Positions 1 to 64,000 of a stretch of DNA of 64,000 nt are shown piece by piece. A program made the translations under genes and the position numbers. The notes under the pieces are model-generated. The model had not been told where the DNA came from. It ran no database searches and was given only the letters and a program-made list of their open reading frames with translations. Origin of the DNA: Kiritimatiellia bacterium (GTDB lineage: Bacteria; Verrucomicrobiota; Kiritimatiellia; JAAZAB01); NCBI GenBank assembly GCA_040767085.1, contig JAXGPF010000003.1, positions 480,001-544,000 on the forward strand, in the 5' to 3' direction. The number at the start of each line of letters is the position of its first letter. Positions within the stretch are counted from its first letter, which is position 1.

Positions 1-2
1 AT

Positions 3-2834
3 GCTGTCATCCGCCGGATTGAGGGCGCGCGGAACACAATCGAAGGCAACGCGGAAATATTGGCATGGCTGCGCGGCGAACAAAGCATCCACGACGAGGA
101 CGATAATCGCGAACGGAATGTGACGGTTGTTGATTTCTTACGGCCGGACGCCAATGCTTTCCACGTCACACCGGAATGGCAATACACAAATGGGCGGGAA
201 ACCCGCCGCGCGGATGTGATGTTCCTGGTCAACGGCATCCCTGTCGCCATCGTTGAGACCAAGAATGCCGCCAAAACCGGCGGCATCGCGGAAGGCCTGA
301 TCCAAATCCGGGAATACCACCATGAAACCCCGGAAATGCTGACCACGCCCCAAGTTTTCAATATCACCCAATTGCTGGATTTTCACTATGGCGCAACCTG
401 GAATCTTGACCGGAAAAATCTGTTCAAATGGAAGGAAGTTGAAAAGGAGTTTATCGCACCGGACGCCGCATCCGCCGCGAACACGCATTCCTTCGAAGCC
501 CGGGTGACGTCGTTTTTCGACCGCCGCCGGTTTCTGACAATGTTGAAGGAATGGATTTTGTTTTTCTATAAAGACGATGAACTCCAAAAAACCGTTCTGC
601 GCCCGCATCAAACCCGGGCGGTGGAACGGATTCTAACCCGCTGCGCCGACGCCAAACGCGCCACCGGCCTGATCTGGCACACCCAGGGTTCCGGCAAAAC
701 CTTCACCATGATCACCGCGGCGCGGATGATTTTGCAGGACCGCTCAAGGTTCGGCAAGGCAACAGTCATCCTGATGATTGACCGCAACGAGTTGGAGGGC
801 CAACTGGCCGGCTGGGTGGACCGCATTCTGGGTGAGATGAAGGCCCATGACATCACCATCGCATACGCCGACAGCAAACGCCGACTGCGCGAATTGCTGG
901 CGGGCGACTTCCGCGGGCTGATCGTCTCGATGATTCACAAATTCGACGGCATCCGGAAGGACATCAATACCCGCGACAATATCTTTGTGCTCGTGGATGA
1001 GGCGCACCGCACCACCGGCGGCCATCTCGGCAATTACCTATTGGGGGCTTTGCCGAAAGCCACCTTGATCGGCTTCACCGGCACACCCATTGACAAAACC
1101 GCCTACGGCAAGGGCACGTTCAAGGTTTTTGGCCGTGAAGATGCGCGGGGATACCTGGATAAATATACCATCGCCGAGTCCATTGAGGACGGAACCACCG
1201 TGCCATTGAAATACACACTGGCGCCGAGTGAAATCCGGGTGCCCAGACAACAACTTGAGGAAGAATTCCTGGATCTTGCCCACGCCCAAGGTGTAACCGA
1301 TGTGGATGAATTGAATAAAATCCTGGATCAGGCCATGCGATTGAAGGCTTTTTTAAAGGCGGATGACCGCATCGGTAAAGTCGCGTCATTCGTAGCGGAG
1401 CATTTTACGAAAAATGTCGAGCCGTTGGGCTACAAAGCCTTCCTGGTGGCCGTTGACCGCGAGGCCTGCGCGCTTTACAAAGCGGCGCTCGACAAGCTGC
1501 TGCCCCCGGAATATTCCCTGCCTGTTTACACACCCGCGCAACATGACAGCGAAAAATATCCGCTGGTGCACAAACACCAAACGACACCCGAGGCGGAAAA
1601 AAAGGCGCGCAAACTGTTTCTGAAGGCCGATACTTTGCCTAAAATACTCATCGTTACCGATAAACTTTTGACGGGATTTGACGCGCCGGTGCTGTATTGC
1701 ATGTATCTGGACAAGCCCATGCGGGATCATGTCCTGCTCCAGGCAATTGCCCGGGTAAACCGGCCTTATGAAACCGCACCCCGACCGGCGCAACGGAATG
1801 GGGAGGGCAAAACGCCGCTCTCACATAACACGCCGCCTTCCACGGTGATCACTCCCGTGCCGACCCGGAAACCATGCGGATTGGTGGTTGATTTCATCGG
1901 CATATTCGAGAAATTGGAAAAAGCCTTGGCGTTCGACTCGGATGTGGTCACTGGTGTTATTGAAGACCTTGATCTCCTTTTCGACAAGTTCAAGGCGCTC
2001 ATGAACGGGCCGGCGCAGGAATATCTGCGCCTCTGCCGCGGGCCAGTTGACGATAAAACTGTCGAGCAGGCCATTGAACTATTCGCCGATCCGGCCAAAC
2101 GCGAAGCTTTTCTGAAGGTTTACAAGCAACTTGAGACGCTCTATGAAATTCTTTCGCCATCGCCGGTTTTGCGGGATTTTGTCGAGGATTTTGGCTGTCT
2201 CTCCCTCTTGTATCAAATCGTCCGAAATGCATTTCGCAAGCAGACCGTCTTCTACGACGACTTGGCCGGCAAAACCGAGCAGTTGGTGCGGGAAAAGGCG
2301 ACAAGCTACGGCCTTGACACCACCTTAGCCGTTGTGAAAATTGACGCTCAAACGTTGGAAGCCATCAAATCGCGCGGCGGCTCTGACAAGGCCAAAATCA
2401 TCAACCTGACCAACAGTATCAGGCGGACGACGCTTGAGGATGCCGACGCCAACCCATACCTCAAACCTATCGGCGACCGCGCGGAAGCCATCATGGACGC
2501 CTACGATCAGCGCCAAAACACAACCACGGAAGCGCTTAAACAGATTGAAGCGTTGATCCGAGAAATCATTGAAGCGCAAAAGCAGCAGACACAAATGGGG
2601 TTTGACGCGGCAACCTTCGCCTGTTTCTGGACCTTGAAACAGGCCAACGTGGAACATCCCAAGCAAGCCGCGCCTATCATCCGAGCACTCTTCAGCCGAT
2701 TCCCACACCATCGCGACAACGCAACGGAATTGCGCCAACTTAAAGCCGAACTGTACAAGACTTTGCTGCCGCTGGTTGGCAAAACAAACATGATCCCCTT
2801 GGCGGAAAAACTGCTCCGCGCGGAGGGGCAATGA
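3..2834 (+). CDS. hsdR: Type I restriction enzyme endonuclease subunit R (5' end lies outside the window)
   Basis: Frame is open from the window edge. Nuclease motif ADVMFLVNGIPVAIVETK; helicase motifs WHTQGSGKT, DEAHR, GFTGTP, LLTGFDAP, QAIARVNR. Confidence 0.95.
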   Translation, partial: AVIRRIEGARNTIEGNAEILAWLRGEQSIHDEDDNRERNVTVVDFLRPDANAFHVTPEWQYTNGRETRRADVMFLVNGIPVAIVETKNAAKTGGIAEGLIQIREYHHETPEMLTTPQVFNITQLLDFHYGATWNLDRKNLFKWKEVEKEFIAPDAASAANTHSFEARVTSFFDRRRFLTMLKEWILFFYKDDELQKTVLRPHQTRAVERILTRCADAKRATGLIWHTQGSGKTFTMITAARMILQDRSRFGKATVILMIDRNELEGQLAGWVDRILGEMKAHDITIAYADSKRRLRELLAGDFRGLIVSMIHKFDGIRKDINTRDNIFVLVDEAHRTTGGHLGNYLLGALPKATLIGFTGTPIDKTAYGKGTFKVFGREDARGYLDKYTIAESIEDGTTVPLKYTLAPSEIRVPRQQLEEEFLDLAHAQGVTDVDELNKILDQAMRLKAFLKADDRIGKVASFVAEHFTKNVEPLGYKAFLVAVDREACALYKAALDKLLPPEYSLPVYTPAQHDSEKYPLVHKHQTTPEAEKKARKLFLKADTLPKILIVTDKLLTGFDAPVLYCMYLDKPMRDHVLLQAIARVNRPYETAPRPAQRNGEGKTPLSHNTPPSTVITPVPTRKPCGLVVDFIGIFEKLEKALAFDSDVVTGVIEDLDLLFDKFKALMNGPAQEYLRLCRGPVDDKTVEQAIELFADPAKREAFLKVYKQLETLYEILSPSPVLRDFVEDFGCLSLLYQIVRNAFRKQTVFYDDLAGKTEQLVREKATSYGLDTTLAVVKIDAQTLEAIKSRGGSDKAKIINLTNSIRRTTLEDADANPYLKPIGDRAEAIMDAYDQRQNTTTEALKQIEALIREIIEAQKQQTQMGFDAATFACFWTLKQANVEHPKQAAPIIRALFSRFPHHRDNATELRQLKAELYKTLLPLVGKTNMIPLAEKLLRAEGQ

Positions 2835-3301
2835 ATCAAAAATTCAAGCCGCACGGAACCGGCCGGCCAGGCGCCGACCGGCGCGCCATGGACCGCCGCA
2901 AAGCCTGTTTCAAGACGGCAGTCCGCGCCTGGGCCATGCGTCTGAAGGTGCAACCAGCACAAATCCGCGTACAGCAAATGCGCAACAAATGGGCCTCATG
3001 TTCACCCGGCCAATGGATCAGTTTCAACACAAATCTTTTGGGCGCGGATACGGAATTCCAAGACTATGTGATGGTGCACGAATTGCTCCATTTGCGCATA
3101 CCGAATCACGGCAAACTGTTCAAGGCGCTCATGACCATACACCTGCCCGGGTGGGAGCAATGGGACGTGGATTCCGCCGATTTGCGCACGGCTGCATCAT
3201 TCTCGGCGGCTCGCTCCCGCGCCAGGCGGGACAAGCCGGAGGTTTACCCCGCTTTGAGCGGGGTCTCGCCCTACCCACGACAAAGGCTTATGAAACGGTA
3301 G
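2831..3301 (+). CDS. M48/YgjP-like (DUF45) zinc metallopeptidase commonly found after hsdR; C-terminal tail runs into palindromic repeats
   Basis: ATGA overlap with hsdR; motifs KWASCS, DYVMVHELLH (HExxH), PNHGKLF. Confidence 0.85.
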   Translation: MNQKFKPHGTGRPGADRRAMDRRKACFKTAVRAWAMRLKVQPAQIRVQQMRNKWASCSPGQWISFNTNLLGADTEFQDYVMVHELLHLRIPNHGKLFKALMTIHLPGWEQWDVDSADLRTAASFSAARSRARRDKPEVYPALSGVSPYPRQRLMKR

Positions 3302-3328
3302 GGCGAGGTCTCCGTACCGAGCCGTCTG
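3206..3328. repeat. REP-like palindrome pair (GTAG type) with nested mini-palindromes
   Basis: CTCGCCCTACC (3265-3275) is the reverse complement of GGTAGGGCGAG (3297-3307). Small hairpins TCCCGC-GCCAG-GCGGGA (3215-3231) and ACCCCGC-TTTGA-GCGGGGT (3246-3264). Confidence 0.55.
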
Positions 3329-3440
3329 TTCTGAGAATGACGCAGCCGTGCGATTTGCGGATGGGTGAATCAAAAAAGATTGGTCTGTCCGCGTCAAGTT
3401 GATATGATACACGCACATCACATCAAATGAAAAGTCAGAC

Positions 3441-5072
3441 ATGTCCAAAACGCCAAAATTAATCATTGCCGGCTGGCTGGCAGCCGTGCTGGCGGCGTTG
3501 GGGCTGACTGCCGCCAACCTGGTCCTGGGCGATTTGAACCAGGACGAAGGCTGGTACTTATACGCCGCGCGGCTGGTGGCCGGCGGCGCTGTCCCCTACC
3601 GCGATTTCGCCTATACCCAGGGCCCGCTGCTGCCACTGGTTTACGCGCCGTTTGACCGGTTCGTCGCCGCCTGGGGGCTGGCCGGCGGCCGCCTGATCAC
3701 CGCCGGGTTCGGCTGGCTGGCGGCGCTGCTGGCCGCCGGCCTGGCGGCGCGGCTGGCGGGACCGCGGCGTCGCGAAGCGGCGCTCCTGGCCTTCGCCCTG
3801 ATTGCCGTCAATGTCTACCAGAGCTCTTTTACTACGGTCGTCAAAACCTACTCCTTGACCGCTTTTTGCCTGGCGGGCGGCTTCCTGGCGCTGGCCGGCG
3901 GCCTGGAACGCCGACAGCGCGCGAAGCTCTGGTTGGCAGGCGCCTTGATGACGCTGGCGGCAGGCACCCGCAGTTCGGCGGCGATGGCGCCGCTGGCCGT
4001 CCTCTGCGTCTTGTGGGCCGGCCGGCGGCGCGCCGGACTGCCGGCCGCCTGGCTGCATTTCCTGGCCGGCGGCGCAGTGGCCGGCGTGGCGCTCATGCTG
4101 CCTTTCTTCGCCATGGCGCCGGAAAATTTCTGGTTCAACGTGGTGAGTTATCACGCCCTGCGCGATCCGGGCACGCTGTTGCAGGCGCTGGTGTACAAGG
4201 CCGGCTTCATCTCGCGCATGGTCCAAGCCTATTTCGCCGCCCTGGCCTTGCTGGCGCTGGCCGCGGTCCGGATCGAACGCCCGCCGGCGGCCGCCGGCCA
4301 ACCGCCCGGCGCGCCGGACCATATCCGCCTGACGATGCCGGCGCTCTGGCTGGCCCTGGCCGGCATCACCTTGCTGCACCTGCTCGCGCCATTTCCCTAT
4401 GACGACTACCAGGCGTTCGCCTACCCCCTGCTTTGCAGCGCAACCGCGGCCCTGGCCATCCGCCGCCTGACCGCGACACCCGCCGCCGCTGTCCGCCTGG
4501 CTTTGCTCGGGGTGCTGGTCGCCGGCGCCGCCGCCATTTCCTCCCCCTTGAACCAGGATTGGTTCATCCAGGGCCGGGACCGCATCTGGTGGCAGATCAA
4601 GGACACCCCGCCGCTTTTCAAACTGCGCGCCGCCGCGCGCCTGATCCAGTCGCTGAGCGGCCCGGACGATTTATTACTGACCCAGGATCCCTACCTGGCG
4701 GTCGAAGCCAACCGGCGGTTGCCGCCGGGACTGGAACTGGGGCAATTCTGTTATTTTCCCGGGCTGATGGACGAGCAGGCGCGGCGGCGGCGCGTGCTGA
4801 ACCGCGGCGCCATGACCGACCTCCTGCGCCATTGCCCGGCACCGGTCGCTGCCCTGAGCGGGTACGCCCTGGCGCTGGAATCACCGCAAATCCAGCCGGT
4901 GCCGGAAGCAGACCGGGAATATTTTCGCGGCATCATCGCGCAACGCTACACACCCCTGCGGGAAATTCCGCGGTTCGGCCAGGCAGCCACCACGCTGGAA
5001 ATTCTGATCCGGGCGCCGGCCGCCGCGGCCGCGCCCGCCCGCATTTCAAACACCCAGGAATCCCAACCATGA
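3441..5072 (+). CDS. Polytopic membrane protein, GT-C/ArnT-like glycosyltransferase
   Basis: N-terminal NQDEGWYLYAA...PYRDF...QGPLLP loop followed by many hydrophobic segments. Confidence 0.7.
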   Translation: MSKTPKLIIAGWLAAVLAALGLTAANLVLGDLNQDEGWYLYAARLVAGGAVPYRDFAYTQGPLLPLVYAPFDRFVAAWGLAGGRLITAGFGWLAALLAAGLAARLAGPRRREAALLAFALIAVNVYQSSFTTVVKTYSLTAFCLAGGFLALAGGLERRQRAKLWLAGALMTLAAGTRSSAAMAPLAVLCVLWAGRRRAGLPAAWLHFLAGGAVAGVALMLPFFAMAPENFWFNVVSYHALRDPGTLLQALVYKAGFISRMVQAYFAALALLALAAVRIERPPAAAGQPPGAPDHIRLTMPALWLALAGITLLHLLAPFPYDDYQAFAYPLLCSATAALAIRRLTATPAAAVRLALLGVLVAGAAAISSPLNQDWFIQGRDRIWWQIKDTPPLFKLRAAARLIQSLSGPDDLLLTQDPYLAVEANRRLPPGLELGQFCYFPGLMDEQARRRRVLNRGAMTDLLRHCPAPVAALSGYALALESPQIQPVPEADREYFRGIIAQRYTPLREIPRFGQAATTLEILIRAPAAAAAPARISNTQESQP

Positions 5073-6088
5073 AAGTCGCACTATTAGGCCTGGCGCAAAC
5101 CGGCCGCAAAACGTTTTTTTCGCTGCTGACCGGCCGCGAGGTGCCGCCCGGCCTGAAGGAAGGCGAAAGCCTGGAAGGCAATGCGCCCATCCGCGATCCG
5201 CGCGTTGACAAATTGTCGGCCATGTACCGGCCGGAGCGCACTAAATACGCGGAAAACCGGATTGTGCTCTGTCCGCCGATCGCCGCCGGCCGGCGCGACT
5301 GGCTGGACTCCGCCAAGCGCTGCGACCTGCTCTGCCTGCTGGTGCGCGCTTTCACCGATCCGGCGGTTTACCACCAGGACGGCAGCGTGGATGCCGCGCG
5401 CGACCGCGGCGCGCTGGAGTCGGAACTCTGGGCCGCCGACCTGGAACTGGTGGAGAAGCGCCTGGACCGCATCGCGCGCGAAAAGAAGGCCGGCCAGGAC
5501 GCCCACCAGGTCCTGGAAGAGCGCACGCTGGAAAAGATCAAGGCGCACCTGGAAACGGCGATGAAAATCAGCATGCCCGCCGGCCTGGAACCGCATGAAG
5601 TGGACACGATCCGCAGCCTGGAACTGCTGTCGTTAAAGCCGGTGCTGTGGGTTTACAACGTGGATGAGGATCAGTTGCGGCAACCCGGCGACGACTGCAA
5701 GGTCTCCTGCCGGATTGAACGCGAAATCATGGAACTGGAGCCGGCCGAACGCGAAGCCTACCTGCGCGACCTGGGCGTGGCGCAATCCGGCCTGGAACGC
5801 CTGAACCAGGCGGCTTACGCCGCGCTGGGGCTGATGTCATTTTATACCGTGGGCCCGGACGAAGTCCGCGCCTGGACCATTCGCGTCGGCACGCTGGCCC
5901 CGGCCGCCGGCGGCAAGGTGCACACCGACATCGAACGCGGATTCATTCGCGCCGAAATCATGCGTTACGACGACCTGATCGCCGCCGGCGGCGAAGAGGC
6001 GCTGCGCGCCCAGGGCAAAATTCAGCTCAAGGGCCGGGATTACGTCATCGCCGACGGCGATATCTGCCATTTCCGGTTCAACGTTTGA
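5069..6088 (+). CDS. YchF/Ola1-like P-loop protein with DUF933/TGS C-terminus (divergent nucleotide-binding motifs)
   Basis: ATG at 5069 overlaps the upstream stop. Motifs DPRVDKL, LLSLKP..YNVDE, SFYTVGPDEVRAW, GKVHTDIERGFIRAE, DGDICHFRFNV. Confidence 0.85.
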   Translation: MKVALLGLAQTGRKTFFSLLTGREVPPGLKEGESLEGNAPIRDPRVDKLSAMYRPERTKYAENRIVLCPPIAAGRRDWLDSAKRCDLLCLLVRAFTDPAVYHQDGSVDAARDRGALESELWAADLELVEKRLDRIAREKKAGQDAHQVLEERTLEKIKAHLETAMKISMPAGLEPHEVDTIRSLELLSLKPVLWVYNVDEDQLRQPGDDCKVSCRIEREIMELEPAEREAYLRDLGVAQSGLERLNQAAYAALGLMSFYTVGPDEVRAWTIRVGTLAPAAGGKVHTDIERGFIRAEIMRYDDLIAAGGEEALRAQGKIQLKGRDYVIADGDICHFRFNV

Positions 6089-6144
6089 GCGGCAGGGAGT
6101 GGCCGGCAAGACGGGGCATGGAAACCGGCGCTATAAATATTTTT

Positions 6145-7678
6145 GTTTCCTCACCAGAATTTGTGGGTGATTACCGGTTCGGGCAATTGCCCAAGGGTAT
6201 GATATAGCGCCATTTCCGCGCCATGAAAAGTTCTGAAGCCATAAGATCGTTTGGTAACCACTCGAGCTTTATTGTTCAAGCCCTCGGTTGCGCCAGTAAA
6301 AACCTCGTTTCTGGCTCTGATCCAGTTCAAAAGCAGCTCCTCGTGTTTAGCAATGGTTTTAGCCGCCTTAATGATTGGCGCAATGCGGCTACGACAGGCG
6401 CGCTTGACCCATGCCTGGAGATAATTACGCGCCCAGGTTGGGCTGTGATAGCTCCAAAAATGCTGAAAGCTTTCCTTGAACAAATAGGCGCGGCCGGTTT
6501 GCAGTCTTGTGCCCAATATCCGATCAAGCATTTCGCGAGCTTTGCCGCGCACGCGGGTTTTGCGGCGCAGCAAGGTCCAGCGCATTTTCTTGAGTTTTTG
6601 CTTGGCCGCCGGACGCGCTGTCATCGCCGCCATATCCCGGCGCCGGACCTCGTCCACGGCGGCATTCAAGGTTTGCACGACATGGAAGCGGTCAATCATG
6701 TGGCAACCGTGGCTGAGGCTCGCAGCAATGACTTTCAGATAAGGTCGCCACATATCGCTACATATATGTCGAATGCCGGCCAGCACGGGTTTTCCCAAAG
6801 ATTGCAACCCTTTACGCAGCGCGGCCGCCCGGCGGGTTTGGCCGACCCAGAGCAATCGGCGGCATTGCGCATCAATCTGATAGATCAAGGTCAGATAGTT
6901 CTTGCTCTTTTTACCGTTGCCTACGTGGAGTTCATCAACACCAATCGCCGTTATATTGGCCAATTCCCGGTGCGCCAAGCCCCATTCCACCATCCACTCG
7001 ACCGACCGATAAACCGCCTGCCAACTGACTTTGAAAATCAGCGCCGTCTCTTTCCAGGACAACCTCCGCGCCCAGTTCCCCAAAAAAAGCATCAGCGCCT
7101 TGCTGTAGGGTCGTTTGCCATCGCTCCAAGGCAGCGCTTCCACCACCACGCCATGTTCGGGGCAATTTACCCGGCGCGGACTATAATGCAAAAAAGCCGG
7201 CACATTCAAAATGGGCACAAACGCCCATATCCGTTCAGGCAGAGTGTCGTATGTCGCCAGCGGTCGCCCGCAACGCGAGCAGCATGCCGCGCGTTGGCGA
7301 TGCGGACGAATGCTTATATCCACTTTCCATTGGCCGCGACGATCCAAAACCATACAAGTTTCCTGATAAATAAAACGTTTCAAAGGTTGCAAACGATTCA
7401 AAATTGTTTTAAGTTTCACCTTGGGCTGGTCCTCCTTTTTTTGTGTTCACCCATTGCATACGCAATGGATTACGGAAAGGCCAGCCTATTTTTTTGCCGC
7501 CGCTTTATCTCCGTTCCGCCATCGCGCCAATCAGGAGTTATTAATCAGGCTGCTGCGGGGCCGCCAAACGCCCAAAGCGGCAGGCTGTTAATAACTCCAC
7601 CATCTTTTGGCGCCATTGCTTGGAGAACTTCTTAAACTTTAAAACCTGTTTTTTACCCACAAATTCTGGTTAGGAGCC
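6145..7678 (-). mobile_element. ISL3-family insertion sequence, copy 1 (1534 bp)
   Basis: Imperfect 24-bp terminal IRs GGCTCCTAACCAGAATTTGTGGGT / GTTTCCTCACCAGAATTTGTGGGT; 8-bp target duplication ATATTTTT at 6137-6144 and 7679-7686. Confidence 0.95.
6151..7419 (-). CDS. ISL3-family transposase
   Basis: Zn-finger CSRC...CPEHG; DDE-region motifs IGVDE, CSDMW, DRFHVV, TEGLNNK..KRSYGFR. Confidence 0.95.
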   Translation of the reverse strand: MKLKTILNRLQPLKRFIYQETCMVLDRRGQWKVDISIRPHRQRAACCSRCGRPLATYDTLPERIWAFVPILNVPAFLHYSPRRVNCPEHGVVVEALPWSDGKRPYSKALMLFLGNWARRLSWKETALIFKVSWQAVYRSVEWMVEWGLAHRELANITAIGVDELHVGNGKKSKNYLTLIYQIDAQCRRLLWVGQTRRAAALRKGLQSLGKPVLAGIRHICSDMWRPYLKVIAASLSHGCHMIDRFHVVQTLNAAVDEVRRRDMAAMTARPAAKQKLKKMRWTLLRRKTRVRGKAREMLDRILGTRLQTGRAYLFKESFQHFWSYHSPTWARNYLQAWVKRACRSRIAPIIKAAKTIAKHEELLLNWIRARNEVFTGATEGLNNKARVVTKRSYGFRTFHGAEMALYHTLGQLPEPVITHKFW

Positions 7679-8722
7679 ATATTTTTTAAAGAACGCCGTG
7701 GATTTATTCCCGCCCCAGGCATGAGGGCCGGGATGGAGATCGAGTTCCAGGCGGTCGCACGCGCCCGCGGCGCGATAAATGGCCTTCAACCGCTGAAAAC
7801 ACTGCATGGCCGTGTCAATTTTGAAGCAGGCGTCATTGGCGCCGATATCAACCAACAACGGGCGCGGCGCCAGCAGCCCCTGCAGGTCGGGCAGATTGAC
7901 CAGCTTGAACAGTCCCGGGGCCACCTGCATGCCGCAGTAATTGATGTCGCGGATGCCGAACGCCTCCCACAAGTCGCTGTAACAAATGATTTCCGCGGCT
8001 TGGAAACGCGCGTCGCAGAGCGCCATCCAGAGCGCCATCGTGCCGCCGCCGCTCAATCCCATGACGCCCAGGCGCCGGCCGTCCACCTGGGGCAGGCCGG
8101 CGACAAAGTCGGTGGCGGCCCGGCCGTGCGCCACGTTGATAGCGAGGGAAGTTGTGCCCAGCATGGTGGCGTGCAGGTAGTAGAGGTTGCACCAGTCGCG
8201 GCCGCCGGCCACCGCCAGGTGGTTGGGCTTGCGGGCGTCGTTGCGTTCGCCAAATCCGATCCAATCCAGGGAGTAGGTGACAAACCCCTGCTGCGCCATC
8301 ACTTCCCCGTAATTATAGCGGCTATTGGCGATGGCCTGGCGCAGATCGGGATCGGAATCGTTGCCCATGACCGGCTCCTTGCCGTGGGGGCCATGGCCAT
8401 GGCTGCACAGGATGGCCGGACGTTTTTCGCGTTTTTTCAGGCCCTGCGGCAGGTTGACCAGCACCGTGGCCGCCAGGTGTTTTTGGACATCAATGATCCA
8501 TTTCTGCCGGACCAGGCCCTTGTCCTCCCACTGCGCCACCAAGGTCGGATTTAATTTCACCCGCCGCGGAAAATCACCCAGCGTCCCCAGGACCTGCGGA
8601 AGGGCGTGCTTGCGCCAGGCGCGGAAATCATCCCGGGTCCGGCCGCGGAAAGCGCACGCCGGCCGGTGTTCCGCAGCCCACGCGGCGAACATTTTCTGCG
8701 GGCTTAAATTACGCGCATGCAT
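7670..8722 (-). CDS. Alpha/beta hydrolase (dienelactone hydrolase/esterase-like); last codons supplied by the IS
   Basis: HGHG, GFGER, nucleophile elbow GLSGGG, LAPRPL, C-terminal His (PGPHAW). Start chosen at MHARN. Confidence 0.85.
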   Translation of the reverse strand: MHARNLSPQKMFAAWAAEHRPACAFRGRTRDDFRAWRKHALPQVLGTLGDFPRRVKLNPTLVAQWEDKGLVRQKWIIDVQKHLAATVLVNLPQGLKKREKRPAILCSHGHGPHGKEPVMGNDSDPDLRQAIANSRYNYGEVMAQQGFVTYSLDWIGFGERNDARKPNHLAVAGGRDWCNLYYLHATMLGTTSLAINVAHGRAATDFVAGLPQVDGRRLGVMGLSGGGTMALWMALCDARFQAAEIICYSDLWEAFGIRDINYCGMQVAPGLFKLVNLPDLQGLLAPRPLLVDIGANDACFKIDTAMQCFQRLKAIYRAAGACDRLELDLHPGPHAWGGNKSTAFFKKYGS

Positions 8723-8754
8723 AGATGGCGGATGGCGGCATTCCCGGAACGCAG

Positions 8755-11460
8755 TTACAGCCCGACGCTGACGCGGCCGCGCGGGAATTCGGTGAACCAG
8801 AACTGCAGCCAGACCTCGTAGTCGTCGTCTTCCCATTCGTAACCCAATTCCACGGCCACGCAATCAATCGTGCGGCGGATTGAAATGCCCCAGGCTTCCA
8901 TCTCGCTTTCCTCGAATTCGTAGCGGGTGAAGGCCTTGTAACCCCAGTTGATGAAGGGATTGATCCGCAGTTCCGCGTTCAACAGATTGTTGGCATCCAG
9001 GCGGTAGCGGTGTTCCAACTCGCAGGACCAGAAAGTGTGCTCTTCCCAGATCAGGCGGGTATTCAAGGCCTTCAATTCCGACTCGTACTGATCGTACCGG
9101 CCGTCAACCCGGACATCCACCCAGTCCCATGGCTCGGAGCGGACATCGAAGAAAAAGTCGTCGAAATCCTCCTCGCCCACCTGAGGATCGAGCCGGTAAT
9201 ACGTCCAGAGATCCGCGTTGATGAGATCGTAGATCTCGCGGCGCTTGGTCTGGATCTTGTTGCGCAAGCCGAGCTTGATGTCATTGCGCCGGTCCAATTC
9301 ATCCAGTTCGTCGAACTGGTAGAGGTCGGCCGGCCGCAGATTGGGTTCGGGAATATAGGTATAGTCGGCGTAAGGTTCGACAATGTGCCGCAGGTTGTTG
9401 ATGAAATCGCCCGGATGCGTCTGCCAGACCTTGAAGGCCTTGAAGGAGGATTCCAGGCCCAATTCGTACAAATTGCGGAAATCGGCGTCCAGTTCGCGCA
9501 TGTAGCGGTTGGTGGAAACGGTGGAGACGGCGACCCCGTTTGTGCCGACCGAGGTGTTGGTGGCGACCACGCGGTAGTCTTCCTTGGTATGGGAATAATA
9601 AGTGCCGCGGTAGCCGGCGCGGGGAATCAGGTTGAGGAAGCCGAAGAATTTCACCGGATAGTTGACGGAGTGCCCGGTATGGATGCGGCCGGCGGAATAA
9701 TCCTGCTGGTTGGTGGCGTTCTCCTCCCAGACTTTCTCCAGGTAGGCGGCGGAGTTTTCGCTTTCGTAGTAGAAGCGGCTGTCTCCGATTTCCTGCCGGG
9801 TGATGTCGAAATTGACTTCCGGCACGCGGTCCACGGCCGTGTAGAAATCGTTGAAGCGTTTCTGGGCCTGGATGCTGAGCGAATAATTCTCCGTGCGGTG
9901 GCCAAGGACGAGATAATTCTCGGGCTCGGGATAAGTCTTGTATTCCTCGCGGAAAAACTGCTGGATCACCTTGGGATCGCTGAGGTAATTCGCCTGCAAC
10001 AGCAGGTAATCGTTGTCGGTAAACGACTGGTTATGGTACAGGCGCAGGCGGTAGCGGTCCTCGTCGAGGGGATAGGCCTGTTCCTTGCCTTCGTCCGGCC
10101 GGGAATCGCCGGTGTAATAAGTGATCAGATCGCCAAACCACCGGTCATCGTTGGCCTCCATTTCATCCAGACTGCGGTACCGGCGGCCGACATTCCAGAT
10201 ATCGGTGATTTCCTCGTCGTCATCGTCGGATTCATAACGCTCCGTGGACAGGCCGCGGGCGTTGCCGCTGGAACTCCACATCAGATCCTGGCCGACGCCT
10301 AAACCGCGGCGGGTGCGGACGTCCACGTGAGTGGTGGCTTCCAGATGGCGCGCGAGGCGGTAATTCAGGGCGGTCAGAACGAACAGGCCCATGCGGCTGT
10401 TATAGCCCGGCACGATGCTGATGAAGTTGCGGGTGCCGATATTCTGGAACCAGAATGGGAAATAGAAGACGGGGATGCCGCCCATGTACATCACCACGTG
10501 ATAGGCGCGGACGGAATGGTTGGGGATGATGCGGGCGGTTTTGGCCCGCAAGTACACCGCCGGGTCATCGCCCTCGCAGGTGGTGAAGCTGGCGTCGCTC
10601 AGCAGGAATTCATCGCCGGTGGTTCTCTGGGACGATTTGGCGTTGACGTAGAACGGCGCGAGGAAGGCCCGGAATTCGCCGAAGTCGCCGCGCTTGGACT
10701 GGAAGTTGTAGCTCAGGCGGTCGCCCACCCAGGTATCGTTGCCGCGCTGGAAAGCCACGCGGCCATCGGCCATCACATCCTGGGATTGCAGGTTGACCAC
10801 GGCGTAATCGCTGCGCAGGACTTCATCGTCCTTGCGCACGACGACATTGCCGGTGGCGATCATGATGTCCTTTTCATGCTCGAAATCCAGGCTGTCAGCC
10901 TTGACGTCCAACGGCTGGACATGGCGGCGGGCCAACTCGTCGGGGTAAGCGTCCTCCAGCAAGGCGCGGTTAAGTTGCACCAGGGCGGCGCCGCGGGGGG
11001 CGGTTTTCAGCAATTTACGGGTAGCCGGGCTGAGGGCAACCCCTTCAAAGCGCTGGGGGTCATAGAGATTGCCGGCGCGCATCTGGCGGTTAAGGTCGTT
11101 CACCACCGCCTGGGACAAGGCGGAGGGCGGCGGGACGGATGCGTCGCCATAGGCGCCGAGCATGCGGCGGGTGGCGGGCGCGCAATGATCGCGCAAGTAC
11201 CGGGAAAGCGGATCGCGCGCCAGGCGCAGGCGGGTCAGCAGCCCGGCAGGGTCGCGGACGTCCCCGGGCTCCAGCAATTCGGTCATTTCGCTGTGCACGG
11301 TTGCCGGCGCGGCGGCCAGGCCGGTCTCCTCCGGCACGGCCGGGGGAGCGGCCCCGGCGCCGCAGGCCAGCAGGCCGGCGGCCGCCAAAGACGCCGCGTC
11401 GCGCCAAAACGCGGCGCGGCCGCCGGCGGACCGGCGCCAATGCATATGTCGTTTATCCAT
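8755..11460 (-). CDS. lptD: LPS-assembly outer-membrane protein LptD/OstA with an extra N-terminal domain
   Basis: Signal peptide, OstA-like beta-jellyroll (ADSLDF..ATGNVVV), FTTC motif, GIPVFYFP, PGYNSRMG, aromatic-rich beta-barrel C-terminus. Confidence 0.85.
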   Translation of the reverse strand: MDKRHMHWRRSAGGRAAFWRDAASLAAAGLLACGAGAAPPAVPEETGLAAAPATVHSEMTELLEPGDVRDPAGLLTRLRLARDPLSRYLRDHCAPATRRMLGAYGDASVPPPSALSQAVVNDLNRQMRAGNLYDPQRFEGVALSPATRKLLKTAPRGAALVQLNRALLEDAYPDELARRHVQPLDVKADSLDFEHEKDIMIATGNVVVRKDDEVLRSDYAVVNLQSQDVMADGRVAFQRGNDTWVGDRLSYNFQSKRGDFGEFRAFLAPFYVNAKSSQRTTGDEFLLSDASFTTCEGDDPAVYLRAKTARIIPNHSVRAYHVVMYMGGIPVFYFPFWFQNIGTRNFISIVPGYNSRMGLFVLTALNYRLARHLEATTHVDVRTRRGLGVGQDLMWSSSGNARGLSTERYESDDDDEEITDIWNVGRRYRSLDEMEANDDRWFGDLITYYTGDSRPDEGKEQAYPLDEDRYRLRLYHNQSFTDNDYLLLQANYLSDPKVIQQFFREEYKTYPEPENYLVLGHRTENYSLSIQAQKRFNDFYTAVDRVPEVNFDITRQEIGDSRFYYESENSAAYLEKVWEENATNQQDYSAGRIHTGHSVNYPVKFFGFLNLIPRAGYRGTYYSHTKEDYRVVATNTSVGTNGVAVSTVSTNRYMRELDADFRNLYELGLESSFKAFKVWQTHPGDFINNLRHIVEPYADYTYIPEPNLRPADLYQFDELDELDRRNDIKLGLRNKIQTKRREIYDLINADLWTYYRLDPQVGEEDFDDFFFDVRSEPWDWVDVRVDGRYDQYESELKALNTRLIWEEHTFWSCELEHRYRLDANNLLNAELRINPFINWGYKAFTRYEFEESEMEAWGISIRRTIDCVAVELGYEWEDDDYEVWLQFWFTEFPRGRVSVGL

Positions 11461-11564
11461 ATTACAGCCGACCTGAACGCCGGGGAGGGCCGGCGTGACT
11501 TTTTGCGACATAGAACAGCTTGTGTTTCTAGCACAGCCGCCGGAGAAAACCAAGCTTAATTCCA

Positions 11565-13187
11565 TCAACCGCCGTTTTTTCGTTCCGGCGGGTTTTTCAC
11601 GGCCGGGCCGGTATGGGAAAAGAGCACCTCGTTGGTCACGGCATCGGCCACGGTGATTTCCTCGATATGGCAATTGGGGTCGGCGCGGAACCGGAGCCGG
11701 CCGCTGAACTTGTTCTGCATGGTCAGCAGCAACTCTTCATCCTCTTCGCGCAGCCTGGTCAGGATGGCGGGATTGATGACGATGCGCAGTTCCGGCACCG
11801 GCTGCGAGCGTTCGCGATACTGGCGCAGGATGGCCATCAAGCGGCGCTGGATTTCGACGCTCATGTTCAGCGGCGATTTGACGCTGCCGCGCCCGGCGCA
11901 ATACGGACAATCCATGTACATGGTGGCCTCGATGCTTTCATCCACCCGCTGGCGGGTCATTTCGATCAGCCCCAGCGGGGAAATCGGCAGCACGTTGGTG
12001 CGGGCCCGATCCTTGCGCAAGGCTTCCTTCAGCGCCTGGTAAATGGCGTTGCGGTGTTTTTTATGGCGCATGTCAATCAGGTCGATCACCACCAGCCCGC
12101 CGACGTTGCGCAGGCGCAATTGCCGGGCCACCTCCTGGACGGCCTCGGTATTGACCTGCAGGATGGTCTCGTCCTGGTTGGAGGCGCCGCGATGCTGGCC
12201 GGTGTTGACATCCACGGCGATCAGCGCCTCGGTCTCATCGAAGACCAGGCAGCCGCCGGATTTCAGCATAACCTTGCGCCGGAAGGCGTCGGCCAACTGG
12301 CGTTCGACGTCGTACTGCTCGAAGATCGGCCGGCTGCCCTCGTAAAGCTTGATGCGGTTGCGCATCCGGCGGGAAATATTCGCGAGGATATCGCGCACGC
12401 GCGCGTAATCCTCCGGCGAGTCGATGACAATACTGTCGATATCCTCAGTGACGGAGTCGCGCACCACGCGTTCCACCAGGTCCGGCTCCTGGTAGAGGCA
12501 GGCCGGGGGGCGCTTGGTTTCGTTGGCGGAACTGATGGCGCTCCAGGTGGCCAGCAGGCCGCGCAAATCGCGCACGAACCCGGTGCTGCTGACCCCGGCG
12601 CCGGCCGTGCGGATGATCAGGCCGCAGCCATCCGGCACCGGCAGCCGGACGAGGATTTTTTTCAGGCGCTTGCGCTCCTTTTCATCCTCGATTTTTTTGG
12701 AAATGCCGCGCAGCTTGCTGCCCGGCATCAACACAAAATAACGGCTGGGGATGCTGAGGCTGGCGGTGGCGCGCGGGCCCTTGGTGCCGATCGGGCCCTT
12801 GGAAATCTGGACGATGATCTGGGAGCCGACGGCAAAATGGCGGGAAATTTCCTCGCGGGTGAACTGCCGGCGGCGGGTGATGGTGCGTCCCTGTTCCTCG
12901 CCCTCGGCCGCGGCCAACCGGCTCAAATCCTCCGGGAACATGTCCCAGTAATGGATGAAGGCGTTTTTCTTCATGCCAATATCGATAAAGGCGGCCTGCA
13001 AGCCATCCTCCAGGTTCTGCACCACGCCCTTGAAAACGCTGCCGACAATCCGGCTGGCGGTGGGATGTTCGACCTTGTATTCCTCCATCCGGCCGTTTTC
13101 CATCACGGCGACGCGCGACTCAAGGCTTTCCACGCTGACGATGATTTCCTTCTTGTTGGCGGTCTTCCTGCGGCGAAATCCAAACAT
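11565..13187 (-). CDS. rng: Ribonuclease E/G family protein
   Basis: GLQAAFIDIG, KGPIGTKGPR, AVDVNTG, RLRNVGGLVVIDLIDM, CPYCAGRG. Confidence 0.93.
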   Translation of the reverse strand: MFGFRRRKTANKKEIIVSVESLESRVAVMENGRMEEYKVEHPTASRIVGSVFKGVVQNLEDGLQAAFIDIGMKKNAFIHYWDMFPEDLSRLAAAEGEEQGRTITRRRQFTREEISRHFAVGSQIIVQISKGPIGTKGPRATASLSIPSRYFVLMPGSKLRGISKKIEDEKERKRLKKILVRLPVPDGCGLIIRTAGAGVSSTGFVRDLRGLLATWSAISSANETKRPPACLYQEPDLVERVVRDSVTEDIDSIVIDSPEDYARVRDILANISRRMRNRIKLYEGSRPIFEQYDVERQLADAFRRKVMLKSGGCLVFDETEALIAVDVNTGQHRGASNQDETILQVNTEAVQEVARQLRLRNVGGLVVIDLIDMRHKKHRNAIYQALKEALRKDRARTNVLPISPLGLIEMTRQRVDESIEATMYMDCPYCAGRGSVKSPLNMSVEIQRRLMAILRQYRERSQPVPELRIVINPAILTRLREEDEELLLTMQNKFSGRLRFRADPNCHIEEITVADAVTNEVLFSHTGPAVKNPPERKNGG

Positions 13188-13203
13188 AAATCCTTCCCTT
13201 TCG

Positions 13204-14385
13204 TTAATTCCGTTCTCCTCTGATATATACACTTTGCACGATTCCGAGCGCGCTCATGGCGCCAACCATGAACGTGCCGCCATAGCTCAGCAGCGGCAGC
13301 GGCAGCCCGGTGATCGGCAAAAGACCGATGGTCATGGCGATATTGACAAACACATGGCAGAAAATCAGCGCGGTAATTCCGGCGCACAGCAGGCGGCCGA
13401 TCCGGTCGGGCGCGGCAAGCGCGGCGCGCAAGCCGCCGTAGACGATCACGGCCATGAGGCTCAGCACGGCCAGCGACCCCGCAAAGCCCTTTTCCTCGGC
13501 GATCACCGAAAAGATGAAATCGTTGGGGGCGACCGTGCGCGGCAGGAATCCCAGAATGTTCTGGGTGCCCTGCTGGAAGCCCTTCCCCCAGAGCCGGCCG
13601 GAGCCGACGGCAATTTGCGACTGGGCCTTGTTCCAGCCCGCGTCCAGCGGGTCGGCATCGCGCTTCAGAAAGACCATGACGCGATTTTTCTGGTAGGCGC
13701 TGATGCCGCAGCGTTCCAGTAAAATTTCATGGCGCGCCTCATCCCAACCGAGCGCCGGCGGCGCCAGCAACAGGATCAGGACCGCCGCCAATGCCAGCGC
13801 GCCGGCGCCGGCAAGTCCCCAGAGGGTCCGGGCCGGCACGCCGGCCGCCAGCATGACGCTGCCCAGCACCGGCAACAGGACCAGGGCGGTGCCCAGGTCC
13901 GGCTGGGAAGCGATCAGGAAGAACGGCGCCAGGGTCAGCCCCAGCCCGAGCAGCACCAGCCGGCGGTGGCGGGGGTTGCGGGCCGGCGCGCCGAAGAGGC
14001 GGGCCAGCGCCAGGATCAGCCCCAGTTTGGCGAACTCCGCCGGCTGCAACAGGCGCACGCCGGCGAATTGAATCCAGCGGCGGGCGCCGGAAATCCTTAC
14101 GCCGACGCCCGGGACGAACACCAGCAGCAGGAGCGCCAGCCCCAGAAAGTAGAGCCACCAGGCGCGGTGATACCAATGGTGGTAGTCGGTGAAAGCGAAT
14201 CCCAGGAAACATGCGATCCCCAGGCCGGCCCAGAGCATTTGTTTCAGGTACAGCGTTTGATAGGCCGCGCTCTGGGACTGGCCGGCGCTGAAGATAAACG
14301 CCACGCCGATGCCCAGGAGCAGGGTGACGGCCAGCACGACGCTCCAATCCATCCGCCTGAATAATATGCCCAGCCGGCGCATCAT
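13204..14385 (-). CDS. rodA: Rod shape-determining SEDS protein RodA
   Basis: GARRWI, QPAEFAK, QPDLGT, AVGSGRLWGKG, DFIFSVIAEE, GLPLPLLSYGG; ATGA-coupled to mrdA. Confidence 0.95.
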   Translation of the reverse strand: MMRRLGILFRRMDWSVVLAVTLLLGIGVAFIFSAGQSQSAAYQTLYLKQMLWAGLGIACFLGFAFTDYHHWYHRAWWLYFLGLALLLLVFVPGVGVRISGARRWIQFAGVRLLQPAEFAKLGLILALARLFGAPARNPRHRRLVLLGLGLTLAPFFLIASQPDLGTALVLLPVLGSVMLAAGVPARTLWGLAGAGALALAAVLILLLAPPALGWDEARHEILLERCGISAYQKNRVMVFLKRDADPLDAGWNKAQSQIAVGSGRLWGKGFQQGTQNILGFLPRTVAPNDFIFSVIAEEKGFAGSLAVLSLMAVIVYGGLRAALAAPDRIGRLLCAGITALIFCHVFVNIAMTIGLLPITGLPLPLLSYGGTFMVGAMSALGIVQSVYIRGERN

Positions 14386-16196
14386 ATCGATTCCTCCGGC
14401 ACTTGAAACAGGGAACAAAGCAACTGGCGCATGCGCGGCCCGACCTCGGCGCCGCCGGCCGTGCCGATTTCCTCCACCACCATGGCCACCGCGTACCGCG
14501 GATGCTCGAAGGGCGCAAAGGCGATCATCCAGCCATGTTTGCGGCCATCCTGCTTGCGTCCGTATTCGGCCGTGCCGGTCTTGCCGGCAACGCTCACCCC
14601 GGGCACCTGCCCCCGCCGGCCCGTGCCGGCGGAGCCCTGGACGACGTCCAGCATGCCGGCCCGCACCAGGTCCAGATTCCCCGGACGCCAGTTGATTTTG
14701 CGGACCATCACCGGCGGCTCTTCTTGAAAACCGGCGGACAATGTCCGCCGCCGGCCGAGCACCAGGCGCGGGCGGTACACAAACCCGCCGTTGGCGATCG
14801 CCGCCGTTACCACGGCCATCTGCAGGGGCGTGACCAGCAAGGCGCCCTGGCCGATGGCGATGTTGCAGGTATCGCCCTCCCGCCAGCCTTCGCCGCGCGC
14901 CTGCTGTTTCCAGGCCCGGCCGGGCAGCAGGCCGGCCGCCTCGGCCTCGGCGGCAATGCCGGTCCGCCGGCCCAATCCCAGCATCCGGGAGGTTGCCTGG
15001 ATGGCATCAATCCCGCACATCAGGCCGGCCTGGTAAAAAAACACATTGCAGGAAACTTCCAGGGAGCGGCGCAAGTTCACCACGCCGTGGACATGCCCTT
15101 GGTAGCATGCAAAGGTCTGGTTGCCCAGTTTGAAAGATCCCGGGCAATCCACCGTGAAAGCGGCATTGATTACGCCTTGCTCCAACGCCGCCAAGCCCAC
15201 CACCGGCTTGAAAATACTGCCCGGGGGATAGGTGCCGCCCAGCGCGCGATTCACGAGAGGCTTATCAGGATCCGCCAGCAGGCGGGACCAGACCGTCCGC
15301 GTCAATGTGGGGCAGAACCAGTTGGGGTCAATCCCGGGAGAACTGGCCAGGGCCAGCACGTCGCCGTTCGCCGGGTCCAGCACCACCGCCGCGCCCGCCA
15401 CGCCCTCCAAGGCGCGTTCCGCCGCGCGCTGGATATCCAGCGCCAGGGTCAGGGTCAAGTCGCCGCCCGGCACGGCCGGGCGGGCGCCGATTTCATCGTG
15501 CCGGAATCCGGCCACATCCACCCGCACCAGTTGCCCGCCCGCCCGGCCGGAAAGGAACTCGTCAAAGCGCCGTTCAAGTCCGGCGCGGCCCGCCAAATCC
15601 GGCAGGTAATAATGGTAGTTTTCCTCGTCATCCACATGCTCCAATTTGCCTACATACCCCAGTAAATGGCCGGCCGCCGCCCCTTGCGGGTACACGCGCT
15701 CGAAATCCACGACAAGGTCCACCGCCCGCAGGCCGGCGCCCGCCTCCGCCAGGCGCGCCATTTCCCGCTGGTCCAGATTGCGCCAGGCCACCAGCGGCAG
15801 CGCGCGGCGGTAGAAAAGGTGTTCCTCGATTTGCCGGTCGGAAACCGGCGAAGCCATACCGGTCAAGCCGGCCACCTGGTCCAGCAGCCGCCGGACGGCG
15901 CGCACGGTCTTGCCCTGCCGCCCGGCCTGGCGGAGTTCCTCCAGGTAGACGGCAATGCCATACCCGGGGCGATTGTCGGCCAGACAAACCCCGTTGCGGT
16001 CGAAAATGCGGCCGCGCACACCGGGAATGCGCACCCGGCGGACGGATTGCCGTTCCAGGCTGACCTCATACTGCGAGCCCAGCCCCAATTGCATGCGCCA
16101 GAGCGCCAGCAGCAACAGCAGCAGGCCGGCGAACATGCCCGACCAAAGCCACAGCAGGCGCCGCATTTCATGTTTTGTCAAAGATACCGAACTCAT
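14382..16196 (-). CDS. mrdA: Penicillin-binding protein 2
   Basis: RGRIFDRNG; transpeptidase motifs PGSIFK (SxxK), SCN (SxN), GKTGTA (KTG). Confidence 0.95.
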   Translation of the reverse strand: MSSVSLTKHEMRRLLWLWSGMFAGLLLLLLALWRMQLGLGSQYEVSLERQSVRRVRIPGVRGRIFDRNGVCLADNRPGYGIAVYLEELRQAGRQGKTVRAVRRLLDQVAGLTGMASPVSDRQIEEHLFYRRALPLVAWRNLDQREMARLAEAGAGLRAVDLVVDFERVYPQGAAAGHLLGYVGKLEHVDDEENYHYYLPDLAGRAGLERRFDEFLSGRAGGQLVRVDVAGFRHDEIGARPAVPGGDLTLTLALDIQRAAERALEGVAGAAVVLDPANGDVLALASSPGIDPNWFCPTLTRTVWSRLLADPDKPLVNRALGGTYPPGSIFKPVVGLAALEQGVINAAFTVDCPGSFKLGNQTFACYQGHVHGVVNLRRSLEVSCNVFFYQAGLMCGIDAIQATSRMLGLGRRTGIAAEAEAAGLLPGRAWKQQARGEGWREGDTCNIAIGQGALLVTPLQMAVVTAAIANGGFVYRPRLVLGRRRTLSAGFQEEPPVMVRKINWRPGNLDLVRAGMLDVVQGSAGTGRRGQVPGVSVAGKTGTAEYGRKQDGRKHGWMIAFAPFEHPRYAVAMVVEEIGTAGGAEVGPRMRQLLCSLFQVPEESI

Positions 16197-16704
16197 CCCC
16201 GATCAAACTCCTCCGGCAGCCGGTCATTTTTTCCAAACTTTCCAGCGCCATAAAAACCCAGGGCATCAACAACATGCCCTGCAAGCCCGCGCCCAGCATT
16301 TTCAACGCCGCCATCGCAGGCGGAACGGCGCGCATCTGCTCCAGCCGCAAGGACAGCACTACGTACATGATCAATGTAAGGGCCGCCGCCGCCGCCGCGC
16401 CAATCGCCATATGGGTCAGCCACTGGCGGATGAACACAAATCCGCGATTGCGGCTGACCGCGGCCACCAGCAGGCTGAAGGCCAGGGGGGTGCTGCCGGG
16501 CGGCAGGCCGCCGATGGCATCGGCCATGACGCCCGCGACCAAGGCCGCCGCGAGCGCGGCGACCAGCGAATGATTGAGCGCATAATACATGACCACGCAT
16601 AATACTGCCGGCAGGCGGGTCTGCCCGCCCAAGTGCCAGGCCGGCACGGCGTTTTCCAACACCACCGCCGCGCCCAAGGCTAACCTCATGATCAACCAGA
16701 CCAT
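16168..16704 (-). CDS. mreD: Rod shape-determining protein MreD
   Basis: Small hydrophobic protein between mreC and mrdA. Confidence 0.75.
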   Translation of the reverse strand: MVWLIMRLALGAAVVLENAVPAWHLGGQTRLPAVLCVVMYYALNHSLVAALAAALVAGVMADAIGGLPPGSTPLAFSLLVAAVSRNRGFVFIRQWLTHMAIGAAAAAALTLIMYVVLSLRLEQMRAVPPAMAALKMLGAGLQGMLLMPWVFMALESLEKMTGCRRSLIGDEFGIFDKT

Positions 16705-16705
16705 T

Positions 16706-17536
16706 TTACGGCGCCTCCGCGAGACCAACGTCATCCGGCGCCGCCAGGCCGGCATCCATGACCAAAAAGACCAGATGCAAATCGCGGAAATCCGCGGCGG
16801 GCAGGATTTCCGCGGATTGATACAATCCGGTGGCATCCAGCCGCACCTGGCGAACATAACCGATCGGCAGCCCGGCGGGAAACACCCCGCCCAGGCCGGA
16901 AGTTACAACTTCATCGCCGGGCCCGATGGCCGTCTCGCGGGCAATGAAATCCATCCGGCAGAGGGCGGGCCCGCGCAGGCGCATGCCCTCCCCCTGCACA
17001 ATGCCGAAAGCGTTGACCCGCGGAATCACGCCGGCCACCCGGCAGGCCGGATCGATCATGAACAAAACATCCGCCGTCCGGTCCGAAACCGACGCCACCC
17101 GGCCCACCAATCCTTCCGCCGCCAGCACCGGCACGCCCGGCGAAATCCCTTCCCGCGCGCCGCGATCCAGGCGGGCGGTCTGCCACCAGCTATTCAGATC
17201 GCGCGCCATGATTTGGGCCGCTTGCAGGCGATAGGGGGTGTTCCGGGCCAGACCAAGCAGTTTGCGCAAATCCCGGTTTTCGCGCTCCAGCGCCTGCAAC
17301 CCGCGGGTTTCCATGGTCAAGCGGGCGACTTGCTCGCGCAATCGCACGATTTCCACATCCCGCGCCGGCCCGTCCAAAGCCCGGCGCAACCGACTCCAGC
17401 CCTGCCAGTCCGTCAGAAAAGGCGCAAAGGCATCCCGCACAGCGGCATGCAGGCGGCGCGTGGCCGGTTCCGGCAGGAGCCAGAGGCTCAGGACCGCCAG
17501 GCCGGCGCAGATTATGCTGTAAACCGCGGATCTCAC
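16706..17536 (-). CDS. mreC: Rod shape-determining protein MreC
   Basis: N-terminal TM segment, coiled coil LERENRDLRKLL, GLVGRV, VVTSGLGGVFPAGLPIG. Confidence 0.93.
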   Translation of the reverse strand: MRSAVYSIICAGLAVLSLWLLPEPATRRLHAAVRDAFAPFLTDWQGWSRLRRALDGPARDVEIVRLREQVARLTMETRGLQALERENRDLRKLLGLARNTPYRLQAAQIMARDLNSWWQTARLDRGAREGISPGVPVLAAEGLVGRVASVSDRTADVLFMIDPACRVAGVIPRVNAFGIVQGEGMRLRGPALCRMDFIARETAIGPGDEVVTSGLGGVFPAGLPIGYVRQVRLDATGLYQSAEILPAADFRDLHLVFLVMDAGLAAPDDVGLAEAP

Positions 17537-17644
17537 ATCGAATCAACTTGCAAACCAGTCCGAAAATACAGGCGGGATCGGCGGGGATGGAAAGCGGGCT
17601 TCGACGGCAGGCGCAACGCGCGGAGACAGGGCCAACACCAACGA

Positions 17645-18694
<1,050 letters not shown>

Positions 18695-18706
18695 TCAGTT
18701 CGGCAT

Positions 18707-18789
18707 ATATTGTTGAATAGTTGCGCCGCTGTCAACAGCAAAATCCATGGAGTAAATTATTGACAGTCAGGCGGTTCTTTTAGCATAAT
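18707..18789. promoter_or_regulatory. Back-to-back sigma70-type promoters for the mreB operon (-) and the kinase-glmU-like-glmM operon (+)
   Basis: TTGACA (18760-18765) N18 CATAAT (18784-18789) on +, ending 9 nt before the ATG at 18799. TTGACA on - (18735-18730) N17 CAATAT (weak -10). Confidence 0.55.
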
Positions 18790-18798
18790 CCCCGGCCT

Positions 18799-19908
18799 AT
18801 GCGGCATTCCCGGGAATTTTTAAGGCAAATCGGCGGGGAATTCAACCTCCCCGGCGTCTTCCAATGCGCCGAACCCTACGGCACCGGCCACATCAACGAC
18901 ACTTACCATGTCCGCTGGCTGGTCAACCAAACTCCGCGCGAATACATCCACCAGCGCATCAACCATTTCGTTTTCAAGGAGCCCGCGCGCCTGATGGACA
19001 ACATCGGCCGGGTCACCGCCCACCTGCGGGACAAAATCGCCCGCCGCCCGGGGGCGCAGCCGGAACGCGAAGCCCTGACCGTCGTGCCGGCCCGCGATGG
19101 CCGGCTTTTCTTCCAGGATGACCGGGGCGATTTCTGGCGCACTTATATTTTTATCACCCAGGCCCGCACCTACGACATCTGCCAGGACGAACGCCTGGCC
19201 CGCGAGGCGGCGCGCGCCTTCGGACAGTTCCAGGCGGACCTGTCCGACTGGAACGGGACGCGCTTGCACGAAACCATCCCCTGGTTCCACCACGCGCCCC
19301 GGCGGATCGAGGCCCTGGAGGACGCCATCGCCCGCGACCCGCATAACCGCGCCGCCGGCGCCCGCCCTGAAATCGATTTCTGCCTGAAGCACAAACCCAT
19401 GACCGGACTGCTGACGGATTTAATCGCGCGCGGCAGCATGCCCGAGCGCATCACCCATAACGACACCAAAATCAACAACGTCATGATTGACAACGACTCC
19501 GGCCGGGGAATCTGCGTGATTGACCTGGACACCGTCATGGCCGGCTGCGTGCTGTACGATTTCGGCGACATGGTGCGTTCCATCACCCGGACCTGCGCCG
19601 AGGACGAGCCCGACCCTGACCGCGTCGGCATGAACCTCCGCATGTTCGAGGCGCTGGTATCGGGCTATCTCGCATCCGCCGGCGCTTTTCTCATCCCGGT
19701 GGAAATCGAGCACCTGGCGTTTTCCGGGCAGTTGATCACCTTGATCATCGGCATCCGGTTTCTCACCGACTACCTGCAAGGCGATGTTTATTTCAAAACC
19801 CACCGCCCGGGGCAAAACCTCGATCGCGCGCGGGTGCAGTTCGAAATGGTCGAGCACATGGAAAATTCCTTCGACCAGATGCGCCGGATTGTCGGAAAAT
19901 ATTGCTGA
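18799..19908 (+). CDS. Aminoglycoside-phosphotransferase-fold sugar kinase (N-acetylhexosamine 1-kinase-like)
   Basis: GTGHINDTY, LHETIP.FH, RITHNDTKINN, VIDLDT, DFGDMVR, RFLTDYLQGDVYFK. Confidence 0.85.
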   Translation: MRHSREFLRQIGGEFNLPGVFQCAEPYGTGHINDTYHVRWLVNQTPREYIHQRINHFVFKEPARLMDNIGRVTAHLRDKIARRPGAQPEREALTVVPARDGRLFFQDDRGDFWRTYIFITQARTYDICQDERLAREAARAFGQFQADLSDWNGTRLHETIPWFHHAPRRIEALEDAIARDPHNRAAGARPEIDFCLKHKPMTGLLTDLIARGSMPERITHNDTKINNVMIDNDSGRGICVIDLDTVMAGCVLYDFGDMVRSITRTCAEDEPDPDRVGMNLRMFEALVSGYLASAGAFLIPVEIEHLAFSGQLITLIIGIRFLTDYLQGDVYFKTHRPGQNLDRARVQFEMVEHMENSFDQMRRIVGKYC

Positions 19909-19969
19909 CCGCCGGCCTGGATCCTAATGCGCTTGAAATGCATGCCCGGATCAGGCATATTTAGTGGCC

Positions 19970-21175
19970 ATGCCATCAGATGTCATAAAACAACTGCTCG
20001 GACGCGGATTCCAAATCCCATGCCCGGAATCCGTATGCATCGCCCCGGAAATCCCCCCGGAACGCTTCGCCCCGGGAACGGTCATCCATCCCGGGTGCCG
20101 GATTCTCGGTAAAAACACGTCCATCGGACCCGGCTGCGAAATCGGCCGGGAAGCCCCGGCCACCGTGGAAGACTGCCAACTGGGCGCGGCCGTGCAATTA
20201 AAAGGCGGGTATTTCAGCCAATCGGTGTTCCTGGACCGCGCCCAGATGGGCAGCGGCGCCCATGTGCGGCCGGGATGCCTGCTGGAAGAGGATGCCGGCG
20301 GCGCGCACTCGGTCGGCCTGAAACAAACCGTCCTGATGCCATATGTCACGCTCGGCAGCCTGATCAATTTCTGCGATTGCCTGATGGCCGGCGGAACCTC
20401 CCGCAAAAACCACAGCGAAGTCGGATCCGCTTACATTCATTTCAATTTTACGCCGCACCAGGACAAGGCCACGCCTTCGCTGCTCGGCGATGTCCCGGCC
20501 GGCGTGCTGCTGGATCAGCCCCCGATTTTCCTGGGGGGCCAGGGCGGCCTGGTCGGCCCGGCGCGGGTGGCTTACGGCGCGGTCGTGCCGGCCGGCCTGA
20601 TCGTCCGCGGCGAGATTGATGCGCCGGGCTTGTATATCCCCCCAACCGGCCATAAACCGCCATCCCGCGATTATCAGCCCGGACGTTACAACCGGATTGA
20701 CCGGATTCTGGCCGCCAACCTGCGGTATATCGGCAACATTATCGCCTTGCGCGCCTGGTACGATCATGTCCGGGCGCCATTCATGCGGGCAGACCCGTTT
20801 CAAGCCGCCTGCCATGCCGGGGCTTTGAAATGCCTGGACGCCATCCTGGAAGAGCGGTTGTGCCGCCTGGACGAGCTGGCCGGCAAAATGCCCGCGTCCA
20901 TCAAGCTGCACACCGCAGTGCCCGCCGATGATTTTGCCGGCAACGAATGCCTGCTGCAGCAACAACGATTGCTCGAGCGCTGGCCGGCCATGCGCGGGCA
21001 AATCCAGGAAATCGTGCCGCGGTCCAGGCGGCCGGACGCAATTTTACTGGAGGAATTGGCCGGCCAGGACGGGCAACCTTACCTGGATGCCATCCGCTCG
21101 TTGACGCCCGCCGCCCGTCAATGCGCCCAGGCATGGCTGGCAACGATTGTCGCCGCCGCAAGCGCAATATGCTGA
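19970..21175 (+). CDS. GlmU-like left-handed beta-helix protein (acetyltransferase-like domain only, plus helical C-terminal extension)
   Basis: Hexapeptide-type repeats (TVIHPGCRILGKNTSIGPGCEIG, GSGAHVRPG, HSVGLKQT); no N-terminal nucleotidyltransferase motif; adjacent to glmM. Confidence 0.7.
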   Translation: MPSDVIKQLLGRGFQIPCPESVCIAPEIPPERFAPGTVIHPGCRILGKNTSIGPGCEIGREAPATVEDCQLGAAVQLKGGYFSQSVFLDRAQMGSGAHVRPGCLLEEDAGGAHSVGLKQTVLMPYVTLGSLINFCDCLMAGGTSRKNHSEVGSAYIHFNFTPHQDKATPSLLGDVPAGVLLDQPPIFLGGQGGLVGPARVAYGAVVPAGLIVRGEIDAPGLYIPPTGHKPPSRDYQPGRYNRIDRILAANLRYIGNIIALRAWYDHVRAPFMRADPFQAACHAGALKCLDAILEERLCRLDELAGKMPASIKLHTAVPADDFAGNECLLQQQRLLERWPAMRGQIQEIVPRSRRPDAILLEELAGQDGQPYLDAIRSLTPAARQCAQAWLATIVAAASAIC

Positions 21176-21188
21176 CACAGAGTTAAGT

Positions 21189-21230
21189 GTTCGGGGTTCG
21201 GTGTTCGGGGTTCGGTGTTCGGGGTTCGGT
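21189..21230. repeat. Intergenic heptamer tandem repeat (GTTCGGG/GTTCGGT) x6
   Basis: Directly visible alternating 7-mers between the glmU-like gene and glmM. Confidence 0.95.
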
Positions 21231-21269
21231 GTTGAACTCGGTTTAATCCGCCGTAAGGGGAACCATACC

Positions 21270-22619
21270 ATGGCACGACTATTCGGAACTGACGGCGTAC
21301 GCGGGGTGGCTAACATTCATCCCATGACCGCGGAAATGGCGCTGGCCATCGGCCGCGCCACGGCGCACATCTGCAAGCGCCACAATCACCGCCACCGGAT
21401 CGTCATCGGCAAGGACACCCGCATCAGCGGTTACATGCTGGAAAATGCCCTGACGGCCGGCATCTGCTCCATGGGCGTGGACGTCCTGCTGGTCGGGCCC
21501 ATGCCCACTCCGGGCATCGCCTTCATCACCCACAGCATGCGCGCCGACGCCGGCGTGGTGATTTCCGCCTCGCATAATCCCTACCAAGACAATGGCATCA
21601 AGCTCTTTTCGCGCGACGGGTTCAAGCTTCCGGACAGCATCGAGGATGAAATCGAAAACCTGATCACCACGGAAAAAATCCGCGGCATCCGCCCCACCGC
21701 CGCCGAAATCGGCAAGGCCTTCCGCATTGACGACGCCATCGGCCGCTACATCGTCTTCTGCAAAAACACCTTCCCGGACGACCTCAGCCTCAGCGGCCTG
21801 AAAATCGTTCTGGACTGCGCCAACGGCGCCACATATAAAGTGGCCCCGATCATTTTCGCCGAACTGGGCGCGGATGTCACCACGATCCACGACCACCCGG
21901 ACGGCATGAACATCAACGACCATTGCGGCGCCATCGCGCCGCGGGATTTGGCGCAAAAAGTGCGGGAAACCGGCGCCGATGTCGGGCTGGCGTTTGACGG
22001 CGACGGCGACCGCATGCTGGCGGTGGACGAACAGGGCGGCCTGCTGACCGGCGACCACGTCATCGCCATCTGCGCGCAACACCTGCACCAGGCCGGCCGC
22101 TTGCACAACAACCTCGTCATCACCACCCCCATGAGCAACTTCGGCTTCCGCGTGGCGATGCGCGCCATGGGCATCGAGACCGCGGAAGCCGACGTCGGCG
22201 ACCGGTATGTCCTGAAATTGATGCGCGAACGCGGCGCCGTGCTGGGCGGCGAGGATTCGGGTCACATCATCTTCCTGGAACACCATACCACCGGCGACGG
22301 CATCATTTCGGCCCTGCAACTGCTGGCCATCCGGCAGGCGGGCGGCCGCAAATTATCGGCCATGGCGCAGGTCATCCAGCGCGCGCCGCAGCAACTGATC
22401 AACATCGCCGTGCCGGCCAAGCCGCCCCTGGAAACCATCGCGCCCCTGCAGGACGCCATCCGGGCCGCGGATGCGGAATTGGCCGGCCGGGGCCGCGTGC
22501 TGATCCGTTATTCCGGCACCCAGGCCATCTGCCGGGTCATGGTGGAAAGCATGGACGACCAGTTGACCAGACAACTGGCCGAGCGGCTCGCCGGCGTCGT
22601 CCGCGCGCACGTGCGGTAA
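21270..22619 (+). CDS. glmM: Phosphoglucosamine mutase
   Basis: FGTDGVRG, GKDTRISG, ISASHNP (phospho-Ser), AFDGDGDR, GGEDSGH, TTGDG, RYSGT. Confidence 0.95.
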   Translation: MARLFGTDGVRGVANIHPMTAEMALAIGRATAHICKRHNHRHRIVIGKDTRISGYMLENALTAGICSMGVDVLLVGPMPTPGIAFITHSMRADAGVVISASHNPYQDNGIKLFSRDGFKLPDSIEDEIENLITTEKIRGIRPTAAEIGKAFRIDDAIGRYIVFCKNTFPDDLSLSGLKIVLDCANGATYKVAPIIFAELGADVTTIHDHPDGMNINDHCGAIAPRDLAQKVRETGADVGLAFDGDGDRMLAVDEQGGLLTGDHVIAICAQHLHQAGRLHNNLVITTPMSNFGFRVAMRAMGIETAEADVGDRYVLKLMRERGAVLGGEDSGHIIFLEHHTTGDGIISALQLLAIRQAGGRKLSAMAQVIQRAPQQLINIAVPAKPPLETIAPLQDAIRAADAELAGRGRVLIRYSGTQAICRVMVESMDDQLTRQLAERLAGVVRAHVR

Positions 22620-22700
22620 CCGGCCCGCGGGAACGGCGAACGCTTGCGCTGGGAGGCCGGCGGGGTATCGGCGTTATCAACCGTTAACCGGATCAAGGCT

Positions 22701-23090
22701 TCATTCCGCGCTTCCGCCGAGGTAGCGTTCTCCCGCGGCGACAGCCCGGACCGCAGGAATCAACTCTTCGGCGGCGCGGTGCTTGGAAACAAAGCCGAGC
22801 GCACCGGCGTGCAGCACTGCGCGCACCAGGGCCGCACCGGCATGATTGGAAAGCGCCAGGATGCGTGTTTCCGGGCGCTCCGCCAAAATGACAGCCGTGG
22901 CATTGATACCATTCATCCCCGGCAACATGACATCCATAACCACGACATCGGGGCGGTATTGCCTGGCGGCCTCAATCCCGGCTTCCGCCGACCCGACATC
23001 CGCCACGACCAACAGATCCGGTTCCTGGCCAAGCATGCGCTTGACCTGCTCGCGAATCGGAACATGATCGTCCACCAATAAAATTTTCAT
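22701..23090 (-). CDS. Stand-alone receiver-domain response regulator (NarL-type REC, no HTH)
   Basis: LLVDDH, VVVMDVMLPGMNGI, LALS, GFVSK; ends after ~129 aa. Confidence 0.9.
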   Translation of the reverse strand: MKILLVDDHVPIREQVKRMLGQEPDLLVVADVGSAEAGIEAARQYRPDVVVMDVMLPGMNGINATAVILAERPETRILALSNHAGAALVRAVLHAGALGFVSKHRAAEELIPAVRAVAAGERYLGGSAE

Positions 23091-23215
23091 TTGTCCCAAC
23101 TTTCGCCATCACGCGCACGGCGGCGCCGGCATACCCCGAGATTCATCCGGCGCCGGCCGATCCAAGGGCCGCCGCCGCCGGCCCGGCATCGCGGCGGGCA
23201 CAAGCGCTGCCCGGC

Positions 23216-23872
23216 TCAATTTTCCACCGCCGTGAGTCCTTCGCGGATCGCGTATTTCGTCAGTTCCGCCACGCTATGCAGGTTGAGTTTCTCCATGATA
23301 TTGTGGCGATGGGTCTCGACGGTTTTAACGCTGACCTCGATCGCGCCGGCGATATCCTTAGTGCTCCGGCCCTCGGCGATCATTTGCAACACTTCGCGCT
23401 CCCGGTCGGAGAGCACGACAAAAGCGGGGGCCTTGCTCATGGGCTGGGATAGTTCGACGTACGCATCCACCACGCCGCGCGCCACCCCGGAGCTGAGATA
23501 TTTCTTGCCGGCCATCACTTCACGGATGGCGCGCACCAGTTCTTCGCAGGCGGTTTGCTTGAGAATATAAGCCGACGCGCCGGCCGCAAACATCTCGCGC
23601 ACAAAGCGCTGATTCGCATGCCCCGAAAGAGCCACCACCTTTAGGTTGGGATTGGTTTTGACGATCTTGCGCGTCGCATCGATGCCGTTCAAATCCGGCA
23701 TCGCGACGTCCATGACCACAACATGGGCGCCAGACTTGCGGGCCAGGTCCACGACGGCCATCCCGTCCGCGGCCGTGCCGACCACCGTCATCCCCCGCTC
23801 CTTCTCGATCATGGCCTGCAAACCCTCGCGCATCATTTGATGGTCGTCTGCCAGCAAAATTCGGATTTCCAT
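23216..23872 (-). CDS. NarL/FixJ-family response regulator (REC + LuxR HTH)
   Basis: LLADDH, MDVAMPDLNGI, LSDREREVLQMIAEG..TKDIA..VSVKTVETHR. Confidence 0.95.
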   Translation of the reverse strand: MEIRILLADDHQMMREGLQAMIEKERGMTVVGTAADGMAVVDLARKSGAHVVVMDVAMPDLNGIDATRKIVKTNPNLKVVALSGHANQRFVREMFAAGASAYILKQTACEELVRAIREVMAGKKYLSSGVARGVVDAYVELSQPMSKAPAFVVLSDREREVLQMIAEGRSTKDIAGAIEVSVKTVETHRHNIMEKLNLHSVAELTKYAIREGLTAVEN

Positions 23873-24349
23873 GCGCAACTCCGTTAATATCCTTTTCCCT
23901 AACTTTTAAATTATGACGCGGATGCCTTAAAACTGCAAGTTAATACCACGCAACCCGTCAAAACTCCATGATTTTCCACGGCCGCGGCGCGCCGGGAATA
24001 TTGCCGAAAGAACACTCCGATTCGTTGTTTTAATGGTAGGACAAACCAATCGCCCCGGGTATCGGGGAAACCCCTGGAACCACCTGCTAAAAACCTTAGC
24101 GGGCTGGGGGCGCGCCAACATTTCAAATTTTCCCCCGATGACCAGCTTCCGGCAGCTTGGCAGGTTTCAAGCCGGTGAAGATCGCGTAAAGCGCCGGCAA
24201 CGGCGGAAATAATGATTGACATTCATTTCAAAAACGCTGAAATTGCCAAAAAGCAAGGAGCATAAAATTTCATCCGGGAATTGGCGGCAGGCATGAACCA
24301 TGCCGCAAATCCGGCATGGCGCCGGGCCGCCCGCGCCCAAGGCAAACAA

Positions 24350-25837
24350 ATGAATATTCTGCTGATCTACCCGGAATTCCCGGACACGTTCTGGAGTTTC
24401 AAACACGCGCTGGCGTTCGTCGGCAAGCGGGCGGCGTTGCCGCCGCTGGGACTGCTGACCGTCGCCGCCATGCTGCCGCGGGAATGGTCCCAGCGGCTGG
24501 TGGACGCCAATGTGCGGAAACTGGCCAAAGCGGACCTGGCCTGGGCCGACTGCGCGTTCATCAGCGCCATGGGCGTCCAACGCGCATCGGCCCGGCGGAT
24601 CATCAGCCAGTGCCGCGAAGCGGGATTGCGGATCGTGGCCGGCGGGCCGCTGTTTCAAACCGCCAGCGAGCAGATCGCCGCCGTGGACCATTTCGTATTG
24701 AACGAGGCGGAACTGACACTGCCGCTTTTCCTGCGCGACCTGGCGCAAGGGCAGCCGCGGCGGGTCTATGCCTCCGACCGGTTTGCCGACCTGCAACAAA
24801 CCCCCTTGCCGCGTTGGGATTTGCTGGAGATCAAACGTTATGGCTGCATGAGCCTTCAATTCTCGCGCGGCTGCCCGTATAACTGCGATTTCTGCAATGT
24901 CACCGCCCTGCTCGGACGCCGTGTCCGCATGAAATCGGCGGCGCAAATCGTCGCCGAATTGGACGGCATCTACCGGCGCGGCTGGCGCGGCGATGTGTTT
25001 TTCGTGGACGACAATTTCATCGGCAACCGGGTCTTCCTGAAGGCGCAACTCCTGCCGGCCCTGATCGCGTGGCGGCGGCGCAAGACCGGGGTGCTTTTTT
25101 TCACCGAGGCTTCGATCAATCTGGCCGATGACCCGGAGTTGATGGATATGATGGTTGCGGCCGGATTCAACAAGGTGTTTATCGGGATCGAGACCCCGGA
25201 CGAAGCCAGCCTGGCCGAGTGCAGCAAACTGCAGAACAAGCATCGTAATCTCGTGGAGGATGTGAAGCGCATCCAGCGGGCCGGGCTGCAGGTGCAGGGC
25301 GGATTCATCGTGGGATTCGACCACGACCGCCCTTCGATTTTCCAGCGCCAGATTGACTTCATTCAGAAGAGCGGCATTGTGACCGCCATGGTCGGCCTGC
25401 TGCAAGCCCCGCCGGGCACACGGCTTTACGAGCGGATGAAATGCGCCGGCCGGCTGCGGGGGGAATCGTCCGGCGACAACGTGGACGGCACAACCAACAT
25501 TGTCCCGGTGATGAACCTTGAAATGCTGCGCGCGGGCTACCAGAGCATTCTGCGGCACATCTACTCCCCGGAGCACTACTACGCGCGGATCAAGACCTTT
25601 CTCCGCGAATACACCCCGCCCCGGCGCCGCGGCCTCCCCCGGTTCTCCCACCTGCTCGCGCTGGCGCGCTCCTTCTACCGGCTGGGGATCGTGGGCCAGG
25701 AACGGCTGTACTACTGGAAACTCCTGCTTTGGACGCAATTCCGGCGGCCCCGGCTCATCCCCGAAGCCGTGATTCTGGCCATCTACGGGCGCCACTTCCG
25801 CAAGGTCTGCGAGCCGCTGGCGCAAAACCGCGACTAG
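24350..25837 (+). CDS. B12-binding radical SAM protein (DUF4070-type)
   Basis: YPEFPDTFWSF, PPLGLLTVA, SRGCPYNCDFC (CxxxCxxC), VDDNFIG, FIGIETP, GFIVGFD. Confidence 0.92.
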   Translation: MNILLIYPEFPDTFWSFKHALAFVGKRAALPPLGLLTVAAMLPREWSQRLVDANVRKLAKADLAWADCAFISAMGVQRASARRIISQCREAGLRIVAGGPLFQTASEQIAAVDHFVLNEAELTLPLFLRDLAQGQPRRVYASDRFADLQQTPLPRWDLLEIKRYGCMSLQFSRGCPYNCDFCNVTALLGRRVRMKSAAQIVAELDGIYRRGWRGDVFFVDDNFIGNRVFLKAQLLPALIAWRRRKTGVLFFTEASINLADDPELMDMMVAAGFNKVFIGIETPDEASLAECSKLQNKHRNLVEDVKRIQRAGLQVQGGFIVGFDHDRPSIFQRQIDFIQKSGIVTAMVGLLQAPPGTRLYERMKCAGRLRGESSGDNVDGTTNIVPVMNLEMLRAGYQSILRHIYSPEHYYARIKTFLREYTPPRRRGLPRFSHLLALARSFYRLGIVGQERLYYWKLLLWTQFRRPRLIPEAVILAIYGRHFRKVCEPLAQNRD

Positions 25838-25865
25838 TCCCTGCCGCGGCCGGGACGCGCGGGCA

Positions 25866-26381
25866 TCATTCCACGACCAGATGTTCGGCCCGGAATGCGC
25901 CGATTTCCACCGCCACACGATCGCCGGACTGGATGCTGGCGCCCGGATTGGCAAACAGGATGACGTAAATCCGGCCCGCTTCCGGCCGGACCGCCGTCGA
26001 ACGCAGCGTTCCCATCTTGGGCATCTTGGGCACCTTATGCCGTTCACCCGTGGCCTCGTTAATCAACCATGCCGCCTGCGCGCTATCGGTCAGTGCCGCC
26101 GCTTTATCGGGATCGAGCACCCGGTAACGGAAGTCGAGGATATGCCCCTGGGCCGACAGCCGCAGGCTTTCAACACGCATGCCCCACCGTTCCGCCAAGT
26201 CGGCCGCCGCCGCGCTTGACAGGATGGTGGTTGACCGAGCGTGGTTGGCCGCCGCATCCGGCGGCGGCGGGCGGGCGGACGGCAGTGGCGCCACGCATCC
26301 GACCGTCAGCATAAGCATCAAAACCGACGACGACGCCCGGAAAGGTAGACGAAGATGATGGTTAACGACCATGGGGATCAT
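25866..26381 (-). CDS. Hypothetical lipoprotein, last gene of the exported cupredoxin operon
   Basis: Hydrophobic stretch ending LTVGC (lipobox-like); beta-rich body (LDFRYRVLDP...VPKMPKMGTLR); start overlaps the upstream stop. Confidence 0.7.
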   Translation of the reverse strand: MIPMVVNHHLRLPFRASSSVLMLMLTVGCVAPLPSARPPPPDAAANHARSTTILSSAAAADLAERWGMRVESLRLSAQGHILDFRYRVLDPDKAAALTDSAQAAWLINEATGERHKVPKMPKMGTLRSTAVRPEAGRIYVILFANPGASIQSGDRVAVEIGAFRAEHLVVE

Positions 26382-27703
26382 GGCAAATCAACTTCAACTT
26401 TGTAGACCCGCACCCGGCCAGGCGGAGTATTGGTATCCGTTAAGGTCGTCACATTGTCGGCGCCAGGTTCAAGCCCGGTCGCGGGCTCCCATGGTCCGCC
26501 GCCCGGCAGGAGCTGATTGCGGGAAAACAAGCGGTAGCTGCGCCCGGCCGAGGTGTCACCCACCTGCACCTGTTTTCCCCCGCCATTCACGGCAATACCG
26601 GCTATGCGCACATACGACTGCCCATCCAGCGGTTTGGTGTCCGCTACATATTCCTGCAGGTTGGAAAACCCGTCGCCATCCGCATCGGCATCCGGCACGC
26701 CATTGGTATAACCGCCGAACCAGGTCTCCTCCCAGGCATCCGGCAAACCGTTGGCATTGGAATCCAGCGGTTTCGGCGGATTGCTCACCGCGCGACGGTC
26801 ATACCAGGTCAGCGCCGGCAAGGCCGGATTGGCGACCAGCACATCGACGGTCTTGCGCGGCGGCAACATGACGCTGTACTGCCATTTTCGGAACGCGTAA
26901 GGGAACCCGTCCTCGGCCACGATCTGGCCATAGGCGTTAGCAAGCACGGGCATGCGGAGCCGGGACCCCGCATTGATCATGCGGAACAGCACCCGTTCGC
27001 CATCCGCCGCCGCGGTTGTCCAGACGCCATTGGTGCGGTCCTCGCCGTTCAACAGGTAATACCCGGCCTGGTAGTCCATCGTGCTGGAAACCATCCGGCC
27101 GGGGCCGAAGTTGTCATGGGAAACCGCTTGCGTGAGCCGCGGTTCGATTTCGGAATAGAACAGCAAAACCGCGCGGTCATACACCACGTTCGAATAGGCC
27201 TGCCCGGGCTGATAATCTTGAATCACCGCGCCGTAAAGGCCCATGGAGCATTGGACGGCCGGATGGGACCCGCTGTGATACAAATATGTCCCGGGCCGGA
27301 TGCCGGTCCAGACGTAATCCACCGGAGCGTTATTGCCTGGCGCCGTTTCCAGCGCATAAGCGACCGCCCGGCCGGCGCCGTTGCGCACCGGCGCCTGACC
27401 GGTAGCCAGGGGTTGGCCCGGAATCACCAGCGAAACGGGCTCCGGCAGATCGTTATCCAGGTGGATGGTCAAAACCGTGTCGCCCGGGGGCACCGTTAAA
27501 ACCGGGCCTGGCACGGTTACGGCGCCATCCCGGCTGGCAAAACCGGTATCCCGCGCAAATCCCCATTGCGCCATCCGCCCGCCGTTGTTGGGGAGCGCAT
27601 TGGTCACCGGCGCCGCCCGTAGAAAAAATTCCGCACCTTGAACGGATGCCGCCATCCCGAGCATCAGGACTGCGCCCCATCCGCCGCTGAGTATGTTTTT
27701 CAT
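26378..27703 (-). CDS. Two-domain cupredoxin/multicopper-oxidase-like protein 'C' (copper ligands largely absent) with a C-terminal Ca-binding/sorting-like module
   Basis: Signal peptide; VPGPVL, PVSLVIPGQ, RPGTYLYHSGSH..MGLYG, YLLNG, AEDG; tail DSNANGLPDAWE..DADGDG..QEY. Confidence 0.8.
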   Translation of the reverse strand: MKNILSGGWGAVLMLGMAASVQGAEFFLRAAPVTNALPNNGGRMAQWGFARDTGFASRDGAVTVPGPVLTVPPGDTVLTIHLDNDLPEPVSLVIPGQPLATGQAPVRNGAGRAVAYALETAPGNNAPVDYVWTGIRPGTYLYHSGSHPAVQCSMGLYGAVIQDYQPGQAYSNVVYDRAVLLFYSEIEPRLTQAVSHDNFGPGRMVSSTMDYQAGYYLLNGEDRTNGVWTTAAADGERVLFRMINAGSRLRMPVLANAYGQIVAEDGFPYAFRKWQYSVMLPPRKTVDVLVANPALPALTWYDRRAVSNPPKPLDSNANGLPDAWEETWFGGYTNGVPDADADGDGFSNLQEYVADTKPLDGQSYVRIAGIAVNGGGKQVQVGDTSAGRSYRLFSRNQLLPGGGPWEPATGLEPGADNVTTLTDTNTPPGRVRVYKVEVDLP

Positions 27704-27758
27704 TAAAGTCCATCCTTCCTGATATTTTCCTGGCAACATTAAATTGCACCGCACCGCA

Positions 27759-29042
27759 TTAATGCATGGGCATACTGTTGGTTGTGGGCGGCATTACCAT
27801 CATCATGGTTGACATGCCGCCGGGGAACACATTGTTGTTCACGATCTCTTTTTCGTTGTGCGAATGCCACATGAACATGAAGGCGCCGTGCGGGTTAAGC
27901 CCTTCGTGGGCGGGCGGCAGCATGCCCATCCCCCCCAGGAAAGGACTGCCGCTATAATGCCCGCCGTAGGTCAAGTCCATGTCGCTCGGCAGGATGACGG
28001 GAAACGGCTTGCCGTGATCGGGGGCATATTCATGGGGCTGCATGGGCTCGTTGGTGCTGGTATGCCCGTAAATATCCCATCCCAATTTGGCGCCGGTCCA
28101 CTCGAAAACCGCATCCGTCGTCTGCCCGGGCGCCACGGTAATCGTGAATTCCGATCCGGCCAGATCCGGCCCGGAAACTCCCGGCTGGCTTTCCAGCATA
28201 CGCCCGTCACGCGCCAGGATGGCGGCATTATTCCCATGGAAATGGAAGGGGTGCGCATCACGGCCGGCGCCCACCAGCCGCATGAGGAGTTTTTCGCCCG
28301 GCAGCATTGCGGGTTGGCAATCATAGGGCTGGTGCGGCAGCCACGGCGCGAACGCCGGCAGCATGGTGTCCGGCGAGCAGCGTCCATTGATAAACCAATA
28401 CACGGGCCAGAAAGCCGTCATATCCGCCCGGGCCGGCCGGCCCGCTTCGATCGCCGCATGCACATCGGGATCAATCTCGGTCAGCAAGAACAGATATTCC
28501 TGGTCGAAAACGGTAGCCGCATGGTCATACGCCTGCGTACTCACGGCCGGCCGAACGATCAAAGCGCCGACTAAGCCCATCTCGACCTGCAGGTCCTGGC
28601 GCGTTCCGCTCTGGTAAAGATAGGTTCCGGGCTGGTGGGCCGTGAAATGGTATGATACCGTGCCGCCATTCGGTGGCGCTTCCCGGGTCAGGGCGCCGGC
28701 CGCTCCGCCCGCCGCGGTGACGCCGACCTGCCCGGGGAAAACCATGGACACGGGCGTCGTCAAGGTGTTGCGCAGATTGATTTGGACGCTGGCGCCCTGG
28801 CGCACGATCAGGGTCGGGCCGGGATATTGCATGGCGCCGGATCCGACCGCAAACCCCCACATGTAAATCGAAGCGCCGTCGGGCGTCAGGATATGCCCGT
28901 CGCGGGCCGTCAGTTCAACCACGCCGCCATCGGCCACCGCCAGGCCGTCAATCCAATGCCGCGCGGCGGAGGCCGGGTTGAGGGCGAGTGCCAGCAGCCC
29001 TGCCGTGCAGATCGCCAAATGCGCTGTTTGGTTATATCTCAT
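27759..29042 (-). CDS. Two-domain cupredoxin/multicopper-oxidase-like protein 'B' (His ligands only in domain 2, no T1 Cys)
   Basis: Signal peptide; YPGPTL, PVSMVFPGQ, GTYLYQSG; domain 2 HPFHFHG and WHSHNE; Met-rich tail. Confidence 0.85.
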   Translation of the reverse strand: MRYNQTAHLAICTAGLLALALNPASAARHWIDGLAVADGGVVELTARDGHILTPDGASIYMWGFAVGSGAMQYPGPTLIVRQGASVQINLRNTLTTPVSMVFPGQVGVTAAGGAAGALTREAPPNGGTVSYHFTAHQPGTYLYQSGTRQDLQVEMGLVGALIVRPAVSTQAYDHAATVFDQEYLFLLTEIDPDVHAAIEAGRPARADMTAFWPVYWFINGRCSPDTMLPAFAPWLPHQPYDCQPAMLPGEKLLMRLVGAGRDAHPFHFHGNNAAILARDGRMLESQPGVSGPDLAGSEFTITVAPGQTTDAVFEWTGAKLGWDIYGHTSTNEPMQPHEYAPDHGKPFPVILPSDMDLTYGGHYSGSPFLGGMGMLPPAHEGLNPHGAFMFMWHSHNEKEIVNNNVFPGGMSTMMMVMPPTTNSMPMH

Positions 29043-29131
29043 CTCGCGTTTCCTTCCTTATGGCCTGATTATACCGCCCGCCGCCGCCCATCCACGGACC
29101 GGGTAAGTTCGGGATGCAAGGCGTTGGGCAA

Positions 29132-31654
29132 TCACTGAATCACTATCTCGGTCATCATTCCGCCGTAATCTTCCGCCCCGTTGCAAAGGTCTTCCACGTC
29201 GGTGGAATACAACATATAGGTTCCAACCGGCACCCCGGCTGTGTCCAGGATGGCATCACAGGCTTCGCCGCCGCCCAAAGTGACCGACATGGTCCGGTAA
29301 TAGAGGTTGGCGCCGAGCAGCGGCCCGGCGCCATCCGGGTCGGAACCGCGCAGCAGCCGGGCGGAGCGGCCGACGACGAGCATGGGCAGGCCGAGCACCG
29401 TTACGGTATGATACTTGACGGTATCCAGGCTCGAGAGCCGCAGCAGGATTTTCTGGCCTTGTTTGGCGACAATCAAGGCCGGCAGCTTTTGGGCGTCAAA
29501 GCCATTGACATTGGCGATATAACCCGGGTTGATGGTGTCCGGATACCCGCGTCCGTTGATCCAGGGATAATCGTCCTTCATCATGGAAAACGACAACGGC
29601 TGGACGTCGATGCTCTGGTCGTGAAATCTGCTGTCGAACCCGCCGAGTTGCAGGAGGTAATCGACGTCGTAATGCGTTGACCCGTCGCCGTCGTTATACG
29701 CATACCGGTACCCGTTGGAATGGACGAAGCCGCCGCCCAGCACGGTTCCGTCGGGCAGGTTGTTTTGAATCGGATCCACGGACACATTTCCCAGCATCCC
29801 CATTTGCATATGTTCGGTGGCTTCCACGTGGCAGTGGTACATGAACGTGCCGGGCTCAACGATCTCATAGTAATACGTCAGCGTGCCGCCCATGTTGATG
29901 GCGATGGACCCCATCGGCTCGCCGTCAAAGATCGTCGCCGCATTGGGGAAGCCATGGAAGTGCACGGTATGCGGATCGAACAAGTCGGGACGCATCAGCA
30001 TGCCCACGTTGCTCAGGCGCAGGAAGACGCGCTGCCCTTCCTTGAACCGCAGGGTCGGCCCGGATAATTCCGCCGCCAGCATGCCGGCCATCATTTTCCG
30101 GTCCGGCGGGATGCCGGTAAGGTCCGAGAAACCGAAGCAATAGAAATCGCGTCCGTCGCCGCCCTTGATAAATCCATCGCCCGCCCCCAGGTGAACGTTG
30201 ACATAGTCGTTGCTGACGTTGCCGTCGCCGTCCGTGTCAATGCCGTCCAGGTCAGGCACGTAATCGGCCGGGACGCCGAAATATGCGCTGCTCACGTAAT
30301 TACCCACCGCCGCCCCGACAACCAGGCCATTGCTGTTGCCGAACGAGAAATGTATCCCGGCCCAGAGCCGGGAATCGGCGGCTTCCCGCGCCGCCTGCCC
30401 AAAACCGGTATACATCCGGTTGGTGGACATCATGTTGTAAGGCCGGACGGTAAACGCCATGGCATCCGTGCCGAAAAAATTTGACAACACGGCGGCCGCC
30501 GCCGCGCTGAAAAGGCTGTGCGCCGACACGTACTCGGGAAAACGGGGCGTATTGGTGACATACGGAACCCAGTTGGCATCGGCCGCGGTCAAAGGATTGC
30601 CGTCGGTTTCGGCCGCCCGGATTGCCGTAATGGGCCGCCAGGCGTTGTAATGGTATTTGGCGTCCCAGGCGCTGATGCCGGCGTCCGCCAAAGCCACATT
30701 GAGCTGCGCAAACAGGCGCGCGCTATCGGCCAGCCCCAGATTGGTGGCAACCGACCGGGCGATTTCATTCCACCGCCCGACAGTCGTCGCCGTCCCGGGC
30801 ATATCCACCCAGAACCAGACGATTTTGGGCTGCTCGGCATTGGTCCAGACCACGTTGGTCGAATACTGCCTGACTTCTTCCAGGGCGGCGGCATACTCGG
30901 CGCCCGCCAGCGGCGGCGGCGGCGGCGGGCGGAATTGGCCGCCACCCGTCATGGCAAACGGCATGACCATGGCCCAGTGGGGCATCATGGCCGGCTGATA
31001 GTCCGGGAAAGTCGGCTGCCAATCCCCGGCGTTGGTGCCCGGAACATAGGGCGTCATATTGGTGGACATCGCGGACATGTCATCCGCCCGCATGGCCACG
31101 ATTTGCCGGCCCACGTAGTTTCCGAGCACCATCCCGTTGGTACGGGCCTGGGCATCCGGCTCCGCCGCCAGCGAGGCGGCCAGGGCGGCGTCCAGGGCCG
31201 CGATGTTGTTGGTATAGAGCGCGGTCAGGACGGCATGCGCGGCGGCGGCGGCGGCGGCCGGGGTGGAACAAGGTTGCCGGGGGGTGACCGACACCATGTA
31301 GGCCGCGCGCGACCGGTCAATGGAATTGACCGCATCATACATGGCGGCATGGGTCATGGCCAGCGACCGGGACGCCGTAATGGCCATCTGTTGATTGCCG
31401 GCAATCAGCGACACCGCGATGACATTCCAGTTCGAGACCACATCCGCGCCAGCCGCGGTTACCAGCATTCCGGCCGCTACGGCCATGCGCGCCAGCCTGG
31501 CGGCGGGCGTTGCTGAAACACGCGCCTGGACAGGCGCGCGCCACACGCGTCCGAACCGCCGCCCTGCCCCGCGGCCGGCAGCAGGCGCCGGCCAGACATG
31601 CTTTAAAATACCGCTAACGGCATTGCGCGTGTGCATATTCATCCCTATGTTCAT
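29132..31654 (-). CDS. Fusion: vanadium-haloperoxidase/PAP2 domain + two-domain multicopper-oxidase-like module 'A' (T1 site in domain 1)
   Basis: KYHYNAWRP, PEYVSAHS, SRLWAGIHF, then PHTVHFHG and YHCHVEATEHMQM. GGAGG RBS and ATGA overlap at 31651-31654. Confidence 0.88.
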   Translation of the reverse strand: MNIGMNMHTRNAVSGILKHVWPAPAAGRGAGRRFGRVWRAPVQARVSATPAARLARMAVAAGMLVTAAGADVVSNWNVIAVSLIAGNQQMAITASRSLAMTHAAMYDAVNSIDRSRAAYMVSVTPRQPCSTPAAAAAAAHAVLTALYTNNIAALDAALAASLAAEPDAQARTNGMVLGNYVGRQIVAMRADDMSAMSTNMTPYVPGTNAGDWQPTFPDYQPAMMPHWAMVMPFAMTGGGQFRPPPPPPLAGAEYAAALEEVRQYSTNVVWTNAEQPKIVWFWVDMPGTATTVGRWNEIARSVATNLGLADSARLFAQLNVALADAGISAWDAKYHYNAWRPITAIRAAETDGNPLTAADANWVPYVTNTPRFPEYVSAHSLFSAAAAAVLSNFFGTDAMAFTVRPYNMMSTNRMYTGFGQAAREAADSRLWAGIHFSFGNSNGLVVGAAVGNYVSSAYFGVPADYVPDLDGIDTDGDGNVSNDYVNVHLGAGDGFIKGGDGRDFYCFGFSDLTGIPPDRKMMAGMLAAELSGPTLRFKEGQRVFLRLSNVGMLMRPDLFDPHTVHFHGFPNAATIFDGEPMGSIAINMGGTLTYYYEIVEPGTFMYHCHVEATEHMQMGMLGNVSVDPIQNNLPDGTVLGGGFVHSNGYRYAYNDGDGSTHYDVDYLLQLGGFDSRFHDQSIDVQPLSFSMMKDDYPWINGRGYPDTINPGYIANVNGFDAQKLPALIVAKQGQKILLRLSSLDTVKYHTVTVLGLPMLVVGRSARLLRGSDPDGAGPLLGANLYYRTMSVTLGGGEACDAILDTAGVPVGTYMLYSTDVEDLCNGAEDYGGMMTEIVIQ

Positions 31655-32648
31655 GGATTAACCTCCGCGTTTTCGGATTGATCCAATTCGATCCGATAAA
31701 ACAGCCGATCCGGCAAATCCGGAAGATTGTCCACCCGGTTCAACGGTTGGTCGGCCGGCAAATGTTCCATGACGGGTACATAGCCGCCGCTCTCGATATC
31801 CGCGGTACGGGTGATATCATACGCCTTGCCCCAGACACTTTGCCATTGGAGCCGGATACCATCCCCCCCGCGCTCAACGGCGGTAATCCGCAGCAGCGAT
31901 TCCGCGTCGCGCGGATCGGTTCCGGCATAATATTCATCCAGGTCGCGGAATCCGTCGCCATCCGCGTCCGAGACAGCCGTCACGACAAGCCCGAACGCTC
32001 TTTCCCAGTAATCCGGCGCGCGGTTGCCGTTGGCATCCACATACTCGTCGGCGCCAATATCGGCGGCCGCGTCCATCGGCCGCGGCTCGCCGTCATAATC
32101 CAGGGCCAGCGCCGGAAAATCCCCGATCAACCGGCCGCCGCCCTGGCCGATGGCGGGCGAAAACTCCGTCAGGTGATAATCGCCACGCAAGCCGATCGGA
32201 TGCATTTTCACCGAGATACTGTTGCCGCCTTCGTCCAGGACGGTGGCCGACTGCAAGGAATTGACAAAGCCGGCCGCGAAGCGCGGCGCGGCGGACAGGT
32301 TGGAGGCGTCATAGCCCGCGGTATCGGTCAGCAGGCAATCGCGCGGATGCAATACCCATCCCGGGCCGTCGGCCACGTGCAAATCCCAATAAGGCTGCGC
32401 GGGATTGGTGGCCAGGCCGCCGGCGCCGCCATGCATGGATGCGTCGTTGTAGAACGACCGGTTGCGCCAGATAATATTATCCTCCAGCACCGGGTCGGCA
32501 TGGAATTGGCCGGCGGCATTGGTCAACGCCGGGCTGTGCGCATGGGCCACCAGCCCGGCGCCCTGCGGGACCGAGTTCAACGCGCCCGGCGGAAAGGCCA
32601 GTTCCGCGGTGGCGGTGCTGTCATTATTGGCGATGGTATTGTTGATAA

Positions 32649-34182
32649 GGCTCCTAACCAGAATTTGTGGGTAAAAAACAGGTTTTAAAGTTTAAGAAGT
32701 TCTCCAAGCAATGGCGCCAAAAGATGGTGGAGTTATTAACAGCCTGCCGCTTTGGGCGTTTGGCGGCCCCGCAGCAGCCTGATTAATAACTCCTGATTGG
32801 CGCGATGGCGGAACGGAGATAAAGCGGCGGCAAAAAAATAGGCTGGCCTTTCCGTAATCCATTGCGTATGCAATGGGTGAACACAAAAAAAGGAGGACCA
32901 GCCCAAGGTGAAACTTAAAACAATTTTGAATCGTTTGCAACCTTTGAAACGTTTTATTTATCAGGAAACTTGTATGGTTTTGGATCGTCGCGGCCAATGG
33001 AAAGTGGATATAAGCATTCGTCCGCATCGCCAACGCGCGGCATGCTGCTCGCGTTGCGGGCGACCGCTGGCGACATACGACACTCTGCCTGAACGGATAT
33101 GGGCGTTTGTGCCCATTTTGAATGTGCCGGCTTTTTTGCATTATAGTCCGCGCCGGGTAAATTGCCCCGAACATGGCGTGGTGGTGGAAGCGCTGCCTTG
33201 GAGCGATGGCAAACGACCCTACAGCAAGGCGCTGATGCTTTTTTTGGGGAACTGGGCGCGGAGGTTGTCCTGGAAAGAGACGGCGCTGATTTTCAAAGTC
33301 AGTTGGCAGGCGGTTTATCGGTCGGTCGAGTGGATGGTGGAATGGGGCTTGGCGCACCGGGAATTGGCCAATATAACGGCGATTGGTGTTGATGAACTCC
33401 ACGTAGGCAACGGTAAAAAGAGCAAGAACTATCTGACCTTGATCTATCAGATTGATGCGCAATGCCGCCGATTGCTCTGGGTCGGCCAAACCCGCCGGGC
33501 GGCCGCGCTGCGTAAAGGGTTGCAATCTTTGGGAAAACCCGTGCTGGCCGGCATTCGACATATATGTAGCGATATGTGGCGACCTTATCTGAAAGTCATT
33601 GCTGCGAGCCTCAGCCACGGTTGCCACATGATTGACCGCTTCCATGTCGTGCAAACCTTGAATGCCGCCGTGGACGAGGTCCGGCGCCGGGATATGGCGG
33701 CGATGACAGCGCGTCCGGCGGCCAAGCAAAAACTCAAGAAAATGCGCTGGACCTTGCTGCGCCGCAAAACCCGCGTGCGCGGCAAAGCTCGCGAAATGCT
33801 TGATCGGATATTGGGCACAAGACTGCAAACCGGCCGCGCCTATTTGTTCAAGGAAAGCTTTCAGCATTTTTGGAGCTATCACAGCCCAACCTGGGCGCGT
33901 AATTATCTCCAGGCATGGGTCAAGCGCGCCTGTCGTAGCCGCATTGCGCCAATCATTAAGGCGGCTAAAACCATTGCTAAACACGAGGAGCTGCTTTTGA
34001 ACTGGATCAGAGCCAGAAACGAGGTTTTTACTGGCGCAACCGAGGGCTTGAACAATAAAGCTCGAGTGGTTACCAAACGATCTTATGGCTTCAGAACTTT
34101 TCATGGCGCGGAAATGGCGCTATATCATACCCTTGGGCAATTGCCCGAACCGGTAATCACCCACAAATTCTGGTGAGGAAAC
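32649..34182 (+). mobile_element. ISL3-family insertion sequence, copy 2 (1534 bp)
   Basis: Same terminal IRs as copy 1; 8-bp target duplication GTTGATAA at 32641-32648 and 34183-34190; all ORF translations identical to copy 1. Confidence 0.95.
32908..34176 (+). CDS. ISL3-family transposase
   Basis: Translation identical to 6151-7419; GTG start with AGGAGG RBS. Confidence 0.95.
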   Translation: MKLKTILNRLQPLKRFIYQETCMVLDRRGQWKVDISIRPHRQRAACCSRCGRPLATYDTLPERIWAFVPILNVPAFLHYSPRRVNCPEHGVVVEALPWSDGKRPYSKALMLFLGNWARRLSWKETALIFKVSWQAVYRSVEWMVEWGLAHRELANITAIGVDELHVGNGKKSKNYLTLIYQIDAQCRRLLWVGQTRRAAALRKGLQSLGKPVLAGIRHICSDMWRPYLKVIAASLSHGCHMIDRFHVVQTLNAAVDEVRRRDMAAMTARPAAKQKLKKMRWTLLRRKTRVRGKAREMLDRILGTRLQTGRAYLFKESFQHFWSYHSPTWARNYLQAWVKRACRSRIAPIIKAAKTIAKHEELLLNWIRARNEVFTGATEGLNNKARVVTKRSYGFRTFHGAEMALYHTLGQLPEPVITHKFW

Positions 34183-37100
34183 GTTGATAATATAGCACCT
34201 CGCCGCATCCTGCAGCGATACGCCGCCGCCGGCATAGCCGGCAACATTATTAACGATGATGTTATTGAAGAGATTCAGGGCATGCCACAGATTGGTCTGG
34301 CCCGGGCTGGCCTGGACATCCTGGCCGTTGAAATGCGCGGCCCGAATGCCGCCGCCATGCTGGCCGCCCGCAAGATTGCCCTGGATCAGGTTGTTCCGCA
34401 CGGTGATGGTTCCGGCGCCGGGAGTAACCAGGCCCACCGGCGGCGCTTCACCCGCCAGGTAGAGGCCGCCGCCCGCGCCGCCAATATTGGCGGCATAAAA
34501 CACTTCGTTGGCCACAATCCGGTTCCCGACAATCAGGCCGTTGGTGCTCAACCCTTCATGGCAGATACCGGCGCCATTGCCGCGCGTCAGGTTGCCGACC
34601 ACCGTGTTGTTGGTGATCGTGTAATTGGCCGAGCCGGCAAACACGGCGATGCCGCCGCCGCCGGTGATGCCGGCGTTTTTCAGCACCATGTTGTCATGGA
34701 TGACAATCCCGTCATTATCCGCGGGCAGGCCGGTATCGGGTATGCCCAGCGCGATGCCGCCGGCGAATTGGCCCTGATTGCCCTGAATCCGGTTATTACC
34801 GATGCGCAGACCGTGAATAGCACCGGGAACATGAATGCCGCCGCCCATCAGCGAGCCGTAAATCGTGAACCCGTCAATGCGCGCTTGGTTGCCGGACGCG
34901 AAAGGATGCCCGGCGACGTCGCCCAGCACCAGCACACCCGGACACTCGCTGGCGGCAAACGGATCGGCGCCCGGCGTGCCGAGCAGTTCCTGCACCTTGG
35001 TATGCCACGCGGGAATGCGGTCGCTCGGAACCGGATTGGCATTGATGATCGTCGAAGGCGCGCCGGCGCCCTGCAGCCGGACAGGTTTCCAGAGGATGAC
35101 GTTTTCGTCATACACGCCGGGGTGCACAAGAATCAGGTCGCCGGCCGCGGCGGCATCCACGGCATCCTGGATCGGATGCGCCGGATAACCGGCCGGATAT
35201 ACATGGCGCACGGCCGCGCCGCTTTCGAACGTCGTTAAAGTTACGCCCATGGGCGAAAGCCGTCCGTTATCCCCGCGCCGGACCAGCAGTTGCCCGCTGG
35301 GGGCGCCCGCCGGAACACGCGCCTCGATCGAACCATCGCTCCACGACAACACCGTCAGCGGAACCTGTCCGACCGTCACTTGCCCGGGCACGCCGCCGAA
35401 TCCATAGTCGCGGGTGATATACGGCGGCAGGTTCGATGTCGTCAGGTAATAGTCGGGGTTGGGAACCATCGAGGGCCCGACGGAGACGATCGTTAATACG
35501 CCGGTGGAACTGGCGGCGAGGGCGCCGCCGGCCGGCCCGGCGACGGAGTGGATGATCGGGGTGCGATCCGGCGCCTCAACATCCAGCTTGCGATACCGGT
35601 CGCCGACGAACGCCGCCAGGGGGACAATCGGCGTATCGAGATAGGTGGTCATCGCCGGATAATATTGGAAGGTCCAGGGAGTCTGGCTGTAATTGGGATC
35701 GTAAAAAGGATCCACGATCCGCATACCAGGATGGTTCGGATCCGGCATGGTGGGCTTGTTGATGACCAGGGTCAACATGCTGGGTGACACCCCGCTGGGC
35801 GAGGGAACGTTAACCGTAATCGTGGATGGGAGCAGCGCATTGTAACCGCCGAACTCGTCCGTATAAACGCGCAAGATTTCGTGGCCGGCATAATCCTCAA
35901 AAGCCACCGGCAGCCAGGCCGGCGCGGCTTTCTCGCCATAAACCGGGCTGGTTGGATCGAATTCCGCGGCAAGATCGTTGTTGACGAAGCCGACGGCGCG
36001 CGCCGCTTTGGGGACCTCGGTAAAAAGAAAGAAATTGACGCCCGGATTCCCACCCTCCGCGAGTTTAACCTGCTTGCGGTCGGGACCCCGCAAGGTCCGG
36101 CCGGCCAGCGGCGCCGGCGTCCCGGGAAACAGGGTGAGTTCCGGCGGCACGACATAAGGATCGCCCACGCAAAGCGGCGTTGCCAATGGCAGGGCAGTCT
36201 TGGCCGGGGTATAGTTATCACCGTAATCCACGTTTTTATCCTGGGATTTGAAATGAAGGTAGCCCGGCGGCGCGGCCGCCTCCACAATATACGCGCCCGG
36301 GGGCAGTCCTTCCACTTCAGACCCGGCAGAATCGGCCATGCCGCCTGGAAAATAAGAAACAAAGGCATAGCCGCCGTTAAACACGCCCGGGCGGACTTGA
36401 TTCCAGGTCCCATAACCGTCGAATCCCGGCACAACCCGTTGCCCATGGATCACCGGCGCATTGGTCATGATGCTGCCCTCCGGCGGGCTGTCATCCCAAC
36501 TGTCCGTCTGCGTAATTTGCAGCGCGTCGCCGGGATCGAAAACCCCGTTGCTATTGCGATCCACGTCCTCCAAACCCTTGGCGCCGCCGGCCTGCCACTC
36601 GAAAGGATAATTATCCACATCGGCCAGGGTGGCCCGGCCATCCTGATCGCAGTCGTCAATGACGCCATCCTCGTCGCCATCGCCGTAAAGCGCCACTTGC
36701 ACACGCGGGATTCCGGGTTCCCACGGTTCCGCCGCCGCCTCCTGGGGATCGTTTTCGGCGCGGGTGGTGTTGTAATGGACAATCCCGGAAATTCCACCGT
36801 TCTCGCCGGCGGCATAGTCCGTCTTGCCCCAGTCAATGATATTGTTCTGGTTAAGAAACAGCATGATGGCCTCGGTCAATACCGGGCCGGTTTCCGTCCG
36901 CGACAGGTTGTTGCCGGTGTTGGGATTGACGATCGGCTGGCCGTAATCGGGGGAATTGGTGTCCATGTTGACCTGGGGTTGCGGAGTGAGTTTGTTGCGG
37001 GAGGGCATCGCCCACCCGTTGTCGGGCAACACCTCGCCGCCATCGTCAATAATGGCGGTCATACCGGTAGCCTTATACCGCGCAAAATCCACCTCCGCGA

Positions 37101-38586
37101 CCAGCCATTTAAAGAAGGGAAACACCTCGCTGAAGCTGTAATTCCCCGCGCCGTCCGTCACCCGGCCCTGGTAAATGCTGCCGTCGCGGAAACGCAGATT
37201 GACCGCCTGGCCGACAATGCCGGCCTCGCCGGGATCGCGGAATCCATCCTGATCGGCATCGTAGAAAACCGATCCTTCCAGCGCGCCGAACCAGCGGAAA
37301 CACAGGACATTGCCCAGATCGACATCCGCTCCGTTGGTGACCGTGAAGGTGTTGAAGCCGAATAACGCATCCAACGGCATGTCCCAGGTTACCAGTTGAT
37401 AGCTGCCCGGCGGCACGTTGGTGATGACGAACATGCTGTCAGCATCGCAAGGAGCGGCATATAGTCCAACCGGGGCCGCGGCCGGACCGTTCAAACCGAT
37501 CCAGCCGTCCGGTACCGGTTCGCCCGGGAAAAACCCCTGGTTTTTAGGCGGCTTGGAAAAATGGTTGTAAACCAGCCGGCCGCGTACCCGCCCGTTGTCC
37601 GCGGCCGCTGGCGGCGGATTAGTAACCCAAGGAAGGCGCGCGCGATCCACGAACCCGAAGGCCACGTGTTTAAAGCCGCCGCCCCATCCCTCGATAAACA
37701 CCGCCGGCTCGTTGGCCTTAACCCAGGCGTCAATCACCATGGTGCCTTCGATGGTGGAAGTTTGGACCCACCCCGTCCCATCCGGCGGGATGACCGTTAC
37801 GCCATATTTACCCGGCGCCAGAAAACGCACGCGCGCGTCGCCGTTGGCGTCAGTTTGAATCACGCCGCTGCCCATCATATCCACGATATAATTGCCGTCG
37901 GCGTCCATCTCGTACTGGCCGCTGGCGTCCTGCCGGTAGGTGGTGCCCAGCGGATTGCCGAACGCGTCGGCCATCAGCGGCCCGCCCAGATCCGCCAGCA
38001 TGACTTTAAAGTTCGCCAGCCCCGGCTCGCCATTGTCATAAACATTATTGATCGGGTTGTGGTCCTGGAATACCAGGATCGAAATCTGCGCCGTGGGCAC
38101 CGGGTGCCGGTTGACGACAATCGTCGCGCCGGTTTGCCCGTTGGTAATCAGCGCCGAACCCAAGGTGTGCCCGGCATCGGGCAGAACCGAGACCAGGTAG
38201 CGGCCGGCGGACGGGACGGCGATATTGGCGGCCGCGCCGGCCGTATGCCCGGTGCTGACCAAGGGCGCATAGCTTTTATGGATAGCCAGCGAAATGCTGT
38301 CCGCCACCTGGGCGCCCGGAACGGTCACCGTTGTCGTATCCTCCTCCACCAGCCAGCGGAAACCGCTGACGGCGGCGCCGTTTTCGTCCACCACCTGCAA
38401 GGAAAACGCCGCGGATGACAGGGGGATTGCCGCGGAGACCGCCATGCCTAGTATCCAGGCCAGCACCGGCCATGGGCCCGGCATTCGAACAAGCCGATTA
38501 GCATACATATTTAATTCTCCTTAAAAACCGCCGTGACTGCGCCGGCCCAAAGGCCGGGGCCGGCGCCATAGTTCAACAAGGACGGA

Positions 38587-39903
38587 TTACCGCCCCGTGC
38601 CGGCCGGCTTGTAACCAGGGCCGCCCAGCATCACTCCCACTTCGGAGGCGTAATCCTGAGTGGACAGCAAGGCGCGCCAGGCGCCGGTGGTTTCCTGGTA
38701 AAGGGCCGGGTCCGCCAGACCATCCCCGTCGTAATCCGCCGGCGCCGGAATGAAGCCGGGACCGCCAAAGGCCAGGTCGGTGATGATTATGTCATCCAGG
38801 CTGGACAACAAGATCATCCAGGCGCCGGCGCTTTCCTGGTAAAGGGCCGGGTCCGCCAGACCATCCCCGTCGTAATCCGCCGGCACCGGGGTGAACCCGG
38901 GGCCGCCGAATGTGCCGGTGACCTCCTGATAATCATCGGCGGAAAGCATCCCGGCCCAAAGCCCGGTTGCTTCCTGATACAGGGCAGGATCTGTAATGCC
39001 GTCGCCATCGTAATCGGCGGCGACGGCCTTGTAACCGGGGCCGCCGAAGAACTGGGACACTTCCGCATACTGGTCATCCGACAGGCGCGCAGCCCACTGT
39101 CCGGTGAGTTCCTGGTAAACCGCCGGATCGGTCTTGCCGTCGCCGTCGTAATCGCCCTGGGCCGGGAGATAGCCCGGGCCGCCGACTTGGATGTAGCCGA
39201 CCGCCAATATCTGACTGCTCCACAGACCCGTGGATTTCTGGTACACCGCCAGGTCCGTAATCCGGTCGCCATTGTAATCGCCGGGAACCGGCAGATAGTC
39301 CGGGCCGCCAAACAGGCCGCCGGTTTGTTGGTAGCCGCTGCCTGAGAGCAGTAAATACCAGAATCCGGCGCTTTCATTGTAAACCACCAGGTCCATCAGG
39401 CCGTCGCCGTCATAATCGCCGAACGCACTGTCGCCCGCCGCGAAATTGCGCTGATATTCCATGGCCATCAATGTGCGCGGGGAAATATCCACCGTCACCG
39501 GCGTGGTAGCGCCGGGCAGGGGCGAAACCGACATGTCGCCGTAGCGGCTGATAATGGCCGCATCGCACGGGCCGGGGTCGGCGCAATTGTAGACCTTGAT
39601 ATAGAGATAGCCGCCTTCGTATTGGGTTCCGCTCCCGAATGTGCGCGGGCCAAAATTAAAACACCCCTCCAGCGTGGTGTAATCGCGCGCCAGCAGCACG
39701 GGATTCGCATAATTCGTCGCGGGCGTGTAATATAATTCCACCAGCGAGCCGCGCGGCAGATTGGCGTTAGCGCCCGGCGTGGCAGGATCGTTGAGGCCAT
39801 TGGAAGCCCGCCATTGCACGTTGATCCTGGCGGACGCCGCTAACGTCATCATTGCGTAAATCGCCGCGCAAGTGGCGGCGGCCGTTAAGGTTTTACTTTG
39901 CAT
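38587..39903 (-). CDS. Exported protein with C-terminal FG-GAP/VCBS-like repeats
   Basis: Signal peptide (MQSKTL..ASA); six GDYDGDG/ADYDGDG-type..DPAxY repeats separated by GGPG; RBS AGGAG. Confidence 0.85.
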   Translation of the reverse strand: MQSKTLTAAATCAAIYAMMTLAASARINVQWRASNGLNDPATPGANANLPRGSLVELYYTPATNYANPVLLARDYTTLEGCFNFGPRTFGSGTQYEGGYLYIKVYNCADPGPCDAAIISRYGDMSVSPLPGATTPVTVDISPRTLMAMEYQRNFAAGDSAFGDYDGDGLMDLVVYNESAGFWYLLLSGSGYQQTGGLFGGPDYLPVPGDYNGDRITDLAVYQKSTGLWSSQILAVGYIQVGGPGYLPAQGDYDGDGKTDPAVYQELTGQWAARLSDDQYAEVSQFFGGPGYKAVAADYDGDGITDPALYQEATGLWAGMLSADDYQEVTGTFGGPGFTPVPADYDGDGLADPALYQESAGAWMILLSSLDDIIITDLAFGGPGFIPAPADYDGDGLADPALYQETTGAWRALLSTQDYASEVGVMLGGPGYKPAGTGR

Positions 39904-39955
39904 TGTTATTCTCCTGATGGGGTTGAATGATTGACGGCGAGTTGACTTAAAAGCG

Positions 39956-40669
39956 TTAAGGATATGCATATGGTTTAACCTCCGTCCAATTGGTTGCGCC
40001 GCGCGCATTCAGCCAGAATCCCTGGCCGGGCGGCAGCACTAGGTCCCGGCTCCACCTGCCGTTGTGTTTGGCGGAGGTCCGAAAGGCCCCGGCGGTGGAA
40101 TCGAAGACAATGATGGCGCTCCCCTCGGCCGCCGCCGCGGCAAACGCCGTGTTGGTCCAGCGCATCTCCACGGGATAGGCATAGCCGACAAGATTGACTG
40201 CCTCCGGGCCGCAGGCATCCAGGGGCACATCCGCCACCGGGAGCGACCTGGAATCCGGCGCTTCACCAGTCAGATATATTTCGAAGGCGGAATGAACGCT
40301 ATCGCCCACCTGCAGCCAGAACGTTTTGCCCACCAGGTTGTTCGTCCCGGGCCGCCAGGCGCCGAGTAATTTGACTTCCGCGGCATCGCCCGCCGAATAA
40401 TTTTGGATCACGGCATCCCAAAACACGATGGCGGAACCGTTCGGCAGATGCGCCATGATGTCATTCACCGTGACCACCTGCCGATCCAGTGGCATCAGCG
40501 GATAGTGCATCTGGTAGAGCCCGCGCCGGGCTACGGTGAATTTGACATACGCCGCCACATTCCGGCTGGCTACCGCCGGGGGCGTCTGGGCGGAAAGATT
40601 TGTTCCCAGCAACCAGGCCCCGCTGATGGCAAACACCGCCGCGACCCGCAACTCCATCAAACTTTTCAT
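39956..40669 (-). CDS. Hypothetical exported protein, first gene of the operon
   Basis: AAGGAG RBS, signal-peptide-like N-terminus, two internal half-repeats (..GSAIVFWD.. / ..GSAIIVFD..; GKTFWL / GQGFWL). Confidence 0.75.
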   Translation of the reverse strand: MKSLMELRVAAVFAISGAWLLGTNLSAQTPPAVASRNVAAYVKFTVARRGLYQMHYPLMPLDRQVVTVNDIMAHLPNGSAIVFWDAVIQNYSAGDAAEVKLLGAWRPGTNNLVGKTFWLQVGDSVHSAFEIYLTGEAPDSRSLPVADVPLDACGPEAVNLVGYAYPVEMRWTNTAFAAAAAEGSAIIVFDSTAGAFRTSAKHNGRWSRDLVLPPGQGFWLNARGATNWTEVKPYAYP

Positions 40670-40747
40670 AACCGCTCCTTTCCGTCCAGGCGTAACGCCA
40701 GGTTTTTTAATACGCGCTCATCCTATCAAGATGTTATTTCCTGTGAA

Positions 40748-40762
40748 TCAGGGGCAACCTGA
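40748..40762. promoter_or_regulatory. Candidate regulator-binding palindrome TCAGG-N5-CCTGA upstream of the exported operon
   Basis: Perfect 5+5 dyad ~80 bp upstream of the 40669 start; related TCGGG-N5-CCTGA at 41329-41343. Confidence 0.35.
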
Positions 40763-41194
40763 GATCGCCCTGCGCTTTTCCCGATGTTCCGCCGGCCCGA
40801 TTTGATCGGACGGACGGCCGGCGACATACTGTTTTCCGGCGCCGACGCTCCGGATTGCCGGAATCAATTCTTCCAAAGCGCGGGGCTTGCAGACAAAGCC
40901 AAGCGCGCCGGCCTCCAGCACCGCCTGGATCAGAATCGGCGCGGAGTAATTTGAAAACACGATGACCTGCGTTCCCGGGCATTCCCCCATGATTGCCCAG
41001 GTGGCGTCGATGCCGTTCATCCGCGGCAGCATAATATCCATCACCACGACATCGGGACGGAGCTGCCGGACCAGCGCCAGCGCTGTTTCCGCCGACCCGA
41101 CATCCGCCACGACATCCAAATCCTTTTCCTGGCCGATCAGGCTTTTCACTTGTTTCCGCATTGGGATATGATCGTCCACCAGTAACACTTTCAT
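40748..41194 (-). CDS. Stand-alone receiver-domain response regulator, paralog of 22701-23090
   Basis: MKVLLVDDH, VVADVGSAE, VVVMDIMLPRMNGI, GALGFVCK, EELIPAIR. Confidence 0.9.
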   Translation of the reverse strand: MKVLLVDDHIPMRKQVKSLIGQEKDLDVVADVGSAETALALVRQLRPDVVVMDIMLPRMNGIDATWAIMGECPGTQVIVFSNYSAPILIQAVLEAGALGFVCKPRALEELIPAIRSVGAGKQYVAGRPSDQIGPAEHREKRRAISGCP

Positions 41195-41542
41195 GTTTTT
41201 CAATTGCCCCTGGATGCCATGCATATCCGCGGCGGCGGCCGTCTGACCAATGCGCCGCAACTGTTCCGGCGGAAACGGATTCCCGCCTTTCTGATTATGA
41301 TTGTGCCGTAAACCGCGGCCGGGGCCAATCGGGGAAAGCCTGATGCTCCCCGGCGTAAAACCCTATTCAAAGCGCCGGCAAAATCCGCAATCATACTTGC
41401 CTTCGCCGGCATTTCGGCGTATAAAACCAAGCGGCCCGACAATGCCCCCGGAAAGCATGGCCGAGGCGCGCTGGCCGCGCAGGCTTGACAGCGGCGGGGC
41501 ATTGGCAAATTGCGCCTGACATTCTTGGGAAAGCAATGGAAG

Positions 41543-44500
41543 ATGCATCCAGATAAATCCGGCGGCATCCAGCAAAATACCCCCCGCACACCCGCCGCAA
41601 GCGACCAGCTCCGTCCTGCGGTCGCCCCGGACAGCGCTGCCACGGAAAATTGGCTGTCCGCAGTCCTGGCAGCCCTCCCGGTGGGCGTGGCCATCACGGA
41701 CGACCGGGGCGTACGCATTCGGGCAAACGCCGAATTCGAACGCATCTGGAAAGGCCTGCAGCCGATCGTACGGGATGCCGCCGGCCCGACCGTTTATCAA
41801 GCTTGGTGGGCGGATTCCGGCAAACCGGTCCAGCCCGATGAATGGGCTTCCGCCCAGGCCGTGAACAAAGGCGAGACCGTGACCGGCCAGGTTCTGGAAA
41901 TCCAGCGACCCGACGGCACCCGCGGGTATATCGTCAACAGCGCCGCCCCGTTCCGGGACGACGCCGGCCGTATTGCCGGCAGCGCCGTGGCGATCCAAGA
42001 CATTACCGAACTGCGCCAGACCCAGTCGGAGATTGCGCACCTGGCTTCCTTCCCCATGCTGAACCCGCAGCCGGTGGTCGAGGCGGACATGGAAGGACAA
42101 GTGCTTTTCATGAATCCGTCAGCCCGGCAATTATTCCCGGATTTGAAACAGCTCGGGCCCAAGCATCCCTGGCTGGCGGGTTGGAACAGGGTGGCGCAGG
42201 CCTGCCGCCAAAGCGGCGGCGTCATCAGCGGATCCCGTGAAGTCACGCTTGGCGACAGTTCTTACCTGCAATCAATCTGCTATACCCCGCACCGCAACTG
42301 TGTGCGCATATACGGCATCGACATCACCGCGCGCAAACGCGCCCAGGAAGCCTTGCAGCAACTCAACGCCGAATTGGAACGCCGCGTGGCCCGGCAAACC
42401 GCCGAAATCCGCGAGAAAAGCGCTTACAACCGCCGCCTGATCGAAACCAGCCCGGACCCGCTGGTGACGATCGGACCGGACGGTAAGATCACGGACGTCA
42501 ACACGGCGACGGAAAAAGTGACGGGGCGGTCCCGGACGGAGCTGATCGGCACCGATTTCCTGGATTACTTCACGGAGCCGGAACGGGCGCGTGCGGGGTA
42601 CCAGCAGGTCTTCAAGGAAGGCCGGATCGGCGATTACCCGCTGGAAATCCGGCACCGGGACGGGCATGTCACGTCCGTCATTTACAACGCCTCGGTCTAC
42701 CGCGACGCGCAGGGGAAAGTCGCGGGGGTTTTCGCCGCCGCCCGCGACATCACCCAGCGCAAGCGCGCCGAGGAGCTGGTGCTGGCTGAGCGCCAGCGTC
42801 TTTATGACGTGCTGGAGACGCTGCCGGTTTACGTGGTGCTGCTGGCGCATGATCACCGCATGCCCTTTGCCAACCGGTTTTTCCGGGAGCGATTCGGCGT
42901 TGCCGGCGGCAAGCGCTGTTTTGAGCACCTTTTTAACCGGACCGAAGCCTGTAAAGACTGCGAGTCCTACAAGGCGCTGGAAACGAACGCGCCGCACCAT
43001 TGGGAGTGGACCGGGCCGGACGGACGCAACTACCAGATCCACGACTTCCCTTTCACGGACAGCGACGGGTCGCCCATGATCATGGAAATGGGCCTTGATA
43101 TCACGGATACCAGGCAGGCGCAGGCGGCGCTCCAGCAAGTCAACGAGACGCTGGAACAGCGTGTGGCTGACCGCACGGCGCAGTTGGCCGCCAGCGAGCA
43201 GCGCCTCAGGCAAGCGGAAGAGATCGCGCATCTCGGCAGTTGGGAGTTGGACATCGCGGGAGGCCGGCTGGCATGGTCGGATGAAGTCTTCCGCATCTTC
43301 GGCCTGGCGCCGCAGGAGTTCATGCCGACCTACGCGGCTTTCCTGGAGCGCGTGCATCCCGACGATCGGGCGATCGTGGATGAAGCTTATCAGAGTTCGG
43401 TGCGTGAAAACCGCGACACCTATGAAGTCGAACACCGGATCATCCGCAAGGACAACGGCGCCGTCCGCACGGTTCACGAGAAATGCGAACATTTCCTGGA
43501 TGCCGGCGGCCGGATTATCCGTTCGGTCGGCATGGTGCACGACATCACGGAACGTAAATGGGCGGATGAAGTGCTGCGGCGTTCGCACGACGAACTGGAA
43601 CAAATGGTCAAGGAACGCACCGCGGCCCTGGCGGATAGCGAACGGAAATACCGCGAACTGGTGGAGAATGCCAACAGCGTCATCATGCGCATCACCCCCG
43701 ACCATACCATCACGTTCTTCAACGAGTATGCGCAGCGCCTCTTTGGTTATACGCCGGCGGAACTGCTGGGCCGGAATGCGGTCGGCACTATCATCCCGTC
43801 CGTGGATTCGGCGGGACTCGATCTGCGAGCCATGATACAGGCAATCACGGCGGACCCCGACGGATACACGATCAACGAAAACGAGAATATCTGCAAGAAC
43901 GGCAAACGGGTCTGGGTGCATTGGTCCAACCGCGCCGTGCGCGACGAAAAGGGCCGGCTGGTCGAGATTCTATGCGTGGGGACGGACGTGACCGCACGCA
44001 AGCACTCGGAAGAACGCGCCAAGGTGACCGGCGCCATGCTTGCGCTCTTTGCCCGGAAAACCACCCGCCGCGATTATCTGGAAGCCGTGACGGATTTGCT
44101 CCAGCAAGTTTTCGGATGCCGCTGCATCGGCATCCGGATCCGCAACGATGATGGGGAGATCCCCTACGAGGCCAGCAAGGGATTCACACCGGAGTTTCTG
44201 GCATCCGAATCGCGCCTGCACCCCGACCGGCACGCGTGCGTCTGCCCGCGCATCATGAAGGCGCATCCGTTGCCGTGCGATCGCGCGGCGCTGAGTCCGG
44301 GCGGTTCCTTTTTCTGCAACGACACCGCGGTTTTCTTCAACACCATGCAGAAGGCGGATCGGCGGTTGTTCCGGGGCGTTTGCGCCAAATACGGATTTGC
44401 CTCCCTCGCCGTCCTACCGATCCGCTACCAGGGCCGGATGTTAGGCGCAGTCCACCTAGCCGATGAACGACCGGACAGGTTTCCCCCGGAGGTAGTCGAA

Positions 44501-45628
44501 TTCATTGAGACCATCATTCCGCTGGTCGGCGAGGCGTTGCACCGGTTCGACATGGAGGCGAAGTTGCGGAAGAGTGAAGAGCGCTACCGTTCGCTGGTGA
44601 TCGCCACGGCGCAAATCGTCTGGACCACTAACGCGGCGGGCGAGGCGACGGACGACCTGCCGGGCTGGCGGAAATTCACCGGCCAGAGCCGGGAGGAAAT
44701 CCGCGGGCAAGGCTGGATCGGCGCCGTGCACCCGGACGACCGCCAGCGGACGGCCGCCGTGTGGGAGCAAGCGGTCGCCACACGAACCTTGTATAACACG
44801 GAATATCGCCTGCGGCGCTTCGACGGCTGCTACCGCGACTTCGCTGTCCGCGGCGTACCCGTGATCGCAACGGACGGATCCGTGCGGGAATGGGTGGGAA
44901 CTTGCACCGATATTTCCCAGCAGAAGGCCATGGAGTCGGAAACCGCCCGTTACCAGGAACGCCTGCGCGGCCTGGCGGAGCGGCTGGCGGCCAGCGAAGA
45001 GCAGGAGCGTTGGCAAATCTCCCGCTACGTCCACGACACCATCATTCAGAATCTTTCGCTGGCCAGCATCAAGATTGGCGCCGCACAGAAAATCCTGCCC
45101 GCGGCCAGGCGCAAAAAGGATGGCGCCGAACTGCAAACGACCCGGACGCTGGTGGATGATGCCATCGCCGAATGCCGCACGGTGATGTCCGACCTGACGC
45201 CTTCCCTGCTCTACGACCTCGGGCTGGTGCCCGCGTTGCGGGAACTGGCGGACAAGATTCAGCAACAGCATGGCGTCCAGGTATGCGTCGCTGAAGAAGG
45301 CGCAGCTATCGCCATGGCCATTCCGCTCCGCGGCCTGATCTTCCAGTCCGCGCGTGAACTCATCATGAATGCCTTGAAACACGCCGGGCCGCGGGTGGTG
45401 CGCGTGACTGTCGCCGGCCGCAAAGGCGAAATCCTGATTCGTGTTCAAGACGATGGCGCGGGATTTGACCCGGACAAACTGGAGCGGCGCGACCCGCGTC
45501 AGGGCGGATTCGGCCTGTTCGGCATCCGCCTGCGCATCGAGAGCCTGAAAGGCTGGCTGGCGATCGAATCGGCGCCGGGAAAAGGCACCACGGCGGTAAT
45601 TACGCTGCCGGTTGCGGATGCGGGATGA
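41543..45628 (+). CDS. Cytoplasmic multi-PAS/GAF sensor histidine kinase, NarX/UhpB (HisKA_3) type
   Basis: Repeated PAS/PAC ends (DIT.RK), GAF segment, H-box EEQERWQISRYVHDTIIQ, NALKHAG, DDGAGFD, GGFGL, SAPGKGT; no obvious TM segment. Confidence 0.93.
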   Translation: MHPDKSGGIQQNTPRTPAASDQLRPAVAPDSAATENWLSAVLAALPVGVAITDDRGVRIRANAEFERIWKGLQPIVRDAAGPTVYQAWWADSGKPVQPDEWASAQAVNKGETVTGQVLEIQRPDGTRGYIVNSAAPFRDDAGRIAGSAVAIQDITELRQTQSEIAHLASFPMLNPQPVVEADMEGQVLFMNPSARQLFPDLKQLGPKHPWLAGWNRVAQACRQSGGVISGSREVTLGDSSYLQSICYTPHRNCVRIYGIDITARKRAQEALQQLNAELERRVARQTAEIREKSAYNRRLIETSPDPLVTIGPDGKITDVNTATEKVTGRSRTELIGTDFLDYFTEPERARAGYQQVFKEGRIGDYPLEIRHRDGHVTSVIYNASVYRDAQGKVAGVFAAARDITQRKRAEELVLAERQRLYDVLETLPVYVVLLAHDHRMPFANRFFRERFGVAGGKRCFEHLFNRTEACKDCESYKALETNAPHHWEWTGPDGRNYQIHDFPFTDSDGSPMIMEMGLDITDTRQAQAALQQVNETLEQRVADRTAQLAASEQRLRQAEEIAHLGSWELDIAGGRLAWSDEVFRIFGLAPQEFMPTYAAFLERVHPDDRAIVDEAYQSSVRENRDTYEVEHRIIRKDNGAVRTVHEKCEHFLDAGGRIIRSVGMVHDITERKWADEVLRRSHDELEQMVKERTAALADSERKYRELVENANSVIMRITPDHTITFFNEYAQRLFGYTPAELLGRNAVGTIIPSVDSAGLDLRAMIQAITADPDGYTINENENICKNGKRVWVHWSNRAVRDEKGRLVEILCVGTDVTARKHSEERAKVTGAMLALFARKTTRRDYLEAVTDLLQQVFGCRCIGIRIRNDDGEIPYEASKGFTPEFLASESRLHPDRHACVCPRIMKAHPLPCDRAALSPGGSFFCNDTAVFFNTMQKADRRLFRGVCAKYGFASLAVLPIRYQGRMLGAVHLADERPDRFPPEVVEFIETIIPLVGEALHRFDMEAKLRKSEERYRSLVIATAQIVWTTNAAGEATDDLPGWRKFTGQSREEIRGQGWIGAVHPDDRQRTAAVWEQAVATRTLYNTEYRLRRFDGCYRDFAVRGVPVIATDGSVREWVGTCTDISQQKAMESETARYQERLRGLAERLAASEEQERWQISRYVHDTIIQNLSLASIKIGAAQKILPAARRKKDGAELQTTRTLVDDAIAECRTVMSDLTPSLLYDLGLVPALRELADKIQQQHGVQVCVAEEGAAIAMAIPLRGLIFQSARELIMNALKHAGPRVVRVTVAGRKGEILIRVQDDGAGFDPDKLERRDPRQGGFGLFGIRLRIESLKGWLAIESAPGKGTTAVITLPVADAG

Positions 45629-45663
45629 ACCATGCAGCCTGGCGCATCCTGCCCGCACCGGCA

Positions 45664-46122
45664 TCAGCCGAAAAGAAACTCCGCCGCGGCTTCCGGCTCG
45701 ATCCGGAAGGCCGAGCCCCGGCCCTCGAAAAACCCGTGCGCCTCGATCAGATGGACATTCAAATCCGTCCAAGCTAGTGTCGCGCCCGTCTTCGGCCGCT
45801 CGGCAGTCGTCACCCGCTTGGCATAACGCCCCGGATGCCCCCAGGGACAGACCAGCCAGCCCTTGCATTCCTCGCAACTCACCAGCAAATCCCCGCCGCC
45901 GGCGTCCACCTGCGTCCCCAATCCCGTCTGGGCCAGCGCCGTCAACTCGCGCATCCGCCGCGCCAGCAGCGCGGCGGTCACGCCGCATTTTGCCAGCGCG
46001 GCGGCATCGGCTTGAATGATCTCCGCGGCACTGCGCCGGTCATGCCCCATAAAGCCGTCCGCCACCAGCGCCGACGACCGCAGCAATTCATCCAACTTCC
46101 GGTCCCGGGGCGATGTCTTCAT
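45664..46122 (-). CDS. Hypothetical protein at the end of the nqr-like operon
   Basis: RBS GAGGAG; Cys/His motifs KGWLVCPWGH and HLIEAHGFFEG. Confidence 0.75.
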   Translation of the reverse strand: MKTSPRDRKLDELLRSSALVADGFMGHDRRSAAEIIQADAAALAKCGVTAALLARRMRELTALAQTGLGTQVDAGGGDLLVSCEECKGWLVCPWGHPGRYAKRVTTAERPKTGATLAWTDLNVHLIEAHGFFEGRGSAFRIEPEAAAEFLFG

Positions 46123-46133
46123 AACCGCGCTCC

Positions 46134-47234
46134 TCATGCAAATTTATCATAGAAAATCCGGCCGGGCGGCATCCCCAGCGAAGTCAGCACTTGCTGCGCC
46201 GCATCTATCAGCCCCGGGCTGCCGCAGAGATATCCCTCGTGCCCGCTGAGATCGGCATGCCGCCGGCGGACCGCCTCCGTCACCAATCCCGTCTCACCCT
46301 GCCAGCCGCTGGAGGCTTCCGGCCGCGAAACCACGGGCACGAAGGTAAAATCCGGCAAAGCCCGGGAGAATTCCGCCATCTGATCCAGCAGGCACAAGTC
46401 GCGCGTCGAGTTGCCGCCGAAAAAATAGATCGTCTTGCGCCGGTCATGCGCCTGGCGCATGGCGTGCAGGATCGCGACAAACGGCGCCATGCCGCTGCCG
46501 CCCGCCAGAAACACCATCGGCGCGGCGGCGGCGCTGAGGCGGAAATCGCCGTAGGGGCCGTTAAACTTCACCGCATCGCCGGTTTTCAAGACATCAAAGC
46601 ACCAGGTCGTGCAAATCCCCCCCGGCACGCGCCGGATGATCAATTCCACGGCGCCGGCGTCGCCCGGATCGGACGCTATCGAATAAGCCCGATAAACCTC
46701 CTCCCGGTTGCCCCGATACCGCGGGCACAAAAGCTGCACATACTGCCCGGCCACAAACTCCAGCGCCGGCGGGTCAACCAACTCGAACCGGAAGCGCTTC
46801 ATGTCATACGTCAAATCCTCGATTTTCGTACAGCGCGCCGCGTATTCGCGGATGTTGAACAACTCCTCCGGAATTTCGATCGCCAGGTCATTCCGCACCT
46901 TCACCTGGCAGGACAGCCGCAGATTGTCCGCGATTTCGCCGGGCGTCAAAAAAGGCTGCTCGGTCGGCAAAAGCGCGCCGCCCCCGGCCAGCACCCGCAC
47001 CTTGCAGGCGCCGCAGGTGCCCCGGCCGCCGCAGGCGCTGGGGATGAAGATCCGGGAATCCGTCAGGGCCGACAGCAGCGGCTTGCCGCCCTGGACGGTG
47101 AGTTCCCGCTTGCCGTTGAGCGTGATCTTGCACTCGCCGTAATTGGCGATCAGGCGCTCGGCCACAACCACCATCAGCGCCAGCCCGGCGGCCAGGCCGC
47201 TGACGATCAATACCGCGGTGAAAATTCCTGTCAA
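46134..47234 (-). CDS. nqrF: NqrF-like NADH-oxidising subunit (N-terminal TM, 2Fe-2S, FAD, NAD domains)
   Basis: SACGGRGTCGAC..RLSCQ, RAYSIAS, GPYGDF, AGGSGMAP, YLCGSP, YDKFA. Confidence 0.85.
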   Translation of the reverse strand: MTGIFTAVLIVSGLAAGLALMVVVAERLIANYGECKITLNGKRELTVQGGKPLLSALTDSRIFIPSACGGRGTCGACKVRVLAGGGALLPTEQPFLTPGEIADNLRLSCQVKVRNDLAIEIPEELFNIREYAARCTKIEDLTYDMKRFRFELVDPPALEFVAGQYVQLLCPRYRGNREEVYRAYSIASDPGDAGAVELIIRRVPGGICTTWCFDVLKTGDAVKFNGPYGDFRLSAAAAPMVFLAGGSGMAPFVAILHAMRQAHDRRKTIYFFGGNSTRDLCLLDQMAEFSRALPDFTFVPVVSRPEASSGWQGETGLVTEAVRRRHADLSGHEGYLCGSPGLIDAAQQVLTSLGMPPGRIFYDKFA

Positions 47235-47244
47235 TGCAAGATCC

Positions 47245-47844
47245 TCAGTTCAGCACGCCCGTAAACCCGACAAATGCCAGGGCCATCAACCCGGCGATGA
47301 TCAGCGTGATCCCCGGCCCCTGCAAACCCCGGGGCACGCGGGCTTCGTTCAGGCGCTGCCGGATGCCCGCCATCGCCAGGATCGCCATCAGCCACCCGAC
47401 CCCGCTGCCGAAGCCGTAGCCGATGGTCACGATGAACGAGTAGCCGCGGATCACCATGAACAGCGATGCGCCCAGGATAGCGCAATTAACGGTAATCAGC
47501 GGCAGGAATATTCCCAGCGCCTGGTACAGCCGGGGCGAATACCGGTCAATCGCCATCTCCACCAACTGCACAAACGCGGCAATGATGATGATAAACAGGA
47601 TGAACCGGAAAAACTCCAGTTGCAGCGGCACTAAAACGTAATAATAGGCCAGCCAGTTCAGCGCCGCGGTCGCCGTCATCACAAACACCACCGCGCCGCC
47701 CAAGCCGGCCGCGGTTTTGACCTCGCGCGACACGCTGGTGAACGGGCACATCCCCAGGAAAGTCGTCAGGAGGATGTTTTGCGTAAAAATCGCGGCAAAA
47801 GCCGTGACCATCGCCAGCCAGATTTCCTGTCCCGCGCCGTTCAT
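47245..47844 (-). CDS. nqrE: NqrE/RnfA-family membrane subunit
   Basis: FLGMCP, IAAFVQLVEM, LGIFLPLITVNCAILG. Confidence 0.85.
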   Translation of the reverse strand: MNGAGQEIWLAMVTAFAAIFTQNILLTTFLGMCPFTSVSREVKTAAGLGGAVVFVMTATAALNWLAYYYVLVPLQLEFFRFILFIIIIAAFVQLVEMAIDRYSPRLYQALGIFLPLITVNCAILGASLFMVIRGYSFIVTIGYGFGSGVGWLMAILAMAGIRQRLNEARVPRGLQGPGITLIIAGLMALAFVGFTGVLN

Positions 47845-48464
47845 TTCTTGGCCCTCCCGGTTTCGATTGAGCGGCAGACCCACAGGACCGTGGCCAGCAT
47901 AAAAAACGCCCCCGGCGGCATCACCATGATGATCCACTTGTCCCAGTGCATGGTTGAAAAATACGGCATCGGCACGCCCAGAATCGTGCCCATGCCGAAC
48001 AATTCCCGCGGCACGGCAATCGCCAGCAGCACCCACGAATACCCCAGTCCGTTGAAGAGCCCGTCAAGCAGGGCCGGGCGCGGCGGATTCGACCCGGCAA
48101 ACGCTTCGCACCGGCCCATCAGGATGCAATTGGTGATGATCAGCCCCACAAACGGCCCGAGGTTGCGGCTCATCTCCGGCCAGTAAGCCTTCAGCGCCAG
48201 GTCAACAATGATCACGTAAAACGCCATGATCAGGGTCTGGACCATCATGCGGATATTCCGCGGCGTCCAATCCCGCAGGAGCGACACCGTCAGGCAACTC
48301 ATCATGGTCACCAGCGTCAGCGATATGCACATCACCGCCGTATTCAGCACCGCGTTGGTCACGGCCAGCGTGCTGCAAATCCCCAGAATCTGGCGGAAGA
48401 CCGGGTTGTCGCGCCACAGCCCGTCCAGCATGATCGCGCGCGGTTTCTTGGAAGCTCCGTTCAT
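47841..48464 (-). CDS. nqrD: NqrD/RnfE-family membrane subunit
   Basis: NPVFRQILGICSTLAVT, VGLIITNCILMGR, RELFG.G, PPGAFF. Confidence 0.85.
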   Translation of the reverse strand: MNGASKKPRAIMLDGLWRDNPVFRQILGICSTLAVTNAVLNTAVMCISLTLVTMMSCLTVSLLRDWTPRNIRMMVQTLIMAFYVIIVDLALKAYWPEMSRNLGPFVGLIITNCILMGRCEAFAGSNPPRPALLDGLFNGLGYSWVLLAIAVPRELFGMGTILGVPMPYFSTMHWDKWIIMVMPPGAFFMLATVLWVCRSIETGRAKK

Positions 48465-49075
48465 GGCCCGCCTCCCCCGGCCCGCATCGCCTGCAGCCAC
48501 ACCGCGAGCCGCTCATTGATCAACTGCTCCAGCCGGCGGCAGGTCTGCGTTGCGCCGGTAATGCCATGCACCTCGTGCTCGCCCGGCGTTACCGCCGCCG
48601 GCCGGATGCCGATGGGGCGGTCTGGCGGCCCGAGCGTCAAGCCCGCAAACTGCCCGCGAAAATCCTTTTCCGTAATGCGGGCGCCCAGCCCCGGGGTCTC
48701 GCTCTGGTCATAAAATGCCAGGCCGGTAATCGCCGCGAGGTCGTGGGACACCCCCACCACCCCGCGGATCGGCGCCCAAAATCCCTGGCCGGCCACCGGC
48801 ACCGCGTAACCGGCGGTCCGGCCGTCCTTGCGGTAGACATACGCCCCGGCCGCGTCCGCGGATTTTTCGAAAAGCCGGTTGAACAACGCATGCACCCGCG
48901 GCGACGGCGGCACGGCAATCTCGGGGAACGCCTCCAGCACGGCGCGCTCGAACATCAACTGCTCGTTCGCCCTCACGCGCACCTGGGTCAGCCGCGAGAA
49001 TCCGATCAGCACCGCGCTCACGCAGGCGGTGGCCAGAAACATATACGCCACCGGAAACCAGGACCGGTTTTTCAT
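48461..49075 (-). CDS. nqrC: NqrC/RnfG-family FMN-binding subunit
   Basis: N-terminal TM, GQGFWAPI, ETPGLG, flavinylation motif ITGAT. Confidence 0.85.
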   Translation of the reverse strand: MKNRSWFPVAYMFLATACVSAVLIGFSRLTQVRVRANEQLMFERAVLEAFPEIAVPPSPRVHALFNRLFEKSADAAGAYVYRKDGRTAGYAVPVAGQGFWAPIRGVVGVSHDLAAITGLAFYDQSETPGLGARITEKDFRGQFAGLTLGPPDRPIGIRPAAVTPGEHEVHGITGATQTCRRLEQLINERLAVWLQAMRAGGGGP

Positions 49076-50172
49076 GGCCGCGCCTCCCCCCCATTCCGGG
49101 GCTGAACCGGCCGGCGGCCTTGCCAGGACTGCGCGCCGTAATCGATGATCGGCGCGAACATGTTGCCCAGTAAAATGGCGAACATCAGGCCGCCGTTGAA
49201 AATCGAGAAATTACGGATCACCAGGGTGGCCACGGCGATCAGGATGCCGTAATAGAGGCGTCCCAGCTCCGTCCGGGGCGAGCTGACCGGATCGGTTGCC
49301 ATAAAGAACGCTCCCAGCAGAAATCCCCCGCCGAACACCGCCGGCCAGGCCCCCGGCACGGGCTTGACGCCCAGCCAGAAGAGGCCCTGGTTCAACGCCG
49401 CATAGGTTAGAATCACCGCCAGGATCGTCGTGCGGCTGGCGGTTTTCGTCCAGAACAGATAAACGCCGCCAAGTAAAATCAGCAGCGCGCTGGTCGCCCC
49501 CATCGTGCCGCTGATGTTGCCGAAAAGCTGCGCCTTCAGCAGCGCGCCGGGGCGGACGGCCACCTGCTCGCGGTCGCCGACCGCCGGCGGTATCGCGGCG
49601 GCCGCCCCCACCGCCGATGACAGCGCCAGTTGCCCCGATTTTAAATAGGCCATCGGCGTCGCGCTGGTCGTCGCATCGGCGCCGTCCGCCCGCACCGCGG
49701 TGGTCCAGCGATCCAGGGCGCCGGGCGGCCCGGCGGCCGCCGGAGCCCACACCCCGGTCATGGCCACCGGAAAACAAATATAGACAAAGCACCGTCCGGC
49801 GACCGCCGGATTGAAGATGTTGCGCCCGAATCCGCCGAAAACCTCCTTGGAGAAAATCACCGCGAACCCCATGCCCACTGCCAGCACATGCCAGCCCACC
49901 CCCGGCGGCATGATCAGGCCAAACAGCGCCGCCGTCACAAACACCGCCTCGCTGACCGGCTCGCCGCGCAGCCGGCAAAACAACCACTCCAGCAAAAAGC
50001 CCCACGCGCAGCAAAACGCGATCATCGCCAGCGAGCGCCAGCCGAAATAATACACGCTGCCGGCCATACAGGGGATCAAGGCCAGCAGCACCCGGCGCAT
50101 CGCCGGCTGCCGGCGCAACCAGCCCGCCCGCGCAGGATTCCTGATGATCTGCCAAAGCATACCGGGCTTCAT
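49072..50172 (-). CDS. nqrB: NqrB/RnfD-family membrane subunit
   Basis: KEVFGGFGRNIFNPA, DATTSAT (FMN-Thr motif), FFMATDPVS, FAILLGN. Confidence 0.85.
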   Translation of the reverse strand: MKPGMLWQIIRNPARAGWLRRQPAMRRVLLALIPCMAGSVYYFGWRSLAMIAFCCAWGFLLEWLFCRLRGEPVSEAVFVTAALFGLIMPPGVGWHVLAVGMGFAVIFSKEVFGGFGRNIFNPAVAGRCFVYICFPVAMTGVWAPAAAGPPGALDRWTTAVRADGADATTSATPMAYLKSGQLALSSAVGAAAAIPPAVGDREQVAVRPGALLKAQLFGNISGTMGATSALLILLGGVYLFWTKTASRTTILAVILTYAALNQGLFWLGVKPVPGAWPAVFGGGFLLGAFFMATDPVSSPRTELGRLYYGILIAVATLVIRNFSIFNGGLMFAILLGNMFAPIIDYGAQSWQGRRPVQPRNGGEARP

Positions 50173-50176
50173 GTTA

Positions 50177-50340
50177 TTAATATTCTCATAATAGACTGGA
50201 CGATTATTGATGGATTGGTAGGGCGGGCAGTCCCTTGCCCGCCTTGGCGCCCAAGGCGCGGGCCGCGCTGGCGGCACTGGGGCGCCCTACCGATGCAAGA
50301 TTGCGCTCAATTAATGTCTATATTATTTTGAGAACCTTAA
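50177..50340 (+). mobile_element. Miniature non-coding element (MITE/REPIN-like), copy A
   Basis: Near-identical inverted copy at 63187-63349 (one 1-nt indel); TTAA at both ends; imperfect terminal IR (TTCTCA.AATA); GC-rich core GTAGGGCG...CGCCCTAC. Confidence 0.75.
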
Positions 50341-50359
50341 TATGTGCAACTTTCGTCTG

Positions 50360-50410
50360 CTGTAGCCGCGCCCGGCGGCCGCGGACCGCGGTCACCGCCC
50401 GCGGCTACAG
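50360..50410. repeat. REP-like palindrome CTGTAGCCGCG...CGCGGCTACAG
   Basis: Perfect 11-bp inverted repeat with GTAG/CTAC ends. Confidence 0.65.
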
Positions 50411-50512
50411 TTGTGCGGGCATAATCCCGCATTCGGATTGGCGTTCCGGGACCATCAATATAACCGGTTCAATTTAATTGTCCAGCATATGCTGCCGGCC
50501 GCCGCAAAAATA

Positions 50513-51349
50513 TTATCCGTATTTTTTGTCCGCCGACGGCATAACCTGCCGGCCGCCGCATTGAATCGCGGCGCGGTATTGCCGGGGCGACAGGCCGATT
50601 TGCTTTTTAAAAAGCTTGGTGAATTGCGCGGGGTCGGCATAACCGGCGCGGTCGGCGGCCTCTTTTACCGGCAAAACTTCCTCCTCCAGCCATGCGGCGG
50701 CTTGCAGCATCCGGCAGTGCAGCAGGTAATCGTAAAAACTCCGGCCGCAATGCCGGCGGAACAGGCGCCGGAAATGACCGACACAGACATGCATTTCCAG
50801 CGCCAGCGCCGGGGCCTGGTATGCGGCGAAGGGCGCCAGCCGCATGCGTTCAGTCCAGGCCCGGATTTTTTGCTCATAAACATCCACGGCTCCGGCTGGC
50901 GAAGCCAAGGCCGCCATTTGCAGAAGACGCTCCAACAGGATCACGCTTTCCGCCGCCATGCCCGGCCCTCGCTCTTTGAGTATGGCCAGCAACCGTGAAA
51001 ATATTTCGCGTACGGCCCCGGGCTGCGCGGCAAACACGAACCCATCCCCTGACAACCCGGTAAAACCGTCCTGAACCAGCCGCCGGGCGCGCGGTCCTCG
51101 AAGGATGAGGTAATAATGATCCCAGCCAGCCGCGTCCGCCGGCCCATACTCATAAATTTTACCAGGCATATGCCAGAAGAGCGCCGGCCGCTCCAGGATG
51201 TGGCGCAGGCCGCCATCCACGCGCCAATACATCCGGCCGGCATGCATGTATTCCACGGTATAAAAATCGGGGAACGCGCTTTTTACATGCACCCGGCACC
51301 CGGGTATATGCCGGCCCATGATCACCTTCAAATCGTCAAAATAAGCCAT
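50513..51349 (-). CDS. AraC-family transcriptional regulator
   Basis: N-terminal cupin-like domain; HFRRLFRR..G.SF..YL...RM..AA..L; VKEAA..AGY.DPAQFTKLFKK..GLSP.QYR. Confidence 0.92.
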   Translation of the reverse strand: MAYFDDLKVIMGRHIPGCRVHVKSAFPDFYTVEYMHAGRMYWRVDGGLRHILERPALFWHMPGKIYEYGPADAAGWDHYYLILRGPRARRLVQDGFTGLSGDGFVFAAQPGAVREIFSRLLAILKERGPGMAAESVILLERLLQMAALASPAGAVDVYEQKIRAWTERMRLAPFAAYQAPALALEMHVCVGHFRRLFRRHCGRSFYDYLLHCRMLQAAAWLEEEVLPVKEAADRAGYADPAQFTKLFKKQIGLSPRQYRAAIQCGGRQVMPSADKKYG

Positions 51350-51471
51350 ATCCGTATATTCATATATGACAACTACTGGCGCATATTTGCCATTTACTTT
51401 TAGATATTCAATAGAATACGATAATTCCAGCTTGGAAATCAATGTTTGTTTGCGACAAACACAGGAGTAAC

Positions 51472-52530
51472 ATGCAAGGCAAAATCAAACGCAACCAGGA
51501 TTTCATGCGCCGGCTGTTTACCGGCCGGCCGGAGCGGCACGGGCTGGCGGTTTCCGTGACCCGGCCGCCCATTCCGGAGGAATTGGGCGATTATGCCATA
51601 TCCAGCCGGCCGGTGCGCGACTGGATTCCATGGTTCCGCGAGCATTATGCCGCGCAATGCGCATGGTTAAAGGCGTTTGACGACGATTCCGTCCCGTTCA
51701 TCAACCTTTTCACCAATACCGGCGTCTTTGCGGCGGCCTTCGGCTGCCCGCTGGAGAAAGTTCCCGGCAGCAGCGCCTGCGCCCGCCCGATCGTGCATTC
51801 CGCCGCCGAGGCCGCGCGCTTGCCGGAACCGGACTACCGCTCCGCCCCCATCCTGGCGCGGCTTTTTGAAATGGCGGATGCCTTGCGCGCGGAATTCGGG
51901 CCGGACGTGCCGTTGAGTCCGCCGGATATCCAGAGCCCGCTGGACATTGCCGCACTGATCTGGGACAAGTCGGAGTTTTTTGTCGCCATGCACGAGGAGC
52001 CGGCAGCGGTAGCGGAACTGGTGGACAAATGCACGCGCCTGCTTTGCGCATTCATTCCCGCCTACATCCGCCATGTCGGGGCAATCAATACCTTGTGTTA
52101 TGCCCGCTGGTATGCCCCGGGCGACCTGGGTTGTTACGTGGCGGAGGACGAATGCGGAAGCATCAACCCGGAGATGTTCGAACGGTTCGGCATGCCGGGC
52201 TTAAGGGCGTTAAGCCAGGCGGCCAACGGGCTGTTCATGCATTCCTGCGCCAACGCCGACCATCAATATCCCCTCTTGCGCACGCTCCCGAATTTGCGCG
52301 GATTCAACCGCGTTTTTACCAAAGCCCAGAACTTTTCCATGCCGCAGCGCATGTTGGATTCCTTTGCCGACCGCTCCGTGCTGATGCTCGGCGGCCCGGT
52401 GCAGAAAGGGCTGGACATGCTGGCCGCGGCGCCGGCCGGGACGCGGTTCCTGTTTGCCATGGGATTCAAGGAAATCAACGACGACGCCCGGCGGGCTTAC
52501 GATGAAATGCGCCGGCGCTGCGAAAGATAA
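51472..52530 (+). CDS. Uroporphyrinogen-decarboxylase/MtaA-CmuA superfamily protein
   Basis: AGGAG RBS; AAAFGC, PDIQSPLDIAA, AEDEC..INPEMF..F..P, HSC. Confidence 0.75.
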   Translation: MQGKIKRNQDFMRRLFTGRPERHGLAVSVTRPPIPEELGDYAISSRPVRDWIPWFREHYAAQCAWLKAFDDDSVPFINLFTNTGVFAAAFGCPLEKVPGSSACARPIVHSAAEAARLPEPDYRSAPILARLFEMADALRAEFGPDVPLSPPDIQSPLDIAALIWDKSEFFVAMHEEPAAVAELVDKCTRLLCAFIPAYIRHVGAINTLCYARWYAPGDLGCYVAEDECGSINPEMFERFGMPGLRALSQAANGLFMHSCANADHQYPLLRTLPNLRGFNRVFTKAQNFSMPQRMLDSFADRSVLMLGGPVQKGLDMLAAAPAGTRFLFAMGFKEINDDARRAYDEMRRRCER

Positions 52531-52555
52531 TCCAGCGTGGTCTTTACATACGGAG

Positions 52556-52583
52556 CAAAGCGGCGTCAAGCCGCCGCACTCCA
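52556..52583. repeat. REP-like palindrome (TGGAGTGCGGCGGCTTGACGCCGCTTTG on -) between convergent genes
   Basis: Hairpin GCGGC-GTCAA-GCCGC with a GGAG foot. Confidence 0.5.
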
Positions 52584-52590
52584 TATAAAA

Positions 52591-55011
52591 TCACGGCAAC
52601 GCGGCATCCAATCGCGGGAGCGGCCGGAGACGCGCGCGGGCTGGCGCCTTCGGCGCATCCTGCTGCCGGAGACGCGCCCGGATTCCCGTGGCCCGGCCCC
52701 CATGGGCGTCCAGGGCAATGCACAGCGCGTGCGCGCCCGGACTCAAATCCAGCGGCACTACCGCTTTGTCCGTCCCAACCGGGGCGCAGCCGCCCGGATC
52801 GCACCAAATTGGCTGGCAATCCAACCACACCTTGACCGGGCCGTCATAGCCCAGCTCCAGCGCCAGCCGCATACCCGTCCGGCAGATCATCCGGACATGG
52901 TAATATACAACTTTTTGTCCGGTTTTCCCGCCATCCGCCAACTCCGGCACTTCGCACAAGGTCAAAGGAAAATCGCGCACCGTGCCCGGCCCCGGGACTG
53001 CCGGGTAAGACAGCGCGCTAATCTTGCCGGAATAAGACTGCAGGCTGCTGACAAAATACCTGGTGATATACCCGGGCGGCAGGCGCGTCTTGAACTCAAA
53101 GATATCAGCCTTCCCCGTCAGACAACGGCCGGCCTGGCGGGCGCGCCGCTGAAGGTTGCGCCAGGCGGAGGGACGGCTGTCGGCCAGCCATAACTGGCGG
53201 TGGCGGCGCATCAGGCCGGTTAATTCACCAGCCAACCGCCGCCGGGCGCGCATCGTATGTTTGCCGCCGGATCCCAGGATCGCCAGTTTGCGCGCCGCAT
53301 GGCGGAGGGTATCCACGGCGAAAATCCAGGCTGGAAATATTTTATCAGGATCAACGCCATGCACCGCGGATGCACGGTTAATATCGGCGCGGCGAGCATC
53401 CAGGCGTTCCAGCACCGCCGCCCCCAACGGGGCATCCACCAGCAGGCTGCGGCGTTGCCATTGCCCGCCACTGAAAACCCGGTCAATCCGCGGATACGCC
53501 GGCACACGGCGGTCGGCGTCCGCGAAAAACATTTTGGGCCAGAAGCCATGGCCGCCGACCTGGGTGATTTCGCCCAGTTCATTTAAAACGCCCGGCAGCC
53601 GCCGGTCAAAACTGTTTAAAAACAACCGGCAAAACCGTGTGTGGTAATCCGCCGCGTCCGCCGCCGGATTCCAGGATTGTTCGGCGCCGAAAAGCAACCC
53701 ATGCCATTCGCAAGCCGGCAGATGGAAATGGCCGCCATCGCCCCAAACCGTGTTGAGCAATCCAGCCGCGCCCTGCCGGGCCGCCGTCCGGGCCGCCGCC
53801 GTAATATTGGCCATGGCCACGGGCAGCCGCGGAAACAAACCACCGTATGAATGGGTGCTGGGACAGGCATACACCGGCCGGCCCTGTCGCGCATTGTCCC
53901 CGACGCCGGGGAACGCATACTCCGGATGATACCCCCAATCCAGGATGGTGATATCCTTGGGCAACCCGGCCGCCAATTCCGGATAATGCCGGAGAATATC
54001 GCCCCAGCACATCATCCGCTTGCCGTGTTTTTCGCATAGGGCATGCAGTCTCAAAAGATGGTCAACATAGACCCGGCCTTTCCCTTTCTGCCGGCACAAT
54101 TCGTAACTTTGCCCATATCCCAAATCCACCGTCTCATCGCAGCAGACATTGAAATTAACCGAACTGAACAGCGGCAGCAATTCCCCATACAACGAATCCA
54201 GAAACTTGTAACCGGCGGGATTAGCCGGCGAGAGCGTAAAGCCTTTGAATTTTTGACTGCGGAACCATTCGGCCAGCCACTCCCGCGCCTTGGGGTCCGG
54301 CGTGACATAACCTTTCAAGCCCAGGCCAAAGTCTTCTGCCAGCCGGCGGTAAGGCGGAAGTTTTAATACCGTTTCCATATGCCCGAACGACGCCAGCGAC
54401 GGCACCAACTCGATGAAATTTTCCCGGCAATATGCGTCCAAATCCAGAATATCCGCCGCCGTTATGGGCGAAGCGCCGCGCCCGATCTCCGGGTGCGCGC
54501 GGAACCGGAAGGTATGCTGCATGTAGAGGGAAAGCTGGTTGATCTTGTAGCGCGCCAGGATATCCGCCATGCGCTTCAAGGCCGTGAGGGTCGGCACCCG
54601 GCCGCGGGCAATGTCCAGGTAAACGCCGCGCGCCGGTATCGCCGGCCAATCGTCTATCGTCAGGCATGGGATTATTTTATTATCCGCCTGCGCCAGAATC
54701 TGCCGGAGCGTCTGCCAGCCGTAAAAAGCGGCGCGGACGGAGCTGGCATGGATTTGCATTCCCTTGAGGTGAATCCGCAATTGATACGCATCCGGTTTCA
54801 TCCGATCCGCCAAATTCAGCGTAATCGCATCGCGGATGGCGGGATTGGCAATATTTATCCCGACCGCACCGACCGATTGACTTATTCGACGGGCCAGCGG
54901 ATATAAGCGTGCGTCCGAAATCCCCAGCGTCGGTTTGGCCGGCATGCTGAAACGGCCGGCATCAAGGCACAGGCGTTGGGGAATCGGGAGTAAAACAAGC
55001 TTTGTTTGCAT
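52591..55011 (-). CDS. Glycoside hydrolase family 20-like (beta-N-acetylhexosaminidase-like) with C-terminal beta domain
   Basis: LLPIPQ, IDDWP..RGVYLD, IELVPSLASFGH, catalytic VCCDET, WGD, DWGY, NTVWGD. Confidence 0.85.
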   Translation of the reverse strand: MQTKLVLLPIPQRLCLDAGRFSMPAKPTLGISDARLYPLARRISQSVGAVGINIANPAIRDAITLNLADRMKPDAYQLRIHLKGMQIHASSVRAAFYGWQTLRQILAQADNKIIPCLTIDDWPAIPARGVYLDIARGRVPTLTALKRMADILARYKINQLSLYMQHTFRFRAHPEIGRGASPITAADILDLDAYCRENFIELVPSLASFGHMETVLKLPPYRRLAEDFGLGLKGYVTPDPKAREWLAEWFRSQKFKGFTLSPANPAGYKFLDSLYGELLPLFSSVNFNVCCDETVDLGYGQSYELCRQKGKGRVYVDHLLRLHALCEKHGKRMMCWGDILRHYPELAAGLPKDITILDWGYHPEYAFPGVGDNARQGRPVYACPSTHSYGGLFPRLPVAMANITAAARTAARQGAAGLLNTVWGDGGHFHLPACEWHGLLFGAEQSWNPAADAADYHTRFCRLFLNSFDRRLPGVLNELGEITQVGGHGFWPKMFFADADRRVPAYPRIDRVFSGGQWQRRSLLVDAPLGAAVLERLDARRADINRASAVHGVDPDKIFPAWIFAVDTLRHAARKLAILGSGGKHTMRARRRLAGELTGLMRRHRQLWLADSRPSAWRNLQRRARQAGRCLTGKADIFEFKTRLPPGYITRYFVSSLQSYSGKISALSYPAVPGPGTVRDFPLTLCEVPELADGGKTGQKVVYYHVRMICRTGMRLALELGYDGPVKVWLDCQPIWCDPGGCAPVGTDKAVVPLDLSPGAHALCIALDAHGGRATGIRARLRQQDAPKAPARARLRPLPRLDAALP

Positions 55012-55014
55012 ATT

Positions 55015-56667
55015 TTATACCGTCAGTCCATCCCCGCGTTTGAATTCATAGCCGCCATCCACCGGGCTGACGCCCGTGAAGGGAATTTCGCCGAAGAGCG
55101 CCCGGCCCAAGGCGGCCTGGGTGGCTTCGCTGTTGCAATAAGCGTTGACATAGGTGTCGGCGGAAGCCACATCATGCAAGAAGTAGGGGGTGCCGAATGA
55201 GATGCAGATTTTTCGCTTGAACAGATGGGCCATGAACGGCCAGATGGGCCCCAGCGCGCGGATGCAGCCATTGGCGTTCATGGTGGTCACATGCTCCATC
55301 AGCACCACCGCCGCATATTGCTCCAAGTGCTCCCGATGTTGGCCAAAGTTCTCGAATTTATCCACCGTAATTTCCACGCCGCGCGCTGTAAAGGCCTTGA
55401 AGAACACCGCAAACCGCTCGGTCTTCATCCGATCGGGCATATGCTCGGACTTCAAAAACAGCACCTTGTCGCCAGGCTTGAGTTGTAACGGAATCAGATT
55501 ATTGCGATTGCGCAGCAAGGTGATGGATTTTTCGCCAATTCGGGCAGCCGCGGCGCGGTAGCGCGCCACGGTGTCCGCGGATACCGGCGGCGGGATGCGG
55601 TTCTCATCCACGCCCAGGTGCGCCTTGAACTCCAGCACCCGCCGGGCCGATTCCTCCAGGCGTTCCATCGAAGCGCGCCCATCCGCCAACGCCTTCAATA
55701 TCAAATCGAAAAACCGGGGCGCGTCCGGCCACAGGAAGATGTCCGCGCCGCCGTTAAAACAATCGAGCATGCGCTGCTCATAATCGGCAAAGCTGCAGAA
55801 TCCGCACATGGTCAGGGCATCGGTGACAATGATCCCCTCGAATCCCAGTTCGCCCCGGAGCAAATCCGTCATCAGCCGGCGGCTGGCGGTGGCGGGACGG
55901 AACATCCCGCGCGCGTCCGCCGGCTCATACGCGGGGAAGCCGATATGGCCGATCATGATCGAAAGCACGCCATCGTCAATCAATTCCTTAAAGACGCGGC
56001 CGTGCAATTTGCGCCAATCCGGCAGGGAAAGCGTATTGAGCGAGGTCACGTTATGCTGGTTGCGGTCATCCGTGCCATCGCCGGGAAAATGCTTGGCGCA
56101 GGCGGCGAAATCATGATCCTGCATGCCGCGGATATAGGCCTTCAGGAGCGGCAGGACATGGTCGGGGTCATCGCCGAAGGCGCGATGGTTGGTCGGTTGG
56201 TTGTTGATGTTAAGATTTAAATCCGCCACCGGCGCGAAGGCCCAGCGCACTCCCAGGCCGCCGGCTTCCACGGCGATCGCCTCGCCCTCGGCATATGCCA
56301 ATGCCGGGTCGTTGGCCGCACCCAGGGCCATGGGATTCGGGAAACGGGTCAGACTGCCGATCACACAGCCCTCGCCATGTTCGAAGTCGCCGCAAAGCAG
56401 CAGCGATTGTTCCGGGCGCGTTATGGCGCGCAGTTTTGCGCACTTCTCCCGGACATCCTCAATGCTGTCGCTGGTCTGGTCAATGATTTCCGCGCCGACA
56501 AAGGCGCTGCCGATGGGATATTTGGCCATGTAATCCGGCGAAGCGCCGCCATCAAACAACGTCTTGGCGCGTTCACAGACCATCTGCCCGACTTTTTCCG
56601 CCACGCTCATTTTTGACAGGGAGTCATCCACCCATTTCCGCTTCGCCGCATTCAATCTGAACAACAT
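55015..56667 (-). CDS. Glycoside hydrolase family 3 (NagZ-like, two domains)
   Basis: EKVGQM, DFEHG, FAPVADL, AKHFPGDG, MIGHI, GFEGIIVTDAL, SITLLRN, SFGTPY. Confidence 0.92.
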   Translation of the reverse strand: MLFRLNAAKRKWVDDSLSKMSVAEKVGQMVCERAKTLFDGGASPDYMAKYPIGSAFVGAEIIDQTSDSIEDVREKCAKLRAITRPEQSLLLCGDFEHGEGCVIGSLTRFPNPMALGAANDPALAYAEGEAIAVEAGGLGVRWAFAPVADLNLNINNQPTNHRAFGDDPDHVLPLLKAYIRGMQDHDFAACAKHFPGDGTDDRNQHNVTSLNTLSLPDWRKLHGRVFKELIDDGVLSIMIGHIGFPAYEPADARGMFRPATASRRLMTDLLRGELGFEGIIVTDALTMCGFCSFADYEQRMLDCFNGGADIFLWPDAPRFFDLILKALADGRASMERLEESARRVLEFKAHLGVDENRIPPPVSADTVARYRAAAARIGEKSITLLRNRNNLIPLQLKPGDKVLFLKSEHMPDRMKTERFAVFFKAFTARGVEITVDKFENFGQHREHLEQYAAVVLMEHVTTMNANGCIRALGPIWPFMAHLFKRKICISFGTPYFLHDVASADTYVNAYCNSEATQAALGRALFGEIPFTGVSPVDGGYEFKRGDGLTV

Positions 56668-57180
56668 GTTATCCCCTGATGATTGTCGATTTCTTTCGTC
56701 TGATTTTCCGTTTTCCTGCCAGGAAAAGCACGTGGACATCTGAACTTGCGCATCATCCCTCACCCACACACTCACATACCCACACTCACAAGCACATACT
56801 TCTGCTAGTGGGAGAGGCGTTACACGCCGCGATCGTCCGGTTCGCCGGGCGTCTCGTCCGCCGGTACAATCAATAAATTAATCCTGCCCCCCTGCCAAGC
56901 CAATTTTTTCATTGACTTCAATTTCTTTTTGGGTCAGCATTTTCCGGAAGGTGGCGCATTGCCCTGGACGCCGCTTAGAGGGTTCCGCTTCGACATGCGA
57001 TCCCGTTGCACGGGACAGGTATTTTTGCGTAGCTGAGCCGGACAAGGTGATCTCGCAAAGACCGGATGCGCACAGATGAGCGGGAAGGATTAAATGGGGT
57101 TGCGGGCTTCCAGCCGTCCCGGGAAATAGTTGAAAACAAGCCGAGATGTATCCCGGCATCAAGGAGGTATTTTGGTTCAT

Positions 57181-60100
57181 ATGAACTTCAAAACATTGCT
57201 GTCGCTGTCATGTCTGGCTTGGGGCGCGGCCGTTGCGCCAGCCGCGGACTATTACGTCAGCCCGGACGGTGATGACGCTCACGACGGCTTGTCGCTGACT
57301 GCGGCCAAAAAGACCATCCAGGCCGCCGTCAATGCCGCCGCGGACGGCGATGCCGTCCATGTGAATGACGGCACGTATGTGCTGGCCGCCGCCGTCAACC
57401 TTGCCAAGCCCCTGACTTTGGCCGGGATCAACGGACGGGACGCGGTTTTCATTGACGGCAACAATGACGTGCGCTGCATGAATGTCACTCATCCGGGAGC
57501 GGTCGTGGAAGGCTTGACCATCTGCCATGGCCAGGATGCTGCGTTCCTTTCAGGTATCGGCGGGGTGAATAATCAGGGCATCATCCGCAATTGCGCTATC
57601 ATCAGCAATTACGCGGCCTGGGGCATCGGGGGGATCGCAAATGCCGGCCGGATGACCGGCTGCCTGGTTTATACCAACACCGGATTGCTGATCGGCGGGG
57701 CGGCCAACAATGCCGGAGGCGTTATCGCCGATTGCGTGGTATCCGGAAATTACGCCGGGGTGGCCGCGGGATTGTCCAATGACGGTCTGGTCAGTAATTG
57801 CGTGGTCATGGCCAACCATAGCGTTTCCTCCGGCGGCGGGGTGATGAACAATGCCTCGGGGCTGGTATGCGACAGCGCCATCGCCGGCAATACCGCGGCG
57901 GCCAGCGCCGGCGGAGTTTACAATATCGGCGGCAGCTTGTCCGGATGCAATATCCATGACAATGCGGCGCCGGAAGGCGCCGGCCTGGTAAACACCAACG
58001 GAGGGATCATTGAATCCTGCACCATCGCCTATAACGCTGCTCTTACCAATGGCGGCGGCGCGTTAAACTCAGGAATCATCTCCAATTGCACCGTGACCGG
58101 CAATACAGCCCAGGAATATGGCGGCGGCATTCATAATTTGTCCGAAGGCTGGATTTACGATTGCACGGTGATTTCCAATACCGCCACAATGGAAGAAATG
58201 GGTTTTACCGGCGGCGGCGGCATATTCAACGAGGCCGGCGAAGTCTGGAATTGCCGGGCGACTTATAACGAAGCGACTCTGGGCGCGGGCATCTATAATT
58301 ATGATGGATTGGCTAATTACTGCCTCGCGGAATATAATTCCGCCGGGTGCGGCGGCGGTATATACAGCGAGGGCGACAAGGCCCGCGTCTGGAATTGCGT
58401 GCTGCGTTATAACCGGGCGATACAGATAGAAGGGATCGGCGGGGGCGCATATTGCGACGAAAACACCGACATGCGCAATTGCCTCGTAGCGGGCAACGAA
58501 GCCATCGGGGGCGGCGGCCTGGTCAATTGGGGCATTGTGTATAATTGCATGGTTATGGGCAACAAGGCCATCTCCCTGGGAGGGGGCATGGTCAATTTAA
58601 ATCTGGCCTGGAATTGCATTGTGCGGGGCAATACCGCGCCGATGGAGGCGGATTATTATGATGATGGCGAAGGGTTGATCGCTTATTCCTGCCTGCCGCA
58701 GCCGGTTGCCGGCGACGGCAATATCACCGCTGATCCCGGCTTGATCAATCCGGGAAGCGGGTTCGGCCTGGAGCATGTTTACGGCGATTATCGCCTCGCC
58801 GCCGGATCGCCCTGCATTGACGCCGGCCAGATGGCCGGCTGGATGCTTGATCCCGCGGCAACCGACCTGGACGGCAATCCACGCATTATCTACGATGAAC
58901 CGGATATTGGCCCATTCGAGTATTTTGCGCCGCCGACGGTCGTGACGGCTTCGGACGGACTTTATGCCGGTTATGTGCGGATAAGCTGGAATACGTCCGA
59001 TCCCGCGCCGGCATATTATGAAGTCTGGCGCGCAGGGACCAACGACCCCAACCAGTCCGCCCGGCTGGCTTCCGCGGCCGGCTTGAGTTATGATGACACA
59101 TCGGCGCAGCCCGGCGCGTTGTATTATTACTGGGTGCGTCCGGTGATGGCCGGGCTGGGACCGTTCAGCGTTTCCGATTCCGGGTGGCGCATTATCCAGG
59201 CGCCGGACGCCCTGGCCGCTTCCGATGGATTATTTACCGATTCCGTGGGGTTATCATGGACGGAGGCGCCGGGCGCCGAAGGCTACAAGGTTTACCGGGG
59301 CACCACCCCGGAATTTACCCAGGCGGCGGAGATCGCAGCGCCAGCCCTGGCCGCATATGCGGATGTTTCCGCTGCGCCCGGCGTGCCTTACCATTACTGG
59401 GTTTGCGCCGTGGGTTTGTTCGCCACGAGCACACCCAGCGCGCCGGACACCGGCTGGCGGCGCAGCATGGCGTCCACGCAGAATGCCTGGGGCGATTTCG
59501 ACGGCGATGGCCTGATGGATCTGGCGATTTACAATGCTCAAACCGGTTTCTGGCAGATTCTGCTTTCCGGCAGCAATTATGCCGCCACCAGCATGCAGTT
59601 GGGCGGGCCGGGGAGCGTTCCGGTGACCGGCGACTTTAACAGCGACGGCCGCACCGATCCGGCGGTTTATCGCGAGGCTGACGGCGAATGGGCGGTCTTC
59701 ATGTCCAACGGATCGTTATGGCATCTCGTCACGTGCATATTTGGCGGCCCGGACTGGCAGGCCGCACCGTCGGATTTTGAAGGCGACGGCAAGACCGATC
59801 CGGTGATTTACTCGCGCAATTCCGGCCAATGGCGCGCCATGTTGTCCGGCGCCGGTTATGCCATCGCCGAGACGGTTCTGGGCGGCGCGGGCTGGCAGGC
59901 CGTTCCGGCGGATTTTGACGGCGACGGCAAAGCCGATCCGGCGGTTTACCGGGAGGCCGATGGCGCCTGGTCGGCCATGCTTTCCGGCGCCGGTTACACG
60001 CCGGCCGCCGCGGCTTTCGGCGGCACGGGGTGGCGGGCGGTCCCGGCGGATTATGACGGCGATTACAAGGCGGACCCGGGCATTTACAACATTCATTCCG

Positions 60101-60324
60101 GCGCCTGGCAGGCCCTCCTTTCCGGCACCGGGTATGCATCGGCCGGCACGGTGTTTGGCGGTGAGAACTGGCTGCCATTGCCGGCGGATTATGACGGGGA
60201 TGGCAAGGCGGATCTGGTCGTGTTCTATGCCGGCACCGGCCAATGGCGCGCCCTGCTGTCAAATTCCGGCTACGCCGAAACGGATGCCCTGTTCGGCGCC
60301 CCGGGCTGGCAACCCTTGCGTTGA
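57181..60324 (+). CDS. Large exported protein: right-handed beta-helix, anchor-like linker, two Ig/FN3-like domains, FG-GAP-like repeats
   Basis: AAGGAGG RBS, signal peptide, YYVSPDGDD..KKTIQAAV, N-A..GGG..NC repeats, DYRLAAGSPCIDAG..DIGPFE, ASDG..W..YYYWV, six D(F/Y)DGDG-type repeats. Confidence 0.88.
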   Translation: MNFKTLLSLSCLAWGAAVAPAADYYVSPDGDDAHDGLSLTAAKKTIQAAVNAAADGDAVHVNDGTYVLAAAVNLAKPLTLAGINGRDAVFIDGNNDVRCMNVTHPGAVVEGLTICHGQDAAFLSGIGGVNNQGIIRNCAIISNYAAWGIGGIANAGRMTGCLVYTNTGLLIGGAANNAGGVIADCVVSGNYAGVAAGLSNDGLVSNCVVMANHSVSSGGGVMNNASGLVCDSAIAGNTAAASAGGVYNIGGSLSGCNIHDNAAPEGAGLVNTNGGIIESCTIAYNAALTNGGGALNSGIISNCTVTGNTAQEYGGGIHNLSEGWIYDCTVISNTATMEEMGFTGGGGIFNEAGEVWNCRATYNEATLGAGIYNYDGLANYCLAEYNSAGCGGGIYSEGDKARVWNCVLRYNRAIQIEGIGGGAYCDENTDMRNCLVAGNEAIGGGGLVNWGIVYNCMVMGNKAISLGGGMVNLNLAWNCIVRGNTAPMEADYYDDGEGLIAYSCLPQPVAGDGNITADPGLINPGSGFGLEHVYGDYRLAAGSPCIDAGQMAGWMLDPAATDLDGNPRIIYDEPDIGPFEYFAPPTVVTASDGLYAGYVRISWNTSDPAPAYYEVWRAGTNDPNQSARLASAAGLSYDDTSAQPGALYYYWVRPVMAGLGPFSVSDSGWRIIQAPDALAASDGLFTDSVGLSWTEAPGAEGYKVYRGTTPEFTQAAEIAAPALAAYADVSAAPGVPYHYWVCAVGLFATSTPSAPDTGWRRSMASTQNAWGDFDGDGLMDLAIYNAQTGFWQILLSGSNYAATSMQLGGPGSVPVTGDFNSDGRTDPAVYREADGEWAVFMSNGSLWHLVTCIFGGPDWQAAPSDFEGDGKTDPVIYSRNSGQWRAMLSGAGYAIAETVLGGAGWQAVPADFDGDGKADPAVYREADGAWSAMLSGAGYTPAAAAFGGTGWRAVPADYDGDYKADPGIYNIHSGAWQALLSGTGYASAGTVFGGENWLPLPADYDGDGKADLVVFYAGTGQWRALLSNSGYAETDALFGAPGWQPLR

Positions 60325-60371
60325 TAACTGCAGACTTCCTGTTATGCCGAGTTCAACATGACAGGAAAGGT

Positions 60372-60579
60372 TTATCCATGCAGCCCGGTTGGCTTACACA
60401 CGCACTTCCAAATATCCACAACGCTTGTCATAGCCGGGATCACCGGAAGGCGCCACTGGAAATTTGCGCCCTTCCGGATAATTTTCGCGGAAGAACGAAA
60501 GCGCCGCGGCATTAAATGCCGCCGGATTTCATTTACACTCGACCGCGTCAACTTCATCACGCCGTCTTGGAATGATAAA
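60372..60579 (-). pseudogene. Decayed 3' fragment resembling the C-terminus of an AAA-ATPase/DUF4143-type protein
   Basis: Manual translation FIIPRRRDEVDAVECK*NPAAFNAAALSFFRENYPEGR..LEVRV; nuclease-like D..E-x-K pattern with an in-frame stop; no start. Confidence 0.5.
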
Positions 60580-63177
60580 TCAGGGATCAAACACCATCCG
60601 CTCCGGAATTTTCAGATCGGACCGGGCGCGGATATCGGCGGAAGACGCGCCGGCTTCCCACACCAGACGCCCCGGATTCAGCGCAAACTGCCCGGCGTCC
60701 CCGTCATAATACGCCAGGTCGCGCAATGGAATTCCGGCCGCAATCCGCCGCGTGGCGCCCGCCGGAATCCGCACGCGTTTAAATGCCTTGAGCATCCGGC
60801 GCGCGCGCGGCGCGGGCGCCGCCGGCGTCTGCGCGTAAAACTGCACCACCTCATCGCCGGCGCGCCGGCCTGTATTTTGAACATCAACTTGCACTGTCAA
60901 CGCATCGCCTGCCAGCCGCGCGCGCAAGTTTGAATATCGGAACGAAGTATAACTCAGGCCGTGGCCGAACGGGAACAGCGGTTTTTGGCGCAGGTACATG
61001 TACGTCCGGCCATGGGACACTTCATAATCGTCAAAGGGCGGCAACTGGCGGGACGAGCGGTAAAATGTCAGCGGCAGCCGGCCGGCCGGATTATGCCGGC
61101 CAAAGAGCACGTCGGCCAGGGCGCGGCCGCCGCTCTCCCCCGGATACCAGGCCGCCATGATCGCCGGAACGCGCGCGGCCAGCGCGCGGATATCCAGCGC
61201 GCTGCCGGTTTCCAGGACCGCCACCGTGCGGGGATTGACCCGCAGCACCCGGCGCAGCATTTCAACTTGTTCGGGGGGCAAGCGGATATCCGGACGGTCC
61301 AGCCCTTCGCTTTCGTAACGCGTGCTGATTCCCACCACCGCCACTACCGCGTCGCACGCGCGCGCGGCCTGGACTTCCGGGGCAAACGCCTTGATTGCCG
61401 GCGGCATCGGTTGATTCCACTCCAGCATGACGGACTTGCGCGAGGGGTATTTGTCCGTGGCAAAATGCTCGACCCGGATTCTATATTCCCGTCCGGCCTC
61501 CAGCGGTACGCTGATAATTTTACGGTCCCAGCCGTGAATGATGTCGCGCCAGAGGTCTTCCACCAATCGGTCGTTTATGTAAAACCGCAGCCCTGAACTG
61601 AATCCTTGCTTGAACTTGTATGTGCCGGCGGCTTTTGGGCGCAAAATGGCGGTCCAGCGCGCCGAATAGTTGTCGGTCCGGACAAACGGATCGGACACCC
61701 AAAGCCAGTTGAAATTAATCGCCGGATCAACCCGCGTGCCCACCGGCTTGCCGCGCAAATGAGAATTATCGAAATATTCAGCGTAAAACCCGGGCTGCTT
61801 GCGCTCTCCCGCGCATGGCGTCAAAAGTTCGCCTGCAAACGGCATGAACTCATCGGGGCGGCAGTAACGCCATCGGACGGGATGGATCGCAACGCCCCGG
61901 GGATGATAGTTCAGCATGCCGGCGGCCGGTGAAATCGCCGGGCGGACGGGCGTACCGCTGTAATGCCCGAACAGGCATTCGTGGGCGTTATTGCCAATCA
62001 CGGCGACCGAACGAATGGTTTGGGGATCAAACGGCAGCAGGGGCCGCCCGCGCACTGGCGCATTTTTCATCAGCACGATGGATTCGCGCGCCGCGCGCAA
62101 TGCCAGTTGGGCATGCCGGCGGCACCCTACCCGGCTGGCGGGAATCCTGGCAAATGGAACGCGGGCGGGCGGATCGAACACCCCCAGGCGGATCATCACG
62201 CGCAGTATCCGCGCGCAGGCTTCGTCCAGGCGTTTTAGCGCAACCTTACCATTCTTAACGTTGTCCGCCTGATGCGCGGGGAACAGCATGTCATGGCCAA
62301 CCTCCACATCCAGGCCGGCATTCATGGCTTTGGCCGCGGCCGCCGCATCGGACTTGACATAATGATGGCGATCGAACATGCGCTTGACCCCGCCGGAATC
62401 GGAAACGATGTAACCGTCAAACCCCCATTCTCCGCGCGCGATTTCGATCAGCAGCTTGCGGCTGGCATGGCAGGGCAGATCGTTGATGGCGTTATAGGCG
62501 GCCATGATTGATTTTGCCCCGGCCTCCGCCACGCAGGCGCGGAAGCCCGGCAGGTAATATTCCCGCAAGGCGCGTTCGGAAACGCGCGCGTTGCATTCAA
62601 AGCGGTTGTGCTCTTCGTTGTTCATGGCGAAATGCTTGGGCGTGGCCACCGCCTTGAGGTAACGCGGATCGGCGCCCTGCAGTCCCCGGACGAAGGCCGC
62701 CCCCATCCGGGCGGTCAGGCAGGGATCCTCACCGTAGGTTTCCTGGGTGCGTCCCCAGCGCGGATCGCGCGCCATATTGACCACCGGCGAGAAAAAAGCG
62801 TAGCAATGCCCCAGTTTGTATTTTGTTGCCTGATCCAGGGAATTGACCATGGCGCGCGCCTCATCTGAAATCGCCGTGGCGATTTTCAGCATCAAGGCGT
62901 CATTGAACATGGCGGCCAGGGCGATGGCCTGGGGAAATACCGTGGCCGGGCCGGGGCGCAGAATGCCGTGCAAGGCCTCGTTTTCCATGTGAATCGGCGG
63001 TATGCCCAGCCGGGGCACGCCGGCGGTTCTGACGTTCAAGAAGCCAAGTTTGTCATGCAGCGTCAGCCTCTGCATCAGGTCGGCCAACCGCTGTTCGCGG
63101 GGCAAAGCGTGGTTCTGGAAGGGATATCGGCCGGAAAAGGCCGCTGACTGTCGTTTAGGCATGATTATCCTTGGCAT
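60580..63177 (-). CDS. Glycoside hydrolase family 3 (beta-glucosidase/xylosidase-like) with PA14 insertion and FN3 C-terminus
   Basis: NEALHG, RDPRWGRTQETYGEDP, PKHFA, SIMAAYN, GYIVSD, PA14 (AEYFDN..RVDPAINF..YSARW), AWYPGE.GG, PFGHGLSYT, GDEVVQFY. Confidence 0.95.
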   Translation of the reverse strand: MPRIIMPKRQSAAFSGRYPFQNHALPREQRLADLMQRLTLHDKLGFLNVRTAGVPRLGIPPIHMENEALHGILRPGPATVFPQAIALAAMFNDALMLKIATAISDEARAMVNSLDQATKYKLGHCYAFFSPVVNMARDPRWGRTQETYGEDPCLTARMGAAFVRGLQGADPRYLKAVATPKHFAMNNEEHNRFECNARVSERALREYYLPGFRACVAEAGAKSIMAAYNAINDLPCHASRKLLIEIARGEWGFDGYIVSDSGGVKRMFDRHHYVKSDAAAAAKAMNAGLDVEVGHDMLFPAHQADNVKNGKVALKRLDEACARILRVMIRLGVFDPPARVPFARIPASRVGCRRHAQLALRAARESIVLMKNAPVRGRPLLPFDPQTIRSVAVIGNNAHECLFGHYSGTPVRPAISPAAGMLNYHPRGVAIHPVRWRYCRPDEFMPFAGELLTPCAGERKQPGFYAEYFDNSHLRGKPVGTRVDPAINFNWLWVSDPFVRTDNYSARWTAILRPKAAGTYKFKQGFSSGLRFYINDRLVEDLWRDIIHGWDRKIISVPLEAGREYRIRVEHFATDKYPSRKSVMLEWNQPMPPAIKAFAPEVQAARACDAVVAVVGISTRYESEGLDRPDIRLPPEQVEMLRRVLRVNPRTVAVLETGSALDIRALAARVPAIMAAWYPGESGGRALADVLFGRHNPAGRLPLTFYRSSRQLPPFDDYEVSHGRTYMYLRQKPLFPFGHGLSYTSFRYSNLRARLAGDALTVQVDVQNTGRRAGDEVVQFYAQTPAAPAPRARRMLKAFKRVRIPAGATRRIAAGIPLRDLAYYDGDAGQFALNPGRLVWEAGASSADIRARSDLKIPERMVFDP

Positions 63178-63186
63178 TTACAGGCA

Positions 63187-63349
63187 TTAAGGTTCTCAAA
63201 ATAATATAGACATTAATTGAGCGCAATCTTGCATCGGTAGGGCGCCCAGTGCCGCCAGCGCGGCCCGCGCCTTGGGCGCCAAGGCGGGCAAGGGACTGCC
63301 CGCCCTACCAATCCATCAATAATCGTCCAGTCTATTATGAGAATATTAA
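63187..63349 (-). mobile_element. Miniature non-coding element (MITE/REPIN-like), copy B (inverted relative to A)
   Basis: Reverse complement of 50177-50340 except for one fewer G in CTGGGGCG; TTAA at both ends. Confidence 0.75.
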
Positions 63350-63418
63350 CACGTGCCGGCAGGCGAAGGCTGGATGACTTCACTACCAACGGAGCCCCCA
63401 CCCGCGTCCTTCTTCAAC

Positions 63419-63481
<63 letters not shown>

Positions 63482-63495
63482 CCATTTCCCGCCAG

Positions 63496-63999
63496 TCAAC
63501 CCCCGCTCCTCCACGGATATTTTATCCGCACCAATTCCCCTCCCTTGCGCGCCGACTCGGCGGCGTAAATCCCGGGCAGGGTCATCCGCAAACCTTCGCG
63601 CAGGCTGATGGGCGACGGCCCCCCCGCGCGGACGGCTTTGATGAACGCATCCCACATGGCATAGTCCAAGCCGCCATGGCCCAGCTTCACCTCTTTGGCA
63701 TATTCCGGACGGGTATAGCCGTCAATCGGCAATTCCATCCAGTTTTTGTAGCCGTAAAGCTCTTTGGAATAAAACAAAGTCCGCTGCTTAGCCGCGTGCT
63801 CGGTGCTTTGGAATGTCGGATAGGCAAGCGTCCGCTCGAAAGCGCCCTTGTCGGTGAAAAACCGGTAATTATGCTGGTAGCCGATTGGCGAATTATGGCA
63901 AAAAGAAGTCAGCAAATGCACCACGACATTGGACCTGGTGCGAAAAGTCGCGGTCATGGCGTCATGCACGCCCGGCTCGCCGGTGACATGGCTGCCGGT
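63496..63999 (-). CDS. Gfo/Idh/MocA-family oxidoreductase, C-terminal part (5' end outside the window)
   Basis: Frame is open to the edge; TGSHV, GHGGLDY, P.ISLREGLRMTLPGI.A.ESA..GG. Confidence 0.75.
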   Translation of the reverse strand, partial: TGSHVTGEPGVHDAMTATFRTRSNVVVHLLTSFCHNSPIGYQHNYRFFTDKGAFERTLAYPTFQSTEHAAKQRTLFYSKELYGYKNWMELPIDGYTRPEYAKEVKLGHGGLDYAMWDAFIKAVRAGGPSPISLREGLRMTLPGIYAAESARKGGELVRIKYPWRSGG

Positions 64000-64000
64000 A

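What the first reader, a model, noticed from the sequence alone, without database searches (positions are those of the whole stretch)
26378..30200. Three tandem two-domain cupredoxin genes with complementary copper ligands: candidate heterotrimeric 'split' multicopper oxidase
Seen: subunit A has PHTVHFHG (~29951-29974) and HCHVEATEHMQM (~29801-29836) in domain 1, while domain 2 lacks the motifs (YHTVTVLG, YSTD). Subunit B is the mirror image: domain 1 is empty (VSMVFPG, YLYQSG) and domain 2 has HPFHFHG (~28233-28253) and WHSH (~27858-27866) with no Cys. Subunit C lacks both HxH pairs (VSLVIPG, YHSGSH, RMPVLA). Established: two-domain MCOs (small laccases) are homotrimers whose trinuclear cluster forms between domain 1 of one chain and domain 2 of the next, four His from each side, and ceruloplasmin builds the same six-domain ring in one chain with a single trinuclear site. 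Inference: no chain here can work as a homotrimer, but A-D1 plus B-D2 supply exactly one T1 site and eight cluster His. C could close the ring and carry the surface-sorting tail. That would be an obligate A/B/C heterotrimer, a three-gene equivalent of a six-domain MCO.
Basis: partly seen in the sequence, partly recalled or inferred. Interest (0 to 1): 0.88.

Follow-up and report, generated by a model that had tools for sequence, protein, structure and literature searches.

The report
Copper oxidase split across three genes
Three neighbouring genes each encode a two-domain copper-oxidase fold, but the residues needed for one working copper centre are divided between two of them and the third has none, so they most likely work only as a mixed three-protein ring, a design not described for this enzyme class.

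Summary
In detail: all 11 motifs lie where stated. A (840 aa) carries a type-1 site plus four cluster His in its first cupredoxin domain. B (427 aa) carries the other four His in its second domain and has no Cys. C (458-aa ORF, probably 441 aa) has none.

The partition is conserved. A: 119 of 120 relatives. B: 120 of 120. C: 0 of 120 with HCH. The gene order is conserved too. In 80 metagenome loci, A lies upstream of B in 70 of 71 with room, C downstream in 70 of 71, and a lipoprotein D follows in 47 of 49.

A model of A plus B scores ipSAE 0.92 against a best control of 0.00. It puts only B domain 2 against A, with His from both chains at the interface. Likeness to solved homotrimers may explain part of that pass.

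C has the two-domain oxidase fold, and natural B-C fusions exist. Its place in the ring could not be modelled.

One paper noted three tandem oxidase genes without explaining them (PMC5566968). This scan reported the same cassette in at least eight other genomes. Nothing has been tested biochemically.

The parts
29132..31654 (-). Gene A (840 aa). The N-terminal PAP2/vanadium-haloperoxidase-like domain is at about aa 314-456. Two cupredoxin domains follow at about aa 484-840.
   Evidence: ORF. Pfam Cu-oxidase_3, Cu-oxidase_2, PAP2 and VCPO_2nd. The start ATG overlaps the stop of the upstream gene piece (31651-31654).
29690..30205 (-). A domain 1 (aa ~484-655). It holds the type-1 copper ligands H562, C608, H615 and M620, and four trinuclear-cluster His: H565, H567, H607 and H609.
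   Evidence: Motif coordinates. All eight residues are invariant in 78 sequences. 119 of 120 relatives keep HxxHxH plus HCH..H..M. 38 of the 64 interface residues of A lie in this domain.
29135..29689 (-). A domain 2 (aa ~656-840), a cupredoxin domain without cluster ligands (YHTVTVLG, YSTD).
   Evidence: 106 of 119 relatives have no HxH after the HCH motif. H749 is not conserved, whereas T750 is invariant.
30287..30715 (-). PAP2/vanadium-haloperoxidase-like domain fused to A. Its motifs are KYHYNAWRP (aa 333), SAHS (aa 377) and SRLWAGIHFSFG (aa ~428-439).
   Evidence: PAP2 scores 27.8 bits against a cut-off of 27.2; VCPO_2nd scores 16.4 bits, below its cut-off. Motifs found by regular expression. 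The domain is present in only part of the A family.
27759..29042 (-). Gene B (427 aa, Sec-type signal peptide). Domain 1 is ligand-free (VSMVFPG, YLYQSG). Domain 2 carries the four remaining cluster His (H267, H269, H393, H395) plus H264. It has no Cys ligand, with Ser394 in the HSH motif.
   Evidence: 120 of 120 relatives have HxxHxH and 0 of 120 have HCH. The closest solved chain is 3G5W, E 3.9e-10. All 61 interface residues lie in domain 2.
27960..28079 (-). B-specific conserved insert in domain 2 (aa ~322-361), with invariant W322, D323, Y325, H327, E338, D342, H343 and K345. Part of it touches A domain 1 in the model.
   Evidence: Invariant columns. The alignment to 3G5W ends at B residue 331. 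The contacts with the least expected error are A584-587 with B356-360.
26378..27754 (-). Gene C (458-aa ORF, probable start at Met18 = 27703). It has two cupredoxin domains with no copper ligands, then a TSP3-like linker and a C-terminal beta-sandwich.
   Evidence: The model has pLDDT 90. The best folds are 2ZWN and 3G5W at E ~2e-16. It is a paralogue of B: hhalign probability 100%, E 5e-52. 0 of 120 relatives have HCH and 110 of 120 have no HxH.
25866..26381 (-). Gene D (171 aa), a lipoprotein with a conserved ~105-aa Ig-like beta-sandwich. It is the fourth gene of the cassette.
   Evidence: D follows C in 47 of 49 metagenome loci with room. The GC lipobox is conserved, and no His, Cys or Met is conserved. 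The model has pLDDT 82. No Pfam family, no PDB match at E <= 0.001, and the Atlas gives 'hypothetical protein'.
31651..32645 (-). 3' piece of gene U, a giant secreted protein. This piece holds a choice-of-anchor-Q-like stretch, a TSP3 repeat and a tail like that of C.
   Evidence: It is colinear with the intact orthologue in L016. U is fused to A in L019, L020 and L021.
32646..34183 (+). ISL3-family insertion sequence (transposase 32908-34176) that splits gene U.
   Evidence: Pfam DDE_Tnp_ISL3, E 1e-60. A blastn against L016 shows the break; a second copy lies at 6145-7682 at 99.9% identity. A contig in a public run joins 32640 to 34183 without the element, with 8 shared letters.
34184..38508 (-). 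5' piece of gene U, with SdrD B-like, CarboxypepD_reg-like and right-handed beta-helix/NosD-like regions.
   Evidence: U-like giant proteins lie upstream of A in L041, L044 and L083.

Best explanation
[quoted passage not shown] The ring would be built from three different chains in the order B-A-C.

Only one of the three inter-chain interfaces is catalytic. A domain 1 supplies the type-1 copper site (H562, C608, H615, M620) and four His (H565, H567, H607, H609). B domain 2 supplies the other four (H267, H269, H393, H395). Together they would bind one trinuclear copper cluster.

A substrate would give electrons to the type-1 copper. They would pass through the Cys608-His607/His609 bridge to the cluster, which reduces O2 to water. 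The other two interfaces (A domain 2 with C domain 1, and C domain 2 with B domain 1) have no ligands on either side and would be purely structural. C closes the ring and carries an anchoring tail.

The module is tethered to, and in some phyla fused with, a giant surface protein U, and is followed by a lipoprotein D.

Shown here: the motifs, their conservation, the conserved gene order, the fold of C, and a confident A-domain-1/B-domain-2 model. Inferred: the stoichiometry, C's place in the ring, copper binding, oxidase activity and the substrate. The gene neighbours in other phyla hint at an extracellular metal ion or another extracellular electron donor.
For: Motifs are confirmed, and the ligand residues are invariant in the family alignments.

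The partition is conserved:
- A: 119 of 120 relatives keep HxxHxH plus HCH..H..M, and 106 of 119 have no HxH in domain 2.
- B: 120 of 120 have HxxHxH and 0 of 120 have HCH.
- C: 0 of 120 have HCH and 110 of 120 have no HxH.
- The same holds in 9 loci from four lineages and in metagenome loci.

Synteny is conserved. A lies upstream of B in 70 of 71 metagenome loci with room, C downstream in 70 of 71, and D after C in 47 of 49. The A-B-C order also holds in 5 related genomes and in Verrucomicrobia subdivision 3, Hydrogenedentes and an unclassified bacterium.

The complex model gave ipSAE 0.92 against a best control of 0.00. That mark was reached by 58 of 80 solved complexes and 2 of 110 mismatched pairs. 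The runs agree in at least 97% of contacts, and the partner's pLDDT is at least 91. The interface uses 0 residues of B domain 1 and 61 of B domain 2. It includes His A565, A567, A609, B267, B269 and B395. The lowest-error contacts involve an insert specific to the B family.

C has the two-domain oxidase fold and is a paralogue of B. Natural B-C fusions exist: P0402 (884 aa), its cluster mate P0513 (886 aa, from another source) and P0386 (1156 aa).

Each interface of the B-A-C ring would be either fully liganded (8 His) or empty (0). This follows from the motifs.

The genome has no other Cu-oxidase_3 gene.

Established knowledge: two-domain multicopper oxidases are trimers whose cluster is bound by residues of two protomers, and type C has its type-1 site in the N-terminal domain (PMC13151041, passages seen).
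Against: There is no biochemical or structural datum for any member of this family.

The model's pass may come from likeness to solved homotrimeric two-domain oxidases (3G5W, 2ZWN), as the tool itself warns. No coordinates were returned, so the distances between the eight His were not measured. H607 of A and H393 of B are not in the confident contact list.

C's place in the ring was not modelled. Homo-oligomers (AAA, BBB, CCC) and other mixes were not modelled either.

In the B-A-C order, the C-terminus of B and the N-terminus of C are not neighbours. The natural B-C fusions have long linkers of about 180-480 aa, which fit either ring order or no ring at all.

A C-C tandem protein (P0465) exists and does not fit a simple 1:1:1 ring.

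In this assembly an ISL3 element sits in the gene directly upstream. That gene's stop overlaps the start of A, so expression here may be impaired.
Confidence: 0.6

Rival explanations
1. A and B form the catalytic pair as above, but C is not the third ring member. It would be a copper-free accessory protein (an anchor, adhesin or assembly factor) that binds elsewhere. Alternatively, the ring could be closed by a second copy of A or B.
For: Only the A-B pair was modelled. C carries variable surface modules in different phyla: Ig-like, cadherin-like, FG-GAP, dockerin and TSP3. A C-C tandem exists.
Against: C keeps the full two-cupredoxin fold of a ring subunit. It is present next to B in 70 of 71 loci with room. 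A ring closed by a second A or B would leave half-sites of four His facing ligand-free domains. With C, every interface is either full or empty (motif logic). B-C fusions exist.
Confidence: 0.2
2. Each protein forms its own homo-oligomer and no trinuclear cluster is built. A would be a type-1 (blue copper) electron-transfer protein, or would have a nitrite-reductase-like site. B and C would have other roles.
For: Solved relatives are homotrimers (PMC13151041). B and C also resemble copper nitrite reductases in sequence and fold.
Against: Exactly the eight cluster His are invariant, four in A and four in B, over hundreds of clusters. That is hard to explain if they never meet. The model puts them at one interface. 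The strict A-B adjacency also argues against it.
Confidence: 0.07
3. The three genes are decaying paralogues of a former oxidase. They now serve only as structural surface proteins with no redox function.
For: Four of the six domains have lost all ligands. The proteins are attached to adhesin-like modules.
Against: The remaining ligands are invariant across phyla. Copper-chaperone (SCO1) and cytochrome c genes accompany the cassette in some loci.
Confidence: 0.04

Closest known systems
Type C two-domain multicopper oxidases (Nitrosomonas europaea blue copper oxidase, PDB 3G5W; metagenomic laccase mgLAC, PDB 2ZWN)
   Same: Each chain has two cupredoxin domains. The type-1 site is in the N-terminal domain (as in A), with the same HCH-x5-H spacing. 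The HxxHxH and HSH motifs are in the C-terminal domain (as in B). The cluster is built between domain 1 of one chain and domain 2 of the next. These are the best sequence and fold matches.
   Different: The known enzymes are homotrimers in which every chain has both half-sites, giving three active centres. Here no chain has both half-sites, so at most one centre can form, and only between two different gene products. The third chain has no ligands at all.
Six-domain multicopper oxidases (ceruloplasmin; MnxG of the Bacillus Mnx complex). These names and their features are recalled, not tested here.
   Same: A six-domain ring with a single trinuclear cluster at one domain interface. The other interfaces are structural.
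   Different: Those are single polypeptides. Here the six domains lie on three chains. Ceruloplasmin has several type-1 sites, whereas this system has one.
The 'three tandem MCO-coding genes' of Sideroxydans lithotrophicus ES-1 (He et al. 2017, PMC5566968; passages seen)
   Same: Probably the same cassette. Relatives of B and C are annotated from Sideroxydans and Gallionella. Proteobacterial-type loci carry SCO1 and a MofC-like gene (cytochrome c plus periplasmic-binding domain), as that paper describes.
   Different: The paper lists the genes as candidate extracellular oxidases of unknown function. In the passages I read it says nothing about divided ligands or a mixed complex. I did not verify the identity of its genes with this family directly.
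Nmar_1354 of Nitrosopumilus maritimus, described as an alpha-alpha-alpha-prime 'heterotrimer' (PMC11761707; passages seen)
   Same: A two-domain multicopper oxidase trimer with non-identical chains.
   Different: All of its chains come from one gene and differ only by a lost extra domain. Every chain keeps all ligands.

Membership tests
Multicopper oxidase superfamily | Cupredoxin domains recognised by the Cu-oxidase Pfam models | tested here: met
   A: Cu-oxidase_3 at 46 bits and Cu-oxidase_2 at 41 bits. B: 52.7 and 32.5 bits. C: Cu-oxidase_3 at 25.9 bits. All are above the cut-offs. The fold of C matches 2ZWN and 3G5W.
Multicopper oxidase superfamily | Type-1 copper ligands His-Cys-His (plus an axial Met) | tested here: met
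   Met in A domain 1 only: H562, C608, H615 and M620, invariant in 78 sequences. Absent from B and C.
Multicopper oxidase superfamily | Eight His in four HxH motifs for the trinuclear cluster | tested here: met
   Met only jointly: four in A (H565, H567, H607, H609) and four in B (H267, H269, H393, H395). No single chain has more than four.
Type C two-domain multicopper oxidase (homotrimer) | Every chain carries a half-site in both domain 1 and domain 2, so identical chains build three clusters | tested here: not met
   A lacks the domain-2 motifs, B lacks the domain-1 motifs, and C lacks both.
Type C two-domain multicopper oxidase (homotrimer) | Type-1 site in the N-terminal domain | tested here: met
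   Met for A only.
Type C two-domain multicopper oxidase (homotrimer) | Trimeric ring assembly | not testable with these tools
   Only the A-B pair could be modelled. A+B+C exceeds the 1000-residue limit.
Six-domain multicopper oxidase (ceruloplasmin/MnxG type) | Six cupredoxin domains in one polypeptide | tested here: not met
   There are three separate ORFs, each with its own start and signal peptide. Only B-C fusions were found, in other organisms.
PAP2 / vanadium-haloperoxidase-like (N-terminal domain of A) | Three PAP2 motifs (KxxxxxxRP, S-G/A-H, SRxxxxxHxxxD-like) and a match to the family model | tested here: inconclusive
   The motifs are present at aa 333, 377 and ~428-439. PAP2 scores 27.8 bits against a cut-off of 27.2; VCPO_2nd scores 16.4 bits against a cut-off of 27. 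The last motif ends in G, not D. The motif definitions are recalled. Activity is not testable here.

The most novel reading that the evidence does not exclude
This is a widespread, obligate three-gene multicopper oxidase. It would be a living intermediate between homotrimeric two-domain oxidases and single-chain six-domain enzymes such as ceruloplasmin. Subfunctionalised paralogues have kept one active centre out of three. The ring is mounted on a giant cell-surface protein, where it would oxidise an extracellular substrate (a metal ion such as Mn(II) or Fe(II), or another extracellular electron donor) with O2 as acceptor.
Probability: 0.4. Interest if true: 0.9.

Novelty: new variant of a known kind. 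Interest (0 to 1): 0.8.

Why it matters
Multicopper oxidases are taught as monomers of three or six domains, or as homotrimers of two-domain chains. An obligate heterotrimer with one active centre would be a fourth architecture. It would also make a long-standing evolutionary proposal testable (recalled: six-domain enzymes arose from two-domain trimers by gene triplication, ligand loss and fusion), because the unfused, already asymmetric stage would exist today.

The family is large: 570 clusters at 50% identity match B at E <= 1e-30. It spans many phyla, including iron oxidisers and anaerobes from sediments and digesters. These genes are currently annotated as ordinary or 'manganese' oxidases. 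Anyone expressing a single gene of the set would probably get an inactive protein.

Tried and rejected
A three-chain model (A+B+C) was planned but not run. The minimal domains add up to about 1020-1060 residues, over the 1000-residue limit. Trimming would have removed conserved terminal strands, such as the conserved IDG stretch at B residues 31-33. AAA, BBB and CCC could not be run because only one job is allowed.

I tried to fold a natural B-C fusion (P0402) as a single chain. The alignment made for it (A4) laid the C orthologues onto the B half, so it was unfit and I did not use it.

The fold of D gave no match at E <= 0.001 in the PDB, and the Atlas gave only 'hypothetical protein'. A copper-chaperone role for D was considered and set aside, because no His, Cys or Met is conserved.

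P0445, P0473 and P0503 looked like B-C fusions, but they contain Arg/Pro-rich stretches typical of frame errors. I dropped them as evidence.

Expression: no RNA holder was listed. The one run labelled RNA-Seq is probably DNA and holds a relative, not this strain.

Literature searches that found nothing on a heteromeric or split multicopper oxidase are. The library is open-access only, and supplements were not seen. The Lawton 2009 structure paper (PMC2665071) is not held.

Conservation of the PAP2 domain could not be judged from alignment A1 or from a realignment, because of truncated and mixed sequences.

Full report
WHAT IS THERE

On the minus strand of the window lie four tightly packed genes:
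- A, 29132-31654, 840 aa.
- B, 27759-29042, 427 aa.
- C, 26378-27754, a 458-aa ORF. Orthologues start at its Met18, so C is probably 441 aa.
- D, 25866-26381, 171 aa.

Pfam finds multicopper-oxidase cupredoxin domains in A, B and C. It also finds a PAP2/vanadium-haloperoxidase-like domain in the N-terminal half of A. Contig titles of close relatives place the organism in the Kiritimatiellia.

READING THE MOTIFS

The closest solved proteins to A, B and C are the type C two-domain multicopper oxidases 3G5W and 2ZWN. Read against 3G5W:
- A domain 1 has the complete set of a type-1-bearing domain. H562, C608, H615 and M620 are the blue-copper ligands. H565, H567, H607 and H609 are four cluster ligands.
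- B domain 2 has the set of the partner domain: H267 and H269 in HPFHFHG, and H393 and H395 in WHSH. Ser stands where a type-1 Cys would be.
- A domain 2, B domain 1 and both domains of C have other residues at these positions.

In two-domain multicopper oxidases the trinuclear cluster is bound by residues of two protomers, and type C has its type-1 site in the N-terminal domain (PMC13151041, passages seen). So no chain here could build a cluster with copies of itself. A and B together supply exactly eight His and one blue-copper site.

IS THE PARTITION CONSERVED?

Yes, and broadly.
- In a 78-sequence alignment of A, all eight residues named above are invariant.
- In an 80-sequence alignment of B, H264, H267, H269, H393 and H395 are invariant.
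- In 80 sequences of C, no His is invariant.
- Among the 120 best database relatives of A, 119 have HxxHxH plus HCH..H..M, and 106 of those 119 have no HxH after the HCH.
- Among the 120 best relatives of B, 120 have HxxHxH and 0 have HCH.
- Among the 120 best relatives of C, 0 have HCH and 110 have no HxH at all.

DO THE GENES TRAVEL TOGETHER?

Yes.
- Five of 40 related genomes have a close B orthologue, each flanked by A-like and C-like matches. Four others had only weak matches (E about 1e-6).
- The A-B-C-D order recurs in Verrucomicrobia subdivision 3, Hydrogenedentes and an unclassified bacterium.
- The 80 best of 559 metagenome matches to B were kept. A lies directly upstream in 70 of the 71 with at least 400 bases of room. 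C lies directly downstream in 70 of 71. D follows C in 47 of the 49 with room. The two misses for A and C have under 530 bases of room.
- A profile search of 1.84 billion representatives found 570 clusters at E <= 1e-30.
- Within the window's own phylum the cassette is rare: 1 of 300 other genomes at E <= 1e-60. It is common across other phyla (names). That pattern suggests horizontal spread, which is inference.
- The window's genome is 95% complete and has no other Cu-oxidase_3 gene.

STRUCTURE PREDICTION

- The score was ipSAE 0.92 against 0.00 for the best of three controls. This mark was reached by 58 of 80 solved complexes and 2 of 110 mismatched pairs.
- The runs agree in at least 97% of contacts, and the partner's pLDDT is at least 91.
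- The tool warns that such a pass can come from memory of solved relatives. Here those would be homotrimeric two-domain oxidases.

The informative part is the geometry.
- All 61 confident interface residues of B are in domain 2 and none is in domain 1.
- Of the 64 interface residues of A, 38 are in domain 1.
- His A565, A567, A609, B267, B269 and B395 are at the interface.
- The contacts with the lowest error (A584-587 with B356-360) involve a conserved insert of B. The alignment to 3G5W does not cover this insert.
- No coordinates are returned, so metal-site distances could not be measured. H607 of A and H393 of B are not in the contact list.

THE THIRD SUBUNIT

C is a clear paralogue of B (hhalign probability 100%, E 5e-52). 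It folds with high confidence (pLDDT 90) into two cupredoxin domains. After these come a linker and a small C-terminal beta-sandwich. Its best structural matches are 2ZWN and 3G5W (E about 2e-16).

The argument for C as the ring closer is mainly logical. In the order B-A-C, one interface has eight His and the other two have none. Any ring with a second A or B would leave four-His half-sites facing empty domains.

Independent support comes from natural B-C fusion proteins. These are P0402 (884 aa), with a cluster mate of 886 aa from another data source, and P0386 (1156 aa). Three further apparent fusions look like frame errors and were dropped. A C-C tandem (P0465) shows that other arrangements exist. 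A three-chain model was not possible within the residue limit.

THE WIDER CASSETTE

Upstream of A lies a giant secreted protein U with SdrD-B-like, carboxypeptidase-regulatory-like and NosD-like beta-helix regions. In L019, L020 and L021, U and A are one protein of about 1950 aa. U-like proteins also precede A in L041, L044 and L083.

D is a lipoprotein with an Ig-like domain. It has no known family and no conserved metal ligands.

I gave Pfam 39 of the 78 flanking ORFs from 20 long metagenome loci:
- A subtilase follows D in 9 loci, and a C25 peptidase in 2.
- SCO1/SenC copper chaperones occur in 3 loci.
- Proteins with a cytochrome c domain, a periplasmic-binding domain or both occur in 4 loci.

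This matches the description by He et al. 2017 (PMC5566968). [quoted passage not shown] So the gene trio has been noticed before. In the passages I read there is no mention of divided ligands or a mixed complex.

Searches for heterotrimeric, heteromeric or split multicopper oxidases found no such description. The library is open-access only, and supplements were not seen.

This scan's own earlier notes report the same cassette, with the same reading, in at least eight other genomes. They are unchecked AI notes, not independent evidence.

PARTICULARS OF THIS GENOME

- A carries the PAP2/haloperoxidase-like domain found in only part of the family.
- U is split by a 1.5-kb ISL3 element at 32646-34183, of which a second copy lies at 6145-7682. 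The stop of U overlaps the start of A, so the insertion may disturb expression.
- An 8699-base contig in a public run, nearly identical in sequence, joins the two flanks without the element and shares 8 letters at the joint. An uninterrupted allele therefore exists.
- The runs holding the stretch are labelled wastewater and anaerobic-digester metagenomes.

VERDICT

- The composite A-B copper centre is well supported. I put it at about 0.8.
- The full 1:1:1 ring with C is the most coherent reading, at about 0.6, but it is inferred.
- The substrate is unknown.

This is a new quaternary variant of a known enzyme kind. It is widespread, currently mis-annotated as ordinary oxidases, and untested at the bench.

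Noticed in passing
window 32646-34183 and 6145-7682: Two copies of a 1.5-kb ISL3-family insertion sequence, 99.9% identical. One splits the giant gene U directly upstream of A. A public-run contig of 8699 bases joins the flanks without it, with 8 shared letters (probably the target duplication), so the insertion is polymorphic or recent.
   Followed up: partly
window 30287-30715 (A aa ~314-456): A PAP2/vanadium-haloperoxidase-like domain with all three PAP2-type motifs is fused in front of the oxidase part of A. Other A relatives carry cadherin-like, beta-helix, alkaline-phosphatase or dockerin modules instead, or nothing. What a phosphatase/haloperoxidase-like domain does beside a copper oxidase is unexplained.
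   Followed up: partly
window 27960-28079 (B aa ~322-361): A B-specific insert in domain 2 has invariant W322, D323, Y325, H327, E338, D342, H343 and K345. Solved two-domain oxidases are not aligned over it. Part of it gives the most confident contacts with A. The invariant His and acidic residues could form a further metal or substrate site.
   Followed up: no
window 25866-26381: D is a lipoprotein with an Ig-like beta-sandwich. It follows C in 47 of 49 loci with room and has no Pfam family, no structural match and no conserved metal ligand. Its role (membrane anchor?) is unknown.
   Followed up: partly
window 38587-40669; L028 10369-12439: An FG-GAP repeat protein (473 aa) and an unknown 237-aa protein lie upstream of U here. 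A like pair (236 aa plus a 468-aa FG-GAP protein) lies downstream of D in metagenome locus L028. These may be further cassette members in this lineage.
   Followed up: no
L041, L044, L054, L055, L056, L068, L088, L094, L100 (after D); L034, L099; L044, L079, L088; L044, L054, L079, L091: In proteobacterial-type loci the cassette continues with a subtilase (9 loci) or a C25 peptidase (2 loci). SCO1/SenC occurs in 3 loci, and proteins with a cytochrome c domain, a periplasmic-binding domain or both in 4 loci. This hints at proteolytic maturation, copper delivery and an electron-transfer partner.
   Followed up: partly
proteins P0402, P0513, P0386, P0465: Natural B-C fusion proteins have long linkers containing a conserved Ig-like segment. 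There is also a C-C tandem protein with a dockerin-like end. All come from unnamed metagenome assemblies.
   Followed up: partly
window 24281-25837 (+): A B12-binding radical SAM protein with DUF4070 lies convergent to D, and two response regulators follow at 22701-23878. No link to the cassette was seen.
   Followed up: no
window 25866-31654, public runs X1-X11: Near-identical DNA is held by runs labelled wastewater, anaerobic-digester and bioreactor metagenomes. Two of them hold half or more of the sampled words, and the 20 holders come from 13 studies.
   Followed up: partly
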